DNA of 64,000 nucleotides. Source: Marsupella aquatica. Lineage: Eukaryota > Plantae > Marchantiophyta. The stretch is from assembly GCA_973895155.1 (NCBI GenBank), contig OZ316893.1, positions 26,586,798 through 26,650,797 of the forward strand, given 5' to 3'. Made by a program: the position numbers and the translations under genes. Positions 1 to 64,000 of this stretch are shown here, one piece after another. The notes beneath the pieces were generated by a model. That model was not told the DNA's origin, did not search any database, and saw only the letters and a program-made list of their open reading frames with translations. How positions within the stretch are numbered: position 1 is the first letter of the stretch; each line of letters opens with the position of its first letter.

Positions 1-156
1 AGTCGAAACCTGTGACCAAGCAAATCGCTGACATAAACATTGCCGTTCCAATCTGCATAAGGATGTCCAATTAGCATGATTGTAGTATGGAATCGTCGCT
101 GAATGTCTGGACTCGACTCAGGAGTAACCATCACCATTAGGGTCCTCATAACTGCA

Positions 157-710
157 CATCAAAATATGGCATATGCAATGTATGATATTGCTCCATACCA
201 TGATAAACGTTTTCTTTAAATCAGTGACATCAAAATATGGCATATACCATCTATGATATTGCTCCATACCATGATACACGTCATTACCATGATACACGTC
301 ATTATTTTCTTTGAAGTGCGCACCATTTTGATGTGTGATGTCATATCAAAATATGGCATATGCAATGTATAATATTGCTCCATACCATGATAAAAGTCTT
401 TATTTTCCTTAAATCAGTGACATCAAAATATGACATGTATCAAAATATGGCATATTCAATGTATGAAATTGCTCCATACCATGATACATAACACATCATT
501 ATTTTCTTTTAAATCAATGAGTGGGTACAGTATATTATCACATTTTGATGTTTGATTACTGGGCACCATTAGTAATATGGCATATACAATGTATGAAATT
601 GCTCCATACCATGATACATAACACATCATTATTTTCTTCTAAAATCAATGAGTGGGCACAGTATATTATCACATTTTGATGTGAGATGACTGGGCACCAT
701 TAGTACCCAC
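157..710. repeat. Degenerate tandem repeat, about 5 copies of CATCAAAATATGGCATATGCAATGTATGATATTGCTCCATACCATGATA with variable linkers
   Basis: Motif recurs near 157, 228, 345, 438 and 574; about 445-571 and 575-705 are near-identical. Confidence 0.75.
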
Positions 711-3639
711 TTCCCACAGGTCTTACTCAAGGCAAAGTGCATGTGTGTTGTGCTCTCCACCTCGCACAGGTCTCTCATATCAGATATTGAAGGAAGAATC
801 CTGACCCAATTGGACAGCTTTTATATGCATGCTCGTGCTTGTAAGGTCTACTGAGATTTATTCCATTGCCACTTTTTTGTAATTATTATTTTGTTACCTT
901 TTTCACTACTTGTGAAGGAAAGTAAATTCAGTTAACTCGAAACTTTCTTTTGTCAAATACATACTTTGTCACTCTTTTTGGTTTAGTTACACCCTTCACC
1001 CTAATTAGATTTATGTAAGAATTAGAGGTAGTGCCAAATTAGTGTTACTAACACTAAATTCAGTAAAAGTGATCTTGACTTCTACGCAACACTAATTTGT
1101 TGTATATTCAAAATAGTTTTTTTTTCACTTTATTTGAAGCACTAGTAAAAAATGGTTGATCTTGAGTCCAAAATTACACTGATTCATGCACGTTGAATTA
1201 GAGTTATAGCAGAATTAGTATGAGTAACACTGATTATGATAAACAGTGTATAATATTTTTCATTTCTTTTCACTGGTTGTCAAGGAAACTAACTTAAGCT
1301 AATTTGAAACAATCCCATGCTTGACATACGGCCTAGTTTTCACCATTACATGGTCATTTATGTACTGTACCATCATCGCACCACTCTATTGCACCACTCT
1401 TTCCAACTCTCAAAATTTTGTTGGGTCTTTCACTTTGCTCCCACCTCAACCCTCTCCACCCCCACCTGGTCGGCAGCCCGACTCCCTTTCCCTCCAAAGG
1501 GTGGGAGAGGGTGTTGAGGTTAAGTTGAGGACAGTCACAACTGTCTACCAATGAAATTGGCAGGATGTTCACTGTTGCATCCTTCAAAACTGAGCAGAGT
1601 ACCTTTGCTTGGCAAGCAATAGGAAATGGTAAGAGGTATTTGCTTGAAGAGACCCCAAAATGAAAAGGGTTACTTGATAGGACCCCTGAAGGTTTGGGTA
1701 CATTGATTCAAGGTCTATCAAGGTTTCTTGTCACGCGAAAGAGGTCTGAACATTGACTGTGCCGGGGTCAGTGGTAGAGCAGAAGTCATTCTTTTAACCC
1801 ACATTCCACCGAGAAGTGGGGTTCAGACATAGCTTTTAACACTTAAAGAAAAGAAAAAATAAGATCATTCCACAGTGGACCGGGAGGGACACGGGCAGCG
1901 AGTGCTCAATGCAATTACCTGTTGTCCTGAATATAAATCTCAGATTAGATATATCAATGTTGTCCCAGTTACTAACCTTATGAGCAATTGGAATGAAATG
2001 TGTCAAAATTGCAAAAGTGTGATAAGCAGGAAGTAGGAAAGGTTTTGACATGTTCAACAGCTTCCTGGAAGACCGTTTCCCCTTAATAAAATATGATTTT
2101 TTGAGAGACAATGGATGAAAAGGAGCACAGGCATATCGATATGTTCTCCAGGTCTAGTAAAGCATCTACAACCCTTATTAAAAAGACTTATTGTATCTGG
2201 GCGTTGACTGAACCCATTAACTAAAATTTTAAAAGTCAGGTCTAACCCATTTGCTACAATGCTATTGGAGTTTCAGGTAGTGGGGATTTTTGTTTCTGGA
2301 TCTGTATTTGGGAGACAATATATAGTTATGACTCTATATGGGGTTGGTTGTTGGGTCTACAAGATTGTAATCTACATTGGTGCAAGGTGTATTTCTAGCT
2401 TGGAGAAAAATAATAGAGTGAAGGCCAGGCTGAGTTTCATTTGACCATGACTACTAGTACCATAGAAACAATCGGGGGATAAATAACTATTGAAAATGTC
2501 TATTCCTATGACAAGATTTTAGGTAGTGCCTAGGAGGAGACTGGGTATTTTAATATAATGGTAACTTGGTCTGCTATTACGAAGTACTTTCCCAGCCCAC
2601 TTTTTTTTTTAAGAACGGGACAACGCCTGGAGAACTTTTCCAGCCCACCTGTTTTGGGAGGTAAAATTTGAGCACTGGGAGCCCATTAAATATTTTTCGG
2701 CAGTGGGAACCAGCTTATGACTATGGTACTCCTCACCCTACCCTCGTGCTGGGTGACACTACACAACAATGCATATCAGGTCCTTTCACTCTACCCTATG
2801 CAAAAGTTTTTGAGCCATGCTCAATTTGTTGGGAAAGAAATAAAAATGTTTCACTTAGTATATGTGTAGAAATGATGAGCTATGCACAATGTACTACGAA
2901 AGAAATAAAACCATTTCACCTGGTATGTGTGTAGAAATGATGAGCCATGCAATGTGTTGTGAAAGTGAGAAAATTGTTTCACTTGATAAAGTGTAGAAAT
3001 GATGAGCCATGCACAATGGTATTCGGAATTAATCCGTGGACCCCCATGTTCATCCAAGGAATGTTTGTGTGATTAAGTGAAATCAATTTTCATCAAGGCG
3101 GTAACCAATGGTTTTGAGTCTCCCAATAGTGTTGGTGTGTGCTCGTACAAAAACAAATGCTCAAAAGATAGAGATCTATCAAACGGAAGGTTGAATGTGG
3201 AGGAATTGAGCTTTCTTATAGGTTTTGCTTACACATTGGAAAAATCATCTTTCAACCATTCTTGATTGATTGTTTCAAAGTTACATTGAGCATTACCGCC
3301 ACAAGACAGACTAGAGCACAACACTCAGCTGTTGGCAAAAGAGCGCTTGTCAATTTGTTGGGAAGAACACACAAAACAAACGAGCCGTCACTTCAAACAA
3401 AGGATTTGTAGTTATTTTTATTTAAGAAAGTTATGGTGTGAGGGGAAGACCAACAATTGTTTCTTTGACATAGAGGCTGCATTTGGCGTCAACCTGTGTT
3501 AGAGTGAGCTTTAGTTGAAGACTATCTAAGAAATGCGAACAATTCAAGCCGGGAAGCAAGCATTGTGGACAAGCGATGGTGACGTAATCAAAGAAATCAA
3601 TTTATAGCGGCTAAGTTTGTGACGGTGACGAGATTGTGA

Positions 3640-4140
3640 TATTTCTTAATCGAGAAAGGGTTTCCAATGAGCCTCAAATTGATAAATTTTGTCAAGTTTC
3701 ATATGAGTTTTTGAATATCTTTGCCTTTCCAATGAGTGTTAGTATAAATTTTTTTGATTATGAGTTCATGAATTCTTTTAGCTTTCTAACATTGAGTCTG
3801 ACATTTACAAATTTTATGTCAGATTTTGTCACGGTACTCAAGAGATCAGGAGGTGTTCAATCTTTTTAACTTTCTAATGTGTGACATTGAGATTATTTGT
3901 CAAGAAATAGAGAGATCATGAGTATCTAAATTTCTCTAGCTTTCCAATGAACCTAACATTGATAGATTTTGTCAAGTACTAAAGAGATGATGAGTTTTTA
4001 ATTTTACTCTAGCTTTCCAATGAGTGACATTGAGAAATTTTATCAAGACATTACTAAAGAGATCACGAGTTTCTAAATCTTGATCTTGAATTTTCCAATG
4101 AATCAAACATTGGCAAATTTTATCAATTACTAAGGAGATT
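3640..4140. repeat. AT-rich degenerate repeat array of roughly 65 bp period, possibly subterminal repeats of a decayed DNA transposon
   Basis: Recurring TTTCCAATGA...ACATTGA...AATTTT(G/A)TCAAG...AAAGAGATCATGAGT blocks; boundaries approximate. Confidence 0.5.
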
Positions 4141-6002
4141 TATTATTTAGTTTTACAATGTGAAGCCAAATGGGTTTTAATTATGTACATTTCTATCAAT
4201 TGATTTTTTCAAACTTACAAACAATTAAAAAATACAAGCATTTTGATATAAAACACTAATATATCTTTGACAAACATCAAAATGGTAACTTTGTTTTACT
4301 AAATGACATCTCTTCCTTTGTATTTTGGTTTTTTTACGTTTAATATTTACGGCATGGCGCCCCAAAAATTAAGTTGTTTTTGCCACAAACAAGAATGTGC
4401 ACGTTTGTTATTGTTAAAAGTAGGATCATTCCTGTTTGTGGCTAGTTGTGATGATGTGGCGCAACCTCATGGCAGAGAATTTGCAAGAGACCCCTAATGG
4501 GGGTCCGTAAAGACATCAAAACGTTTCACTCCCTGGATGCAGATATGATGCTACCATACAAAGGAATGCTTATTTTAATGCAGTTGCTCATTTGGTTTGA
4601 ATTGTTTTGAATAATTGAGCTATTTAGAAATCCTCTTGAAATTTTGAATTGCGCACTGTGAACAAGCCTTTGGGTGGTTTAGCTGTAGACAACCTCCTGA
4701 AATTTTGAATTGCACGCTCAGTGTCAACAAGTACTACTGCATAGTAATGTCTGGGTAAGAAGGCATTAGGGGCCATAACACCACTAAAAGTGAGAGCTTT
4801 AGCTGTAGTTTTGAGTGCAATTATTGTTGATACTGGCATCAGAGGGCATTAATTCTCTTGGAGCCCTAACTAAGGGATTTTTATCAAAAGTAGAGGATAA
4901 GTTTCATACAATTAACTATGTTGCCCCTAAAGATGTTCCAATGATATTATCACTATTGTTTTTCTATTTACAGATACGCCACGGTTTTTGTATATGGTCA
5001 CCCTGGTTACGTTGGTAAACTTGTTGTCCATATAGGAACCGTGACACATTTGTAAATACAAAAAGAACCGTGGCAATATTGTCAATTGGAACATCAAAAG
5101 TTGAAGTTTCATAATGCCACAGTCAAAATTTGGACTGATTGCTCATTCTTCTCTGTAAAGCACTAAAGCTTGCAAGGAAAAAAAATCCCCTATGGGCACT
5201 AAGGTACCAAACCTAGTTTCCTTGTTAGAGTGTCTTAAAGCTACATTGTTATGGGTGGTGGCCTTTGGCCATAAAGAAATGGTGATAACTTGTTCACTAG
5301 CCTCTAAAATAACTTAAGGCCACTGTGCGCACATGATCATTCTTTATGGCAAGCAGTTGCGTATTTTGAATGTTAGTCCATGACTTTTTATGTCTAGAAC
5401 TTAAACCTTTGTATGTTCAAGGCTGTTGGTTTTAGGGCCTTTGGACAAATTCTTCCTACCATCCTATGTGGTCTACTTAAGAGTTTTACCAGGCTTTTTA
5501 GTTTTTTCTTATTAGGGCTTTAGTTCTTAGGCTTTGTTGAGAAATCTCATTTTGGCTCTTTGGTCTTCCTTGCTCTTTCTCCTTTTATGACCCTTTTATT
5601 GGGTCCCCTGCCTTTTCCACCTTTTTGCCCCTTTATTGGGCCCCCTCCTGCCTTTGCGATCCTATCTCCCTGTTTTGGCGCTTTTAGTTACTTGTGAGCG
5701 TTACGTTTGTTTTAAGGTACATTGAGTTTTGACGTTTGAACCCAACCTTTCCTTAGTGGCAATATCTGCTAAGTATATTCCACCTTACTGAACTCCATTA
5801 GTTTGGCAAAAATTGCTAGGTTTTTTGTGGTCCAGTTGCCCCGTTAGCAGCGGACCCCATCAACCAGAATCTGACAGTTTTCCTTAAATCTTGGGAGATC
5901 TAGCAAGAATATTTTATTCTAAAAAATTAAAAAAGGAATATCAGACAGAGTGTCATTGGCTACCATGGCGAAAAGGGCAAAAACCTCGAAAACTACGCTG
6001 CT

Positions 6003-7004
6003 TGAGACCCCTGTTATTTTCTCTGGTTTACAATGGTGTAGCCAGGAGCGAGTTTTGAGGCCCCCTATTATTTTGTGTCTCTTTTACAGTGGTCTTGAGT
6101 TTTGAGACCCCTTAATTTGTGCGTCTCTTTACAATGGTGTTGAGTTTCGAGACCCCCTATTATTGTGTGTCTATTTGATTTACAGTGGTGGTGCTTCGAG
6201 CGAGTTATCCCTTAATTTGTGTGCCTCGTTTACAAAAGGTGTTGAGTTTCCAGACCCCCTATTATTGTGTGTCTGTTTGATTTACTGTGGTGGTGCTCCG
6301 AGTGAGTCATCCCTTAATTTGTGTGTCTCTTTTACTACGGGGTTGAGTTTCGAGACGCCCTACTATTGTGTGTCTGTTTGATGTACAGTGGTGGTGCTCC
6401 GACCGAGTCATCCCTTAATTTGTGTCTCTTTTACTACGGGGCTGAGTTTCTAGACCCCCTATTATTGTGTGTGTGTTTGATTTACACTGGTGGTGCTCCG
6501 AGCTTAATTTGTGTGTCTCTTTTACAATAGTGTTGAGTTTCGAGACACCCTATTATTGCGTGTCCGTTTGATTTACAGTGGTGGTGCTCCGAGCGAGTCA
6601 TCTCTTAATTTGTGTCTCTTTTACAGCGGTGTTGAGGTTCGAGAGCCCCTATTATTGTGTGTCTGTGTGATTTATTCCGAGCTAGTCATCCCTTAATTTG
6701 TGTGTCTCTTTGATAACGGGGTTGAGTTTCGAGACCCCCTATTATTGTGTGTCTGTTTGATTTACAGTGGTGGTGCTCCTACGGTAGCGAGTCATCCCTT
6801 TATTTCTGTGTCTCTTGTACAAAGGTGTTGAGTTTCGAGACCCCCTATTAATCTATTATTGTGTGTCTGGTTGATTTACAGTGGTGGTGCTCCGAGTGAG
6901 TCATCCCTTAATTTGTGGGTCTCTTTTGCTACGGGGTTGAGTTTCGAGACCCCCAATTATAGTGCGTCTGGGTGATTTACAGTGGTGGCTCCGAGTGAGT
7001 CATC
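6003..7004. repeat. Tandem array of a roughly 99 bp unit, about 9 copies, directly upstream of the PWWP gene
   Basis: Unit GTTGAGTTTCGAGACCCCTATTATTGTGTGTCTGTTTGATTTACAGTGGTGGTGCTCCGAGCGAGTCATCCCTTAATTTGTGTGTCTCTTTTAC repeated with substitutions and indels; explains the repetitive short ORFs at 6163-6696. Confidence 0.9.
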
Positions 7005-7129
7005 CGCCACGCAGCCAGCCCAGCCCCGCGATGCTTTGCCTGTTCTTGAAGAGCAAGATCTGGAAACAGCACATGATTGCGAATTCCTGTGCGCTTCTTT
7101 GCTTTCTGGGCCCCTGTTCTGTGGAGAGG

Positions 7130-7230
7130 GAACGAACGACCAAAAAAACGAACGAGCGAACGAAACGAAACGAAACGAAAACGAAAACGAAACGAACGAG
7201 AGAGAGAGAGCGAGCGAGCGAGCGAAGGGA
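7130..7230. repeat. Compound microsatellite (GAAC/GAAAC/GA/GAGC) in the probable 5' UTR of the PWWP gene
   Basis: Directly visible purine-rich simple repeats. Confidence 0.8.
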
Positions 7231-7367
7231 CGAAGGTGGTGTGCGTTGGAGAGGGTTTCTTGCCAGTGTTGGGTCGCAGTCGAATTTGTGGAAGGGGTCG
7301 AGCTCTGGTGAGGGAGCTTCACCGAACTCGCAGAAGTGCTGGGAGAACATTTGCAACGTGAGCGACG

Positions 7368-10300
7368 ATGCCGCGGCATAAGAAGAAAAAGAGAGCAGCG
7401 GCAAAACCAGCGGCGAGCGTGAAGAAAAGAGATTGGCTCGTTGGCGATTTGGTGGTGGCCAAGCTTAGGGGACATCGACCATGGCCTGCTCAGGTTTTCT
7501 TCCCTTCGAAGTACTCTTTCTATTTTGAAGTTGTCTTGCAACGCCTCACTCAGCTTTGCTAATGCCGGAGGTAGGCGTGTCTGGGTTTTAGCGGAAGGTC
7601 TTTGAAATTGATACGTCTGGCTCGATTGATTCCAGCCTCACAAGTGTTGTCTTGAGGTGGCAATGAATTTCATTTTTAGTATCCAGTGTTTTAATGGGAT
7701 GCATGCAATTTCGATGGGTTTGGCGTAGTTTTCTGGGCACTGGGCCGTAGGTGGAACTCGTCTCATCTTTAGTATTCCAACTTCGTCTTTCGAGGACGAT
7801 TTTTAGGGTTCTCGTCCTAAGCAAGCCGTAGGACTCCACCCGTTGTGAGCAATTGGATGGGGTTTACAACTACAAGAGCCATTATAAGCTGTTTTGCCGT
7901 GTTCATCTGGTCGTGTCGTTGGACAGCCTTTTGACACGCTATGGGAGTGTGGGTAGTTTAAAACGGTGCTCAGACTGCCAGCCCTCCATTTGCCAATTAC
8001 GGTGAGGCATCTGTGTTGATGAAATGAGCTTGAAATGGTAGAGGGCGTTGTCATACGGATGGATGCCAACGACCTTCGTCTTACCTTTGATAAACCGCAA
8101 CTCGCGTTTCTTGATTCTGTGGGCTTCGTCGTAAGCTTCTTTGCACCTCGAGAGTCTGCAAGGTGGTCACTGCCGAGACATTGAGACTGCAGTATCTGAA
8201 ATTTGACTCGTGTCTTGCAAATTGCTGGTTTGTTATGGCAGATACAAAAGCCCGAGGACTACGGTTATGAAGCTCGACCTCACAGGATATTTGTTACATT
8301 TTTCGGGACAGAGGAAACGTGAGTGGTTGGGATAATAAGACTCACTTGGTTTCCACTTTGGCCTCTCTCGTCGGTTGGAGTGCACGTTGTCTTGTGATTC
8401 TAGTTTTTCGTTTCGTGAGCTGATCAAGATTTTCTTGCCTCTTCGCAGCTGCTTTTGTTCTTACAACAAGATTACTCCCTTAACAAGTGCTGTGAGGAAA
8501 AGCTTGGCAGAGCAACTTCAGAAGATCAATACAAACCCCGAACTTGAACGGGCTATCAAGGAAATCTTCGCCGCTGACGATGAGTTGAGGGTGTCCACAA
8601 AATCGCTTGGGAGCAATCAGAAAGAAGATGACGAAATGGTGTCCGAGAAGTCCGAGGAGGAAGAGCCCCCGGTCGAACGTTCAAGAAAGAGAGCTCGTGT
8701 TGTTGAAGAAGCTGTTGCCCCTGTTTCTGCAGTGGACAAGAGACCAGCGAGGCAGGAGAAAACGGTGAAGACCATGGCCGCAGAACAGGTTCAAAAGCTA
8801 CCACGCAAGGTCAGGATAAAGGTCTCGACTCAGGGCTCCGACTTGCCTACTCCGCAGCAAGGAGAGTTGCCGGGATCGGACAAGGTGGGCGTGAGCTCAT
8901 CACAGGCTACACAAAGTGGCAGTGCTCCGCTGCGGACTAGTGAACCTGTAGGCTCTGCGAAACCTCCTGTCAAGAACGGTGAGAGAGCGACTACGGGTAA
9001 GTTGGACGATTCCGTCAATTTGAAGGAGCATGAAAATGTAGTCGTACAGCAGGACGAGACCATCAGTAGGCATGCCTCGGAGAATGGCGGAGATGCAGCT
9101 GACAAAACTCAAGGGGACCAGGCCACGACATGTTCAGCGACACCGAAGACGCAGAAAATGAAGGTGGACGATGACAAGTCAGTGTCGAAGCCTAACGAAC
9201 TTGAAGTCGCGGAAGAAGACGATGAGAAGTCCTTGGCAGCGAAGACTTGTGAAACTGCAATCGGGAAGGAAGACGACAACTCTGCTTTAAAGCAACCGGT
9301 GACGTTGGAGACTGTCGACGAAGGAGTGGAGAAAATGGAGGTGGACGATGAGAAATCACTAGTGTCGAAGACTAATAGCGAACCTATGATTGGCAAAGAG
9401 GATAAGTCTTCTATTGCGAAGGAGTCTCTCACCGCTGAAGACGAAGTAGAGAAAATGGAGGTTGACAAAGAGAAATCAAAGATTAGTAAGCCTGCAATAG
9501 TGAAGGAGGACGACTCTGCTAAAGGTCCTACTGGTAAGGTGATTGAGGCCAGCAATGTCGCCACAAACGAATCAAAGGGAAACGAGAGTTCCGCAGGAGG
9601 AGAGGGCCAGGACCCTGAGACTGTGGAAGACATGGAGATTAGTCGGTCAGGTCAGGAGCAAGTCGCTCCAGTTGTTAAAGAAGGCCTGGTTGATCTATCA
9701 AAATGCCAAGATAGCCATAGGGACTCAGGAGCAAAGGTAGATAGGGAGGATGACGCTCTAGAAAGTAAACCTTCGTCTGCGTCGACTCAACCGGACGCTG
9801 TAGATGAAGCCACGTCTTCCGCCGGTGAGGATCCAGTCTTGGCTAGTAAAAACGAAGGCAAACATGGAACAGAAGAAACGCGGATGTCAATGTCTGCTAC
9901 GAAGGACGACGCGGGCTCGGCACCCGACTTGCAGGGTGGGGCAGTTCCAGGACAGTCCTCTCGTGGGTCAACTGATCAAGGTGAGAAAGTACCGGACTCC
10001 GATGCGCAAGACTCAAGATTGAATCAAGCTGGAGCGGTGGATCGAATGGAGGAACAGGACGGAGCGGTGGTGAAAGCTGAGCATCAGGACGAAGCGATGA
10101 AGAAAGCAGAGGACCGGGAAGCTGCTTTGAAGGAAACAGAGGAGCAGGACATCGCGGTCAAGAAATTGGAAGACCAGGTGACAGGGGCGACGAAACTAGT
10201 GGGTCAGGGCAAAAGTGTAGACAACGCTGAGGGTCAGGGCGCGAGTGTAGAGAAAACGGAGGATCAGGGCACAGAGGTGAAGAAAACGGACGATAAGGTC

Positions 10301-10738
10301 GTAAAGATGAAAACGGAAGATCGAGACATAGAGGTGAAGAAAATTGAGGATAAGGGCGCTGAGGTGCAGGCAACAGACGACAAGGACGCAGCGTTGAAGA
10401 CAATATTGGGAAAAGGCTCAGCGGTAAAGAAAGCTGAGGATACTCCACCAATTGGGTCCGGGGAAAGTGAAGTGCCTACTGTAGCTTCGGCAAAAGGGGA
10501 TGCTCTCCCCCAAACTGTCACCGAGAAACTAGTAGACTCAATTTCGGTACAGCAAGAAAGTGATACTCCTCAAATTGGTACAGGGAATGGCGAAGTGTTA
10601 TCCACAGGAAAGCAAGAAGGACAAACACCTCAATTAGACGCAGCAGATGTGGTCGAACTCGCAACCCCGGCGAAGCAAGATGCAGCAGATGAGAAACTAA
10701 CCGGTTCATCAACAGCGCAGCCTACGACAACGTCTTGA
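7368..10738 (+). CDS. PWWP-domain chromatin protein (HDGF/HUA2-type N-terminal PWWP) with long acidic disordered tail; exons 7368-7493, 8242-8318, 8449-10738, about 830 aa
   Basis: Spliced translation ...WLVGDLVVAKLRGHRPWPAQ|IQKPEDYGYEARPHRIFVTFFGTEE(T)|CFCSYNKITPLT matches the PWWP pattern; GT-AG introns with compatible phases (0 and 2); basic N-terminal NLS-like stretch. Confidence 0.85.
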
Positions 10739-13606
10739 TCGTTGGGAGAAATATGACGTCGCACACACCCGCATGGAGCAACTCCCTGCGTGACCTCGTT
10801 AGGAACGATCGTCTGGACGACCTAAGGTCGATTGACGTATAGACAAAGCGAGTCTTTCGATCCTGAGAGCAAGCTGAAGCAATCTCTGAATGTCAGATAC
10901 ACGTTGGCCTAGAAAGAGAGCGAACTTGGCGAGCAGGAAGACAGACGAGCGTCACAATCTCTCCTTGTGAACTCCTGAGTCCTCACTACAGGAAGGACGG
11001 AGAGCATTGAAATTTAAGAGTCACGTGTCAACAGTACGTGCTGTTGGCTGCCAATTTGGACCGCACTTGAATGGCGTGATTCTAATTTCATCACTTCTTT
11101 TCAGAATGTCTGTCAAATGTGATGAATTATAGGAACAGTCAACGTCGCATTTAGACGTTCTTCTTCTCATGTATTTCTTCGTGATGTTCGTGCGCTATGT
11201 CAAAACACTGAGTCCGCCCGGCGTTCTGTATGTCAGTTTATCAAGTGTCACAAGTTCAATTTTTCCTTTCAGATAGGGGACCGAGATTAGGCATGTACAT
11301 ACAACATTCAAAGGAAAATGACTCCGATGTTGAATAGTGACCCAAAGAGTCCCCTTCAATCTAATTGCCCACAGAGCTTTCCTTCTTGCATCGTCCTGAT
11401 GAGAACTCACAAGCCTTGGGAGCAGGTTTATTTGTGAAGCATGCGAACACCGTGTTATCTCCCTTGTGTGGAAGCCGTGGAAATAGGATGACGAAATAGA
11501 TTCCAATCCATACTTTCTCAAGAGGTGCTTCTTTTTCGGTAGATATCTGTGACTTGTGGTACTTTCAGTGGATCGCTTAGGATATGCAGAACAACGCGTG
11601 ACTATGTCCAGCATGTATGTCCCTCTTTTTGTCATTTTCTTGAAAGAATTTTCCAAAGGAGCAGTCGGTATGTGAATTTCGGGTTCTGTAGTCAAGTTCG
11701 GATAAGGAGGGTGGTCTCTCCAGTTGAATCTTCCTGAATGACTGCACCCGAGTTCTGCTCTATTGACAGCATCTTTTCGGTCGAAAATATCTTAGGAAGC
11801 AGACAGCAGCATAGGATCGCCATCAGATCAGATTAGCATATTTGCTGTTTAATATACGGCCGCTGTGGACGAAGCATTGTCGGTCATCCACAGCAGTTAA
11901 CCTGATAGCGGTAAACACTAACAAGAGACACACTTCTACGAGCGACGATTAAGACTTTCTCCAACATAACCTTTTCCACAGACGTGGCAAGGCCAGATGT
12001 ATTCTTCACCCTTTTCCAGGACAACAAGCTCAGATTTGCATTTCATTCTTTCCAAGAGAACAAGCCCCGGATGTATACAGACTCCGTCAGGAAGCGAGTT
12101 GTTCGTGAACTATTCGGCCTTTTCTTTGATCATCGATCAGTTAATTTAGAAAAAGAGAAATATTTAAGGTGTCGTTCCTGATCAGGACCTCCACTGGAAC
12201 ACGTCAACTCCTCATTAATGACCGATGACCATCTTGAGACGGAGACGTCACTGCCACACTCGCCTCTGTTGCTTTACACTCAGGTTGGGTACATCACTGG
12301 ACCATTGTTTCATGTTCTTTCGAGTGGAGAGGCCAGAGTGGTATGCTTTAAAATTTCACCGACAGATTTCAGGATGGAGGGGGTTCGTGGTTACGGGACT
12401 TAACCCAACCTTCACGACATCACCACCCATAAAGTCCGCAACGTGTGTGTCGCTTCGAAAGATTTCAGAGAATTACCTTCTATGAAACAGTACTCAAACT
12501 CCGTGACGTTATTTGTGTCTTGCCCGGAAGAATTTCTGAGAATGTCGAAGAACTACATCTCATAAAACAGTAGGTAGATCGGGAGGAGGGCCCCAGAAGA
12601 CGAGCGACGCCTGAAGAGGGCCGGGAAGTCGGAGTGAACAGAGCCTGACTTGCGTGACAGGATCCCTCCATGGAAGGTAGGTGAGCTGAATGGTGATTCT
12701 ATTCGTTTCAAATCAATTTAGGATACAGTACCGCAGCGAGTTTGTGCAGAACACAGGTCTATTGGGTACCAAGCGAGGCAGATTACCGTGGCAAGGTGAC
12801 TGTTTAGTGCACGTTGTTCTCGGGTTGAAACCTGTTCGTGTGGGTGTGCGCCAGAGGAGCACCTTCGAAGTCCAACGACAGACAGTGCTGTAAGGTTGCA
12901 ATCATAGTTGCGGACAGATCTTTGGTCATTCTGCACATTTGGCTCCAAGAGCAAAGAAGAGAATGTTCAGGCACCATTAGGGGACTCTCAAAGCTTGGAA
13001 ATTAGAGATGATGGTAATGAGGCACAAAGAATAGGCCACAACTTTTTCACAAGACTAATGTGTAAAAGGTATTTTTGTGACTACTAATGGTTATGGGATA
13101 AGACCAATCCTTATGGCAAAAACTTATGGACTATAAATAGTGTAGTACTTAACTTTTTGTGTCCACAATTCATATCTAGGGAGTTAAGGTAAATCAAATT
13201 GCCAGCTTTGAGACTCCCTATTGTATCACACTAGTCTTAGAGGAGAGACTAAGCTGGCTCACAATCTACAGTAATTGACATCTCCAATCCTCTGGCAGCA
13301 CTTCTGTGATACAGTGCGCTCCGTGGGATTTGCAGTCATTTGTGTTCAACAAGTAATTGAAACACTAATTATTGCTGCTATAATCGTCTCTCTTTGAGTG
13401 CACACTCCATGAGGGCAACACAGGGCTAACTGCAAGGGATCCTCTTCTTCCCTTTTTATTACATGGACTCTGCACCTCTTTTTGCACCTTTGGTACTGCC
13501 AACTTGGGTAACCGCAATGTATCCCGTTCTTCCCTTTCTTATTATTGAGTTGCACTTTTGAGCCTTCCTTAGTGCAAAAAGGCCTGAAATTTTTTCCACT
13601 AAACTT

Positions 13607-14305
13607 GAAGCTGCTATATTATATGGTGAATCCAATTTTCATGTTTTATCTTATTCAGATTTTGTGTCCAGTATTTTAATCTCAATGTGCCTTAACAAGG
13701 TGAATCATTTGTATTAATTTGATTTTGAATTAACTTTTGGACCCCTTTTAATTTTAGTGAACTTAGACTATTTGACTCCTCTCATAAATGTTTAATATTT
13801 CTTTTCCAATCACTCCTTAGTGAATTCTCTCTTTTCTCATGGAGTGAGAGAAATGAATTTGAATAATGTGCACATCCTGTTTACTAAATTCCCCTCTTTG
13901 TTTTTTTTACAAAATTTATGATTTTAATTGAGTTGACTATCATTATCTAGAAGCAAGTGAAAATCTGGATGTGCCCAACTCTTTAGTACCTACCTTTGTA
14001 CTTTCTTGGTCATTATTGTTTTTCTTTGCATGTACTTACGGTTTTGTGTGTCACTCACTCTTTTAAATAAAGTGTTTATAAGAAAGGGGGTGGGGGGCAA
14101 CAACCACCAGGAGGGAAGGACTCAGGGGCCTAAAGGCCAAGGGGTGAGCAAATTAGTAACTCACCCACTCACTCTTAATTAACAGATTTTAATTTCTTGG
14201 CACATACTTTACATCTACCTTCCTCTTTTATAATAAATAAATTAGATGAATTATAAATCACCACAAAACAAAATAAGGAGCATGTTCTAGGATGAATATG
14301 CTATA
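13607..14305. mobile_element. Unclassified non-coding insertion, copy 1, flanked by a perfect 34 bp direct repeat
   Basis: TGCAAAAAGGCCTGAAATTTTTTCCACTAAACTT at 13573-13606 and 14306-14339; body colinear with 15120-15751. Confidence 0.65.
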
Positions 14306-14977
14306 TGCAAAAAGGCCTGAAATTTTTTCCACTAAACTTTGGCAGTCAAACCCCTTGATAAATGCATGACATTGTTCAGTGGAGTAAATTGCACTCATGG
14401 GGTAGGGGACCAGATTTAGGTCAGTCACCAAAATCTACACTTACAGAGTATAATTGCACATTTAACACGACTGAATGAAGATAATTGTACATTTAACAAG
14501 GCAATGTAAACCTTACACTCATATTGATAACTGCACAATTTCATGGGTTTGCACTTATCACATTGGTTGCTTCTTCCCTCAAGTGTGCACTTAGACAGGA
14601 CTGTACTGTAGACAAGGCAATCATTGAATTATGCTTGTGTGTAGCACGTTTTCTCACTTTTTGTTGGTCATCAGTAGGCAGCTACAGAGCTGACGCTCCA
14701 TGGAAGATACTCTACATACGAGCATGCCTTTAACTGATACATGGGAAAAGCAAAGGCATATCCTAAATGACAGGAGAAGCAATGGCTTTTCGAAAACTCT
14801 AATGGTGGTGATTCTTTACCTTGGGGGTTGAGCACTAGGAAGCATCGTAGCTTGGTTTTTCATTTTTTCCATGATGTTAAGGAATATTCCTTATCTCATT
14901 CTCATTTTGCTATATTATTTTCTGGCAATCAGATTTCCCCAGATTCAAGGATAATATTTAGATTCTGGCTAAACCTG

Positions 14978-15840
14978 AATGAGATCTGAGGCTAAGTGAG
15001 AAACTGGCTAAATGGAATACTGAAAAACTAGATAATTTTTGCAAGCAGTGATAACGCTAATGAGATCTGAGGCTAAGTGAGAAACTGGCTAGTGGAAAAC
15101 TGAAAACCTAGAGAATTCTTGATGCTGCTATAGGGTGAATCCACCTTTCAGATTTTGTCTTTTCATATTTTCAGTCTATATTTTAATTTCAATGTGCCTT
15201 TTCTAGGTGTATCATTTGTGCTGTATAGATTAGAAATGAATTTTGGGACCCCCTTTAATTTTTGCTGTAGTAGAGGATTTTTAGCTCATTTTGACATCCC
15301 TCTTCACTTTTTAGTCTTTGCTATCCTAAGCATTTACTTTACCACCACTAATTTTGAACTTATACTAGTTGGAGAGAAGTTTTATCTGCTCTCATGAGCC
15401 AGAGAAATGAATATGAGCAGTGTGGACAACTAGTGTCTTAAGTTCCCTCCATGATTAGTTTTCCTAAACTTATGGTTTTGATTAAATGATTGTCATTACC
15501 TCAGGCAAGTACGTATGTGTACCTGCACAACTATTCAATATCTTTATTCCATAAGACTTGTACTTTTCATTAGGTGTATTTCTTTGCTTGTGCCCTACTT
15601 CTATGTTGTATCATTCCCCTCATTGTTAAAAGATACTCTTTTCTTTGCATATACTATACTTGTACTGTTGTATATTATTGTAAAAAAAATAGATATCTTA
15701 CACATCACTACAGACAAAAAACAATGCATGTTCCAGGATGAACATGCTATATGGAAAACTGAAAACCTAGAGAATTCTAGCAAAAAGTGATAACCCTACT
15801 GAGACCTGAGGCTAAGTGGTAACATGGCTAATGGAAGAAA
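14978..15840. repeat. Roughly 82 bp tandem repeat, about 3 units, interrupted by the insertion at 15120-15751
   Basis: TGAGA(T/C)CTGAGGCTAAGTG...ACTGAAAA..TAGA.AATT...GTGATAAC units at about 14980, 15061 and 15800. Confidence 0.65.
15120..15751. mobile_element. Unclassified non-coding insertion, copy 2, flanked by a perfect 27 bp direct repeat
   Basis: TGGAAAACTGAAAACCTAGAGAATTCT at 15093-15119 and 15752-15778; same ends as copy 1 (GA.GCTGCTATA ... GGATGAA.ATGCTATA). Confidence 0.7.
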
Positions 15841-17302
15841 TCTAAAAAAATGATGAAGACTGTTTAGAGAAGTGGAATCTAGCAATATTTGGCCATTAAA
15901 AAGAACGCTGGTAGGAAGGGATGATGAAAGGAGCTGATCGGTGGGGTTACTCCCAGGCCTTGTGTGCCAATTCTTGACCCATAGTTATCAAATTAGACTG
16001 GTCACAGAATGCTCTGTTCTTGGCTCGGTGCCCCACCATGTCCCCACGAGTGGGTTGGTCTCAGTTTCTTTCATTGGAATTTTACTTGTTGGTAAAGATG
16101 AAATTGTACTTAAATCGAGGGACAAATTAATTAAGCTGAATTCTTGTTTGCCTATAAGTAAGTATCGATTATACTTAATTGGAGGGCCTAGTGCATTAAC
16201 TATCATTACTCCTAGGGATACAACTTGCCTTGTCATCTAAACATTGACGCATCTATAAAAAATATTAGGACAAGTACTTGAGGGACCCATGATGAAAAAC
16301 ATTATTTGATGGGCCCCAGTCATGAGTGATCCATATTGTTAGTAAACCTTAGATCAACGTACTGAAAACTTCATGTGGTTGGGGTCTATCAAGTTTTAAA
16401 AGATATTACTATTATCTTTAAATTTGTTTTTCAATTCAACCCATTAAAATAGAACAATTGTCCTTTTAGTTTACTACAGGACAAAATTGTTGATGCTTAA
16501 GTCCAGACAATAAGTTCTGGCTGCAACAAAATTCCACGCAGAAGAAACCATGTACACTAGACTTTGACATACAACAATGAGGTGAAATGAAGGATGATCA
16601 AACTATTGTCAAACCTGAAACCAAGTAACCTCAAATTCTTACACGGACACAGATTGAGTCATGGAAAAGTGCTGTGAACTTAAGTCATCTTGTTGTCTCA
16701 TTATGCTCCGGAAGGACTACCAATGACTTAACCCACCACTGTCCATATAAAAGGAGAAGTGTCCAAGACTCCTCACTTTTTCACATTTCTCTCCTCTAGT
16801 GTGAGACTTTGCTCCATAATTTCAGGAAAAGAATACTAAAAATGGTGAAACCTGGTGAACCAGGTTTTGTCATGGACAGTGGCACTTTAAGAAGCCCATC
16901 CTGGAGACCATTCCTAGTTTCAGCCCCTATTTGAAGCCTGAGTAGCTCAACTGAGAAACTCTGCTAAACTCAACTTGGATCTGTGCCTAAATAATAGTCA
17001 ACCTACCCTTATTGGGCCATGCCACATTACCGACAACACAATCTTGCTTCAAAACAGAGATTGTCATTTCAACCGGTACATACTGTGATTTGGCCACATT
17101 AGAGACAACATAATTTTGCTCCAAAACAGTGAGATTGTCATTCCAACCAGTACATGTCAAATGCAACTAGGCAAGAATAATATAGCTTATTGTCATGACT
17201 CTCGATAACAAGGGTTGTATAAAAGTTGCATGCATATGCAATGTCATGCCAACACAGGTATATGCTTGATGGGACCCCTGGCAAAACTTTTGTAAGTGAC
17301 GG

Positions 17303-17647
17303 TGTTGAGCATAGACGACAATCGCAACGGCAAGCCCATGAACCATCCAATGCACAAGAGTCAACATAGAGAGATACGTGGTTCACTTCCACATGAGACT
17401 ACGTCCTCGGGAACACACATGAGCTTTATTGCACTCTAGGTTGACCGGCCATACCAAGCATCCACATCGCAAGCTCTCTCTATCTCTCAACTAGCTTCGT
17501 AACAATGAGCCTGAGTTCCCACTCTCCAAGCAAACACCGTTTGGTAATAGAGTGTGCACAACATGACTAACCTAACCAAGTCTGTGACTAAGATTAGCCT
17601 TAACTATGGTACAGTCGTAACTCTAGACATAAGAGTAAATCCAAACA
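17303..17647 (-). repeat. Copia 3' LTR (345 bp)
   Basis: About 90% identical to 33489-33834 by manual count, mostly transitions; preceded on the minus strand by PPT AAGGGGGAGGT (17648-17658). Confidence 0.95.
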
Positions 17648-17838
17648 ACCTCCCCCTTGACTCTGGTCTAGGGGAGGGTAAAGACTATTACCAATATGAT
17701 TGCTCAGTAGGAAGTTCTCGAAAGAAAAACCAAACCGGTTTTTCCCTCTTTAGACGAGAGTAGACCAGAACTAAGCCGTAGCCTATACAAGGAATGAGCA
17801 AGAGCATATCTCAGTATCTACACAAATGTTAAGTAACC

Positions 17839-18651
17839 CTACTTGTGAGGCAATTGCAAAACCTGAAACGCATCACGGTGTCTAGAAAAACTCTCCAAAT
17901 GAATCACTTTGGTAAAAACATTAGTCGGGTTGAGTTTACCGTCAATCTTGACTAGCTCAAATATATTATCAGACACAGCCTGCCTTATAAAATGGTATCT
18001 GACTTCGATGTGCTTCACTTTGCTGTCCATCACCTGGTTCATAGCAAGGTGGAGTGCACTCTGACTATCACAATGGAGCTTCACATTCCCCTGTGGCAAT
18101 CCCATCTCAGTGATCAATCTATCCAACCAAATCGCTTCCTTTGTTGCTTCTGCTGCAACATACTCCGCTTCTGTAGTAGATTGACCAATACACTTCTGCA
18201 AAGTAGACCTCCAACTTATGCATCCACCGCCAAGTGTGAACACGTAACCTGTTGTTGACCTCCTCCGATCCAGATCCTGTGCATAGTCAGCATCTACATA
18301 GCCCATCAATGATCTAGCATTATCAGCATGTGCATCCAAAAATAGACCATGATCCACGGTACCCTTCAAATACCAAATAATCCACTTCACTGCTTCCCAG
18401 TGTACCTTCCTTGGATTTGACATGTACCTGCTCACCTTGCCCATAGCCATGGCAAGATCAGATCTAGTGCAAGTCATCAAATACATGAGACTCCCCACTG
18501 CCTTGTCATAATGAACCTTTGATATCAGCCCCTTCTCTGTCTCATCCGTAAGACAGAAAGCTTAGAACGACAACTTGAAATGTGGAGCCAACGGGGTACT
18601 TACTGGCTTGCTATCCCCCATGTTGAACCTTGCAATTACCTTCCTTGCATA
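17839..18651 (-). pseudogene. Copia pol 3' part: end of RT and RNase H
   Basis: VGSLMYLMTCTRSD, GYVDADYAQDLDRRRSTTGYVF, STTEAEY, LHCDSQSA and KHIEVRYHFIR motifs. Confidence 0.93.
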
Positions 18652-18787
18652 TGTCGTGCGCATACACATCGCTATACAACATACATCGCTTGTCACACAT
18701 ATCCAAGCATAGTCACAATCTAACGACACAAACCCAAGAGAATGATCTACAAATGGAACCCATGTCCATACATGCCCAAAACCCACA
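18652..18787 (-). repeat. Terminal repeat segment A (136 bp), extreme 3' end of the gypsy element
   Basis: Matches 19119-19254 with 2 substitutions; sense strand reads TGTGGG...GCACGACA. Confidence 0.93.
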
Positions 18788-18788
18788 A

Positions 18789-19254
18789 TAATCTTCTTCA
18801 ATAGTGCAAATCGAACAACGATCGGTGCTAATCCAACAACGATCCCATCCGACGCGATCACACATGTATGTCAAGCCCAACGCACCTTGTGCTTCAAGGA
18901 ATCCACGTTACATGCACACAACCTGGTCAGCCACACCATAGCCACCAAGCTCATGCTCAAAGGCTCAACATTGAAAGATGAGGCCTTTGAGCCAACACAA
19001 GGGGATAACTATCCCTCACACAAACTCAAACTAAACATAGTGCTCATGTGCACACATACAAACCTCTATACCTAGATAGTACGATATACTTTACTATCAC
19101 TCTAAATGGTGTGACAGCTATCGTGCACATACACATCGCTATACAACATACATCGCTTGTCACACATATCCAAGCATAGTCACAATCTAACGACACAAAC
19201 CCAAGAGAATGATCTACAAATGGAACCCATGTCCATACATGCCCAAAACCCACA
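18789..19254 (-). repeat. Putative complete 3' LTR: segment A (19119-19254) + GC + segment B (18789-19116)
   Basis: Preceded on the sense strand by PPT-like CTAGAGGGGCGAT (19255-19267); B matches 27605-27935 with 3 substitutions, 1 indel and loss of the terminal CA. Confidence 0.88.
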
Positions 19255-19429
19255 ATCGCCCCTCTAGCTGAAAGTGAGGTCCCCTAACTCTAGCTAGCCA
19301 TGAGTTCTACAAGGTTGATATACACCTTTTTAGGTGTGAAGATCAGGAGGCTGGGTGCAAGTGAGCCCCATCGATCACCTACCTGCAATCTATATCTTCC
19401 ATGAGAACACAAATGATAACTAGTCGGCA

Positions 19430-20512
19430 TCACCGACATTGAGGACACAACCATGATCCACTAGGAATCATGTGCAAGGGTGGTGTCAAACAAGACATGT
19501 GCCATCCTCTAGAACACCGATCACAAATCAACATAGTAACTGCTCCCTGAGCAGACCCACACAACATACACTTCAAGCCAGCACGAACCTGTGCCAAGCT
19601 TGGATCCACAGTACCATCAATGTTTGGAAGATGACATGGCGCACAATTACGCACATGATCCTTCCAAACCATACCATCACACCCTTCCAATATAAGGACT
19701 CCAGAAGGCAACACTTCACGCACACGTAAGATTGTCCGCCCTGCGGTCACATCAAGCATCGTTGGTGCTGTTTGCTGCAAATAAACATAATCGCCAGGAT
19801 GAAATCTTCTAATCCTCGTGCGATAACCTCCTCCACGAATAGTAGCATACCGCAAAGTATCACGATGTTGGGCAATAGCAAGGTTGTCAAAGGCCATGGG
19901 CATGACTCTCTCAAAAACTTGTGCCCTGTCTGAACAAACCTTGACCCAAACATCTGGGTCATCCAAATCCACAACAGTTGTAACATCACGATGAATAGCC
20001 GCTGGCAAATCTGGTTCTCTACCATAGAGCAAGAAATAAGGTGAAAAGGATGCAAGTGATGCTTGTCGACTAAAACGGTAGCCCATAGCTAACCAAGATA
20101 GTTGGAGATCCCAGTCTCCCAAATGACCAACCTGCAAGCCATACTTACGCAATCCTCTCTTCATAGTTTGTACAACTCTCTCTGCCAATCCATCTGCCTC
20201 AGGATGATCGCGAGAAGTAGTACGATGATCAATCAGAGCTTGCTCACACAAACCCTCAAAATCTCCACGGAATTCCGTGCCCTGATCAGTCAACACCTTA
20301 GCTGGTGCTCCAAAATGACTGAGTACTCGATCCAAAAATGTGGTAGCCACTCCTCCACTAGCTTTATCTAGCAATGCCACTAGTTCAATCCACTTGGAGA
20401 AGTGCTCCACCATAACCAAAACATACCGATTGTGACGTTGGGTAAGAGGCAATGGACCAGCAAAGTCCAAACTCCATCGATATCCCAAACCCATGATCGG
20501 CAGCGGATGCAA
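19430..20512 (-). CDS. Gypsy DDE integrase core with C-terminal PHD finger (open segment of the polyprotein)
   Basis: WSLDFAG, VLTDQGTEF and DGLAERVVQT give the DDE triad; C4HC3 pattern CMLC...LICDRCSRGWHMSCLTPPL..IPSGSWLCPQC. Confidence 0.9.
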   Translation of the reverse strand: MHPLPIMGLGYRWSLDFAGPLPLTQRHNRYVLVMVEHFSKWIELVALLDKASGGVATTFLDRVLSHFGAPAKVLTDQGTEFRGDFEGLCEQALIDHRTTSRDHPEADGLAERVVQTMKRGLRKYGLQVGHLGDWDLQLSWLAMGYRFSRQASLASFSPYFLLYGREPDLPAAIHRDVTTVVDLDDPDVWVKVCSDRAQVFERVMPMAFDNLAIAQHRDTLRYATIRGGGYRTRIRRFHPGDYVYLQQTAPTMLDVTAGRTILRVREVLPSGVLILEGCDGMVWKDHVRNCAPCHLPNIDGTVDPSLAQVRAGLKCMLCGSAQGAVTMLICDRCSRGWHMSCLTPPLHMIPSGSWLCPQCR

Positions 20513-21412
20513 CTGGGGAGTGGGAGCATTGAACGATGCTCACACTCGATCACAAACCACATACTTAGTTATCAATTGCTGGACATCAGTGTGCATACCA
20601 CGCCACCAATACTGTGTGTGCAGCAAGCTATAAGTGCGCTTCACACCAAAGTGCCCTAACTCTTCGTGCGCATGTCGCACCAAATGTACTCGTTGTGACG
20701 GTTTTGGTACAACCAATACCTTCCCATCACGTAGTACCCTCAAAATATGGTTTCCTTCCCATCTAAATCTCTTGGCTCGTTGTAGAACCCTATCACGCTC
20801 CTTAGCATCAACATTGCCACCAATGGAGCCAACACGCAAATATTCCAACACTCTCACATCGTTGTGAATATCTTGCTGTCCAAAAACTATATCACCAACA
20901 TCCATATTGGAAGACTCATCATCTCCTCTATCCAATGAAGTAGAGTCTACATATCCAGTACATACTGGCACCCAACAAAGGAAAGCAGACGCATGCCATC
21001 CTGACACCATCTCCTTATCCGTCTCACCATGCCATCGGGCTCCAGTCTCATCCTCTTGACTGGTACATGGATTGCGGCTCAACCCATCCGCATCCAAATT
21101 CACTTTTCCAGGTCTATGCACAACCTGAAAATCATACTCCTGCAACAACAATGCCCATCGTGCAAGCTTCCCTCTAAGCTTGTCAGACTCCATTAACCAC
21201 TTGAGAGGTTGATGATCAGTGATCAAGGTGAACAAATTACCAAACAAATAGCAACGGAAATGTGCCACAGCCCACACTGCTGCCAAACACTCTCCCTCAT
21301 AAGAGCTATACTTAGCCTCTGCTGAATTGTTGGATCTACTGGCATACGCCACAACAAACTCACTCCCCTCATCATCCTTCTGAGTCAACACTGCTCCAAG
21401 CCCTACTCCACT

Positions 21413-22510
21413 CTAATCAGTGTGAAGCTGAAATGGTCGCCCTGAAATGGGTCTTCTCAAAATATGTGTTGACGCCAGTCTTTCCTTCAACTCCTGGAAA
21501 GCATGCTCCTGGTCGTCTTCCCAAATCCACTCTTGATCCAACTTAGTGAGTATAGTTAAAGGTTTAGCAAGCTGGCTAAATCCTTTAACATACCTCCTAT
21601 AGTAGCTCGCCAATCCCCAAAATGCACGAACTCTGCTCACATCAGTAGGATGAGGAATCTGTGTAATGGCCTCCACCTTAGTCTGTTGCACACCCAATCC
21701 TCCTGGGTAGATAGTGTGGCCCAAATACTCAATCTTCTCTTGAAAGAACTTACACTTGCCGGGATGGAGCTTCAATCCATGTTCCCTCAATCTCTCAAAC
21801 ACAATCTGCAAATGTCTCTAATGTTCTTCCACAGTAGAAGAATAAACCAAAATATCATCAATATAACATCTAACAAAATCCAAACCTGCAAGGATTCGAT
21901 CCATGACTCTCTGGAACTCAGCTGGTGCATTCTTCAACCTAAATGGTAAGAACAACCACTGATACAAATGATCTTTGCCATAAGAATCAATCCCCCAGAA
22001 TGCTGTCTTGGACCTGTCAGAATGCCTAATTGGCAACTGATGGTACCCCGCTCTGAGGTCCAACAAACTAAAAATCCTTGCATGCCCCACTGCATCAAAG
22101 ATCTCCTCCGGTGTGGGCATGGCATATCGATCAGATTTTGTCTGACGATTAATAGGCCGGTAATCACCGCACATTCGCCTATCCGTGTAATTGCCATGCA
22201 CATCCTTCTTGGCTGGCATCACTGTGGCAGATGCATACTCTCCGTATGAAATCTCCACCAAACCAGCTTCCAACAAATCCTGAGTTCTACTCTGGATCAA
22301 TGCCCTCTCCATATCACTATATCGATATGGTCGTCGAAAGATTGGTGCATCACTAGCCAATTCAATCTGAATACCAGGGCCCTTCAATGTTCCCAAATCC
22401 TTCATGCTAAATGCAAAACAATTCCAGTAACTCTTCAAGAATTGATGCATTCGACGTCTCTCACCCCCTGTCAACTTAGGGCCAATTTGTGGCTCCCAAC
22501 TCTCCATCAA
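21413..22510 (-). pseudogene. Gypsy reverse transcriptase with one internal stop
   Basis: RMCGDYRPIN, LDLRAGYHQ, LPFRLKNAPAEFQR, YIDDILVYS and KIEYLGH. Confidence 0.93.
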
Positions 22511-22555
22511 AGCTGTGATGTCTTCCTTTGGGGTTGAAGAGATAGTCGGTGGTTG

Positions 22556-24067
22556 CTATTTAGCAACAATTTGAGCAATCCCAACCTGCTCAACAATCTG
22601 TCCTGCCTTGGCCAATCCTGCCATAGGTCCATGGACTGTCTGCTCGCCCCTAGCTGCGGTCGCTACTGTCTCAATAGACCGCAAGCTCACCAATGGACGA
22701 TCAGTAACACCAAAAGAGCGCATCCGCAATTGTTCAGCTAATCCCAAGCTGATAATCCAAGTCAAGCAATTCAAATCCATGGCTTGACCAAGGACTTGGC
22801 GGCGTGAACTCTCTGACACAGAAGCAACTACAGTAGTGCCTGTCAAAAATCCCATAGCACGCTCTCTTTCATCAATAGTAGGTTCCACTAACTGCTGTAG
22901 AGCTGTATCCCATACAAGTCCAGGCCCACCTGCTCTAAATGCATATGAAGCAGAATGGCTCACAAAAATGGGGAATGCATAACGTGGGCGACCAACTACA
23001 TTGACCACTGCCAATGGAGGTCTGTCAGGCTGGGTCACACCTTGTGCACGACGCCCTGGATCCAAAATATCATCCACCACCAAGGTTGCTGAGCGAGGAA
23101 TGCTATCAAATGCTCGCTTCAACACCTCACAAGGTAACAAATTAGTCCACCACAAGCGTGGACGATGTGCACAAGAACCCACACGTGCAGCATCCAATAA
23201 CACAGCAGGTCCAATCCAAGACTTAACCTGATGAACGCTGGCAACAAGTCGATGACGATCATCACCCAATAATGGCATATTCTCCAAAATGTAGGCAGGG
23301 GAATGTGTCTGATGCAACTGAAGATGACGCAACACCCGTAACATCTCCCAAAACAATGCAGATCTTGGATCATGAAGTCCATGTCCAACTCCAGCTCTAG
23401 ATTGACCTTGACATGGCCAACCTGCAATCACCAAATCAATGGGGCCAACGCGATCCAGATGATCCGCCCCCAACAATGAAATATCAGCTGGTAATGCATG
23501 CTGATAACCACGAACGGCATCCACTGGCAACAATTGTGGGTAGCGTTCGACCAACAATGCCACATGACGTAATGAGACTCTACGTGCTGTCTCATCAGTC
23601 TCCACATACAAATAACGATGCACTGGAATGCCGGCTTGAAGAACGGCAGCCAATCCAGTGCTAATTCCACCAAATAAATCCAACAAACAAATACCCTCAT
23701 GTGGATATTGCCATGCAATAGGAGTAGTATCCAGTGGTGAAAGAGTCACTGGTCCATTTGCAGTTGATTGCTCTGCTCCTGATTGCGGTGTAAAAGCATG
23801 ACGCCATGCATCATGTATCAATCGGGCCGCACTTTGTGGCAAGGCCTGTCCAGTACCCCATACTGGTGTCACAACACTATCAATGGGCAATCCATGCATC
23901 AAGTGTTCCTCATGTGCCTCCTCCACCATAGGAACATCTACTGCATGTGCGTTACCCTCAATCAAATCATCAGCTCCAGTAATCAAACTACTAAATGCTG
24001 CCAAAGATAATGGTGCAGATTTGGGGCCTCCAACAGGTCCACTAAATCGCACGGGCAATTGACTCAA
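22556..24067 (-). CDS. Retrotransposon-encoded DNMT3-like C5-cytosine methyltransferase domain (about 22750-23700), open segment of the polyprotein
   Basis: Ordered motifs I LDLFGGI, II YVETD, IV DLVIAGWPCQ, V DPRSALF, VI ILENM, VIII AHRPRLWWTNL, IX ERERAMGF, X RRQVLGQAM. Confidence 0.9.
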   Translation of the reverse strand: MSQLPVRFSGPVGGPKSAPLSLAAFSSLITGADDLIEGNAHAVDVPMVEEAHEEHLMHGLPIDSVVTPVWGTGQALPQSAARLIHDAWRHAFTPQSGAEQSTANGPVTLSPLDTTPIAWQYPHEGICLLDLFGGISTGLAAVLQAGIPVHRYLYVETDETARRVSLRHVALLVERYPQLLPVDAVRGYQHALPADISLLGADHLDRVGPIDLVIAGWPCQGQSRAGVGHGLHDPRSALFWEMLRVLRHLQLHQTHSPAYILENMPLLGDDRHRLVASVHQVKSWIGPAVLLDAARVGSCAHRPRLWWTNLLPCEVLKRAFDSIPRSATLVVDDILDPGRRAQGVTQPDRPPLAVVNVVGRPRYAFPIFVSHSASYAFRAGGPGLVWDTALQQLVEPTIDERERAMGFLTGTTVVASVSESSRRQVLGQAMDLNCLTWIISLGLAEQLRMRSFGVTDRPLVSLRSIETVATAARGEQTVHGPMAGLAKAGQIVEQVGIAQIVAK

Positions 24068-26545
24068 TTGAGCATCTCCAGATTACCAATCAGGTCGGTA
24101 CGACACTGATTCATTCCAAAAATCAAGAACAAATCCCATAGGATAGAGAACTGTACATCCCACCAAGACATCATATGACTCAGCCTTAGTCAAAATAGCT
24201 CAAGCCTGGATCCGTGAGTTATCCTTTGAATGATCCTCCTAAATCCTGAGTTCAAGTGCTCGTCGAGTGATATGTTGTGTGGGTGTAGGTCCTCCCAATG
24301 AAGTCTGAATGGGAAAGGGACACTCCTCCAAGTCATCAGGATGCAATCCCAATCCTCTTATCGCAGACTTACCCAACACCAGTATCCAGTAACACTCGCT
24401 CTGGCTGGTATATTGCTCCAGAAGGCCCAACTAATCGGAAGATATCACTCTGATTATCCAACGATATGACGCTAGGTTTAAACCTAGTCCTCTCATAAGC
24501 AGGGCGCACGGGTAAATCTATCAACCTTGCCGCTGCTGCATGCCATGTTTCATTACTGGCAATAGGTGGATTCAACTCCATTGCTTCAGAATTGGGCGTT
24601 GCTTCTGCACGCGAAGCAACAGCTGGAGTGTCCTTGCATAATGTGGCCGCCAATCTGAACACCTCTGCTGGACTAACTCCCAATGTCAACATATCCATAG
24701 CTGAAAATAATGGCGTGCGCACTATAGTAGTGGCCACCCCCAACAAGGTACTTGTCATCCCTGTCACAACATCACTTGAATCCGCCAACTTACCCCCACC
24801 TGGGTTAGTCCGAACCGGATTCATAGAGGTAGTTTGAACTGCCTCTAACAATGTAAACGATTGGGGAAGCTTCGTTTGACGACAAATATCCCCTCTCTGA
24901 GGATCCAACTCTACCACTGCTCCTCGTGGCTCAAGGGCTTTAACTGCTCCTCGAGTCAAAGCTGCTGATGCATCAACATGCGCAGTGCCACACATAAATC
25001 CCATGGTGGCAAGATCTCCATCAGCTCCATAAGAGGTTGAAGCTCCATAGGATGTAGAAGCCCCATCACTAGCAGTAGGTCTAACTTGAGAACTAGCCAT
25101 TGCAGCTAGTTGTTGCTCCAATTGAGCAATCTTTGCATCTTTAGGATCTGTGGTAACGATAGGAGCAACATCACCTCCCTGTCTTCCTGCATGTGGCATG
25201 CCTCGATCACGTCCACCACCTCTAACTCCTCTTCCCTGATCATACGAACGTGATCCTCCCCGTCGTAGTTCAGGATGAAGTACAAAACACCTATCTTTGG
25301 TGTGTCCAGAAACTCCACAATGATCACACTGTCGTTGATCAGGCGTAGATGCCCCTCCTTGCCCCCTATTATCCGAGCAATATCTTTGGGCATGATCCCC
25401 ACCACAAGTCCAACATCCTGATTGTTGTCCAACATAAGAAGGCACAGGTCTCTAACTAGTAGATTCCCGTGTCGTAGGCTTCTCTCTCTGGCTCTTACGT
25501 GCAGTAGGTTGCGGTGTGGGCGTCGATGCAACCTTTGGTGCTTCCTTGGCAAATCCGGAAGTCACCACCTTCTCATTCACCATATTGAGCTCGATGCGCT
25601 CAGCAAGTGCAAAAACTATAACCAATGTGGGATCTGAATCCCTCAATAGAGTGGCATCTCTCACTCTACGACGCAACTCCCTATCCAGAATTGCATACCA
25701 AAATTGGACCGCTTGGGCCTCTGTCACTCCTTGTGTGACCGTAATCAATCTTCGCATACGAGTGTATGCCTCACGTAGGCTCTCTCCAGTCTTGCACTGA
25801 AACTCCTGAAGACCCTTCAACTTATCGGTTCTCACACCCTGATAGTTCTGCTTCAATACTTCAAAGAACTTCATCACAGGATTAAATGTTGGCGCAACTC
25901 CACTCCCAGCCACAATCACACCGGTAGGAGTAGCGGTGGATGCTGATGGAGTGCCACTCTGGCTAGTGCTACTAGAAGAAGCCGCAGCTGTAGCAATGGG
26001 TTGGGCAACCGCACTTGTGCCATAAGTGATGGACACATAGTTTGGTGACCAATGTTGTCTCCATGCCTCAATATCCACTAAATGAGCCTTTCGAAACTCA
26101 TGGTAGTCATCCATGGGTGGCCCCTCCAAATGCTGAAACAACCCTTTCCAAGCCATGAAAGGTGTGAACAATGTGGCATTACGCATTGTCTGCATATCAC
26201 ACCACGTATCAAACTCTTGGATGAAATCATCCAAATCAATCGTGCCAACTGCACCAGAGTATCTCCTCGGTCCTTTCGTGGCCCCATACATCTCTTCCAT
26301 ATCCCACAACAATGGAACAGTCACTTGATGTCGAGGAGAACTAGCTACTAACTCCTCGTCAGAATCACTATCTGAAACCCCACTTGTAGCCACTAACAAT
26401 GTTGTCGGCCAAAATTGCACTCCACTCTGAGTGAAACCAGACTGTCATCCCTCGGGTAGCCCCGTATCACCAGAGGACTCCGTGATGACCAATTTTCCCT
26501 AAATGGTCACCATCAACTCACCACTATCAATAATCAACCGATTGG

Positions 26546-26944
26546 CGGAACGGTGTTCCGCGGATACCAATCACTCAATCGCGGAAGGGTGTTCCGTAAT
26601 GCACCACCACCAATCTCCAAGACAATTGACGAAACAGTGTTCCGTCAATTGCTTAGTTGCGGGACAATGTTCCGCAACCAACCCTTCTTCACAACGTAGA
26701 CGAGATGTGTAATGGGGCAGACCAATCTTCAATATGCACCCACGACGGAATAGTGTTCCGTGGAAAACCAATCTTCCCAAAATTATCACAACAAAATGGT
26801 AATTTGTACCCGATCGTTCTCCAATATGCACTCACGACGGAACAGTGTTCCGTGGAAGACCAATCTTCCCAAAACTGCCACGATGGAACGGTGTTCCGCG
26901 GTCAACCAATCTCCAATATGCCCTCTCAACGGAACGGTGTTCCG
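26546..26944. repeat. Array of 8 palindromic CGGAAC-N3-GTTCCG motifs in the gypsy 5' leader
   Basis: Copies start at 26546, 26582, 26630, 26660, 26746, 26838, 26884 and 26930; partly 46 bp periodic; some copies have 1 mismatch. Confidence 0.85.
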
Positions 26945-27592
26945 TGGAAGACCTTCACAACCCTATTGCTGCGAAAACCCCGCCGCAATTCCCGGACAAA
27001 GTCTCTGTTCACTCACTTTGTCATTTTCCTTGTGCCCTAGGTCGCCGCCGCACCTCGCCTCTCCGCGGTGCACTATGTCGCCTCTCCGCGGTGCGCTATG
27101 TTGCCGTAGGGGACACAATTCGTCAACATCCAATGTCGCTTTCTTCAAAGAAATGCACTATCCGTCAACATCAAACTTGATGAATCTCAAATCCGCAACA
27201 TACAACTTCAATGATCAACCCCCGATTGGAACCATCCCCAACCAGAATCACAAACAATCACAAGTCCGACCAACTTGCCTTCACAAAACCGCAGCGAATA
27301 CTCTTAGCAATCCGCGCATAACAATCGACGATAACTTCCGATCATCGACCGCACATTCAGTCCTCCAAAATGCTACAATGTCGATCAATGCAAATCGCAA
27401 CTCCAAACGCGCAACTCAACAACTCAAAGCTCCGCATCCACTCGAGCTTTCTCAACACCAACTTGTAACAGATCGAGATACTAGCAATCCGTTCAACAAC
27501 AAAACCCGATCCGAGATACCACGAATCGTCAACAACAAAACTTCAACGAAATCGAACTTCTATTTGCACGATCCGTACATCAGAATTCGAAG

Positions 27593-27607
27593 CTGATCTT
27601 TCAATGT
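27593..27607 (-). promoter_or_regulatory. Putative self-priming primer binding site of the gypsy element
   Basis: No TGG tRNA-type PBS; 27596-27607 ATCTTTCAATGT is the exact reverse complement of 27786-27797 inside the LTR (14/15 when extended). Confidence 0.65.
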
Positions 27608-27935
27608 AATCTTCTTCAATAGTGCAAATCGAACAACGATCGGTGCTAATCCAACAACGATCCCATCCAACGCGATCACACATGTATGTCAAGCCCAACG
27701 CACCTTGTGCTTCAAGGAATCCACGTTACATGCACACAACCTGGTCAGCCACACCATAGCCACCAAGCTCATGCTCAAAGGCTCAACATTGAAAGATGAG
27801 GCCTTTGAGCCAACACAAGGGGATAACTATCCCTCACACCAACTCAAACTAAACATAGTGCTCATGTAGCACACATACAAACCTCTATACCTAGATAGTA
27901 CGATATACTTTACTACCACTCTAAATGGTGTGACA
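27605..27935 (-). repeat. Gypsy 5' terminal repeat, segment B only (331 bp)
   Basis: Sense strand TGTCACACC...ATTACA; about 99% identical to 18789-19116. Confidence 0.93.
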
Positions 27936-27939
27936 CATA

Positions 27940-30900
27940 ACTGCCCTACGTCAAGCATAGCTTGCCAGCCTCCAAGTCCCTAGTGATCTCCATACCCAAA
28001 ATCCTCTTAGCTGGCCCTAAGTCCTTCATCTTAAACTCTGCACTAAGCAGTGCCTTGAGCTTAACAATCAGTGGTGGACCTCGCCACCCAGCGCCCTCAC
28101 CAATCCCAGCACTTGCGCCTAAGTGCCCAAACGCCTCCACGGAATACCTCGAGCAAGCATCCCAGTGCCTCTAGCACCACCTGCGGCCCCTCCCATACGA
28201 AGTCGCACCTGCTCACCTACACGACCGCTACTCAACGGTCCTCACAGCCTGCACAAGCAACCAAGCACCTTGGTAAGTAACCCCTCAAGATCTAGAACTC
28301 GCCAAGTCTAGCCTCCTAACTCAAGCTCAACAGACGTTGGTAAATAGATCAGTGATAGGTCCTCCCGATGCCATAAGCCGAAACCAGAACTCACACCCAC
28401 TGTCCGTCCAGGACAGTTCCTTCCTTGGGCGCGGCCCGGGTTTCCCCTCGTACCTATCCATCACCAACTGACCGCCTTGACCTCAGGACATGCTCATGGC
28501 CCAAATAGCGTAGCTTGTCCTTGACCCGACCCGACCAGCCATAGGCTAGTCCAAGTCCTTAGTGTGTGTTCCCAGCTTGGCCCCTTGCCTCGCCAGTGCC
28601 ACGCCTCACTGCCCACAAGTCTGCCCATGCTAAGTCCTTCCCGGATGGCCTATCCGGGCCTGGACCATAAGGGAGCTCGGCGTCGGAGTCAATGACGCCG
28701 GAACTAAGTATTAAGGTAGTCGAGTTCCGCGACTCAATCTCAGATCTATCCTTGGCCACAATAAGCATGTCATCCACATAAAGTACTAAAATAATAAACC
28801 CAAAGACAACATTCTTCATCGGTTTAAGATACACACATGAGTCAAACACACTCTTGTGAAAGCCATGTGCACGAATCCAATCATCAAACCGCTTATTCCA
28901 CTGCCTTGGTGATTGCTTCAACCCATATAAAGATTTCAACAATCTGCAAACCAAATCCTCTTGCCCTTTCTTCACAAAACCTAGCGGCTGTCTCATGAAG
29001 ATCACCTCTTCTAAGGTGCCATAGAGGAAAGTTGTGACAACATCCATCTGATTTAGCAGCAAACCAAACATAACAACAAGCACACACAATAGCCGTATTG
29101 TTGAGTACTTAGCAACTGGTGAGAAAACCTCATTGTAATCCACACCTTTTTCTTGTGTGAATCCCTTGGCTACCAACCTAGCCTTGTAGACCTTTGATCC
29201 ACCTCCCGTGGATTGATCCTTCAACTTGTATACCCACTTGCTGTCCCTCAGGTAGCTTGACAAGCTCCCAAGTTTTGTTGTCCTTCAGTGACTGCATCTC
29301 CGTTTGCATTGCTGCAGTCCACTCCTGCTTCTTCTTAGAAGCACTTGCCTCATGAAATGAAGAAGTGGAATATCAACGCATCACCCTCATCATCAGTAAC
29401 AAAATCCTCCTCTTGCAATTGAGATGAATCAACCCACTGTCCATACCTTGGTGGAGCGCGTACAGTGCGAATCTTGGTGGAGCGCGTACAGTGCGACCAA
29501 ATGTTCTTCTAGATGATGACTTTGGTTGATCTATGTGTGCTAGTATAATCTGAAGCTCAACAACATCCACTTGCTGCTCACCAACATCAACAAATTCCTC
29601 TGGTTTTTTTGGCACAAGAACCAACTCCATAAATTGGATCAACTCTTTCTCTTTGGTCATGCACCTCATGACCAATCTCCCCCTCAATGAGATCCGGGAA
29701 ATGAGATTTTCCTTTGTGAGTACGGGAGACCTGAGTCTTCTCCCCCTCCTTTAATAATCTGGATTCATTGAAGGAAACATCCCTACTGACAACCAACTTA
29801 CAGGCAATAGGATCCCATAGCCTATAGGCCTTCACACCACTCTGGTACCCAAGAAAAACACATTTCTTATAGGTAGGATCCAACTTGATCCTATTTTGCT
29901 TTGGTGTGAGAGCATATGCATCACTTCCAAAAACTACCAAGCCATGATAGTCTGTTTGCCGCTTATAGTGCATCTCAAACGATGTTTTGAAATTGATAGC
30001 ACAAGAAGGAGAAAGGTTTACCAAATAAGCTACGATATTAACAGCTTCTACCCAAAATTCTTGTGATAAACCAGATTGGCTCAACATACTCCGTGATCGC
30101 TCCAATAGTGTCTGATTGAGGCTCTCAACGACACCATTATGCTGCGGAGTATAAATCATGGTGAGATGACAAGTTATCCCCTATTCTGAACAGTACCCTT
30201 CAAATTCCACTGAAGTGTACTCCCCGTCGTTGTCTGACCTCAGACTCTTCATTCTTTTATCCAAACACTTGACCGTGTTTCCAGTCTGATTCTCCATCTG
30301 GGCCTCCTACTTCTTAAAAATGGACAAGACATCAGACTTATGCGTCATGAAATACATTCACACAAATCTTGAATAATCATCAATAAATGATACATAGTAC
30401 AACTTTCTAGAGTGTGAGGGAGTCAGAGATGGACCCACACGTCACTATATATGTACTCAAGAATCGCTTTAGAACGATGAGTTCCAACACCAAAAGCATG
30501 ACGATGCTTCTTTCCAAGAATGCAATGACAGAACTCTAATTTACAAGATTGCAAATAAAAAATGAGTCCATTCTTCCGTAAGATAGCCAAACTCTTCTCA
30601 CTCATGTGGCCTAGCCGTGAATGCCACAGTTGAGTCATCTCCTTGTGAGACTTGGTTACATTGGCCTCTCCACATACAATATTGCCCTGCAACACATACA
30701 AATTCTTTTATCTGCTCCCCTTCAAAATCACTCTCTCCCGACCTGACTTGAAGTTCACCCATCAATAACGCTCCATCGATGACCATTTGAATCCAACACA
30801 CCGAGTGAAATTAGATTCTTACGCATGCCAGGTACATACCTGACTCCGAATATAGTGCGCATAGCGCCATCAAACATTTGAATCTTCAGCACCAATACCC

Positions 30901-32035
30901 TTAATTTGACAAGAGTGATCATTCCTATCAGAACTGAATCGTTTGAAATAGAGTAAGAACTGAAAAACTCATGAATGTAACAAATGTGAAAAGAGCAAGC
31001 ACAATCAAGAATCCACAGATCATCTGCTCTCCTAGATGACGTGCACAGGGCATACCCCTGGCTTCATAATACATACTCATCATGGAGTAAATCAACATCT
31101 CCATCAACCCTAGCCACATTTGCCGATGAAGATTCAGTTGCCTTTCCCTTATAGTCTCGCTTGAAGTGTCCAACCTTGTTGCACTTCCAACATGTCACCT
31201 ACCTCCTCTAAGGGGATTTTCCCCTGGACTTAGATCTGGATTTAGATCTAAACTGGGTTCTACGGTCCCCAGTTGGTCGCTGCATACTCCTCCCACGGTT
31301 AACATTGAGGGCAATACCGGATGATGAAGGCTGTGACGTGATGTGCATCTTCTATTGAAGATCATCACTAAGCAGAGAACTTACCACGTCATTGTATGAA
31401 ATGATATCTCTATCACAATGCAACAACACCCGTGATAGGGACTGGTAAGATGGAGACAATGAATTGAGAAGTTGTAGAGTCTTCGTTTCATCATTCAAAG
31501 TCTCCCCAAGGTTTTCCAAGTCAACGACCATGTCGTTGAAAGCATCCACGTGGTCCTGCAACTTCGTACCGGTTTTCTTCATCCTTAAACTCATCAGTTT
31601 GTAGGAAGTGTAGAGTCGGTTCGATAACTCCTTGCGGTGATACTTGCTCTGCAATTTTTCAAGCAAGGACATGCAATCCTTATGTGCACCCAACTGTTTG
31701 ATGATGGGAGGCATGAGATAGAGTGTACCACACCACACTCCTTGCTCCTGCATGCGGTCCCTTTGTTTCTCATTAACATTGTCTTCACGAGGGCTCAACA
31801 ATTGGCCCATCCTTGAAGCATAGAGCACTCTCTTCACCTGCTTCTCCCATAGTAGGTAGTCAGAGCGCCCATCATACTTTGTCACTTCATACTTGGGTCC
31901 CCCAAGCTTGAACGTCCCCATCTTCTTCTTTTGCACTACCGTGAGTTCCGGTAGTAGAACAACTTCCTCCACCACATGCCGCACCGGTGATGGTACCGGT
32001 GTCACGTACTCTTCCTCCTGCTCCTCTCTCTCCAC
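27940..32035 (-). pseudogene. Copia gag-protease-integrase-RT, frameshifted and interrupted by a 665 bp insertion
   Basis: gag YDGRSDYLLWEK and LLNSLSPSY; knuckle CWKCNKVGH; protease WILDCACSFH; LWHSRLGHMSEK; TPQHNGVVE; KCVFLGY; YKARLVAKGF; LYGLKQSPRQW; LYVDDML; MKDLG. Confidence 0.93.
28070..28734. mobile_element. 665 bp GC-rich insertion (solo LTR or MITE-like) with AGT...ACT termini
   Basis: 5 bp TSD CAATC (28065-28069 and 28735-28739); excision restores copia RT DRSEIVKLKAL; imperfect terminal inverted repeat AGTGGTGGAC / AGTCGCGGAA. Confidence 0.85.
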
Positions 32036-33474
32036 CTCAAAATGTCACGGTGATCCTCGTGCTTCAAGTTTCACGTCTTCAAAAATCTCCTTCGAATCAT
32101 TCATATAAGAAAATCAGGAAAAAATATCATTTTTCACAACATCTCAAAAAACTCAAAACTAATCACCACCGCGTAGCCCACAAAGCTAGGAGTCCAACAC
32201 TGAAATCCAAAATCAAAATCAAAATCGGACGGAAAAGTTATTCAAATTTTGATCGGGGTGGGTAAAACCTTGGAAAATTCCCCCATTTTTACCACCTCAG
32301 GGAATAACCAAAATGCCAAGTACAACCCATCGTCGGAATTGCAATTCAATTGGCGTGCCGCGTTGCTAACTTCAATGGCTATGACCTTGCCAAAAAGGAA
32401 CCAAAAAAATTACCGCTTGGTGCGTGGAATCTTTGTCGGACAACTGAAAACACGCTCTCTATTTTTTTCAAAATATTCTATGTATAGTAGAGCAGGTCTC
32501 ACAAGGGGCCATTCCCCCTGTCCAAGCGGTTAAATCCGGGGGTTACCGGGCCCGGGACAGCCAATTACAAATGCCAAGAGGGAAAAACAAAATATTGGCC
32601 CCTAAAAGGAGGTTGAAGCCCCTTTTGAAAAAACAGGCGTATTTAGGGGGGGCGGGTATGCACATACGCGACGAGGGTGTATGGCCGGGCTGAGTCAAGG
32701 GCGCATGCAGGATACGAAGGGCAAAAGGGAGGGGGAAAATGGCCATACAAAAAAATTGCCCTCAAGTAACCCCCCAAAATGCCAATTTAATCACAAAAAA
32801 AAGGCTGGTTACAAACCTTGCCGCTGTCGCTTTACACAAGCAAAGTGAACATCGTTGACGGGAAAAGTTGCCAAATCACAGTGGCTCAGTCTGCAAGCTC
32901 AGTAGAGGAAAAACTTTTCGTCATGTTGCCTTCACTCCGAGTGAAGTGCCAATCTCGGACTCATAACAACCACTTCACGGCGATCTCTCCGTTGAGCCCT
33001 AGCACTTTGTGTTTCTTCCTCCGAGTCGGACGTGACAACGAGTAACCCGGTTCAGATGAGAACAAGCTCCATAGCCTGTGAAAAAATCTGAACGCCTCCT
33101 TCACTCATCACGACACACTCGGTAACCACTCGGCAGTAACTCAGCTACCGAAATGACCAGCTTGCTTCAATCTTCAACTTGAGCTACAACATGCAACGCC
33201 TTGTGCACCGCAAAGCTCACATTGTTGCAAAAACAAACTTTGGTCTCTCCCCCAAAATACCGTCGAACACGAAAAACTCCAGATCGACGCAAACTCCAAT
33301 TCCTCCACACCACTGATACCAACCAGTGAGTTCTATGCACCGATAGAAAGCCCTCTAACTAATCTATTTGCTTAGCCACACACATTCGAGTTTCATGCGA
33401 CGAAACTCCGAATGCAACACTGACAATGAACGCTGGAAAACCGTCACAAAAAAACCTTGTCACCTCCCAAACAT

Positions 33475-33486
33475 GCTCTAATACCA
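33475..33486 (-). promoter_or_regulatory. Copia primer binding site (tRNA-iMet)
   Basis: TGGTATTAGAGC, 1 mismatch to TGGTATCAGAGC, 2 nt from the 5' LTR. Confidence 0.9.
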
Positions 33487-33488
33487 AT

Positions 33489-33834
33489 TGTTGAGCATAG
33501 ACGACAATTGCAACGGTAAGCCCATGAACCATCCAACGCACAAGAGTTGACACAGAGAGATACATGGTTCACCTCCACATGAGGTTACGTCTATGGGAAC
33601 ACACATGAGCTTTACTTCACTCTAGGCCGAACGACCATACCAAGCGTCCACAGTGCAAACTCTCTCTATCTCTCAACTAGCTCCGTAACAATGAGCCTGA
33701 GTTCCCACTCTCCAAGCAAAACACCGCTTGGTAATAGAGTGTGCACAACATGACTAACCTAACCAAGTCTACGACTAAGGTTAGCCTTAACTACGGTACA
33801 GTTATAACTCTAGACGTAAGAGTAAATCCTAACA
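33489..33834 (-). repeat. Copia 5' LTR (346 bp)
   Basis: Pairs with 17303-17647; TG...CA ends; adjacent PBS. Confidence 0.95.
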
Positions 33835-34764
33835 GACGGGACCCTACTCATAGTTTTGTGAAACTGAAGCTCCCGTGGACTGTGTTGCAATGCTTCATTG
33901 GAGCATGGGAGCATGGTCAGTCATTGTGTTGTATTAAATGAGCAATATAAATATATGAAACTGAAGACCCCATGGACTTAAACATTTGAAAAACTGCCTG
34001 AATTGACCAGACCAAGACCCCAGCAAAATCTTTTGTGGTACTCTGATAACACTTTTTCTTCCTGGGAGAATCCATGCCTTTTTTGCCAAAAGTACTATGG
34101 TCCATCTGGATACAAGGTTCATGGTAGCTGAATATCTAAGCATTATTTTAGTGGAAAGATAGGTGTTACTACACTCATTACAGATGAAAAACAAAAATCC
34201 AGTTCATCAATTTAGATAAACAGTGTAGATAGATAAACAGTGTAGATAGATATTATTATGAAACCTAAGTCCAATGGATTTATGTTTGACAAAATGCCTC
34301 CATAGACCAGGAAACCTGGATGGCAGAAATACCTATATGGAACTTGTATTTTGATGGCACTTTATTGTCAATATAAATAAATACTGTAGAGATAGATATT
34401 GTTACAAAATAAAAACCCAGATGGACCAAGACATTGTCCTTGCCTATCCCCATGGATTGCATAAAGCAATTGTCACTTTTACACCGGGCACAAAAGAAAC
34501 CCGTCACAAATCACACTTGGCAACCTTGACTATCTTGGGGAGAAAGTAGTCTAGCCATCATGATAATCCTAAATAATTAAAACCTGCTGCAAATGGTAAG
34601 GAGACAGTTTAGGACACATTTCGGTCTAGAGTATGAACAATGTTATCTGAGTCAGTTTCAATGTTCTGAGCAAGTCTATTCAAGCTTTGCAAGTACATTG
34701 GGGCTTCATAGACAACGTGGAGGTCCATTGGGGCTTTAGTTTCTATTACTACACCAGAGAAGCG

Positions 34765-34914
34765 AATTACACTAGAGAAACGAAAAACCAGTTCAATTAC
34801 ACTAGAGAAGCGAAAAACCAGTTCAATTACACTAGAGAAGCGAAAAACCAGTTCAATTACACTAGAGAAGCGAAAAACCAGTTCAATTACACTAGAGAAG
34901 CGAAAAACCAGTTC
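34765..34914. repeat. 30 bp minisatellite x5, followed by a (CTCCT)n tract at about 34985-35035, upstream of the TPR gene
   Basis: AATTACACTAGAGAAGCGAAAAACCAGTTC, near-perfect copies. Confidence 0.92.
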
Positions 34915-35542
34915 AGCCAAATTCCGTGGCAAGAGGAAGAATTGCGATCGCACACTAGCTTAGTAGTGTTCACTTCCTCGTGTTCTCCTCTCTCCTCGCC
35001 TCTCCTCTCTCCTCTCCTCTCCTCTCCTCTCCTCTGCCATAACCACGACGACGACGAGCTCGGCGGGACGATGATACAGAGGAGGTACGGCGTGTGAACG
35101 AGACGAGACGTTCGTTGGAGAGTTTGGCCTGCCATCACGGGAGATTCAATTTTATAAACTACTTCTTCATTCTGCGGGTCAGGTCTAGTGATGTAGCAGC
35201 TGGAGTTTCCGAGAAGGGTATGGAATCGATGGACGGAAACCCAGAAAGCAGGTTCTGGCGTCGGGCGGTGAGGGAGGGAGGGAGGGAGAGAGAAAAGCTG
35301 CTCGAGAAGTGGTGTTGCGTTCGTGCCGTCTTGCTTTGAATGTCGTGGGATTCTAATCCTCGTTGGTATCGCAGCGGAGTTGTGAAGAATTGCCAGTCAG
35401 GGCGAATACGATCAGGGGAGAGGAGAAGAGTTCGTATCACGCTAGAGATTCAGGCCAATTTCTGAGAAAGGGAACTGGATTTTAGGGCTGGTGGTGCGTC
35501 TTCTTATCCAGTTGACCTTAGATCGATGCGAGTGAAGAAGAG

Positions 35543-38113
35543 ATGGAGGAATCGAAGAAGGAGATGAAGGTGTATGTTCATTACGAAGGCTCGCCCGAGT
35601 ACACGCACGTGGCGAGGATAACCTGGGGCCTTACCGTAGAACAGCTCGCCGTGGAGTTCACACGCGTCTACAATGCTAAGCATGGGCGGTTGGTTTGCCT
35701 TGATCCGGCGATGATCCACCTTCTGAATGGAAGGCGTCGGATGTCAAAATCGGCCAACTTAATACGACTTGTGAAGGATAGGTCTGATATTTTCGTGGAA
35801 CGGGAAAGTCCTAGTAGTGCTGCCGGCTTGGGTCGGCCAATTGAGCAGAGCTTGTCATCCAGAGTTGAGGAGAATAAATTGAAGAAGGAATTGTCACTGA
35901 GAGAAGAGAAGAGCAAATCGAAGCAGCGAGTTATCTTGAGACAGAAGGAAAGAGCACCGAAAGGAGAATTGGCCTCTGCAGTTTTTGATCAGGAGCAAGA
36001 GTTAGCGATTGAAGCGGACCTGGCCTCCGCTGTCGAAAAAGTTGCTGGAGAGGGCCAGGAACTCCAAGAGCCTTTCATCTGTGCTCTGCTGGTGAGTGCA
36101 ATTAAGGCCCAACAGCTAAAGAAGTACAGCTTTGCAGGTAAACTGTTCTCAAAAGTCTTGTACGTTCTTCCCAAACAAAAAATTTGCTTAAGGGGATTAG
36201 CCTCTATGGCACTTGTAATTCGTAAGTATTCCGAGGCAATTGAATGGCTACAGCGTGGTGTGGAGGAGTACCCGAGGGATGCTCTCTTTCATGCACGATT
36301 GGGTGATGCATATTCAGGTCTCGACAAGTACGACGATGCACTCAGTGAGTATGACCTTGCATTGGGTCTCGCTTTGGAGGATAAAACTGTAGAGATTGCC
36401 AATGTGGACGGCTCAGCTTTATCAAACCTTAAAATGGAATTAGGAGTACCACAAAATGTTTTGGAGAGGCTTCAATGCGATCCGCGGCTCGTCCAGGATC
36501 CCAGCGCTGGAGACATTCTGGGTGCCATCTCTGTGGATGGATTACAGATTTCTTCTGCAGCAGCCCTTGGTAAGCAGGGAAACATTGAAGCGGCAGATCG
36601 CATTCTCAAGTCAATTTTGGGTCAAAATGCTGAAAATTCTGATGCTTTATATGAGTATGGGACTCTTCTCTTTGGTCTTGATCATGTCAAGGAGGCATTG
36701 AAAATTTTCCTCAAGCTACTGGTTTCCAAGCCAGAAAATAAAAGAGTTCGCTCCAGTGTCTCAAAGGCAATCAAGCACCAACAAGGTATGGAACTATTGA
36801 AGAAGCAAGTTGCAGTGGAGCCCGCAGCAGCTCCGGTCCTTGCATATCTTGCCTCGTGTGTAAAGGATTATGGGGCAGTTGACGAAGCAATAGAGCTTTA
36901 TGGTATTGCAATTAAGTTGTCTCCTTTATCAGTGGGCTACTATCTGAGCTTAATTCATCTGTATGAGGTGATGTATGAGTACCTGAAGGCTATCGGGTTA
37001 GCAGTCTCACTCTTTGGAAGCTTCCCATCTTTCTCTTTAAGCAAGCTCCAATTCAGTGACGTTATGCGGTATTTTGAAGGTCCCAACTGGACTGAATCTC
37101 CTGACGACATTAGTCAACAATGTCAATATCAGGGTTTGAAGTTCCTGGCCCGTGCGGAGTTTTTTAGATGGTTTGATGATTTACCAGCACAGAAGCAAAC
37201 AAAGATCACAGGAATTGGTTCTGATTCAAGGAACGGCTCTGAAATCAAGGAACAGGGAGTTAATTGTACGTATGATGACCCACAGCTGGATGGCCTCGCA
37301 GTGTTGTTCACTGTAACGAAAATTCTTTTTGTTGGTGGCGCAATTGAACGTGCTCAGCACTTGGCAAGACTCATAGAGCCTGCAAGACTTGCATCAAGTA
37401 AACCGCTGCATCAGACACTTATTCGCAACGAGGCTGCTTACTTCACCTCTGTAAAGCAGATTCTGGAGCAGTATCCTATACCAACTCCACTTCCGCCTCT
37501 GAAAGAATATGCGCCTCTCTATCTCGCTGGAGACAGCCACTGCTTGTCAGCAGCATGGAGGAAAGTGCGCTTGCGAGGCCAGAATCGCTTGCTTGTGCCC
37601 ATGCTTGTCACTGGTCTGAAGGTGTGGCACCTTCGTCCAGAGAGTCAGTTCTATCCCAAATATGCATTTGAAAACGTTATGCAGAGTGTGGCAGATGGGG
37701 CTCAACTTGTGATGGTGTATGGAGAAATTGACTGCCGAGAAAGCATAATAGCCGCAGTAGAGAAAGGAATTTATAAGACCGAGGAGCACGGAGTAGAGGT
37801 TGTTGTTAATATCTACCTTGAGGTCCTCCAACAGCTCATTTTCAGTAGGGGTTTTGAGCTCTTTGTGCATCCAGTGCCACCAGTATTAAATGAAACACGG
37901 GCAATAGTACTCATTTTTAACAGGATTCTCAAGGGAAGACTAGAAGCTCTCAAGGGGAGGAGTGCTGCTGGCAAACGACTCCATTGGCTTGACTTTGCGC
38001 CCGACTTGCTAACAGCTGAAGGCCTTCTGAAAGAGCAGTTCAAACTGGATGGAACGCACTTGAGTCCAAAATATTCTGCGCTTCTACACCGGGAGCTTGG
38101 TAAAGTTAAGTAA
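35543..38113 (+). CDS. Intronless 856 aa TPR-repeat protein with C-terminal SGNH/GDSL-like hydrolase domain and possible N-terminal ubiquitin-like domain
   Basis: Long ORF; TPR-like helices (ARLGDAYSGLDKYDDALSEYDLAL, ALYEYGTLL..LDHVKEALKIF); SGNH blocks LAGDSH, YGEIDCRE and LDGTHL. Confidence 0.85.
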   Translation: MEESKKEMKVYVHYEGSPEYTHVARITWGLTVEQLAVEFTRVYNAKHGRLVCLDPAMIHLLNGRRRMSKSANLIRLVKDRSDIFVERESPSSAAGLGRPIEQSLSSRVEENKLKKELSLREEKSKSKQRVILRQKERAPKGELASAVFDQEQELAIEADLASAVEKVAGEGQELQEPFICALLVSAIKAQQLKKYSFAGKLFSKVLYVLPKQKICLRGLASMALVIRKYSEAIEWLQRGVEEYPRDALFHARLGDAYSGLDKYDDALSEYDLALGLALEDKTVEIANVDGSALSNLKMELGVPQNVLERLQCDPRLVQDPSAGDILGAISVDGLQISSAAALGKQGNIEAADRILKSILGQNAENSDALYEYGTLLFGLDHVKEALKIFLKLLVSKPENKRVRSSVSKAIKHQQGMELLKKQVAVEPAAAPVLAYLASCVKDYGAVDEAIELYGIAIKLSPLSVGYYLSLIHLYEVMYEYLKAIGLAVSLFGSFPSFSLSKLQFSDVMRYFEGPNWTESPDDISQQCQYQGLKFLARAEFFRWFDDLPAQKQTKITGIGSDSRNGSEIKEQGVNCTYDDPQLDGLAVLFTVTKILFVGGAIERAQHLARLIEPARLASSKPLHQTLIRNEAAYFTSVKQILEQYPIPTPLPPLKEYAPLYLAGDSHCLSAAWRKVRLRGQNRLLVPMLVTGLKVWHLRPESQFYPKYAFENVMQSVADGAQLVMVYGEIDCRESIIAAVEKGIYKTEEHGVEVVVNIYLEVLQQLIFSRGFELFVHPVPPVLNETRAIVLIFNRILKGRLEALKGRSAAGKRLHWLDFAPDLLTAEGLLKEQFKLDGTHLSPKYSALLHRELGKVK

Positions 38114-38985
38114 ATTGAATAAACCTGAGGGTTTCTGTATGGAGTTTGTATGACAATCTTCGGTTCTACTTTGTTTCCCTCATTCCCCATTCAAAGATGA
38201 TGGGAATGGAACTCATACACCGGGAGTTTGGGAAAGTCAAGTGAATTGCATTAACTGAGGGTTTCTGTATGGAGTTCGTATCACAATCTTTGGATCTACT
38301 TTGTTGTCCTGGTTCCCCAATAAGCGCTTTCCACTCGAAGAAACGGGAATGGAACTCATTCAACTGTAAATAACTGTATCCACCAACTTTCACTAGGGTG
38401 TACAGGAGGTGTATCTCTGTCTATTTGCATGTGGCTGGACAACCTCCACAACTACCAGACAGCGAGCTTAGATTGTAAACCAGCGGGAGTCAATCTGTCC
38501 AAACCAGTGGAGGCAATGATTTTTTAAGATAATTTAGGCAACTAATGTGAATCGTCCTTGTTGACATTCTGAGGACAGCAGTTTGTCAACAAGGGCAAGG
38601 AATCGAGTTTCCCAATGGCAGAAGCCAGATTTTGGGTTTCGATCTTGGATTCTAGCTCCTCAAGATTAGCCATGGATATTAAAGTGCGGACTCTTTGAAT
38701 TTTTACATGGTTTTCCACAAAAACAAAGTCATGCCAAGGTCTGCTGCTTTTGTACTAACACGTATAAGAGAGACGAAGATAACTTCAAATTTTGCAATTT
38801 CTCAAAGCTGCTTCTCAGCTCAATGATGAATATCCAAAGAATATCCACAAATTATTTTGGTCATTTTGCTTGTAGTCATCCTGAAATTGTGCACTTTGCG
38901 TACTTAATTTATCCAATTAGTTGAGGCGCTCCTCTTTGCCCCCAACTCATCTCTCCTTGCAACTCACACACTCCAGACCTACTTG

Positions 38986-39240
38986 TTGACTCCCCATAGC
39001 CTGGCCATGTCACATATGCTAAACTAAAAACACTTTTACTCATTACATCACTTAACAAGATCGTGTCGACTCCCCATAGTGTCTAATGGCCTGGCCATTT
39101 CACATATGCTAAACTGACAACACTTTTTGCTCAATGCATAACTTAACAAGATCGTGTTGACTCCCCATAGTGTCTATGGTCTGGCCATTTCACATATGAT
39201 AAACTCACAACACTTTTGCTCAATACATCACTTAACAAAG
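38986..39240. repeat. Tandem repeat of roughly 80-90 bp, x3
   Basis: GACTCCCCATAG...CTGGCCAT.TCACATATG.TAAACT..CAACACTTTT...ACTTAACAA repeated three times. Confidence 0.75.
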
Positions 39241-39451
39241 TTGTGCAACGTGCGGGCATTGGGCTAGAGGCAAGCTAGGGATTTGTGGACATGGGACTAG
39301 AGATACACTGGTTCATGCGTGCCAAAGGGCCTTTCCATCGATGCCCATATCCAAATGCACTGCAACCTGCATGAACCCGTTGGCCTGCATCCCCTACATT
39401 CACATCGCTCTGAAATGGACCTGCCCTTGGATCAGTTTTCATGTGCACCTA

Positions 39452-39845
39452 CGGGGCGAGTGTACTCCACTTTGGTGGGGCTTGTATTAAACTCACCCAA
39501 CTCTTACCAAAAACAAAATGAGTACTACTAGGGGGTAAGTGTACTCCACTTTAATAAGGGTTTATTAAACTCACATATGAATAATTGACCCTATGTATTA
39601 GCTCGTTGGCGTACATCCCCTACATTTGCATTGCTCTGAAATGCACCTTCCCTTGGATCTGTTTTCATATACAATTAGGGGGGCGAGTGTATTCCACTTT
39701 GGGGAGGATTGATTTAAACTCACCCCACTTGCACAAAAGATGTCAAACACAACTAGAGGGCGAGTCCACTTTGGGGAGGATTGTATTAAACTCACCCCAC
39801 TCACACAAAGCATTTCATAACATTTAGGGGGCAAGTCTACACTGG
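39452..39845. repeat. Degenerate repeat array, 4-5 copies
   Basis: GGGGCGAGTGTACTCCACTTTGG...TTGTATTAAACTCACCC near 39453, 39531, 39680 and 39758. Confidence 0.65.
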
Positions 39846-42800
39846 GTGGGGTGCGTCATAATTCTTGGCATCGGCAAGGCTCACCTGCACACTACCAATG
39901 TCACTTGGATAGAGTTATAACAAGCTCTGAGGATGTGCAAACGGTAAGATAGTCCTGAAAAAAATCACTTTGTTGGTCCCTGAAATTCGTAGTGGTTGGA
40001 ACATGTCGGATAGCAGCTGCATCGAGAGTTGGCCTTTGCAATACTTCTTGAACGCTTCAGTTGAGCTTGGTATCAATTGTAGCCTGGTATAGGCTGTGTA
40101 GCTCTCTTACACCAACTGGAGGGTGACGAGTATGACCAGTTTTGCGTATATTTTTCTAATTGGGGAGCATGTTAATCACTATCATCGTGACTTTTACCAG
40201 ATGGGCCATTAAAGAAGGCCGATTTGATAAAGCTTCTCAGGTTATTAGTGGGCTCCTTCAAAGAAACCAAGGCAAGATCTGCGATATTGATATCCAGCCA
40301 ATACGAGTGCAAGAAGTAAGACATGTGATACCGCAATCTTGAGTTCACCAATGCTGTAAATGAAACACCATCTAGGCCTGTTCTTTGGTTGTGCGTCATG
40401 CAAAAAACATGATTTTGTTCTAAAACACGGAAACATTTGGATACACAATGGGAAAATGTTACTTCTTTTGTTTTGCAAAGAAATTAAAACGAGAAATCTT
40501 AATGTGGTTCAAGGCTTCATTTCCACCAGCATCAGCTCTGAATGCAAAGCATACAAGCACAAATCATTTTGAGAATGGGTGTCTTCATACTTTTGGAACT
40601 TCTTGGATACACGTATGTCCTGAAATCGTGTCGTTAGAATCGGGACATGCTCTGATCTCAACAACTATGCATGAGTTGCATTCAAATCGCAATAAAGATT
40701 GCAGTTCGCGAAGATCCAAACTGCAGCCAAGTGCAATGTGTCAGGTGATGTGACGAAAAAAATGCCGTTGGTGTTACATTGTTTTAGAATTTATAAGGCA
40801 AATTTTATTTCCGTGAATACTAGGGTTCAGTATCTGTGACGATCGCAGATCAATCTTAATATACTGGATTCCTAGCATGAGAGCATGGAGACCCTCAAAA
40901 CTATGACCCTTTTAATTTTGTTGAGGTTTTAGTGCACTTCGAGTTTTGGAAGGATTTGTATAGGTGTGCTTTCCCCAATGTCTCTACGTATCTTAAGAAC
41001 AAAAGAAGCATGACCAGACATCTATGAATCTCTAGAAGGACGTGAAACCCTTTGGGTCAATCACATGACTTGAAACTATCCTTGTTGACATGAAAAGGTA
41101 GCTCGAAACATACTGGAGAGTAGATCATAACCAGACTAACCTGTAAAGAACGTTTTGTACAAGAAAGAGTAATCGGTGTAAGAAATCGAGATGGCAGGCT
41201 ATGCTTGTAATTTGACAGTAAGAAATTGAACCTCTGGTTGGCTGATTTCTTAATGTTCTTGGTGATCGTGACGAAAGAGAGATAGGGAAAAGTTGCACAT
41301 AGACATGTCCGTTTAACAATCATCACAGCAACAGTAGTTCAAATTGAACAAGAATGATTACGTGTTGTGTTGTTGGTGGTTCATAGCGCAATTTAGGAGT
41401 AAGAGACTCTTACATTTAAACTCTAAATTGCGGTCGACACACATTTACGTCATTGCGGTCGACATGTACAACAAAGTACATATCTTCAAACTACTGGAGA
41501 GACGTACATTGTTATTACAAGAACTTGAGTCAGGATTTGTATATCATGATGGTATATGGCCAAGGTCTAAACTCCCTTAAAGGAACTGAGGGGAAACGAT
41601 TGATTTGAATCGCTGGTCACATATGCAATCTTATTTATAGAGTACTACACGGATGGCACGTCGTCTTCGTAGTGTCTAATGTACGAGACCAATTTGGGAT
41701 GAGAAGTGAAATTAGGAGAGTTTGGAGTGGTCATTCTCTTATGCTAGTTTGACTCCCAAGCTAGCGCCAGTGCTTGAAATGAGGGCACATCGGTAACTTT
41801 GCCTACGTCGGAATTGCCCCTATTGTTTGGACCTTTGCCCATGCGGCTAAACTCATACAGCTTGCTTGACTGTTTTGTCACACGCTCAGTCGAGGAAGTT
41901 TTCTTCCATAGGGAAGAGCATCCGTGAAATGCACTTCGTGCCGCTTCCTACGATGTTTCATTGGGTTATGTGTACCTTTAAAGATGCCCCCCCAAGAAGC
42001 TAAAGTTCCACTGCGAAAGGTGTTCGAGACACGGTTCACCTTATCACTAAGTTGGATACAACTGCCTTTTTTCCTTGAAATTCCTTCCATGAGGTTTGGA
42101 ATAACATGATCTAGTTCCAACTTAGTAAAATGATTGTAATTTTGGTGCGTGTCAAAGATCACGGGCGCTCTTACTTTATCTTTTCAGAGACTATTGAGGA
42201 GTGGGGCACACATTCCAGGACCGGATGAGCCAGATTAGCATTCTTTTAGCAAAATTGTTGATAATGATCTGTATAGTCGAGATAGACATACTCTTCGACG
42301 ACCAATGGATGAATTGCAACATATGCAATAGGCAAATCATTGGAGGCCCTGTTCCTGTTTGTTCGTGGACATGAAGAGTACTTTTCGAAGCTCACAAGAC
42401 TCGAATCTTCCAACAACCAAATGGCTGTCAATGCCCAAACTAGCATCCTGCCGTTCGCCTTCAATGCAAATTCTATTCTACCTAGATGCAACAACCGAGA
42501 AATTTTTAAGAAGTTTGTTTCTTCGAACCTCTACTTGATTGGTAAAACCCACATATTTTGGACATTCGGTTACTTTGTACCTTTATGTGGAGTCCACGCA
42601 GATCAAAATCAGATGCCTTAGTTTTAATATATATTACCAAGTAATGAGTGCCAGAAGTTGCATCATTAGGTGTTTGCTCACAATTTCAAGACCAAGGAAG
42701 CAAGCTATTCTTTGTTTTCTTGATGCTTGCAATAACTTCGAAGGCAGTCCTTTCCCTTGTGACAATTTTGTCATATTGTGAGACTGTTCACACAAAGATC

Positions 42801-42916
42801 TGGAGGTATCACTTAAAGGAGACAATGGCAGCAACCACTTTCGAACCTTTTCTCTCCAACAGTAAAGTTCTACAAAACATTCGTCAAACATAATGCAACA
42901 AGTGCCATTGTAAGCA

Positions 42917-45900
42917 ATGGAGAAAACCATTCAGGTCAAGCCTCCTCAAGAGATGCAAAAAAGCATTGAGGTCAAGCCCCTTCAAGCAATGGAGACAAAC
43001 ATGGTGGTCAACCCTCCTCCAGCACTAGAGACAACCACGGAAGTCAAGCCTCCTCTAGGTACGGAGACAAAAGTGGAGGTGAAGCGTCCCAAAAGATCGT
43101 GGGCACGAATCTTCATGAAGCTTTTCAAAAGGAAAAAACCAGAGCCTGCAATTGCATCTTCACTAACTCCAGGTGACAAGCAAACTACCAGCCCACCGAA
43201 AGAGGGAGCAATAGAAGGGACGACAAGTTCAGGCGAGTCTCCAACACAAGAAGGGGAAGTGCAAGTACAGGTCAAGCTCCAAGTTACTCCAAGGTCAGGT
43301 CCGGCTGTTCCGAGTCCTGAGCTTGATGAACACAAGGTCAATGGTTTAAGATCTGGTGGAGGAAAATTCATGCCTTGTCTACCAGCAATTCTCAACGACA
43401 AAACCAATGTCCAAAATGCAAGTTTTAGTAATGTCCACACTCTATTTTTCAGTACTGCTCATGACATCAGTGTAGAAGCTGAAGTGAAGGATAATGCTCG
43501 GCAGTTCAAAAAAGGATGTCTTCCTAGCAGTCCAAGGTTGACAAAAAGAGGAAAAACTTCTCAGTTGCATGGTAATCGGAGAAAAAGGGCGGTGAATCAT
43601 GCTCATGGACGCAAGACGAAACAGGGATGTTTTCCACAATTGAGTACGAGATCTCCTCCTCTAGAAGATCCCGAAGCCTCCAGGTTCACTTACTTACAAG
43701 TAGGTGACGATGGTAATTATGGTTCATTGTCTGAGGACGGAGACATTTATTCCAAGGAGTTGACTTACCTTGAATTTAAGGAAGGTGGTCGATATGAACC
43801 ACAGGACGAGGTCCTCAAGGATGGTGAAATGACTTACCTTGACTTGGACAAGGAAGGGAAATATGAATCAAGCATGCAACAGAAGGCAAGTGATGCTTCT
43901 GTCGCACCACGAAACTGGATTGATGCGGGGGTGAAAGAAGGAAATGCTCCCAGTAGGACAGGTATCAACAGGGGATACAGGGTACATCCACGAACAAGCA
44001 TTACTTCTCTAGAGTCGGATGACGAGAGTTCAGATATTTTTCAAAGCCCAGAGCAGCTAAACAATGATGGATCTCTTCCTACGACTGATCCTTCGTCTAT
44101 ATTATTGAGGCAATCTATTTCACAAGATGCTTTCCGTCATAACATGAACTCCCTCCTCAATTCACGTGAGGCAGATGATGTCCCCAATGATCATGGTGAA
44201 CAGAACGAAGCTTCCGTCGTGACAAAGAATGAAATCAAGGTTGAGGAACGTAGTTCAACAACCATTGTAAAGAAAGGATGGCTCCCAATCGCAAAACAAG
44301 GATCTAAGAGTTATTTCTTCCCACCCAAAGCGGGCGCTCTCAAGGCAGAGCTTCCTTCAATTGATTCAGTGGACAAGAAGGTTGACATATCTAGAAATAA
44401 TGAGTGGAATGACCCTCCAAATCTACTGCAAGGAGAAATTGGCCAAACTCAAAAAAATGAGGAAGATAGTGATACTCTGAAAACTAGATGTCTTAGACTT
44501 CAGCCTTTGAGACGGAAGGTTTATAAATCAAGCAAGGATAAGGCACTGAGTGATCCTTTGTTAAATAGTCCTCCGGACCTGCTACAGCAAGAAGTCAGTA
44601 ACACTTCACAAAAGAAGAAAGATGGTGATTTCAGAAATAGGTGCCTTGGACTTCAACCTTTAAAATATTGTCAGAAGAAGCCCTTAACTGCCTCCGGATT
44701 AGAAGACATCAGTCCTGATGATTATATTATTTCTGATTTTGATGAACCTTGGAAGGGGGAAGAGGTAGCTGATTTTGAATTGAGGGATTTCAAAAAAATG
44801 AAAAAGAGAAAGAGTCTTCCAGTAAGCTCCGATAGAGAGAAAGGCTGCCAGAAAACGAGTCTGACACAAATTGGAACAGACCAACATGATAATGGGGACG
44901 ACGAGGATGATGCCAGGAGTGATGATGAAACCGACTGGGAACACTCAAAACTAAGTAGAGGTTGCCTTCCGTTTGGCCGGAGATCCACAACGGACTACGA
45001 AAAAATCATTCCAACGGATATTACTTCACGTCCTCTAGAATCATACACCAAAGATGATATATACATAGCTTTAGACGAGCTACAAGCAGGTGACTATGAT
45101 ATGGATTGTACAGGAACTGTGATAATATCTGTTGACTCGGATGATGAAATCCATTCTATGGAAATTAGTGAGCTGGACAATTGCTCGAAGAGCAATCCAG
45201 TATGTGAAACTCGATGTGACGATTCCGATGAGTATAAGCCACAAAACGGGTGTCTTCCCTTTGGCCGAAAGTTGCAGAATCTTCCTGACCTACGTGTAGG
45301 ATCAGAAGAAGACCTTGACTTTACGATAGATCTACAGTCAGATCCCCAAAGCTTCAGAGTAGAAGCAACAAAAACCGACTGGGACAACTTAAATGAAAAT
45401 ATTCCACAAACAGGGTGTTTTCCATTTGGTCGCAATGAAAAGAAGGATTATATCCAGGCCAAGCTGATGCCTACCGAGCTCGACAGTGTTCAGTCAAATG
45501 AACCCCAAATAGAAGAGGAAGCTGATGAACGCCAATCCGAGGAACTTGGCAGCCGCAACCCCAAGAAGTGGTGCCTTCCATTTGGCCGTCAAAGAACGGA
45601 TTATAATGAGCTGATCTCGACTTCCATGGACGCAGCCGACACTGCTCCTGGGACAGGCAGGGAAACTGTCGACCAGAATGTAAACGGGGAAAGCGAGGAC
45701 TACACACAATGTCCCCTCTTATCTGACTGGCAAGAGCAAACCAGTAAGCAGGAAACGGGTTGGTTTCCATCGAATTGCTTCTCAAAGAACCCAGCAAAGT
45801 CACCTTTTAATTCAGCTAAAAATGATCCAAATCAAGTGCGTGTTGATCTGGAATTGAGAAACACTGAAATGCACAGATGTCTTCCCTGTGTTCGCAAATC

Positions 45901-48900
45901 AAGGAAAGAAAAGTTACTGTACATCCAATCTGGCCCGAATAGTGGTAACAGCTTCGAATTTGAATTAGATATAAATAGCCCTCTAATGGAAGGAGATGAT
46001 GAAACTGGAGACGAGCATCATTGGCATAGGTCAAGGGATGAATGCCTTCCTCTTGCTTTCAAGTCAGGGAAAGAGTACCTTTCAGAGAACTCAGCATCCA
46101 TGAACATCGCTGAAAAGAGTACCACTAGTACAGAACTTCAGGGGAGAGATTCTGCTGCAGGGAAAAAAAATTCTTGTACAGATCATATCTGCACTCTTAA
46201 GAAACTTAAGCCCACTCCACAGAATTCATCATGTCCTCAAAATGATGCTCAAGCCAATACTACTACTGTCGTCACAACCTCTGTTGAAGATGATGATTTG
46301 CATGAATTCTCAAAGACTGGTTGTGCTAGATTCTCAAGACAGAGGAATTCAAATAAAGGAGATGAAAACTTAGATATTAAACATGTTCTCCCTGCTAGTG
46401 GGCCTCCACCTGGTGCTGCTCTGGAGTCCCTTAACGTTCCATCTCGGGAGAAAGTGGAAGAAACTGAATCAGCAAATCTTTCCTGTAGCCTCTGGAACAA
46501 AAAGTTGAAGTGCAACACTGGGGTAGGGGAGGTGCTATCAGAAATGAGTGGCTGTGATACGCTCGACATGGAGGACCGGGGGATTCATATGGAAGACTCA
46601 AGGGACGATTTAGAGGAAACTAGTTGCGGTAGGTTCTGGAGTCCAAAAGATCCACGAAGGAAAACTGAGGAGTCAGTGGCTCAATCTGGAAAGACAAGTT
46701 GTGGCATGTTTTGGAAGAAACAAGGCCCAGAAAAGCTTGAACAGTCAAAGAATCAATCTGCATACTGTGACAAGTTTTGCATGAAGCAAAATCCACAGAC
46801 GCAGATAGGACAGTCAGTGGAGGCATCAGGAATGAGTGGTTGCAGTAAATTGTTGATGAAGAAAGATGCAACGAGTCTGGTTGAAGTGGAAGTGGGTGAA
46901 TCTGGGAGGACTACCTTAACTCAAGAACGTAAACCGAAGTTGGTCGAAGGCTCGTTGGATGAATCTGGAAGGGCTAGCTCAAATCAAGAACATGTATCCA
47001 AAGCGCTCGAAGACACATTGGCTCAAACCAAAAGTTCGTATTGCGGCAAGCTTCCAGGGACCCAAGATATTGTCAAGCAGTTTCAACAGGCAATTGAAAG
47101 ATCTCGAAGGGCAAGTTGTAATAGTTTATCAATGAGGAAACATCCAAGAAATGAGCGTGAAGTGTTAGTGGATGAATCTCGAAGGGCTGCCTCAAATCAA
47201 GAACATATCTTGAAAGATCTCGAAGACACATTGGCTCAAACCAAAAGTTCAAATTGTGGTAAGCTTCCAGTGACCCAAGATATACTCAAGCAGTTTCAAC
47301 AGATAATTGAAAGATCTCGAAGGGCAAGTTGTAATGGGTTATCAATGAGGAAAAATCCAAGAAATGAGCTTGAAGTGTTATTAGATGATTCCGGAAGGGC
47401 TGCCTCAAATCAAGAACATATATTGAAAGATCTCGAGGACACATTGGCTCAAACCAAAAGTTCGAATTGTGGTAAGCTTCCAGTGACCCAAGATATACTC
47501 GAGCAGTTTCAACAGATAATTGAAAGATCTCGAAGGGCAAGTTGTAATGGTTTATCAATGAGGAAAAATTCAAAAAATGAGCTTGAAGTGTTGGTAGATG
47601 AATCTGGAAGGGCTGGCGCAAATCAAGAACATATATTGAAAGAGCTCGAAGATGATCTGACTGAATCCAAAAGTTCATCTTGTGATATGTTTCCAATGAC
47701 ACAAGATACACTGAGGCAGTTTCAACGGGCAATTAAAAGATCTAAAAGAGTCAGCTGTGACGGTTTATCGATGAGAAAAACTTCAAAAGGTGAGCTCAAA
47801 GTATTGGTGGATGAATCTGGAAGGCCTGCTTGTGGCAAGTTGCTAAAGAAGGAGGATATCAGTAAGCAATCTGACGAGGCAGTCGAAAAACAGGGACGGA
47901 CCAGTTGTACTAGTTTATCATCGAGTCAAAACGCAACAAACCAGCGAGAAGCATTGGTGGATGAATATGGAATAACCACTTGTGGCAAGTTGCTAAAGAA
48001 ACTGGACGCCAGAATGCAATCTGATGAGCCAGCGGGCAAACCTGGAAGGACTGCATGTAATGTTTTTTCAAGGAGTCGAAATGAGCTTTGCCAGGTTAAA
48101 GCGGTTGTGGATGAATCTGGAAGGCCTACTTGTGGTGAGCTGCTAATGAAACAGGACTCCAGAAAGCAATCGAACGATGCATTGGACAAGCCTGAAAGCA
48201 GCAGTGACACGAGTGCAAGAGAGAAAGCTGCAGAGGAGAAGTCTGGAAAGGCCGCTTGTGGTAGGTTCTTGGCGAAGCATGATATAAGAACTAAGCAGAC
48301 AGACGAAGCCACAAAGGAACCTGAAAAGGCTACCTGCGAGAAGATATCACTAACGCGAGATGAAACTAATCAATTTGAAACTGAACGAAACAAATCTGGC
48401 GCTAGTGAGAAGTTTGCTTGCTTGCCACTGAAACAAGGTGATAGGAACAGGCTTGGAGAGGCAATCGATGAGTTAAGAAAGATAACTTGTAGTGGAGTTT
48501 CAATGAGATCAGCTCCACAGAAACAGTCCGAAGTAGTGTTACGACAGACTGAAAAAAGCTTATGTTATGATGACCTATTCTCCTTGAAACAAGACTCCCA
48601 AGGAATTCATTCAACCAGAGAGATTGGAAAAGGAGTTGGGAATTGTCAGCGCAATCTAGCAGAATGTACTCAAGGGAAGATTTTACCTTTACTTGGAGGG
48701 GTTTGCAATCAAAGAGTCGGAGTTACCCGTCTCAACGAAAACGAGGTTACTCCTCTAATAAGCAATGGAGGTCGTTCTCGAAAGGGATTTTTAGAAAGGT
48801 ATTGTGCATGCATGGCTATGAGCGATCACAGCAGTAGTGGTTCCAGATGTAACGAAACTCCTGTTATAGAGGAGAGTGTAAAAAACTATCCTGATGTGAG

Positions 48901-51900
48901 CACTGACGGATTCAAGTCGAAGGTTGGATTCGACTGCATGCCTTGCTTTCCCCAAGCCAACCTTGCTGCAACCGCTGACACTAGCCGCACAATTGATTGC
49001 ATTATCCAAAGCCATATCCATAGTTTTCCTGTGAGTGCGAATGCAACAACTCTGGACAAGGATCCAAGATTTGAAGCTCAACAAGAACTATGGACGCCAG
49101 AGAGAGAAAATGGCTGCGAGAGCACAATGGCTTGCTCCTATGGGAGAATGCCCGACGGGTTCCAAGGTGGTTGTGGGATTTTCCAAATGAATCCATTTGG
49201 AAAGTGTGCATCACGAATAAGGCAAGAAGATGATCTAGGACTTTCTGTCGCAGCAGAAAGTGATCCACTCTCTCAACGACATATTGAAGATGATCAGCAG
49301 CAACCTACAACAAATCCCAGTCAAAGGAGCAACAGAGAAAGATGGATGTCCTATCCGGGAAAAGATTCCGAAGCTGGTATATTGAAACCCTTCCAATCTA
49401 GAGAAGGTCCGGAACCTCCAGTCCCAGGGATGGAATCCAGAAGTGACGAACAAGATGAATACCAAAGGAGCTTGGAAAAAGATGTAGAACCTGGAATATT
49501 GAGACCTCTCAATTTTAGAAAGGGCCCAGACGATCCACTCCCAAAGAAGGAATTCAAAACTAACAAACAGGCGGCAAGGCTCTACCCAGGAGTGGAGGTT
49601 CGTCATTCTTGTCATACATTTCGTCCATACAAGGGAGCAGATGTTTCTCCGTCAGAGGTGAGTTCTACTGCTAGGAAAGAGAATGAAGAAAACTGGAAGG
49701 ACTGTGAAAAACTAGACCCTGCAAGCGTCCCCCAAAGCGGTGACATATGCTTTGGAGACAGCTGGTCACAAACTGAGTGGAACAATAATGAGTCAAAAAC
49801 CTCTACTCAAGAACGCCCTGAAAATAAGTGGTTAAGAAGAGAGGCAAGAGAACCACTAGCCGAACAGAAAAGCGTGTCAACAGAAAAAATTCGAAAGGAG
49901 TGGGTACAGGATGATGGCACCACGTCTGCGACTCAAGACTCGACACCGATGAACAAGAATCCACATGACAAGTGGTCGAGGTATTGGCAAAAGCAACCTC
50001 CGGAGGGCTACTTTGAGCAGACAGGGAAAGACAAGAAAAAGTTCACACCTCACAACTCCACCGATTCCCAAGACTCTTCTCTTGAGGATGGCTGGCGAAG
50101 GAATGAGAACACAGCGGCAGTAAGTGAAGGGCTGAAGTCAAGTATCCCACCTGTCCCTCTGCACCAGGGACCGTCAGAATTGGAATCTCAAGGACTGATG
50201 GTTCCCCATCTTGACGATGAACCAGCAATCGCAGACGTGTACCCCAGTGCTTATGGCTACAAGAGCATGGAAGTCAGTCCTAGTCTCCTTCCTTATCAGC
50301 GTAACCCTGAAGATGAACAACTTCATATAGATCAAACATCACTAGACTCAAACCACCAATGTCTTGGAAAGAATTGGCAACACAAACAAAAACAGGAGTC
50401 TGTAGCGGAAGCTTTGGAAGCGTCCGAAACACTTTTGAGGAAACTAACACCTATTAGACTCCCCGAATTTGAGAGTGGGCAAGCTGAATCGTCCTCGTCC
50501 GGATTGTCACAGAATACGGGAGCTTGTTGTCCAATATCTTTGTTTCCGACAAAAGAAAAGAGGAAGCCAAAGCGAACACATACAAAAGATGTTGAAATAC
50601 AAACCACCACTTGTTGTCGAGGACTTTCCAATCAACAAACAAATACGGAAATTGCAAACCTTGATATTGATGAACCCCACATGGGATCGGTATCGACACA
50701 AGATTCCCAAGACACTTTTCAGGAAGAGAACCAAAAGAGAAAAAAGCAAAAAACTACGAGTACAAGAAGGGTTAGAGGTTCTTCTACTCCTGTGGGACAA
50801 TTTGAGGGTCGCCAGATACAGTCTTCAAGAAAAGTCCGTGTTGGTGAATACAGTGTTCATGCTGAGTCGACGGAACTAGACTTAAATGCCCCACGAATAT
50901 TCCAGGAGCAGAATGAGCCGTTCAATGAAATCATAACAGAAAAGGAAGAAATTCTTGATTTTAAAAACCAATCGCCTTCTAACCGGGGAAAGAAAAAGAA
51001 ATTAGAGCTGCAGAAGTCAAACGCTTTCGACGCTACTGCAAATACTAGCAACAACTTTCATACCGTTTCATGTGACAAACCTCCTGAACCTTCTGTCGAT
51101 CGTGCGCGACAAGAAAGAGATTTGGAAGATTTAGAAAGTCAAAGTTGCTATACCGCCAACGGTCGTAACAAGGCATCATTTAGCCAACAATCGAAATTAG
51201 ATCAAACTAAAAAAAATAAAAAGATTTCGCATAGACCAGCATGTGCTACCAATCTCTTTGCTTGTAAAAGATGGACAAGTGATGAAGACTCGGAGGGCGA
51301 GAAGCACCAGGGACACTTAGTGTCAGGTACTTCAGAGTTAAATAATTGGGCTTGTCAACCAAGCACACACAACCCAGAAAGCTACGGTGTAACATTACTC
51401 ACCATCTGGCTTGTTTAGGCATTATTTCAAGGAAAGGAGGAGCCACATTTTTAGAGTAGAAGACACACGAGCGGTGCTCGTAGTGAAAGTCTCTACCGCG
51501 CAAGTCTCTGATCAGACACAGAAATCAATCGAATCTATATTATTATCATTATAAGCTTCTTTTTCATCCAAGTTTCTAATGTGTGAAATACATTTGATTG
51601 CAGGGGAGAAGAAAGCTTCTGGGAGAAAGCTTAACACCTATAGCAGCAGATCGAAGAAAAATTCACACTTTGCACTCACTACGAGTACCACAGAATCGTC
51701 GTCGTCAGGTTTAGCACCTACTCAATCTGCAATCTCTGTGGTTTATATCCAATGTCCATCCATTCTTGCAAGTTGCCATGGTGTATGAAACTTCAAGGGA
51801 AGGATGGAAAAACCATCTGAAAGACCATTCTGAAAAACTCGAGTAATACAAACTCATATTGATAGGAGAAACGAAGGCTTGGTGAGGTCTCCGCAAGTAA

Positions 51901-53583
51901 CACTGGAAACAAAACCTCTTGAAATCTTCCTGGAAAAAGATCTCAAGGAAGCTATTGTCAACCTGATGTAGTTTGGTCTTTAGAGTTCAAGAATTAAAGA
52001 TAATTCTCAAACATTATGTTTGAATGAATTTTTTTGCAGGTGACGATAGATATGACATAGCTTCGAAGCGCTTTCGAGATAATCTTTTCAAAAACAAAAA
52101 TCGGGACAACTGCGAGGTTACCGAGTCTACAGCCTCACAAGCAATCACCAAAGATGGAGTAAAAAATTGCCAGCAAAAGACTACGGAAAACCAACCATTC
52201 ATGAGATGCTCACCAGGAGACGCAGTCGGTCCCATATTACAGAAATTCGAGGAGAGCGATGAATTTTGTCGTTCACCGGTTTTCAAAGAGTTGGTAGCTG
52301 TTGAGAGCCAAATGAGAGACATTGCGAAAATTATAAAAGGTATTGCTGGCCCTGACTACCTTGACGCAATTGAAGATTCGGAAAATCAAATCGAGGATGG
52401 CAATGTGAGTTCTGAAGACGAGCCACGATCTCAAAAAGGCAAAGTTTCCGTTTACGCGAACCCTATTTGGTTTGCCCAATGGAAGGAGCCTGTCTCAGTT
52501 CAAATGGCAACCAGACTAGCAGGGGATGAAGTCCCCGTCTACTATGACGAAGGTTTCCAAATAGGGTACATACCCACAGGATACAGGGGAAGCAAAGGGA
52601 TGCGAAAGACCAAAAAGGCAGAAAAATTGAACGAAGAATTCAGCAAATTCATGAACCAGAAGATAAAAGCTCCGAGTGACGACGACAACAATGTCTATTA
52701 TGAAAACAGCAAGAATGGGACACAACCCAAAAAGCGTTTCTCTCAAAAGTTTACAGCCAAGCGCCTGCTGCATGAGAAACTTCACCCTCATGACCACAGA
52801 AGCTCCGCAGTTGTCCAGGTCGAGGTGGCTCCTGAATATTCGTCATCCAGCAGTGATTGGTCCTGGAAAGAAGACCTCCTTCGGTCCCATAGAAAAGTGT
52901 TTTGTAAGGATCTGGAGGTGATGTCCATACGTAAGAAGGCGCCCCTCAATGGTGACAGCAGTGATGAAAGCTTCCCTTCACCAAGATACGAAATGCCAAG
53001 TGTGTTCATGGGACAAGTCGATGAAGAGCTTGCCAGACTAAAGACTGCTAAGAGGCAGCTCCAAGAAGGATTCCAAGAGCCCGTTGGGACCACGTTGCCT
53101 TATAGATTGGAGAACTGCAATAAAAGTAAGACAGGCCACACCAGGGGGGCTTGTGTTCAGGAAGATGAAGACTGCCAGTCTGATGACTCTGACTTCATAT
53201 CTTTAAGGAGATTCAAGGGGAAGTCGATGAAGAATTCCACTGACTATGGAGAAGAGGGCAACTCACAGCTTGGCTGGGCAAATAAGCCTGTCCAAGATTT
53301 TACTGAAGATGCAGACGACGATAGCCCAAGGGGCCGTCAACAATGTCTTGGACCGACTCGTAGGTCTATCAAAAATTCTACTGAGTTTGCTGAAGACGAC
53401 TGTTCTCGGGAGGACGGTCAATGTGTTGGATGGATGGGAAGATGCATGTCTCCAGGAAAGTCTCGAGAAGGGTCTCCGAGTAAGGCCAAAAAGGCCCTTG
53501 AGAACAAAGGTGAAATTCTGACATTTTCTTCCCTCTATCAATCACCTGAAGTCCATTCGTACAACCCAGATTCAGATATTTGA
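42917..53583 (+). CDS. Giant low-complexity protein; exons 42917-51326, 51604-51708 and 52040-53583 (3352 aa), or spliced at 53509 into the downstream SAS-4-like exons
   Basis: 8.5 kb stop-free ORF; phase-1 GT-AG introns join three ORFs in frame; Ser/Glu/Lys-rich with recurrent GC(L/F)PF and SGRxxC motifs; no globular domain recognised. Confidence 0.8.
46958..48260 (+). repeat. Coding tandem repeat: 213 bp (71 aa) x4, then 150 bp units, built on a roughly 25 aa module
   Basis: GATGAATCT-like unit starts at 46958, 47171, 47384, 47597, 47810, 47960 and 48110. Confidence 0.85.
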
Positions 53584-54892
53584 ATGGAATTGCTGTCCCT
53601 TCAATAGTTTCGAAACACACCAAGAAATGGGTTTGTATTAATTCATGCATGCTGCTCCTCAAAACTTGAAGGTTGTCTGCTGAAAAATCGGTCTGGCTGA
53701 CAAACGGCAAGAAATCATTGGATGGCTTCGAAATTGGCAGTTTTCCAGAATGGTGCCTCTTGTCAATGGTAAAGTCATTTCGCATATGCTGAAAATATAA
53801 TTATTGTACTTCTCTTGGTTCTGAGTCCCTCGGACAGAGTTCCAGCTGCTCCAGAGAAGAGTTCAAAAAGAGCTTGGAGGAAAACGACAGATCGAATCTG
53901 CCAAGATTGCACAGCACTCTCCACAGGCATTCAATCGTCCTCTTTAACTTCTGTCAAGATCTCACATTTCATTGAAAATTAATAACATCACAGAATTACT
54001 TGTGAGAGTTTACATATACACCTATGTCATGCACTATTGTCGATCTCATATAATTCCGTGTGCTGATCAACTTGGAGAGTTCTTAGTAAACAAACGGGAC
54101 CACTGATCAAGGTCAGAGGTCACTCCTCAGTCTTAGGAAATCTTTCATCTTGGCGCCTGGTAAATTCTGTTGGCCAGTTTTGCATACGAGGAACTGTATC
54201 GGAGCTCACAAGTTAGAGTTATTGGGACCTAATCTTCTAGTAATTTCATCTACGCTAATTCGGTACTGCAGAATTTGCTTCGAACAGAATAGCTTCATAT
54301 TCGTCAAACTTGTTTGAAGTAGAGACAAGACCTGTTTTCAGGCTAAGCAAACAGCGCCGAATGTGACTTTTTGATCAGTGAGATTGCAAAAATTGAGAAT
54401 GACAGAGTTCTAGTTGATCCTGAAGAGAAGTTGGTAGTTTCCTGGCTAGCCACGAGCAATCTGTTTGACGAAATGCGTTATAGCCTAGCGTTTCGGGTAA
54501 CTGAGAACTTCAACATCCTCCACCACGAGAGATGATGTTGAAGCAACGGAACCACTCTACCGGACTTAATGCAATCGAATGAGGACACACATGTTATATG
54601 ACAGTTCCTAAAGATTTCTCCGAGACAATAAAGCAGCTGGAGTACTCGTGAGACAGCCTGGAAAAAGGATCCTATTTCTACAATTGAAAGCTAGTGCAGG
54701 TTTTGAACGCACAATTTAGCACGATATAGTGGTGAGAGTCTGCAGAGGAGGTCTGGTAGAAATGGTTTAAGAACTCATGCCAACGACTAGATCCTCACGT
54801 TCGTTTCGTTTTCATATCTTTCCCCAAATTTCTTGAACGTGCTCGGAAGTAGATACTCTGTCTGCAATTGATACACCAAAATGGTCCTACAG

Positions 54893-54966
54893 ATGTTATG
54901 TTATGTTATGTTATGTTATGTTATGTTATGTTATGTTATGTTGTGTTGTGTTATGTTATGTTATGT
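54893..54966. repeat. (ATGTT)n microsatellite
   Basis: Directly visible. Confidence 0.95.
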
Positions 54967-55654
54967 ATAACTTTCCAAAAAACGCCAGTTCCAGCTGGAC
55001 GGCGTGACTCACAATTTTCTACGCACGACTGGGTTCATGAATACCCAGCGAACATCTATCTGACTTTCAGGTGAATGTGCACAAGATATCCCCAATCCTA
55101 AGAGCCTTGTTGTCTTTCCAAGTTGAGATCTGCCATTCAAATCGCTCTTTATTCAACTTTAGATTATCCTATAGGTTTATCGACATCTACGACAGCGGTC
55201 AGTATGAGAAACCTCCGATTTCTCTTGTCCTTTCTGCAATTTTAAGCTGCCCAGATTCTGCTGTGGTCCACCACTAGTCCTTCTTCCATTGCAGGGCCTC
55301 TACGCATTAATGTTATCTAATTTGGACGTGGATAGGCTTGTGACTTGGACCCAAGCATCTAGCCGACAACTTCAACAGGGCTCGCTAGGAACCATGTCCC
55401 TAAGTAGTCAGGAAATCAAGGTTTCATAACAAGCTACATTACACTGTAGCCTCTGCCTTTGGCTACTCCATTGCACCGTGTTAACTTACAGTTCACCACT
55501 TGGGCTACTTGTCGAGCTTAATTATATCAGGAGAGCTGACCTTGAAGCCGTGGTTCAACCAACATTACTTACGAACCTTTCAGATTATTGCGACAAAGGG
55601 TCCAAAGCATACTTGCCATGAACGATGTTGCGGTTTCAATTTCGATATCCACAG

Positions 55655-58600
55655 GAAGAGATGACTGAACAACTGAAAGAAGTAGGTGCATTGAGGTCCG
55701 AGCGTGCTACCAATCTGGACGAAGATCGCTCTCAAGGGGCACAATTTGTGGATGTAAAATTGGGTCCATCTTTTGCTGAGAGTAATCAGGAATTCCCTCG
55801 TGGAAAATCTTCTGTGGTTGAGGAGGCCGATGTCCCTGTCTCATCATTGGTGAAGTTGATGTTTGGGACTCAAAAAACGACTAACCGTGCCGAGAGAAAG
55901 CAAGAGTCAGCGAACAAATTACAGGCTGCTGAAATCCTCATTCAAAAGAAAGTGGGAGATTTGGAGTCAGAGATTGCAAATTTTCAGGAAAGCAATAGAA
56001 GACTTGGTGTCATCACGAAGGTATCAAAGCTATTTTATTTAAGTCGAGAGTTAACGCATATTCTCATCGATGCTGCGGCAGCACACCTATCAACCTGAAC
56101 TGTGTTACAACAAGATTGCTTAGCCTGATAGGAACCATGGTTGGACAGGAGAATGCCGCACACATGTCCCGCCTTATGCAGGAGAGAGCAGCCTGGGAGG
56201 CGCAAAAGAACGCGGAAATGGAAGCTCTTCAACAATACAAGGAAGCTCAAGTATGGGACCAATACCTCATATAGAGATGTCCAAATGCATATAAATTAAG
56301 CTCAACAGTAAAAGCGTAAATATGTAAAATTCCATATCTTGAATGTGTTTCAGATTTTTCACAAAACAGTTTTCCGCGTGAACTCTTACCAATGAATAGC
56401 ACCTATTATGGCGTGAATTTTCATTTCTACAAAGGATGCTCTGGGACAGTAATTTGACTTCCTTGCTTCCAGAGAAATTTCTTTCTCAATGAAGGACTCA
56501 CCGTCATCTATGTCACAATCTAATAGTTTATTGAAATTTTACTAATATTTCCAATTGAACCAAGAGTTGATCTTCTAGCCATATTGTCAGCATTCTTTCT
56601 GACTCCAGCTTCTAGACGCTGAAAAAGGATTTTAATGAACATATCTCTATCACCAGGAGCTCCTGTTATTCAGCAAAATCCTGCTAAGACTGCTTCACTG
56701 GACTTGGAGAAGAATTAGCTCTATTCAAGTAACACGGATTATAAGGCGTGAACCAAATCGCGTTTCATTGAGCCGTTGTCTATACGATCACTACTTGTAG
56801 ACCACGAATGTCACACTCCCCGGTGGAGTCGACTACTATCTGGAGCAGTGATGATCAGTTCTTTTTGAACCCTGAAGCGAGCTCTTCTCTACTTTAAGAC
56901 AGAACGAATGAACTAATTTTGAAGTCAACAGATCCCCAAATTGAGGCAAGATACCGAAAGTACAAGATGGCAATAAAACCTCAAAGGTACATCGTCACAT
57001 GGATTTGACCCAATATTGGGAGCTTCGAAGCTCAGCTTGAGTGAAAGCATGCGAAGAAATGAAAAATCTGCTCAGCGGCATTATCTTCTCGATCTGAAAC
57101 AGACCAGGAGATCTGTGACGAGCCTCTAACAACGTGTCTTTTCTTCATTTCCAAGAAAAATTGTAACGAAGGGTGTTGGTCACATTAATCATCTTGGGGC
57201 TATGCTATCGTCAATCAACACAAGTGATGACTTCAAGCCTTACTTATTGGCTCCTTGAGCATATCCTGGACGAGGTTCTAAAATATTTATTCTAAAACTT
57301 GATTTCAAACGACGCTACGCACGAGAAATAGTTTTTCACAGCTCACATGCTGCGCAGATGAATAAGCTTCAAAAGGAGAAGTGCAAAATGGAGCACCAAA
57401 CACGGGCACAAATCCCCAAAAAGGAGGAGCGCAAGGAGATGGAAGAGCTCAGGGCGAAACTTGCTGCAGAACGAGAGCTACATCTGAAAAAGGAGCTGCA
57501 ATGGCGTCAGACGGTTTGATTACTCCGCATCTGTCTTCAGTTCGCCGATTCCATGAAAGTTCCAAATAGTTTGCTACAGGTCAAATGTGCAAGTGGTGGC
57601 TCAAATTCCCTTACACCAAAAGTTGATCGTCTCATCATGAAGGAGTGCTTTTAGTAAAAACATTTTGACGTACAATCGGACACATTATCTTCACTGCAGA
57701 GCTACGTAAATGATCTCACGAGCCCAATTTAGCACTTACACCTTAAACCGTACAACCTAGACTAGAACATCTGTACTTGCTACTGCAACAACTAATAAGC
57801 GCGAAATCTCTGTCAAGTTAAAGCAAAGTTTTTTGCAGCTTCGGTTGCCAGTGGAGTGCAACGAATCCACGTGATGCAAAGTAGATTACAAGAAAGCAAT
57901 TGACGACGATACTTTCTCGTCAATAGTTTAAGATCGTAAGTTGAAGTGATGGAAGTAGTGTTTGCTGAACTGCACATCAATTGCAGATCTACTTCCGGGG
58001 TCAATCCTTAGACATTCTCGATCAGGAGGTTGGAGTTGGGATCTGTGGTTCTGGCCCAAAAAGTAGTTGCCTACGGGACTTCGATTAAAGTAAAAAATTG
58101 GCACAAACTTATTCAGGCATTCACGCAACTAAGACGAATAGGTAAAAGTTGAACTAGGGGGGAGATTTAGGATTTAAGATGACTCATCTTGATCTTAAGA
58201 GTACGGATCATCGAGTACAAATCTCAGGAGGTAACTCCCATCCTGTCTTTGGACGTGACATCGAATTGGTGCCTTGATTATACGGAAGAGCTCTAGAGCA
58301 GAAGTTTATCTAAATCCTAGAGGATACATGCATCAGGATACTTGAATTAACTTTAATAGACAAACAAGGTGTCGAACTTGAAACCTGGAAAATTAAACCA
58401 GCTCATGTTCGTAAGTCCAGGATAGAAAATGCAATTCAAGCCAAATAGAAACAGAAGTCTACACAATCTGTTGAAGGAGGGGGGACAAAGGTGCAACAAG
58501 GGGGAAATGTGCAGCAGTCAGGGTAACCACAACCCTGGAACAGATAAGCGATGGTGTCAACACCTGGAAAGTTAATTTGCTCTCTTAAACAGGATCTTGA

Positions 58601-59729
58601 CATCGGGAGGACTGTTGCCCAGCTCATCTCACTTCTTTTTCTCTGTTATCTTCCTTCCTCCCACTCATTTATTTTTGTAATTGCCTACTGCAGAGCAGTC
58701 GCCTCCGTGGAGTAAATGAAGATCTCAAAAAGCAGATTCATGAACTACGGAAGGAGGTAATTTACCCCCTTAACATGCGTAGAAAATTCTGCTTTGGGCA
58801 CAGTTTTAAGAATGAATCTGATAAGTAAATGTGTTGATGATCTTAGTGTTACCGGAGTACGATTCACAACCAAACCCTCCACTATACTTTGGAGTGCTGA
58901 ATTGCCTCAAAACCCGGAAAGATAAACGTCCGTAAGAGCATTGTGATTTCACTGGGGAGGAGAACACGGGCTGAAGTCTCATCAAGCCCGCCCTCTGTGT
59001 GGTTTTTCGCCTGAGCCTTGAGTCAAAAAAGTTATTTCTGACCAAGGTGGAGTTTCAGCAACTCTCCCTTCAGTAGGACATTCATAAAGTTGAGAGACTC
59101 CGCTTTTTAAGCTGAGTTGTTTTCTAAACTACAGTGTGGCCAACCCTAGAAATCAACTTCAGTTCAAACCTTGGATCTGCTTAGCTGGGCTCTCACACGA
59201 TCATGGGATTGCTTGTAAGAAAGTGTGACGCGTTTGACAGATTGGCTGGCATGAAGATCGGCTCCTCATGGACGCAGCCGCCAAAGGTTCAGATCGTGAT
59301 TGCACCTTCAACAATTCCAGGCAAAAGGCAGGCGGGACATGCAATGGCAACAGATCCACGAGCAATGAAAACGCCGTTTGCCAGCCAAGAGGGAAGGCAA
59401 GACAGGAACGGAATGTAAACACCTCTACTAATGCGATGCGTGAAGCACTTCGTCCAGCAAAATTCAAAGTTGAAATTATCAAGAAAAACGAACAACCAAC
59501 TAAAATTAAGCTTGACGTTGTTCATAAGAACCTCAACAAAGCCAAGGAATACCTTAGAGATAACTCCACAACAGCTGCTGCTCTTGATACCCTGAGCAAT
59601 TGCGAGGATGCAGCAACAGCACTTGCCACAAAAATGAAGCTATTGGAGAAAGAAGTTGAACAATGGATTGACGCTCATTTCAATCGCTGCAATCAAACGC
59701 CTATACTAAAATCCAAAGTACATCGTTAA
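55655..59729 (+). CDS. SAS-4/CPAP (CENPJ)-like coiled-coil region; exons 55655-56020, 56149-56250, 57358-57513, 58694-58756 and 59241-59729; 5' end unresolved
   Basis: All phase-0 GT-AG introns; spliced KVGDLESEIANFQESNRRL...RLMQERAAWEAQKNAEMEALQQYKEAQMNKLQKEK...PKKEERKEMEELRAKL...KKELQWRQTSSRLR...ELRKEI parallels the CPAP coiled coil as I recall it (LETEIEKFKAEN...PDKKEREEIQTLK...KETKWSSTHSRLR). Confidence 0.72.
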
Positions 59730-60239
59730 ATTATAACAAGACCAGGAACAAGAGAAGACCCATAGTGCTGCATTAAGGAAGTTCTACTCCTGACCTCGAG
59801 GAACGCATCGAGCATGGCCAGGATGAAACTAAAATACAAGTTTGCCAGCATCCATGAGGATGGCACCAAGATGAAATGGAGAGTCAACAATGGGGCATAT
59901 CTCTTTCTTATCTAGTCAGTTTCATGAACAAATCAACCGGCTTGACATTTCAGCATCTCAAGGGCATATCTGTCTCATGATCCATGCTTGTGGAATCTAG
60001 AGGACAACCCTTGGAATTGAAATTCAAAAAGGGTGCGGCCACATCCTAAAACGTTCAAACCAAAACAGTAGCCCCACACTTTACTTTCTAAATACCAGGA
60101 AGCTGTTAACAACAATTATCTACAGTAGTTAACCATTACTTTACCTTCTGGTTGGGCTTGAAGAGTTATAGCTATCGAAGATCTAATAATTACACTGTAG
60201 TGTTGTGGTCTTTGTCATGCCATTAGGTAATCTAATAAA

Positions 60240-60470
60240 CTGACTATCTTTCAGTTTAGGGGACTTACTAAGGAATCTGATAAGCTGACTATCTTTCAGT
60301 TTAGGGGACTTACTAAGGAATCTGATGAGCTGACTATTTTTCAGTTTAGGGGACTTACTAAGGAATCTGATGAGCTGAATATCTTAGAGGAATTACTAGA
60401 GAATCTGATGAACTGACTAATTATCAGCTTAGAGGACTTACTAGGGAATCTGATATAGTGACTTATCTTT
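60240..60470. repeat. Roughly 45 bp minisatellite, about 5 copies, decaying rightwards
   Basis: CTGACTATCTTTCAGTTTAGGGGACTTACTAAGGAATCTGAT(A/G)AG units. Confidence 0.85.
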
Positions 60471-62533
60471 CAGAATAGTACTTAAACCCTTGTGATCCAC
60501 TAGGCTTGACCCCTTGTACAGAGAAAATCTCACATGAGCGTTTAATGATATACTTTGTTCTTTCTTGCCTGGGAAGAGGCAGGTGCTCAGAAGGAGATAT
60601 AATAGTAAATTTTATTTTTATTTATTACTTTGAGGAAGAAACGCATGGAGTGCCAAGTGCACTATTGAATCAAGACAAAGCCAGCGTAATAATTTTAGGA
60701 CTTATTTCATCTTGTGGTCTTTTGTGCTGTGCAGGGGAGCAAAGGTGTTTGAGGAGCACCCTTTGAGAAGTTTCAAAACAAAGAACTATGCTACCCTTGA
60801 ACACTTTTGCAAACAATACTTTCCTGGATGTCTTACTAATTGGGTTCAATAAGACCCTGGTGTTGAATTGTTATGACTTGAAGGGGTGAGCGAGACTTTT
60901 ATATTAAGTACTGCCAACTATGTTGCTCTCATCATAACATTAGAGTCCCTAATAGACTGTTGTCATACATAATGCACTCTTGAGATGCTTCTTTGAACAC
61001 AGATTTATAGAGAGATAGTCCACACTCATTATAGTAGGTTTTTCAAACTGGCTAGAGTCCAACTACCAAATACTGTCAATTAATAGAAAAACAAGCATTC
61101 CAGAGACTTGATTTGCTCCCAAATACAATACACACGCCCCCAGCTCCTTAAAGGACCTCCATCCTCATCAACCTAATGCTCACCAGGGCATTGCTACAAA
61201 CTGCTCAAGGAAATCCACACACCCTCCTACTAACACATGCACATGCCTTGGTGTAACAGGTTCAAGCTCAAAAGTCAAAAGTGTTGCACATTTTCTTAGT
61301 TCTGGATAGCAGTAATGCCCAAGTAGTATGCCGTTGGATGAAAAAGGTGTTGAGACTGATGCTGGTGGTCTCTTTCAACATATCTCTCCAACAAGAAATC
61401 CTCGGCAAACCTCTTGACTGTCAACTCTTCCTCTGGAGAAACGAGCGCCGTCTTGTGTGCAATATCTGGCACATTTGGAAAGACAAAGATGAAATGGGTG
61501 GCCTTCCAAAGGATTCACACCTCCTTGGCTAGATCAAAAGCTCAGTATGGTACAAGATAAAATTTTACCTCGAGAAGGAATGGTCTAAACTAATCTTGAA
61601 TATTCAGCTTGGCATGGAGTCAGAGAGAGTAGCTTATTAGGAAGTTCCACTATGAGTTTTGTTGTAACATTGATATCTTAGTATAACCTTAAAAGACAAA
61701 ACTGAGGTCCAGCTTGTACCTCCAGACCTTCCATAGCTACTGCTCATGACTACTAGGAGTGTTGCCAAAGAAGGTGTACATCTTCCATCCCATGGTCCAT
61801 GATCAAGCCTGCCCAAGCTCAAACAAGACCAATTAGTTACCACTTTCCACTCCATCACTAACTATAGCAGAAAAACGATTTCCCAAATTAAAGGACCTTT
61901 ATCATGGAATCCATGTCTTACAATATCTTTTGAAATAGGGTTCTGGAGTCATAGGAAAAGATCACCGGGAGTGTTTTTTTTTAATTCATTTGGGCAAATA
62001 TTGTTAATTCTGACCCAAGTTGACTTGCAGGGCATGATTTAAGAATCAGGGTACGGTCTAGGGTTTCTCAGTGGCTTTTGGAAACCAAATTTGCCACTTT
62101 TCTTACTTCTTCAATGCCCTACAGTAGTTGCTGGTTGCTAGATCCAACAATGCTCCTGCAATCTAGGATTAATTGTGTTGTGATAGTATACATTGATTTG
62201 GAGTGCCTTGATTGGAATGCTCATTCCTACGTAGCCAACTGAACTCCAGTCATGTTGAAGTACTTCTTCAGGCGAGGTATAGATGAACTGAACTCCAGTC
62301 ATGTTGAAGTACTACTTAAGGGAAGGTATAGATGTACACCAGAAACACCCCAAGATTTCAAAAAGCATTAAGGGCAGAAAGGGAAAGTTTTCAATTCTCT
62401 CCTAGATGAATGTTGTTTTGCTTATAAGGGGCCAATAGTTCTTACCACGAGGGATGGGGTTTCTTTCACGCTAGCCCTAATGCTGGTGGCCATGCACAAG
62501 AAGGGCTCCTTCTACCCAGACTCCCATGCCCGT

Positions 62534-62816
62534 CCCTACTCACAAATGCAGTAAAGATCCAAATTTCTGGTACCAGATAAATTACAGCCAATGGCTCTAA
62601 GGAATAGGTTATGAAATCTGGACTTGTCCCTACTCACAAACACACCAAATATCCAAATTTTCTGTGACCAGTTAATTACTATGGCTGTGCTCTAAGGAAT
62701 AGGTTATGAACCATAGACTTCTCCTTACTCACAAACAGTAGATATCCAAATTTTCTGGTACCAGATACCAGATAAATTACAGCCTATGGCATCGCTCAAA
62801 AGAATAGGTTATGAAC
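62534..62816. repeat. Roughly 95-100 bp tandem repeat x3
   Basis: TACTCACAAA...ATCCAAATTT...CCAG.TAA.TTAC...ATGGC...GAATAGGTTATGAA repeated three times. Confidence 0.75.
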
Positions 62817-63487
62817 ATGACTTTAATTGCCAATTATAATATAGATTCTTGTGAAAAGTACATAAACCATCTTTTGATGGATTTCCTTCTCTGGATACAC
62901 TCCAGCTTTTCGTCAGGTATAACTAGCAACTTCAAAAGTTTTGTTGATTTCTAGATAGGTTTGGCTGACCTCTAAACTAACCAATATTTAACATCTCTGT
63001 GGCTGTTCCACCACTGGTGGGGAGAAAAAAAGAGTCCAAAGTAACGGATAGTCTCCCCAAAAGAGAGGTTCACCCAATCAAACATTCTAGACATTTACAA
63101 ACTTTTTGGGCGTGGCCTGTGTCCAGAGGCTATGCTCAAAAGGGTGCTTCACAACTAAGAACATATTACAGCGTGTCAAAGCACAGCCCTAACTCAGTTA
63201 CAGCTCAGGACATAAAACTCTGTTTTGGCCAAGCCAAAATCATTATGCGCTACCAAATTATGTCCAAAAAAATAAAGCCATAAAACTTTTGGTTATGGGA
63301 GAATTTTGACACGCACTATTATACTTTTAAAAAATGCAGCAAGATGCCATAATTTGACATAGAACTCTTCATCTGGTACTCAAGAGCGAAATTATCCTTG
63401 TGAAGCTTCCCAGTTTGCAAGGCAATCAGTGAGCAAGCACAAATTCAAAAAATCTTTTGGCTGTGCAGCATATTTCCAGTAATGATG

Positions 63488-64000
63488 TCAAGAAACAAGA
63501 GTCTCCCCTACTCTGCATGCTCCCACCTGCATCCTTACAGATTCTTCTCTCACCTCCATGACTCTGCAGCATTGCCTTCGTAGATTGTGAACCCACTCTC
63601 TTCCCAGCGGCTCACTTTCTACAATTATGTCTTTGACGAGGGACATTGGAAGCAGCATCTGCTGGCAAGCTTTCGTTTTGTTGATCCTCTCCGCCTTCTT
63701 GTAAGAAATTTGAATCAAGTCTCCCGTCGTGCTATTCACCTGCTCCATATAGTATGATGACGGTTCTTCACAGATCTTCCCTGCCCGAGGCTGGGTACTG
63801 AAAGGAAATGCATAGGGCTCTCGCCTCTTGTGCCAGCTCAGAAATGTTATTGTGGGCACCTCCAGCTGAGAGGGTGGGATAAATCCCTTATAGACATGAA
63901 TGAGATATCCCGACGATACAGAGAATGACCAATTCTTCCCTGCATCGTAGCAGATGGATTGCTGAAAGATGTCATAGGGGCTTGCGTTCACTGCTTCCAT
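63488..64000 (-). CDS. C-terminal part of a DUF604 / Fringe-related (GT31-like) glycosyltransferase; runs off the window end
   Basis: QQSICYD...WSFSVSSGY.I.VY.G...P..LE.P..TF.SW...F.FST.P...CEEP pattern typical of plant DUF604 proteins. Confidence 0.85.
   Translation of the reverse strand: MEAVNASPYDIFQQSICYDAGKNWSFSVSSGYLIHVYKGFIPPSQLEVPTITFLSWHKRREPYAFPFSTQPRAGKICEEPSSYYMEQVNSTTGDLIQISYKKAERINKTKACQQMLLPMSLVKDIIVESEPLGREWVHNLRRQCCRVMEVREESVRMQVGACRVGETLVS

What the first reader, a model, noticed from the sequence alone, without database searches (positions are those of the whole stretch)
22556..24067. Gypsy retrotransposon carries its own DNMT3-like DNA methyltransferase inside the polyprotein
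Seen: a C5-MTase domain with its main motifs in order and the catalytic PC intact (23411-23416). It has no internal stop and lies in frame between the protease and RT. Its motifs (LDLFGGI.TG, AHRPRLWWTNL, ERERAMGF) resemble DNMT3 more than DNMT1/CMT and are not permuted as in DRM. Known: canonical gypsy pol has no MTase, though retrotransposon-borne DNMTs were reported in dinoflagellates and a charophyte alga (de Mendoza et al. 2018). Inference: the enzyme would be packaged and released by the protease and could methylate the new cDNA, for self-silencing or camouflage. A young copy in a land plant suggests a recently active lineage.
Basis: partly seen in the sequence, partly recalled or inferred. 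Interest (0 to 1): 0.9.

Follow-up and report, generated by a model that had tools for sequence, protein, structure and literature searches.

The report
Retrotransposon methyltransferase before a leaky stop
This is a dead copy of an abundant liverwort jumping gene that carries its own DNMT3-like DNA-methylating enzyme, a kind of element so far described from one alga, and a stop codon shared across its relatives just after the enzyme likely makes the element produce it in bulk with its capsid protein rather than with its copying enzymes.

Summary
Confirmed: a DNMT3-like C5-methyltransferase (Pfam PF00145, catalytic PC at 23411-23416, fold closest to DNMT3A/3B) lies between protease and RT of a Ty3/Gypsy element (18652-27935, minus strand) in a leafy liverwort. 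It is family-wide and under purifying selection. It shares domain order and the odd A-coding-B-A-B repeats with KnitGypsy-Dnmt3 of Klebsormidium (de Mendoza 2018). This scan already noted such elements in moss DNA. Corrections: this copy is dead (7 further stops, one frameshift), and the enzyme is not fused to RT. A stop follows it in 29 of 30 related loci that span the junction, 28 with the readthrough context stop-CAR-YY (background 7 of 517 other stops); one intact relative has it as its only stop in 2,417 codons. The enzyme therefore ends Gag-protease and is likely made at capsid level, with RT-integrase-PHD made by readthrough; splicing is not excluded. A sister clade lacks the stop, and chlorophyte relatives carry the domain between RNase H and integrase. 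Activity, substrate and readthrough are untested. New variant of a known kind.

The parts
18652..27935 (-). Whole Ty3/Gypsy element, ends TG...CA, layout A-coding-B-A-B
   Evidence: empty-site joint 18647/27936 in contigs of 3 of 4 runs; ends and repeats
27936..27939 (-). 4-bp target-site duplication, 5' copy
   Evidence: same 4 letters at 18648-18651
18648..18651 (-). 4-bp target-site duplication, 3' copy
27607..27935 (-). Repeat A1 (5' end of the element)
   Evidence: 98.8% identical to A2 over 329 columns
26283..26300 (-). Likely start of Gag (first Met that aligns with the start of Marchantia ORF1 proteins)
25302..26300 (-). Gag with two CCHC knuckles (from 25415 and 25328); broken by a stop at 25452-25454
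   Evidence: no Pfam hit; matches the N-terminal part of P0003/P0004 and clade-1 loci at 50-60%; 0 of 18 related loci share the stop
24092..24473 (-). Aspartic protease, LLDTG at 24378-24392, frameshifted right after it; further stops at 24239-24241, 24200-24202, 24083-24085
   Evidence: Pfam protease hits (below the curated cut-off in L021, at it in L036) in relatives
22739..23692 (-). DNMT3-like C5 cytosine methyltransferase domain, open, catalytic PC 23411-23416
22550..22558 (-). Conserved stop TAG followed by CAA CCA (stop-CARYYA readthrough context)
   Evidence: consensus from PMC5397192
21713..22498 (-). Reverse transcriptase, YIDD 21854-21865; stop at 21818-21820
   Evidence: PF00078
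21074..21433 (-). RNase H; stop at 21413-21415
   Evidence: PF17917 E 2e-32
20027..20674 (-). Integrase, zinc-binding and core domains; stop at 20540-20542
   Evidence: PF17921, PF00665
19436..19570 (-). PHD finger at the integrase C-terminus
   Evidence: PF00628 E 1.4e-10; nearest solved PHDs CHD4, KDM5B PHD1, DPF3, PHF21A
19257..19265 (-). G-rich polypurine-tract-like stretch directly before B1
   Evidence: G-runs at the same place in relatives
19119..19256 (-). Repeat B1; its end, 2 spacer bases (19117-19118) and the start of A2 copy the two outer ends of the element
   Evidence: 99.3% identical to B2 over 136 nt; junction motif in 12 loci
18789..19116 (-). Repeat A2
18652..18789 (-). Repeat B2 (3' end of the element)
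17303..33834 (-). Older copia element into which the Gypsy element is inserted
   Evidence: LTRs 17303-17647 and 33489-33834, 90.2%; RVT_2, copia gag, SH3

Best explanation
This is a dead, recently inserted copy of an old green-plant Gypsy family whose DNMT3-like methyltransferase ends the Gag-protease reading frame at a conserved stop, so the enzyme is likely made in capsid-level amounts while RT-RNase H-integrase-PHD is likely made by occasional readthrough of that stop. Shown: domain, fold, family-wide presence, purifying selection, conserved stop and its context, repeat layout, target duplication. Inferred, in falling order of confidence: the stop is programmed (about 0.95); it is passed by ribosomal readthrough (about 0.75), giving roughly 10-20 Gag-protease-DNMT chains per full-length chain; the enzyme is an active de novo cytosine methyltransferase (about 0.7); it is packed with Gag, cut free by the protease and methylates the element's own new cDNA, most likely at CG, so that the insertion arrives already marked (about 0.55). 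The PHD finger likely steers integrase to chromatin. The A-coding-B-A-B layout likely comes from an ordinary (BA)-coding-(BA) cDNA closed into a circle and opened by integrase at an internal B|A site.
For: Stop at the junction in 29 of 30 clade-1 loci that span it (37 examined, 7 end or are deleted before it), 28 with stop-CAR-YY; 27 and 26 of 28 after removing two duplicate pairs. Only 7 of 517 other in-frame stops in these loci have CAR-YY; the commonest decay stop elsewhere reaches 0.44 of loci. L021 is open for 1,369 codons (protease, DNMT), one TAG CAG TTA, then 1,047 codons (RT, RH, INT, PHD). Five lineages with otherwise poorly alignable linkers keep the motif, the second codon changing among Pro, Ser and Leu while staying YY, and the stop is in frame with the DNMT at six linker lengths (252-462 nt, all multiples of 3). 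In contigs of four runs laid on 22500-22620 no other letter is listed at 22553-22565, one contig lacks a base at 22555, and 22552 varies only between the two pyrimidines, while flanking sites vary. P0001 and P0054 end at the same residue as the window ORF; most long clade-1 database proteins end after the DNMT without RT. Stop-CARYYA is the consensus readthrough signal (PMC5397192); 6-10% readthrough for TMV in Arabidopsis (PMC2754532); 20:1 Gag:Pol rule (PMC2194720). DNMT dN/dS 0.032/0.258 for the open pair L021/L023 and 0.23/1.65 for window/L003. Catalytic Cys in 64 of 67, E 65 of 69, N 69 of 69 loci. DNMT and RT trees give the same three groups. Depth over DNMT bins is like that over RT bins.
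Against: No RNA, protein or activity data. The Sphagnum-like group mostly has CAACCC, one base off CARYYA, and an in-frame ATG two codons after the stop. The 20 bases before the stop are 55-70% pyrimidine, so TAG could serve as a splice acceptor; two NCBI gene models seen whole (P0008, P0036) join DNMT to RT across the site, at different points. Tca2 shows that an in-frame gag-pol stop need not be read through in a reporter (PMC2194720). The 43 clade-2 loci have no shared stop and chlorophyte-type relatives hold the DNMT inside Pol, so bulk production is not needed by the whole family. Among Sphagnum-like copies the DNMT is less constrained than RT (0.60 against 0.42; common non-C>T variants 0.43 against 0.11); several between-lineage dS values are near saturation. 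KnitGypsy-Dnmt3 showed no activity in yeast. CG depletion of the element (0.48-0.58) is not clearly beyond the copia neighbour (0.59) or host ORFs (0.57-0.85). The window has ENM where relatives have ENV.
Confidence: 0.6

Rival explanations
1. Same element and enzyme, but RT-integrase is made by splicing that removes the stop (TAG as 3' splice site), as recalled for Ogre elements between protease and RT, or by re-initiation or an internal promoter.
For: Moderate pyrimidine content before the TAG and a nearby ATG in the Sphagnum-like group; gene models that skip the site; Tca2 precedent for a non-readthrough bypass.
Against: Conservation lies 3' of the stop, as for readthrough; the linker stays in frame and open up to the stop in intact copies, with conserved residues right before it (pN 0.087, pS 0.153 over 110 codons, a weak signal); first in-frame ATG lies 2, 4, 16 or 47 codons on, or is absent within 60.
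Confidence: 0.2
2. The bulk-made enzyme acts mainly in trans, on genomic copies, rival elements or host chromatin, or binds DNA without needing catalysis, rather than on the element's own cDNA.
For: Capsid-level amounts exceed what one 9-kb cDNA needs (inference); motif IV reads EC rather than PC in 73 of 150 distant relatives and in clade 2; the fusion-to-RT argument for action in cis made by the authors of PMC5890265 (review file) does not hold for this clade.
Against: Cys, EN and RxR are kept; Gag-linked proteins are normally packed into the particle (established knowledge); no host-genome methylation data here.
Confidence: 0.15
3. The stop is ordinary decay (a hypermutable codon) and the domain a passenger in a continuous Pol.
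For: These copies are rich in C>T stops; some decay sites reach 0.44 of loci.
Against: 29 of 30 loci, five lineages, and the only stop in the intact L021; dN/dS 0.12-0.14 on the domain.
Confidence: 0.03

Closest known systems
KnitGypsy-Dnmt3 of Klebsormidium nitens (de Mendoza et al. 2018, PMC5890265; read: abstract, part 1, sections 9 and 11, passages, parts of the review file; the main supplementary file was too large to read)
   Same: Gypsy domain set with an intronless, unpermuted DNMT3-like domain under purifying selection; DIRS-like repeat layout; K. nitens protein GAQ93235.1 (P0169) has protease then DNMT and matches the window domain at 38%, E 4e-51.
   Different: Host is a land plant. 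The paper places the DNMT in the same ORF as RT and RNase H; here a conserved stop separates them (P0169 also ends 13 residues after the domain, but it is marked partial and its DNA was not seen). No PHD finger, stop codon or land-plant occurrence was found in its main text or review file.
SymbioDIRS-Dnmt3 and SymbioLINE-Dnmt of Symbiodinium (same paper)
   Same: Retrotransposon-borne DNMT; A-coding-B-A-B repeats in the DIRS form; de novo CG activity shown in yeast for two DIRS copies.
   Different: Tyrosine recombinase or LINE machinery, not a DDE integrase with 4-bp target duplications; described as independent captures.
TMV-type stop-CARYYA readthrough; MuLV gag-pol readthrough; SIRE1 and Tca2 in-frame stops (PMC5397192, PMC2754532, PMC2194720, PMC5009743; passages only)
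   Same: In-frame stop between a bulk upstream product and a rarer extended one; same six-base context as the TMV type.
   Different: Here the boundary lies after protease and a captured enzyme, not after Gag; readthrough not measured.
EpiLTRs and DAM-LTRs (bioRxiv 10.64898/2026.05.21.726589; passages only, supplements closed)
   Same: Gypsy-like elements with a DNA methyltransferase and a chromatin reader.
   Different: Their DNMT is reported as sister to DNMT4 and appended at the 3' end, with DAM and a chromodomain; the paper calls it distinct from streptophyte Gypsy-DNMT3.
Host DNMT3 (animal DNMT3A/3B; bryophyte DNMT3)
   Same: Fold and motif order.
   Different: 20-23% identity to DNMT3A/B in structural alignments; no PWWP or ADD; plant host DNMT3 could not be fetched for a tree.

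Membership tests
C5 cytosine methyltransferase, DNMT3-like | PF00145 above cut-off, motifs I-X with catalytic PC, EN, RxR | tested here: met
C5 cytosine methyltransferase, DNMT3-like | Unpermuted order and closer to DNMT3 than to DRM or bacterial enzymes | tested here: met
   (solved structures only)
C5 cytosine methyltransferase, DNMT3-like | Nests in the eukaryotic DNMT3 clade in a tree with host DNMT1, DNMT3, DRM, CMT | not tested
   no host DNMT sequence appeared among the listed hits
C5 cytosine methyltransferase, DNMT3-like | De novo methyltransferase activity | not testable with these tools
   bench assay needed
Ty3/Gypsy LTR retrotransposon | Order Gag-PR-RT-RH-INT, DDE integrase, TG...CA ends, short target duplication | tested here: met
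Ty3/Gypsy LTR retrotransposon | Two full LTRs at the ends and a tRNA primer-binding site after the 5' LTR | tested here: not met
   split repeats A-coding-B-A-B; no TGG-starting site after A1 in the window or six loci, read by eye; so not a canonical Gypsy in its ends
KnitGypsy-Dnmt3 type | Intronless DNMT3-like domain in a Gypsy coding region | tested here: met
KnitGypsy-Dnmt3 type | DIRS-like repeat structure | tested here: met
   both repeat pairs in the window and 6 of 20 loci examined, one pair in 5 more; definition
KnitGypsy-Dnmt3 type | Purifying selection on the DNMT (Ka/Ks under 0.2) | tested here: met
   0.12 and 0.14 between lineages or open copies; 0.34-0.60 among decayed copies
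KnitGypsy-Dnmt3 type | DNMT in the same ORF as RT and RNase H | tested here: not met
   same frame but conserved stop in this clade; met in clade 2; hence filed as a variant
KnitGypsy-Dnmt3 type | One clade with the K. nitens domains | tested here: inconclusive
   the 17 protease-DNMT rows, K. nitens included, fall on one side against 14 RNase H-DNMT rows, support 56 only; open fork; no outgroup
TMV-type programmed readthrough | Conserved in-frame stop followed by CARYYA | tested here: met
   exact in the window, L021, L023, L032, L034; CARYYC in most Sphagnum-like copies
TMV-type programmed readthrough | Measured readthrough product | not testable with these tools
   no RNA holder listed; reporter or proteomics needed

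The most novel reading that the evidence does not exclude
An ancient green-plant Gypsy lineage (chlorophytes, Closterium, Klebsormidium, mosses, liverworts) tunes the dose of its own methyltransferase by where it sits relative to a leaky stop, fills its particles with the enzyme, and integrates through a circle that the DDE integrase opens at an internal end-to-end junction; the conserved CG in that junction is methylated by the element's own enzyme to decide which of the two junction copies is cut.
Probability: 0.1. Interest if true: 0.88.

Novelty: new variant of a known kind. Interest (0 to 1): 0.62.

Why it matters
Why retrotransposons keep a cytosine methyltransferase is open; the published argument for action on their own cDNA rests on fusion to RT. 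This clade puts the enzyme on the Gag side of a conserved stop, while sister clades fuse it to RT or place it before integrase, so dose and position vary naturally within one family and can be compared. The family is annotated, unrecognised, in Marchantia polymorpha, a genetic model with methylation mutants, which makes the question testable in a land plant. It also warns that counts of DNA methyltransferase genes in bryophyte genomes include retrotransposon copies, and it links a DDE integrase to DIRS-like split repeats whose replication is unexplained.

Tried and rejected
No whole genome was held, so copy number and dN/dS within the host species were not computed; contig depth is no copy number. 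No RNA holder listed: no verdict on expression or splicing. A stem-loop 3' of the stop folds in single sequences (z -0.5 to -3.3 in five) but the alignment gives a weak covariation term (-0.52): not claimed. The tblastn tally split the junction stop over neighbouring columns (9 of 21 and 3 of 20) because the linker aligns poorly; the anchored count replaced it. Excess of stops over repeat age: 7 stops against 1.7 expected (range 0.35-5.0; P of 6 or more 0.008, up to 0.39), so inheritance from an already broken parent copy is possible but not shown. CG and CHG depletion did not separate the element from its neighbours. The protein atlas did not answer. Phygy/Selgy identity: passages of PMC6317226 mention neither PHD nor methyltransferase; not tested by sequence. 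No complex was predicted. Searches for print on bryophyte Gypsy-DNMT3 or on readthrough in these elements gave only PMC5890265 and the 2026 preprint as relevant; the library lacks most subscription papers, and unseen supplements of both papers may bear on novelty.

Full report
Observation. The minus strand holds a 508-codon open frame at 22556-24082 with a C5-methyltransferase domain (PF00145, E 1.2e-9). Motifs run in normal order with PC at 23411-23416. Its best solved relatives by sequence are DNMT3A and DNMT3B, well ahead of HaeIII, HhaI and DRM; a model of pLDDT 93.5 from a 50-row alignment matches DNMT3A/B/C first (TM 0.74). The frame is that of the protease before it and RT, RNase H, integrase and a PHD finger after it.

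Host and state of the copy. A host TPR gene at 35522-38113 is 86% identical to a Calypogeia fissa protein and 51% to one of Marchantia paleacea, so the host is most likely a leafy liverwort. The element spans 18652-27935, ends TG...CA, has a 4-bp target duplication and sits in a copia element with 90% identical LTRs. Its own repeats are 98.8% and 99.3% alike, so the insertion is young. It is dead: besides the stop after the methyltransferase it has 7 in-frame stops and a frameshift after the protease DTG; related loci share these stops in 0 to 4 of 17-24 cases.

A family, not an accident. Contigs of four public runs cover all 30 bins, with the DNMT bins as deep as the RT bins. Named relatives come from Marchantia polymorpha, Calypogeia fissa and several Sphagnum species. 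A metagenome scan gave 237 loci, of which the best 80 were kept; most show the order Gag-PR-DNMT-RT-RH-INT-PHD as far as the contig goes. The group L001-L031 is Sphagnum-like by sequence (about 90% to a Sphagnum protein). In the library of representatives 235 clusters match at E up to 1e-30. Among the best 150, two orders occur: protease-DNMT(-RT), with Klebsormidium nitens and Closterium among the named, and RT-RH-DNMT-INT-PHD (32 complete), with Scenedesmus named and Haematococcus. DNMT and RT trees give the same three groups; the grouping of all protease-DNMT forms is unsupported (56) and there was no outgroup. The domain is under purifying selection between lineages (dN/dS 0.12 and 0.14), though less constrained than RT among Sphagnum-like copies.

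The stop after the enzyme. The window reads TAG CAA CCA at 22558-22550. Of 37 clade-1 loci examined, 30 span the junction; 29 have a stop there (22 TAG, 7 TAA), 28 followed by CAR-YY; L017 has a Tyr codon and L031 a second stop. Two pairs are duplicates, leaving 27 and 26 of 28. Only 7 of 517 other in-frame stops have this context. L021 has this as its only stop between a 1,369-codon protease-DNMT frame and a 1,047-codon RT-RH-INT-PHD frame. In the host's own family the stop and the CAA after it show no listed substitution in four runs and the next base varies only between C and T. Stop-CARYYA is the consensus readthrough signal (PMC5397192, passage), gives 6-10% in Arabidopsis for TMV (PMC2754532, passages), and retroelements need about 20:1 Gag to Pol (PMC2194720, passages). 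I therefore read it as the element's Gag/Pol switch, placed after protease and DNMT. Against: most Sphagnum-like copies have CAACCC and an ATG two codons on; the upstream bases could serve a splice acceptor; no RNA was available. The 43 clade-2 loci show no shared stop, appear to be one long frame, and have EC for PC in motif IV.

The repeats. The layout is A-coding-B-A-B, the DIRS-like structure that the legend of Fig. 4c of PMC5890265 gives for KnitGypsy-Dnmt3. Both pairs occur in 6 of 20 loci examined, in both clades; 5 of these 6 show a 4-bp duplication, read by eye, two at one site. The internal B|A joint repeats the element's two outer ends with two bases between, in 12 loci and, with one change, in the window. 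A G-rich tract precedes B1, no tRNA primer site was seen after A1, and the A|B joint differs in 4 of 7 distinct clade-2 copies but in none of 3 clade-1 copies. My inference: reverse transcription yields (BA)-coding-(BA), the ends are joined into a circle, and integrase opens it at an internal B|A site. The B end holds a conserved CG; a role for its methylation is speculation.

How it likely works. Translation of the genomic RNA yields mostly Gag-protease-DNMT and, by readthrough, a little full-length chain. The enzyme would be packed with Gag, released by the protease and methylate the new cDNA, so that the copy arrives marked like host heterochromatin; the PHD finger, nearest to CHD4, KDM5B PHD1, DPF3 and PHF21A fingers (their preference for unmethylated H3K4 is recalled), would guide insertion away from active promoters. 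Activity is shown in print only for the dinoflagellate DIRS enzymes; the Klebsormidium one was negative and called inconclusive. The authors argued for action in cis from fusion to RT (review file); in this clade most enzyme would not be fused to RT, which leaves action in trans open.

Novelty. The kind is known from K. nitens. Eight literature searches found no paper placing it in land plants or describing the stop; later papers say only 'streptophytes'. The main supplement of PMC5890265 and the preprint's supplements were not seen. Earlier notes of this scan report the family in moss DNA; the few lines shown do not mention the stop, and word searches with 'readthrough' found none holding all words. 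Verdict: real feature, new variant of a known kind; interest 0.62.

Noticed in passing
loci L035, L036, L038-L080 (except L050, L061); proteins P0103-P0249: Motif IV reads EC instead of PC in clade 2 and in 73 of the 150 best distant relatives (PC in 45, no motif found in 20), with the Cys kept.
   Followed up: partly
P0040, P0042, P0043, P0136, P0282: Chlorophyte-type relatives carry the same DNMT between RNase H and integrase, with the same PHD tail, so the domain has changed place within one Gypsy lineage or was captured twice.
   Followed up: partly
L017, DNMT/RT junction: One decayed copy has a Tyr codon where the others have the stop; Tyr is the residue inserted at the TMV stop in plants. 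May be chance.
   Followed up: no
P0284 and P0053: Members of this plant retrotransposon family carry bacterial MAG labels (Obscuribacterales, Spirochaetia), likely contamination of those bins.
   Followed up: no
P0003, P0004, P0008, P0290, P0299: Marchantia and Sphagnum retrotransposon fragments are annotated as host genes, some named DNA (cytosine-5)-methyltransferase.
   Followed up: no
window 26726-26984: Imperfect 46-base tandem repeats in the long 5' leader of the element.
   Followed up: no
window 42914-51418 (+): A 2,834-codon open frame with 71-residue repeats (213-base unit at 46946-47884) and no Pfam hit; another 519-codon frame follows at 52024-53583.
   Followed up: no
window 35522-38113 (+): Single-frame TPR gene, 86% identical to a Calypogeia fissa protein; used to place the host.
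   Followed up: yes
window 8339-10738 (+): 799-codon charged, low-complexity frame without Pfam hit.
   Followed up: no
window 17303-33834 (-): Decayed copia element with 90% identical LTRs that hosts the insertion; empty-site contigs exist in 3 of 4 runs.
   Followed up: partly
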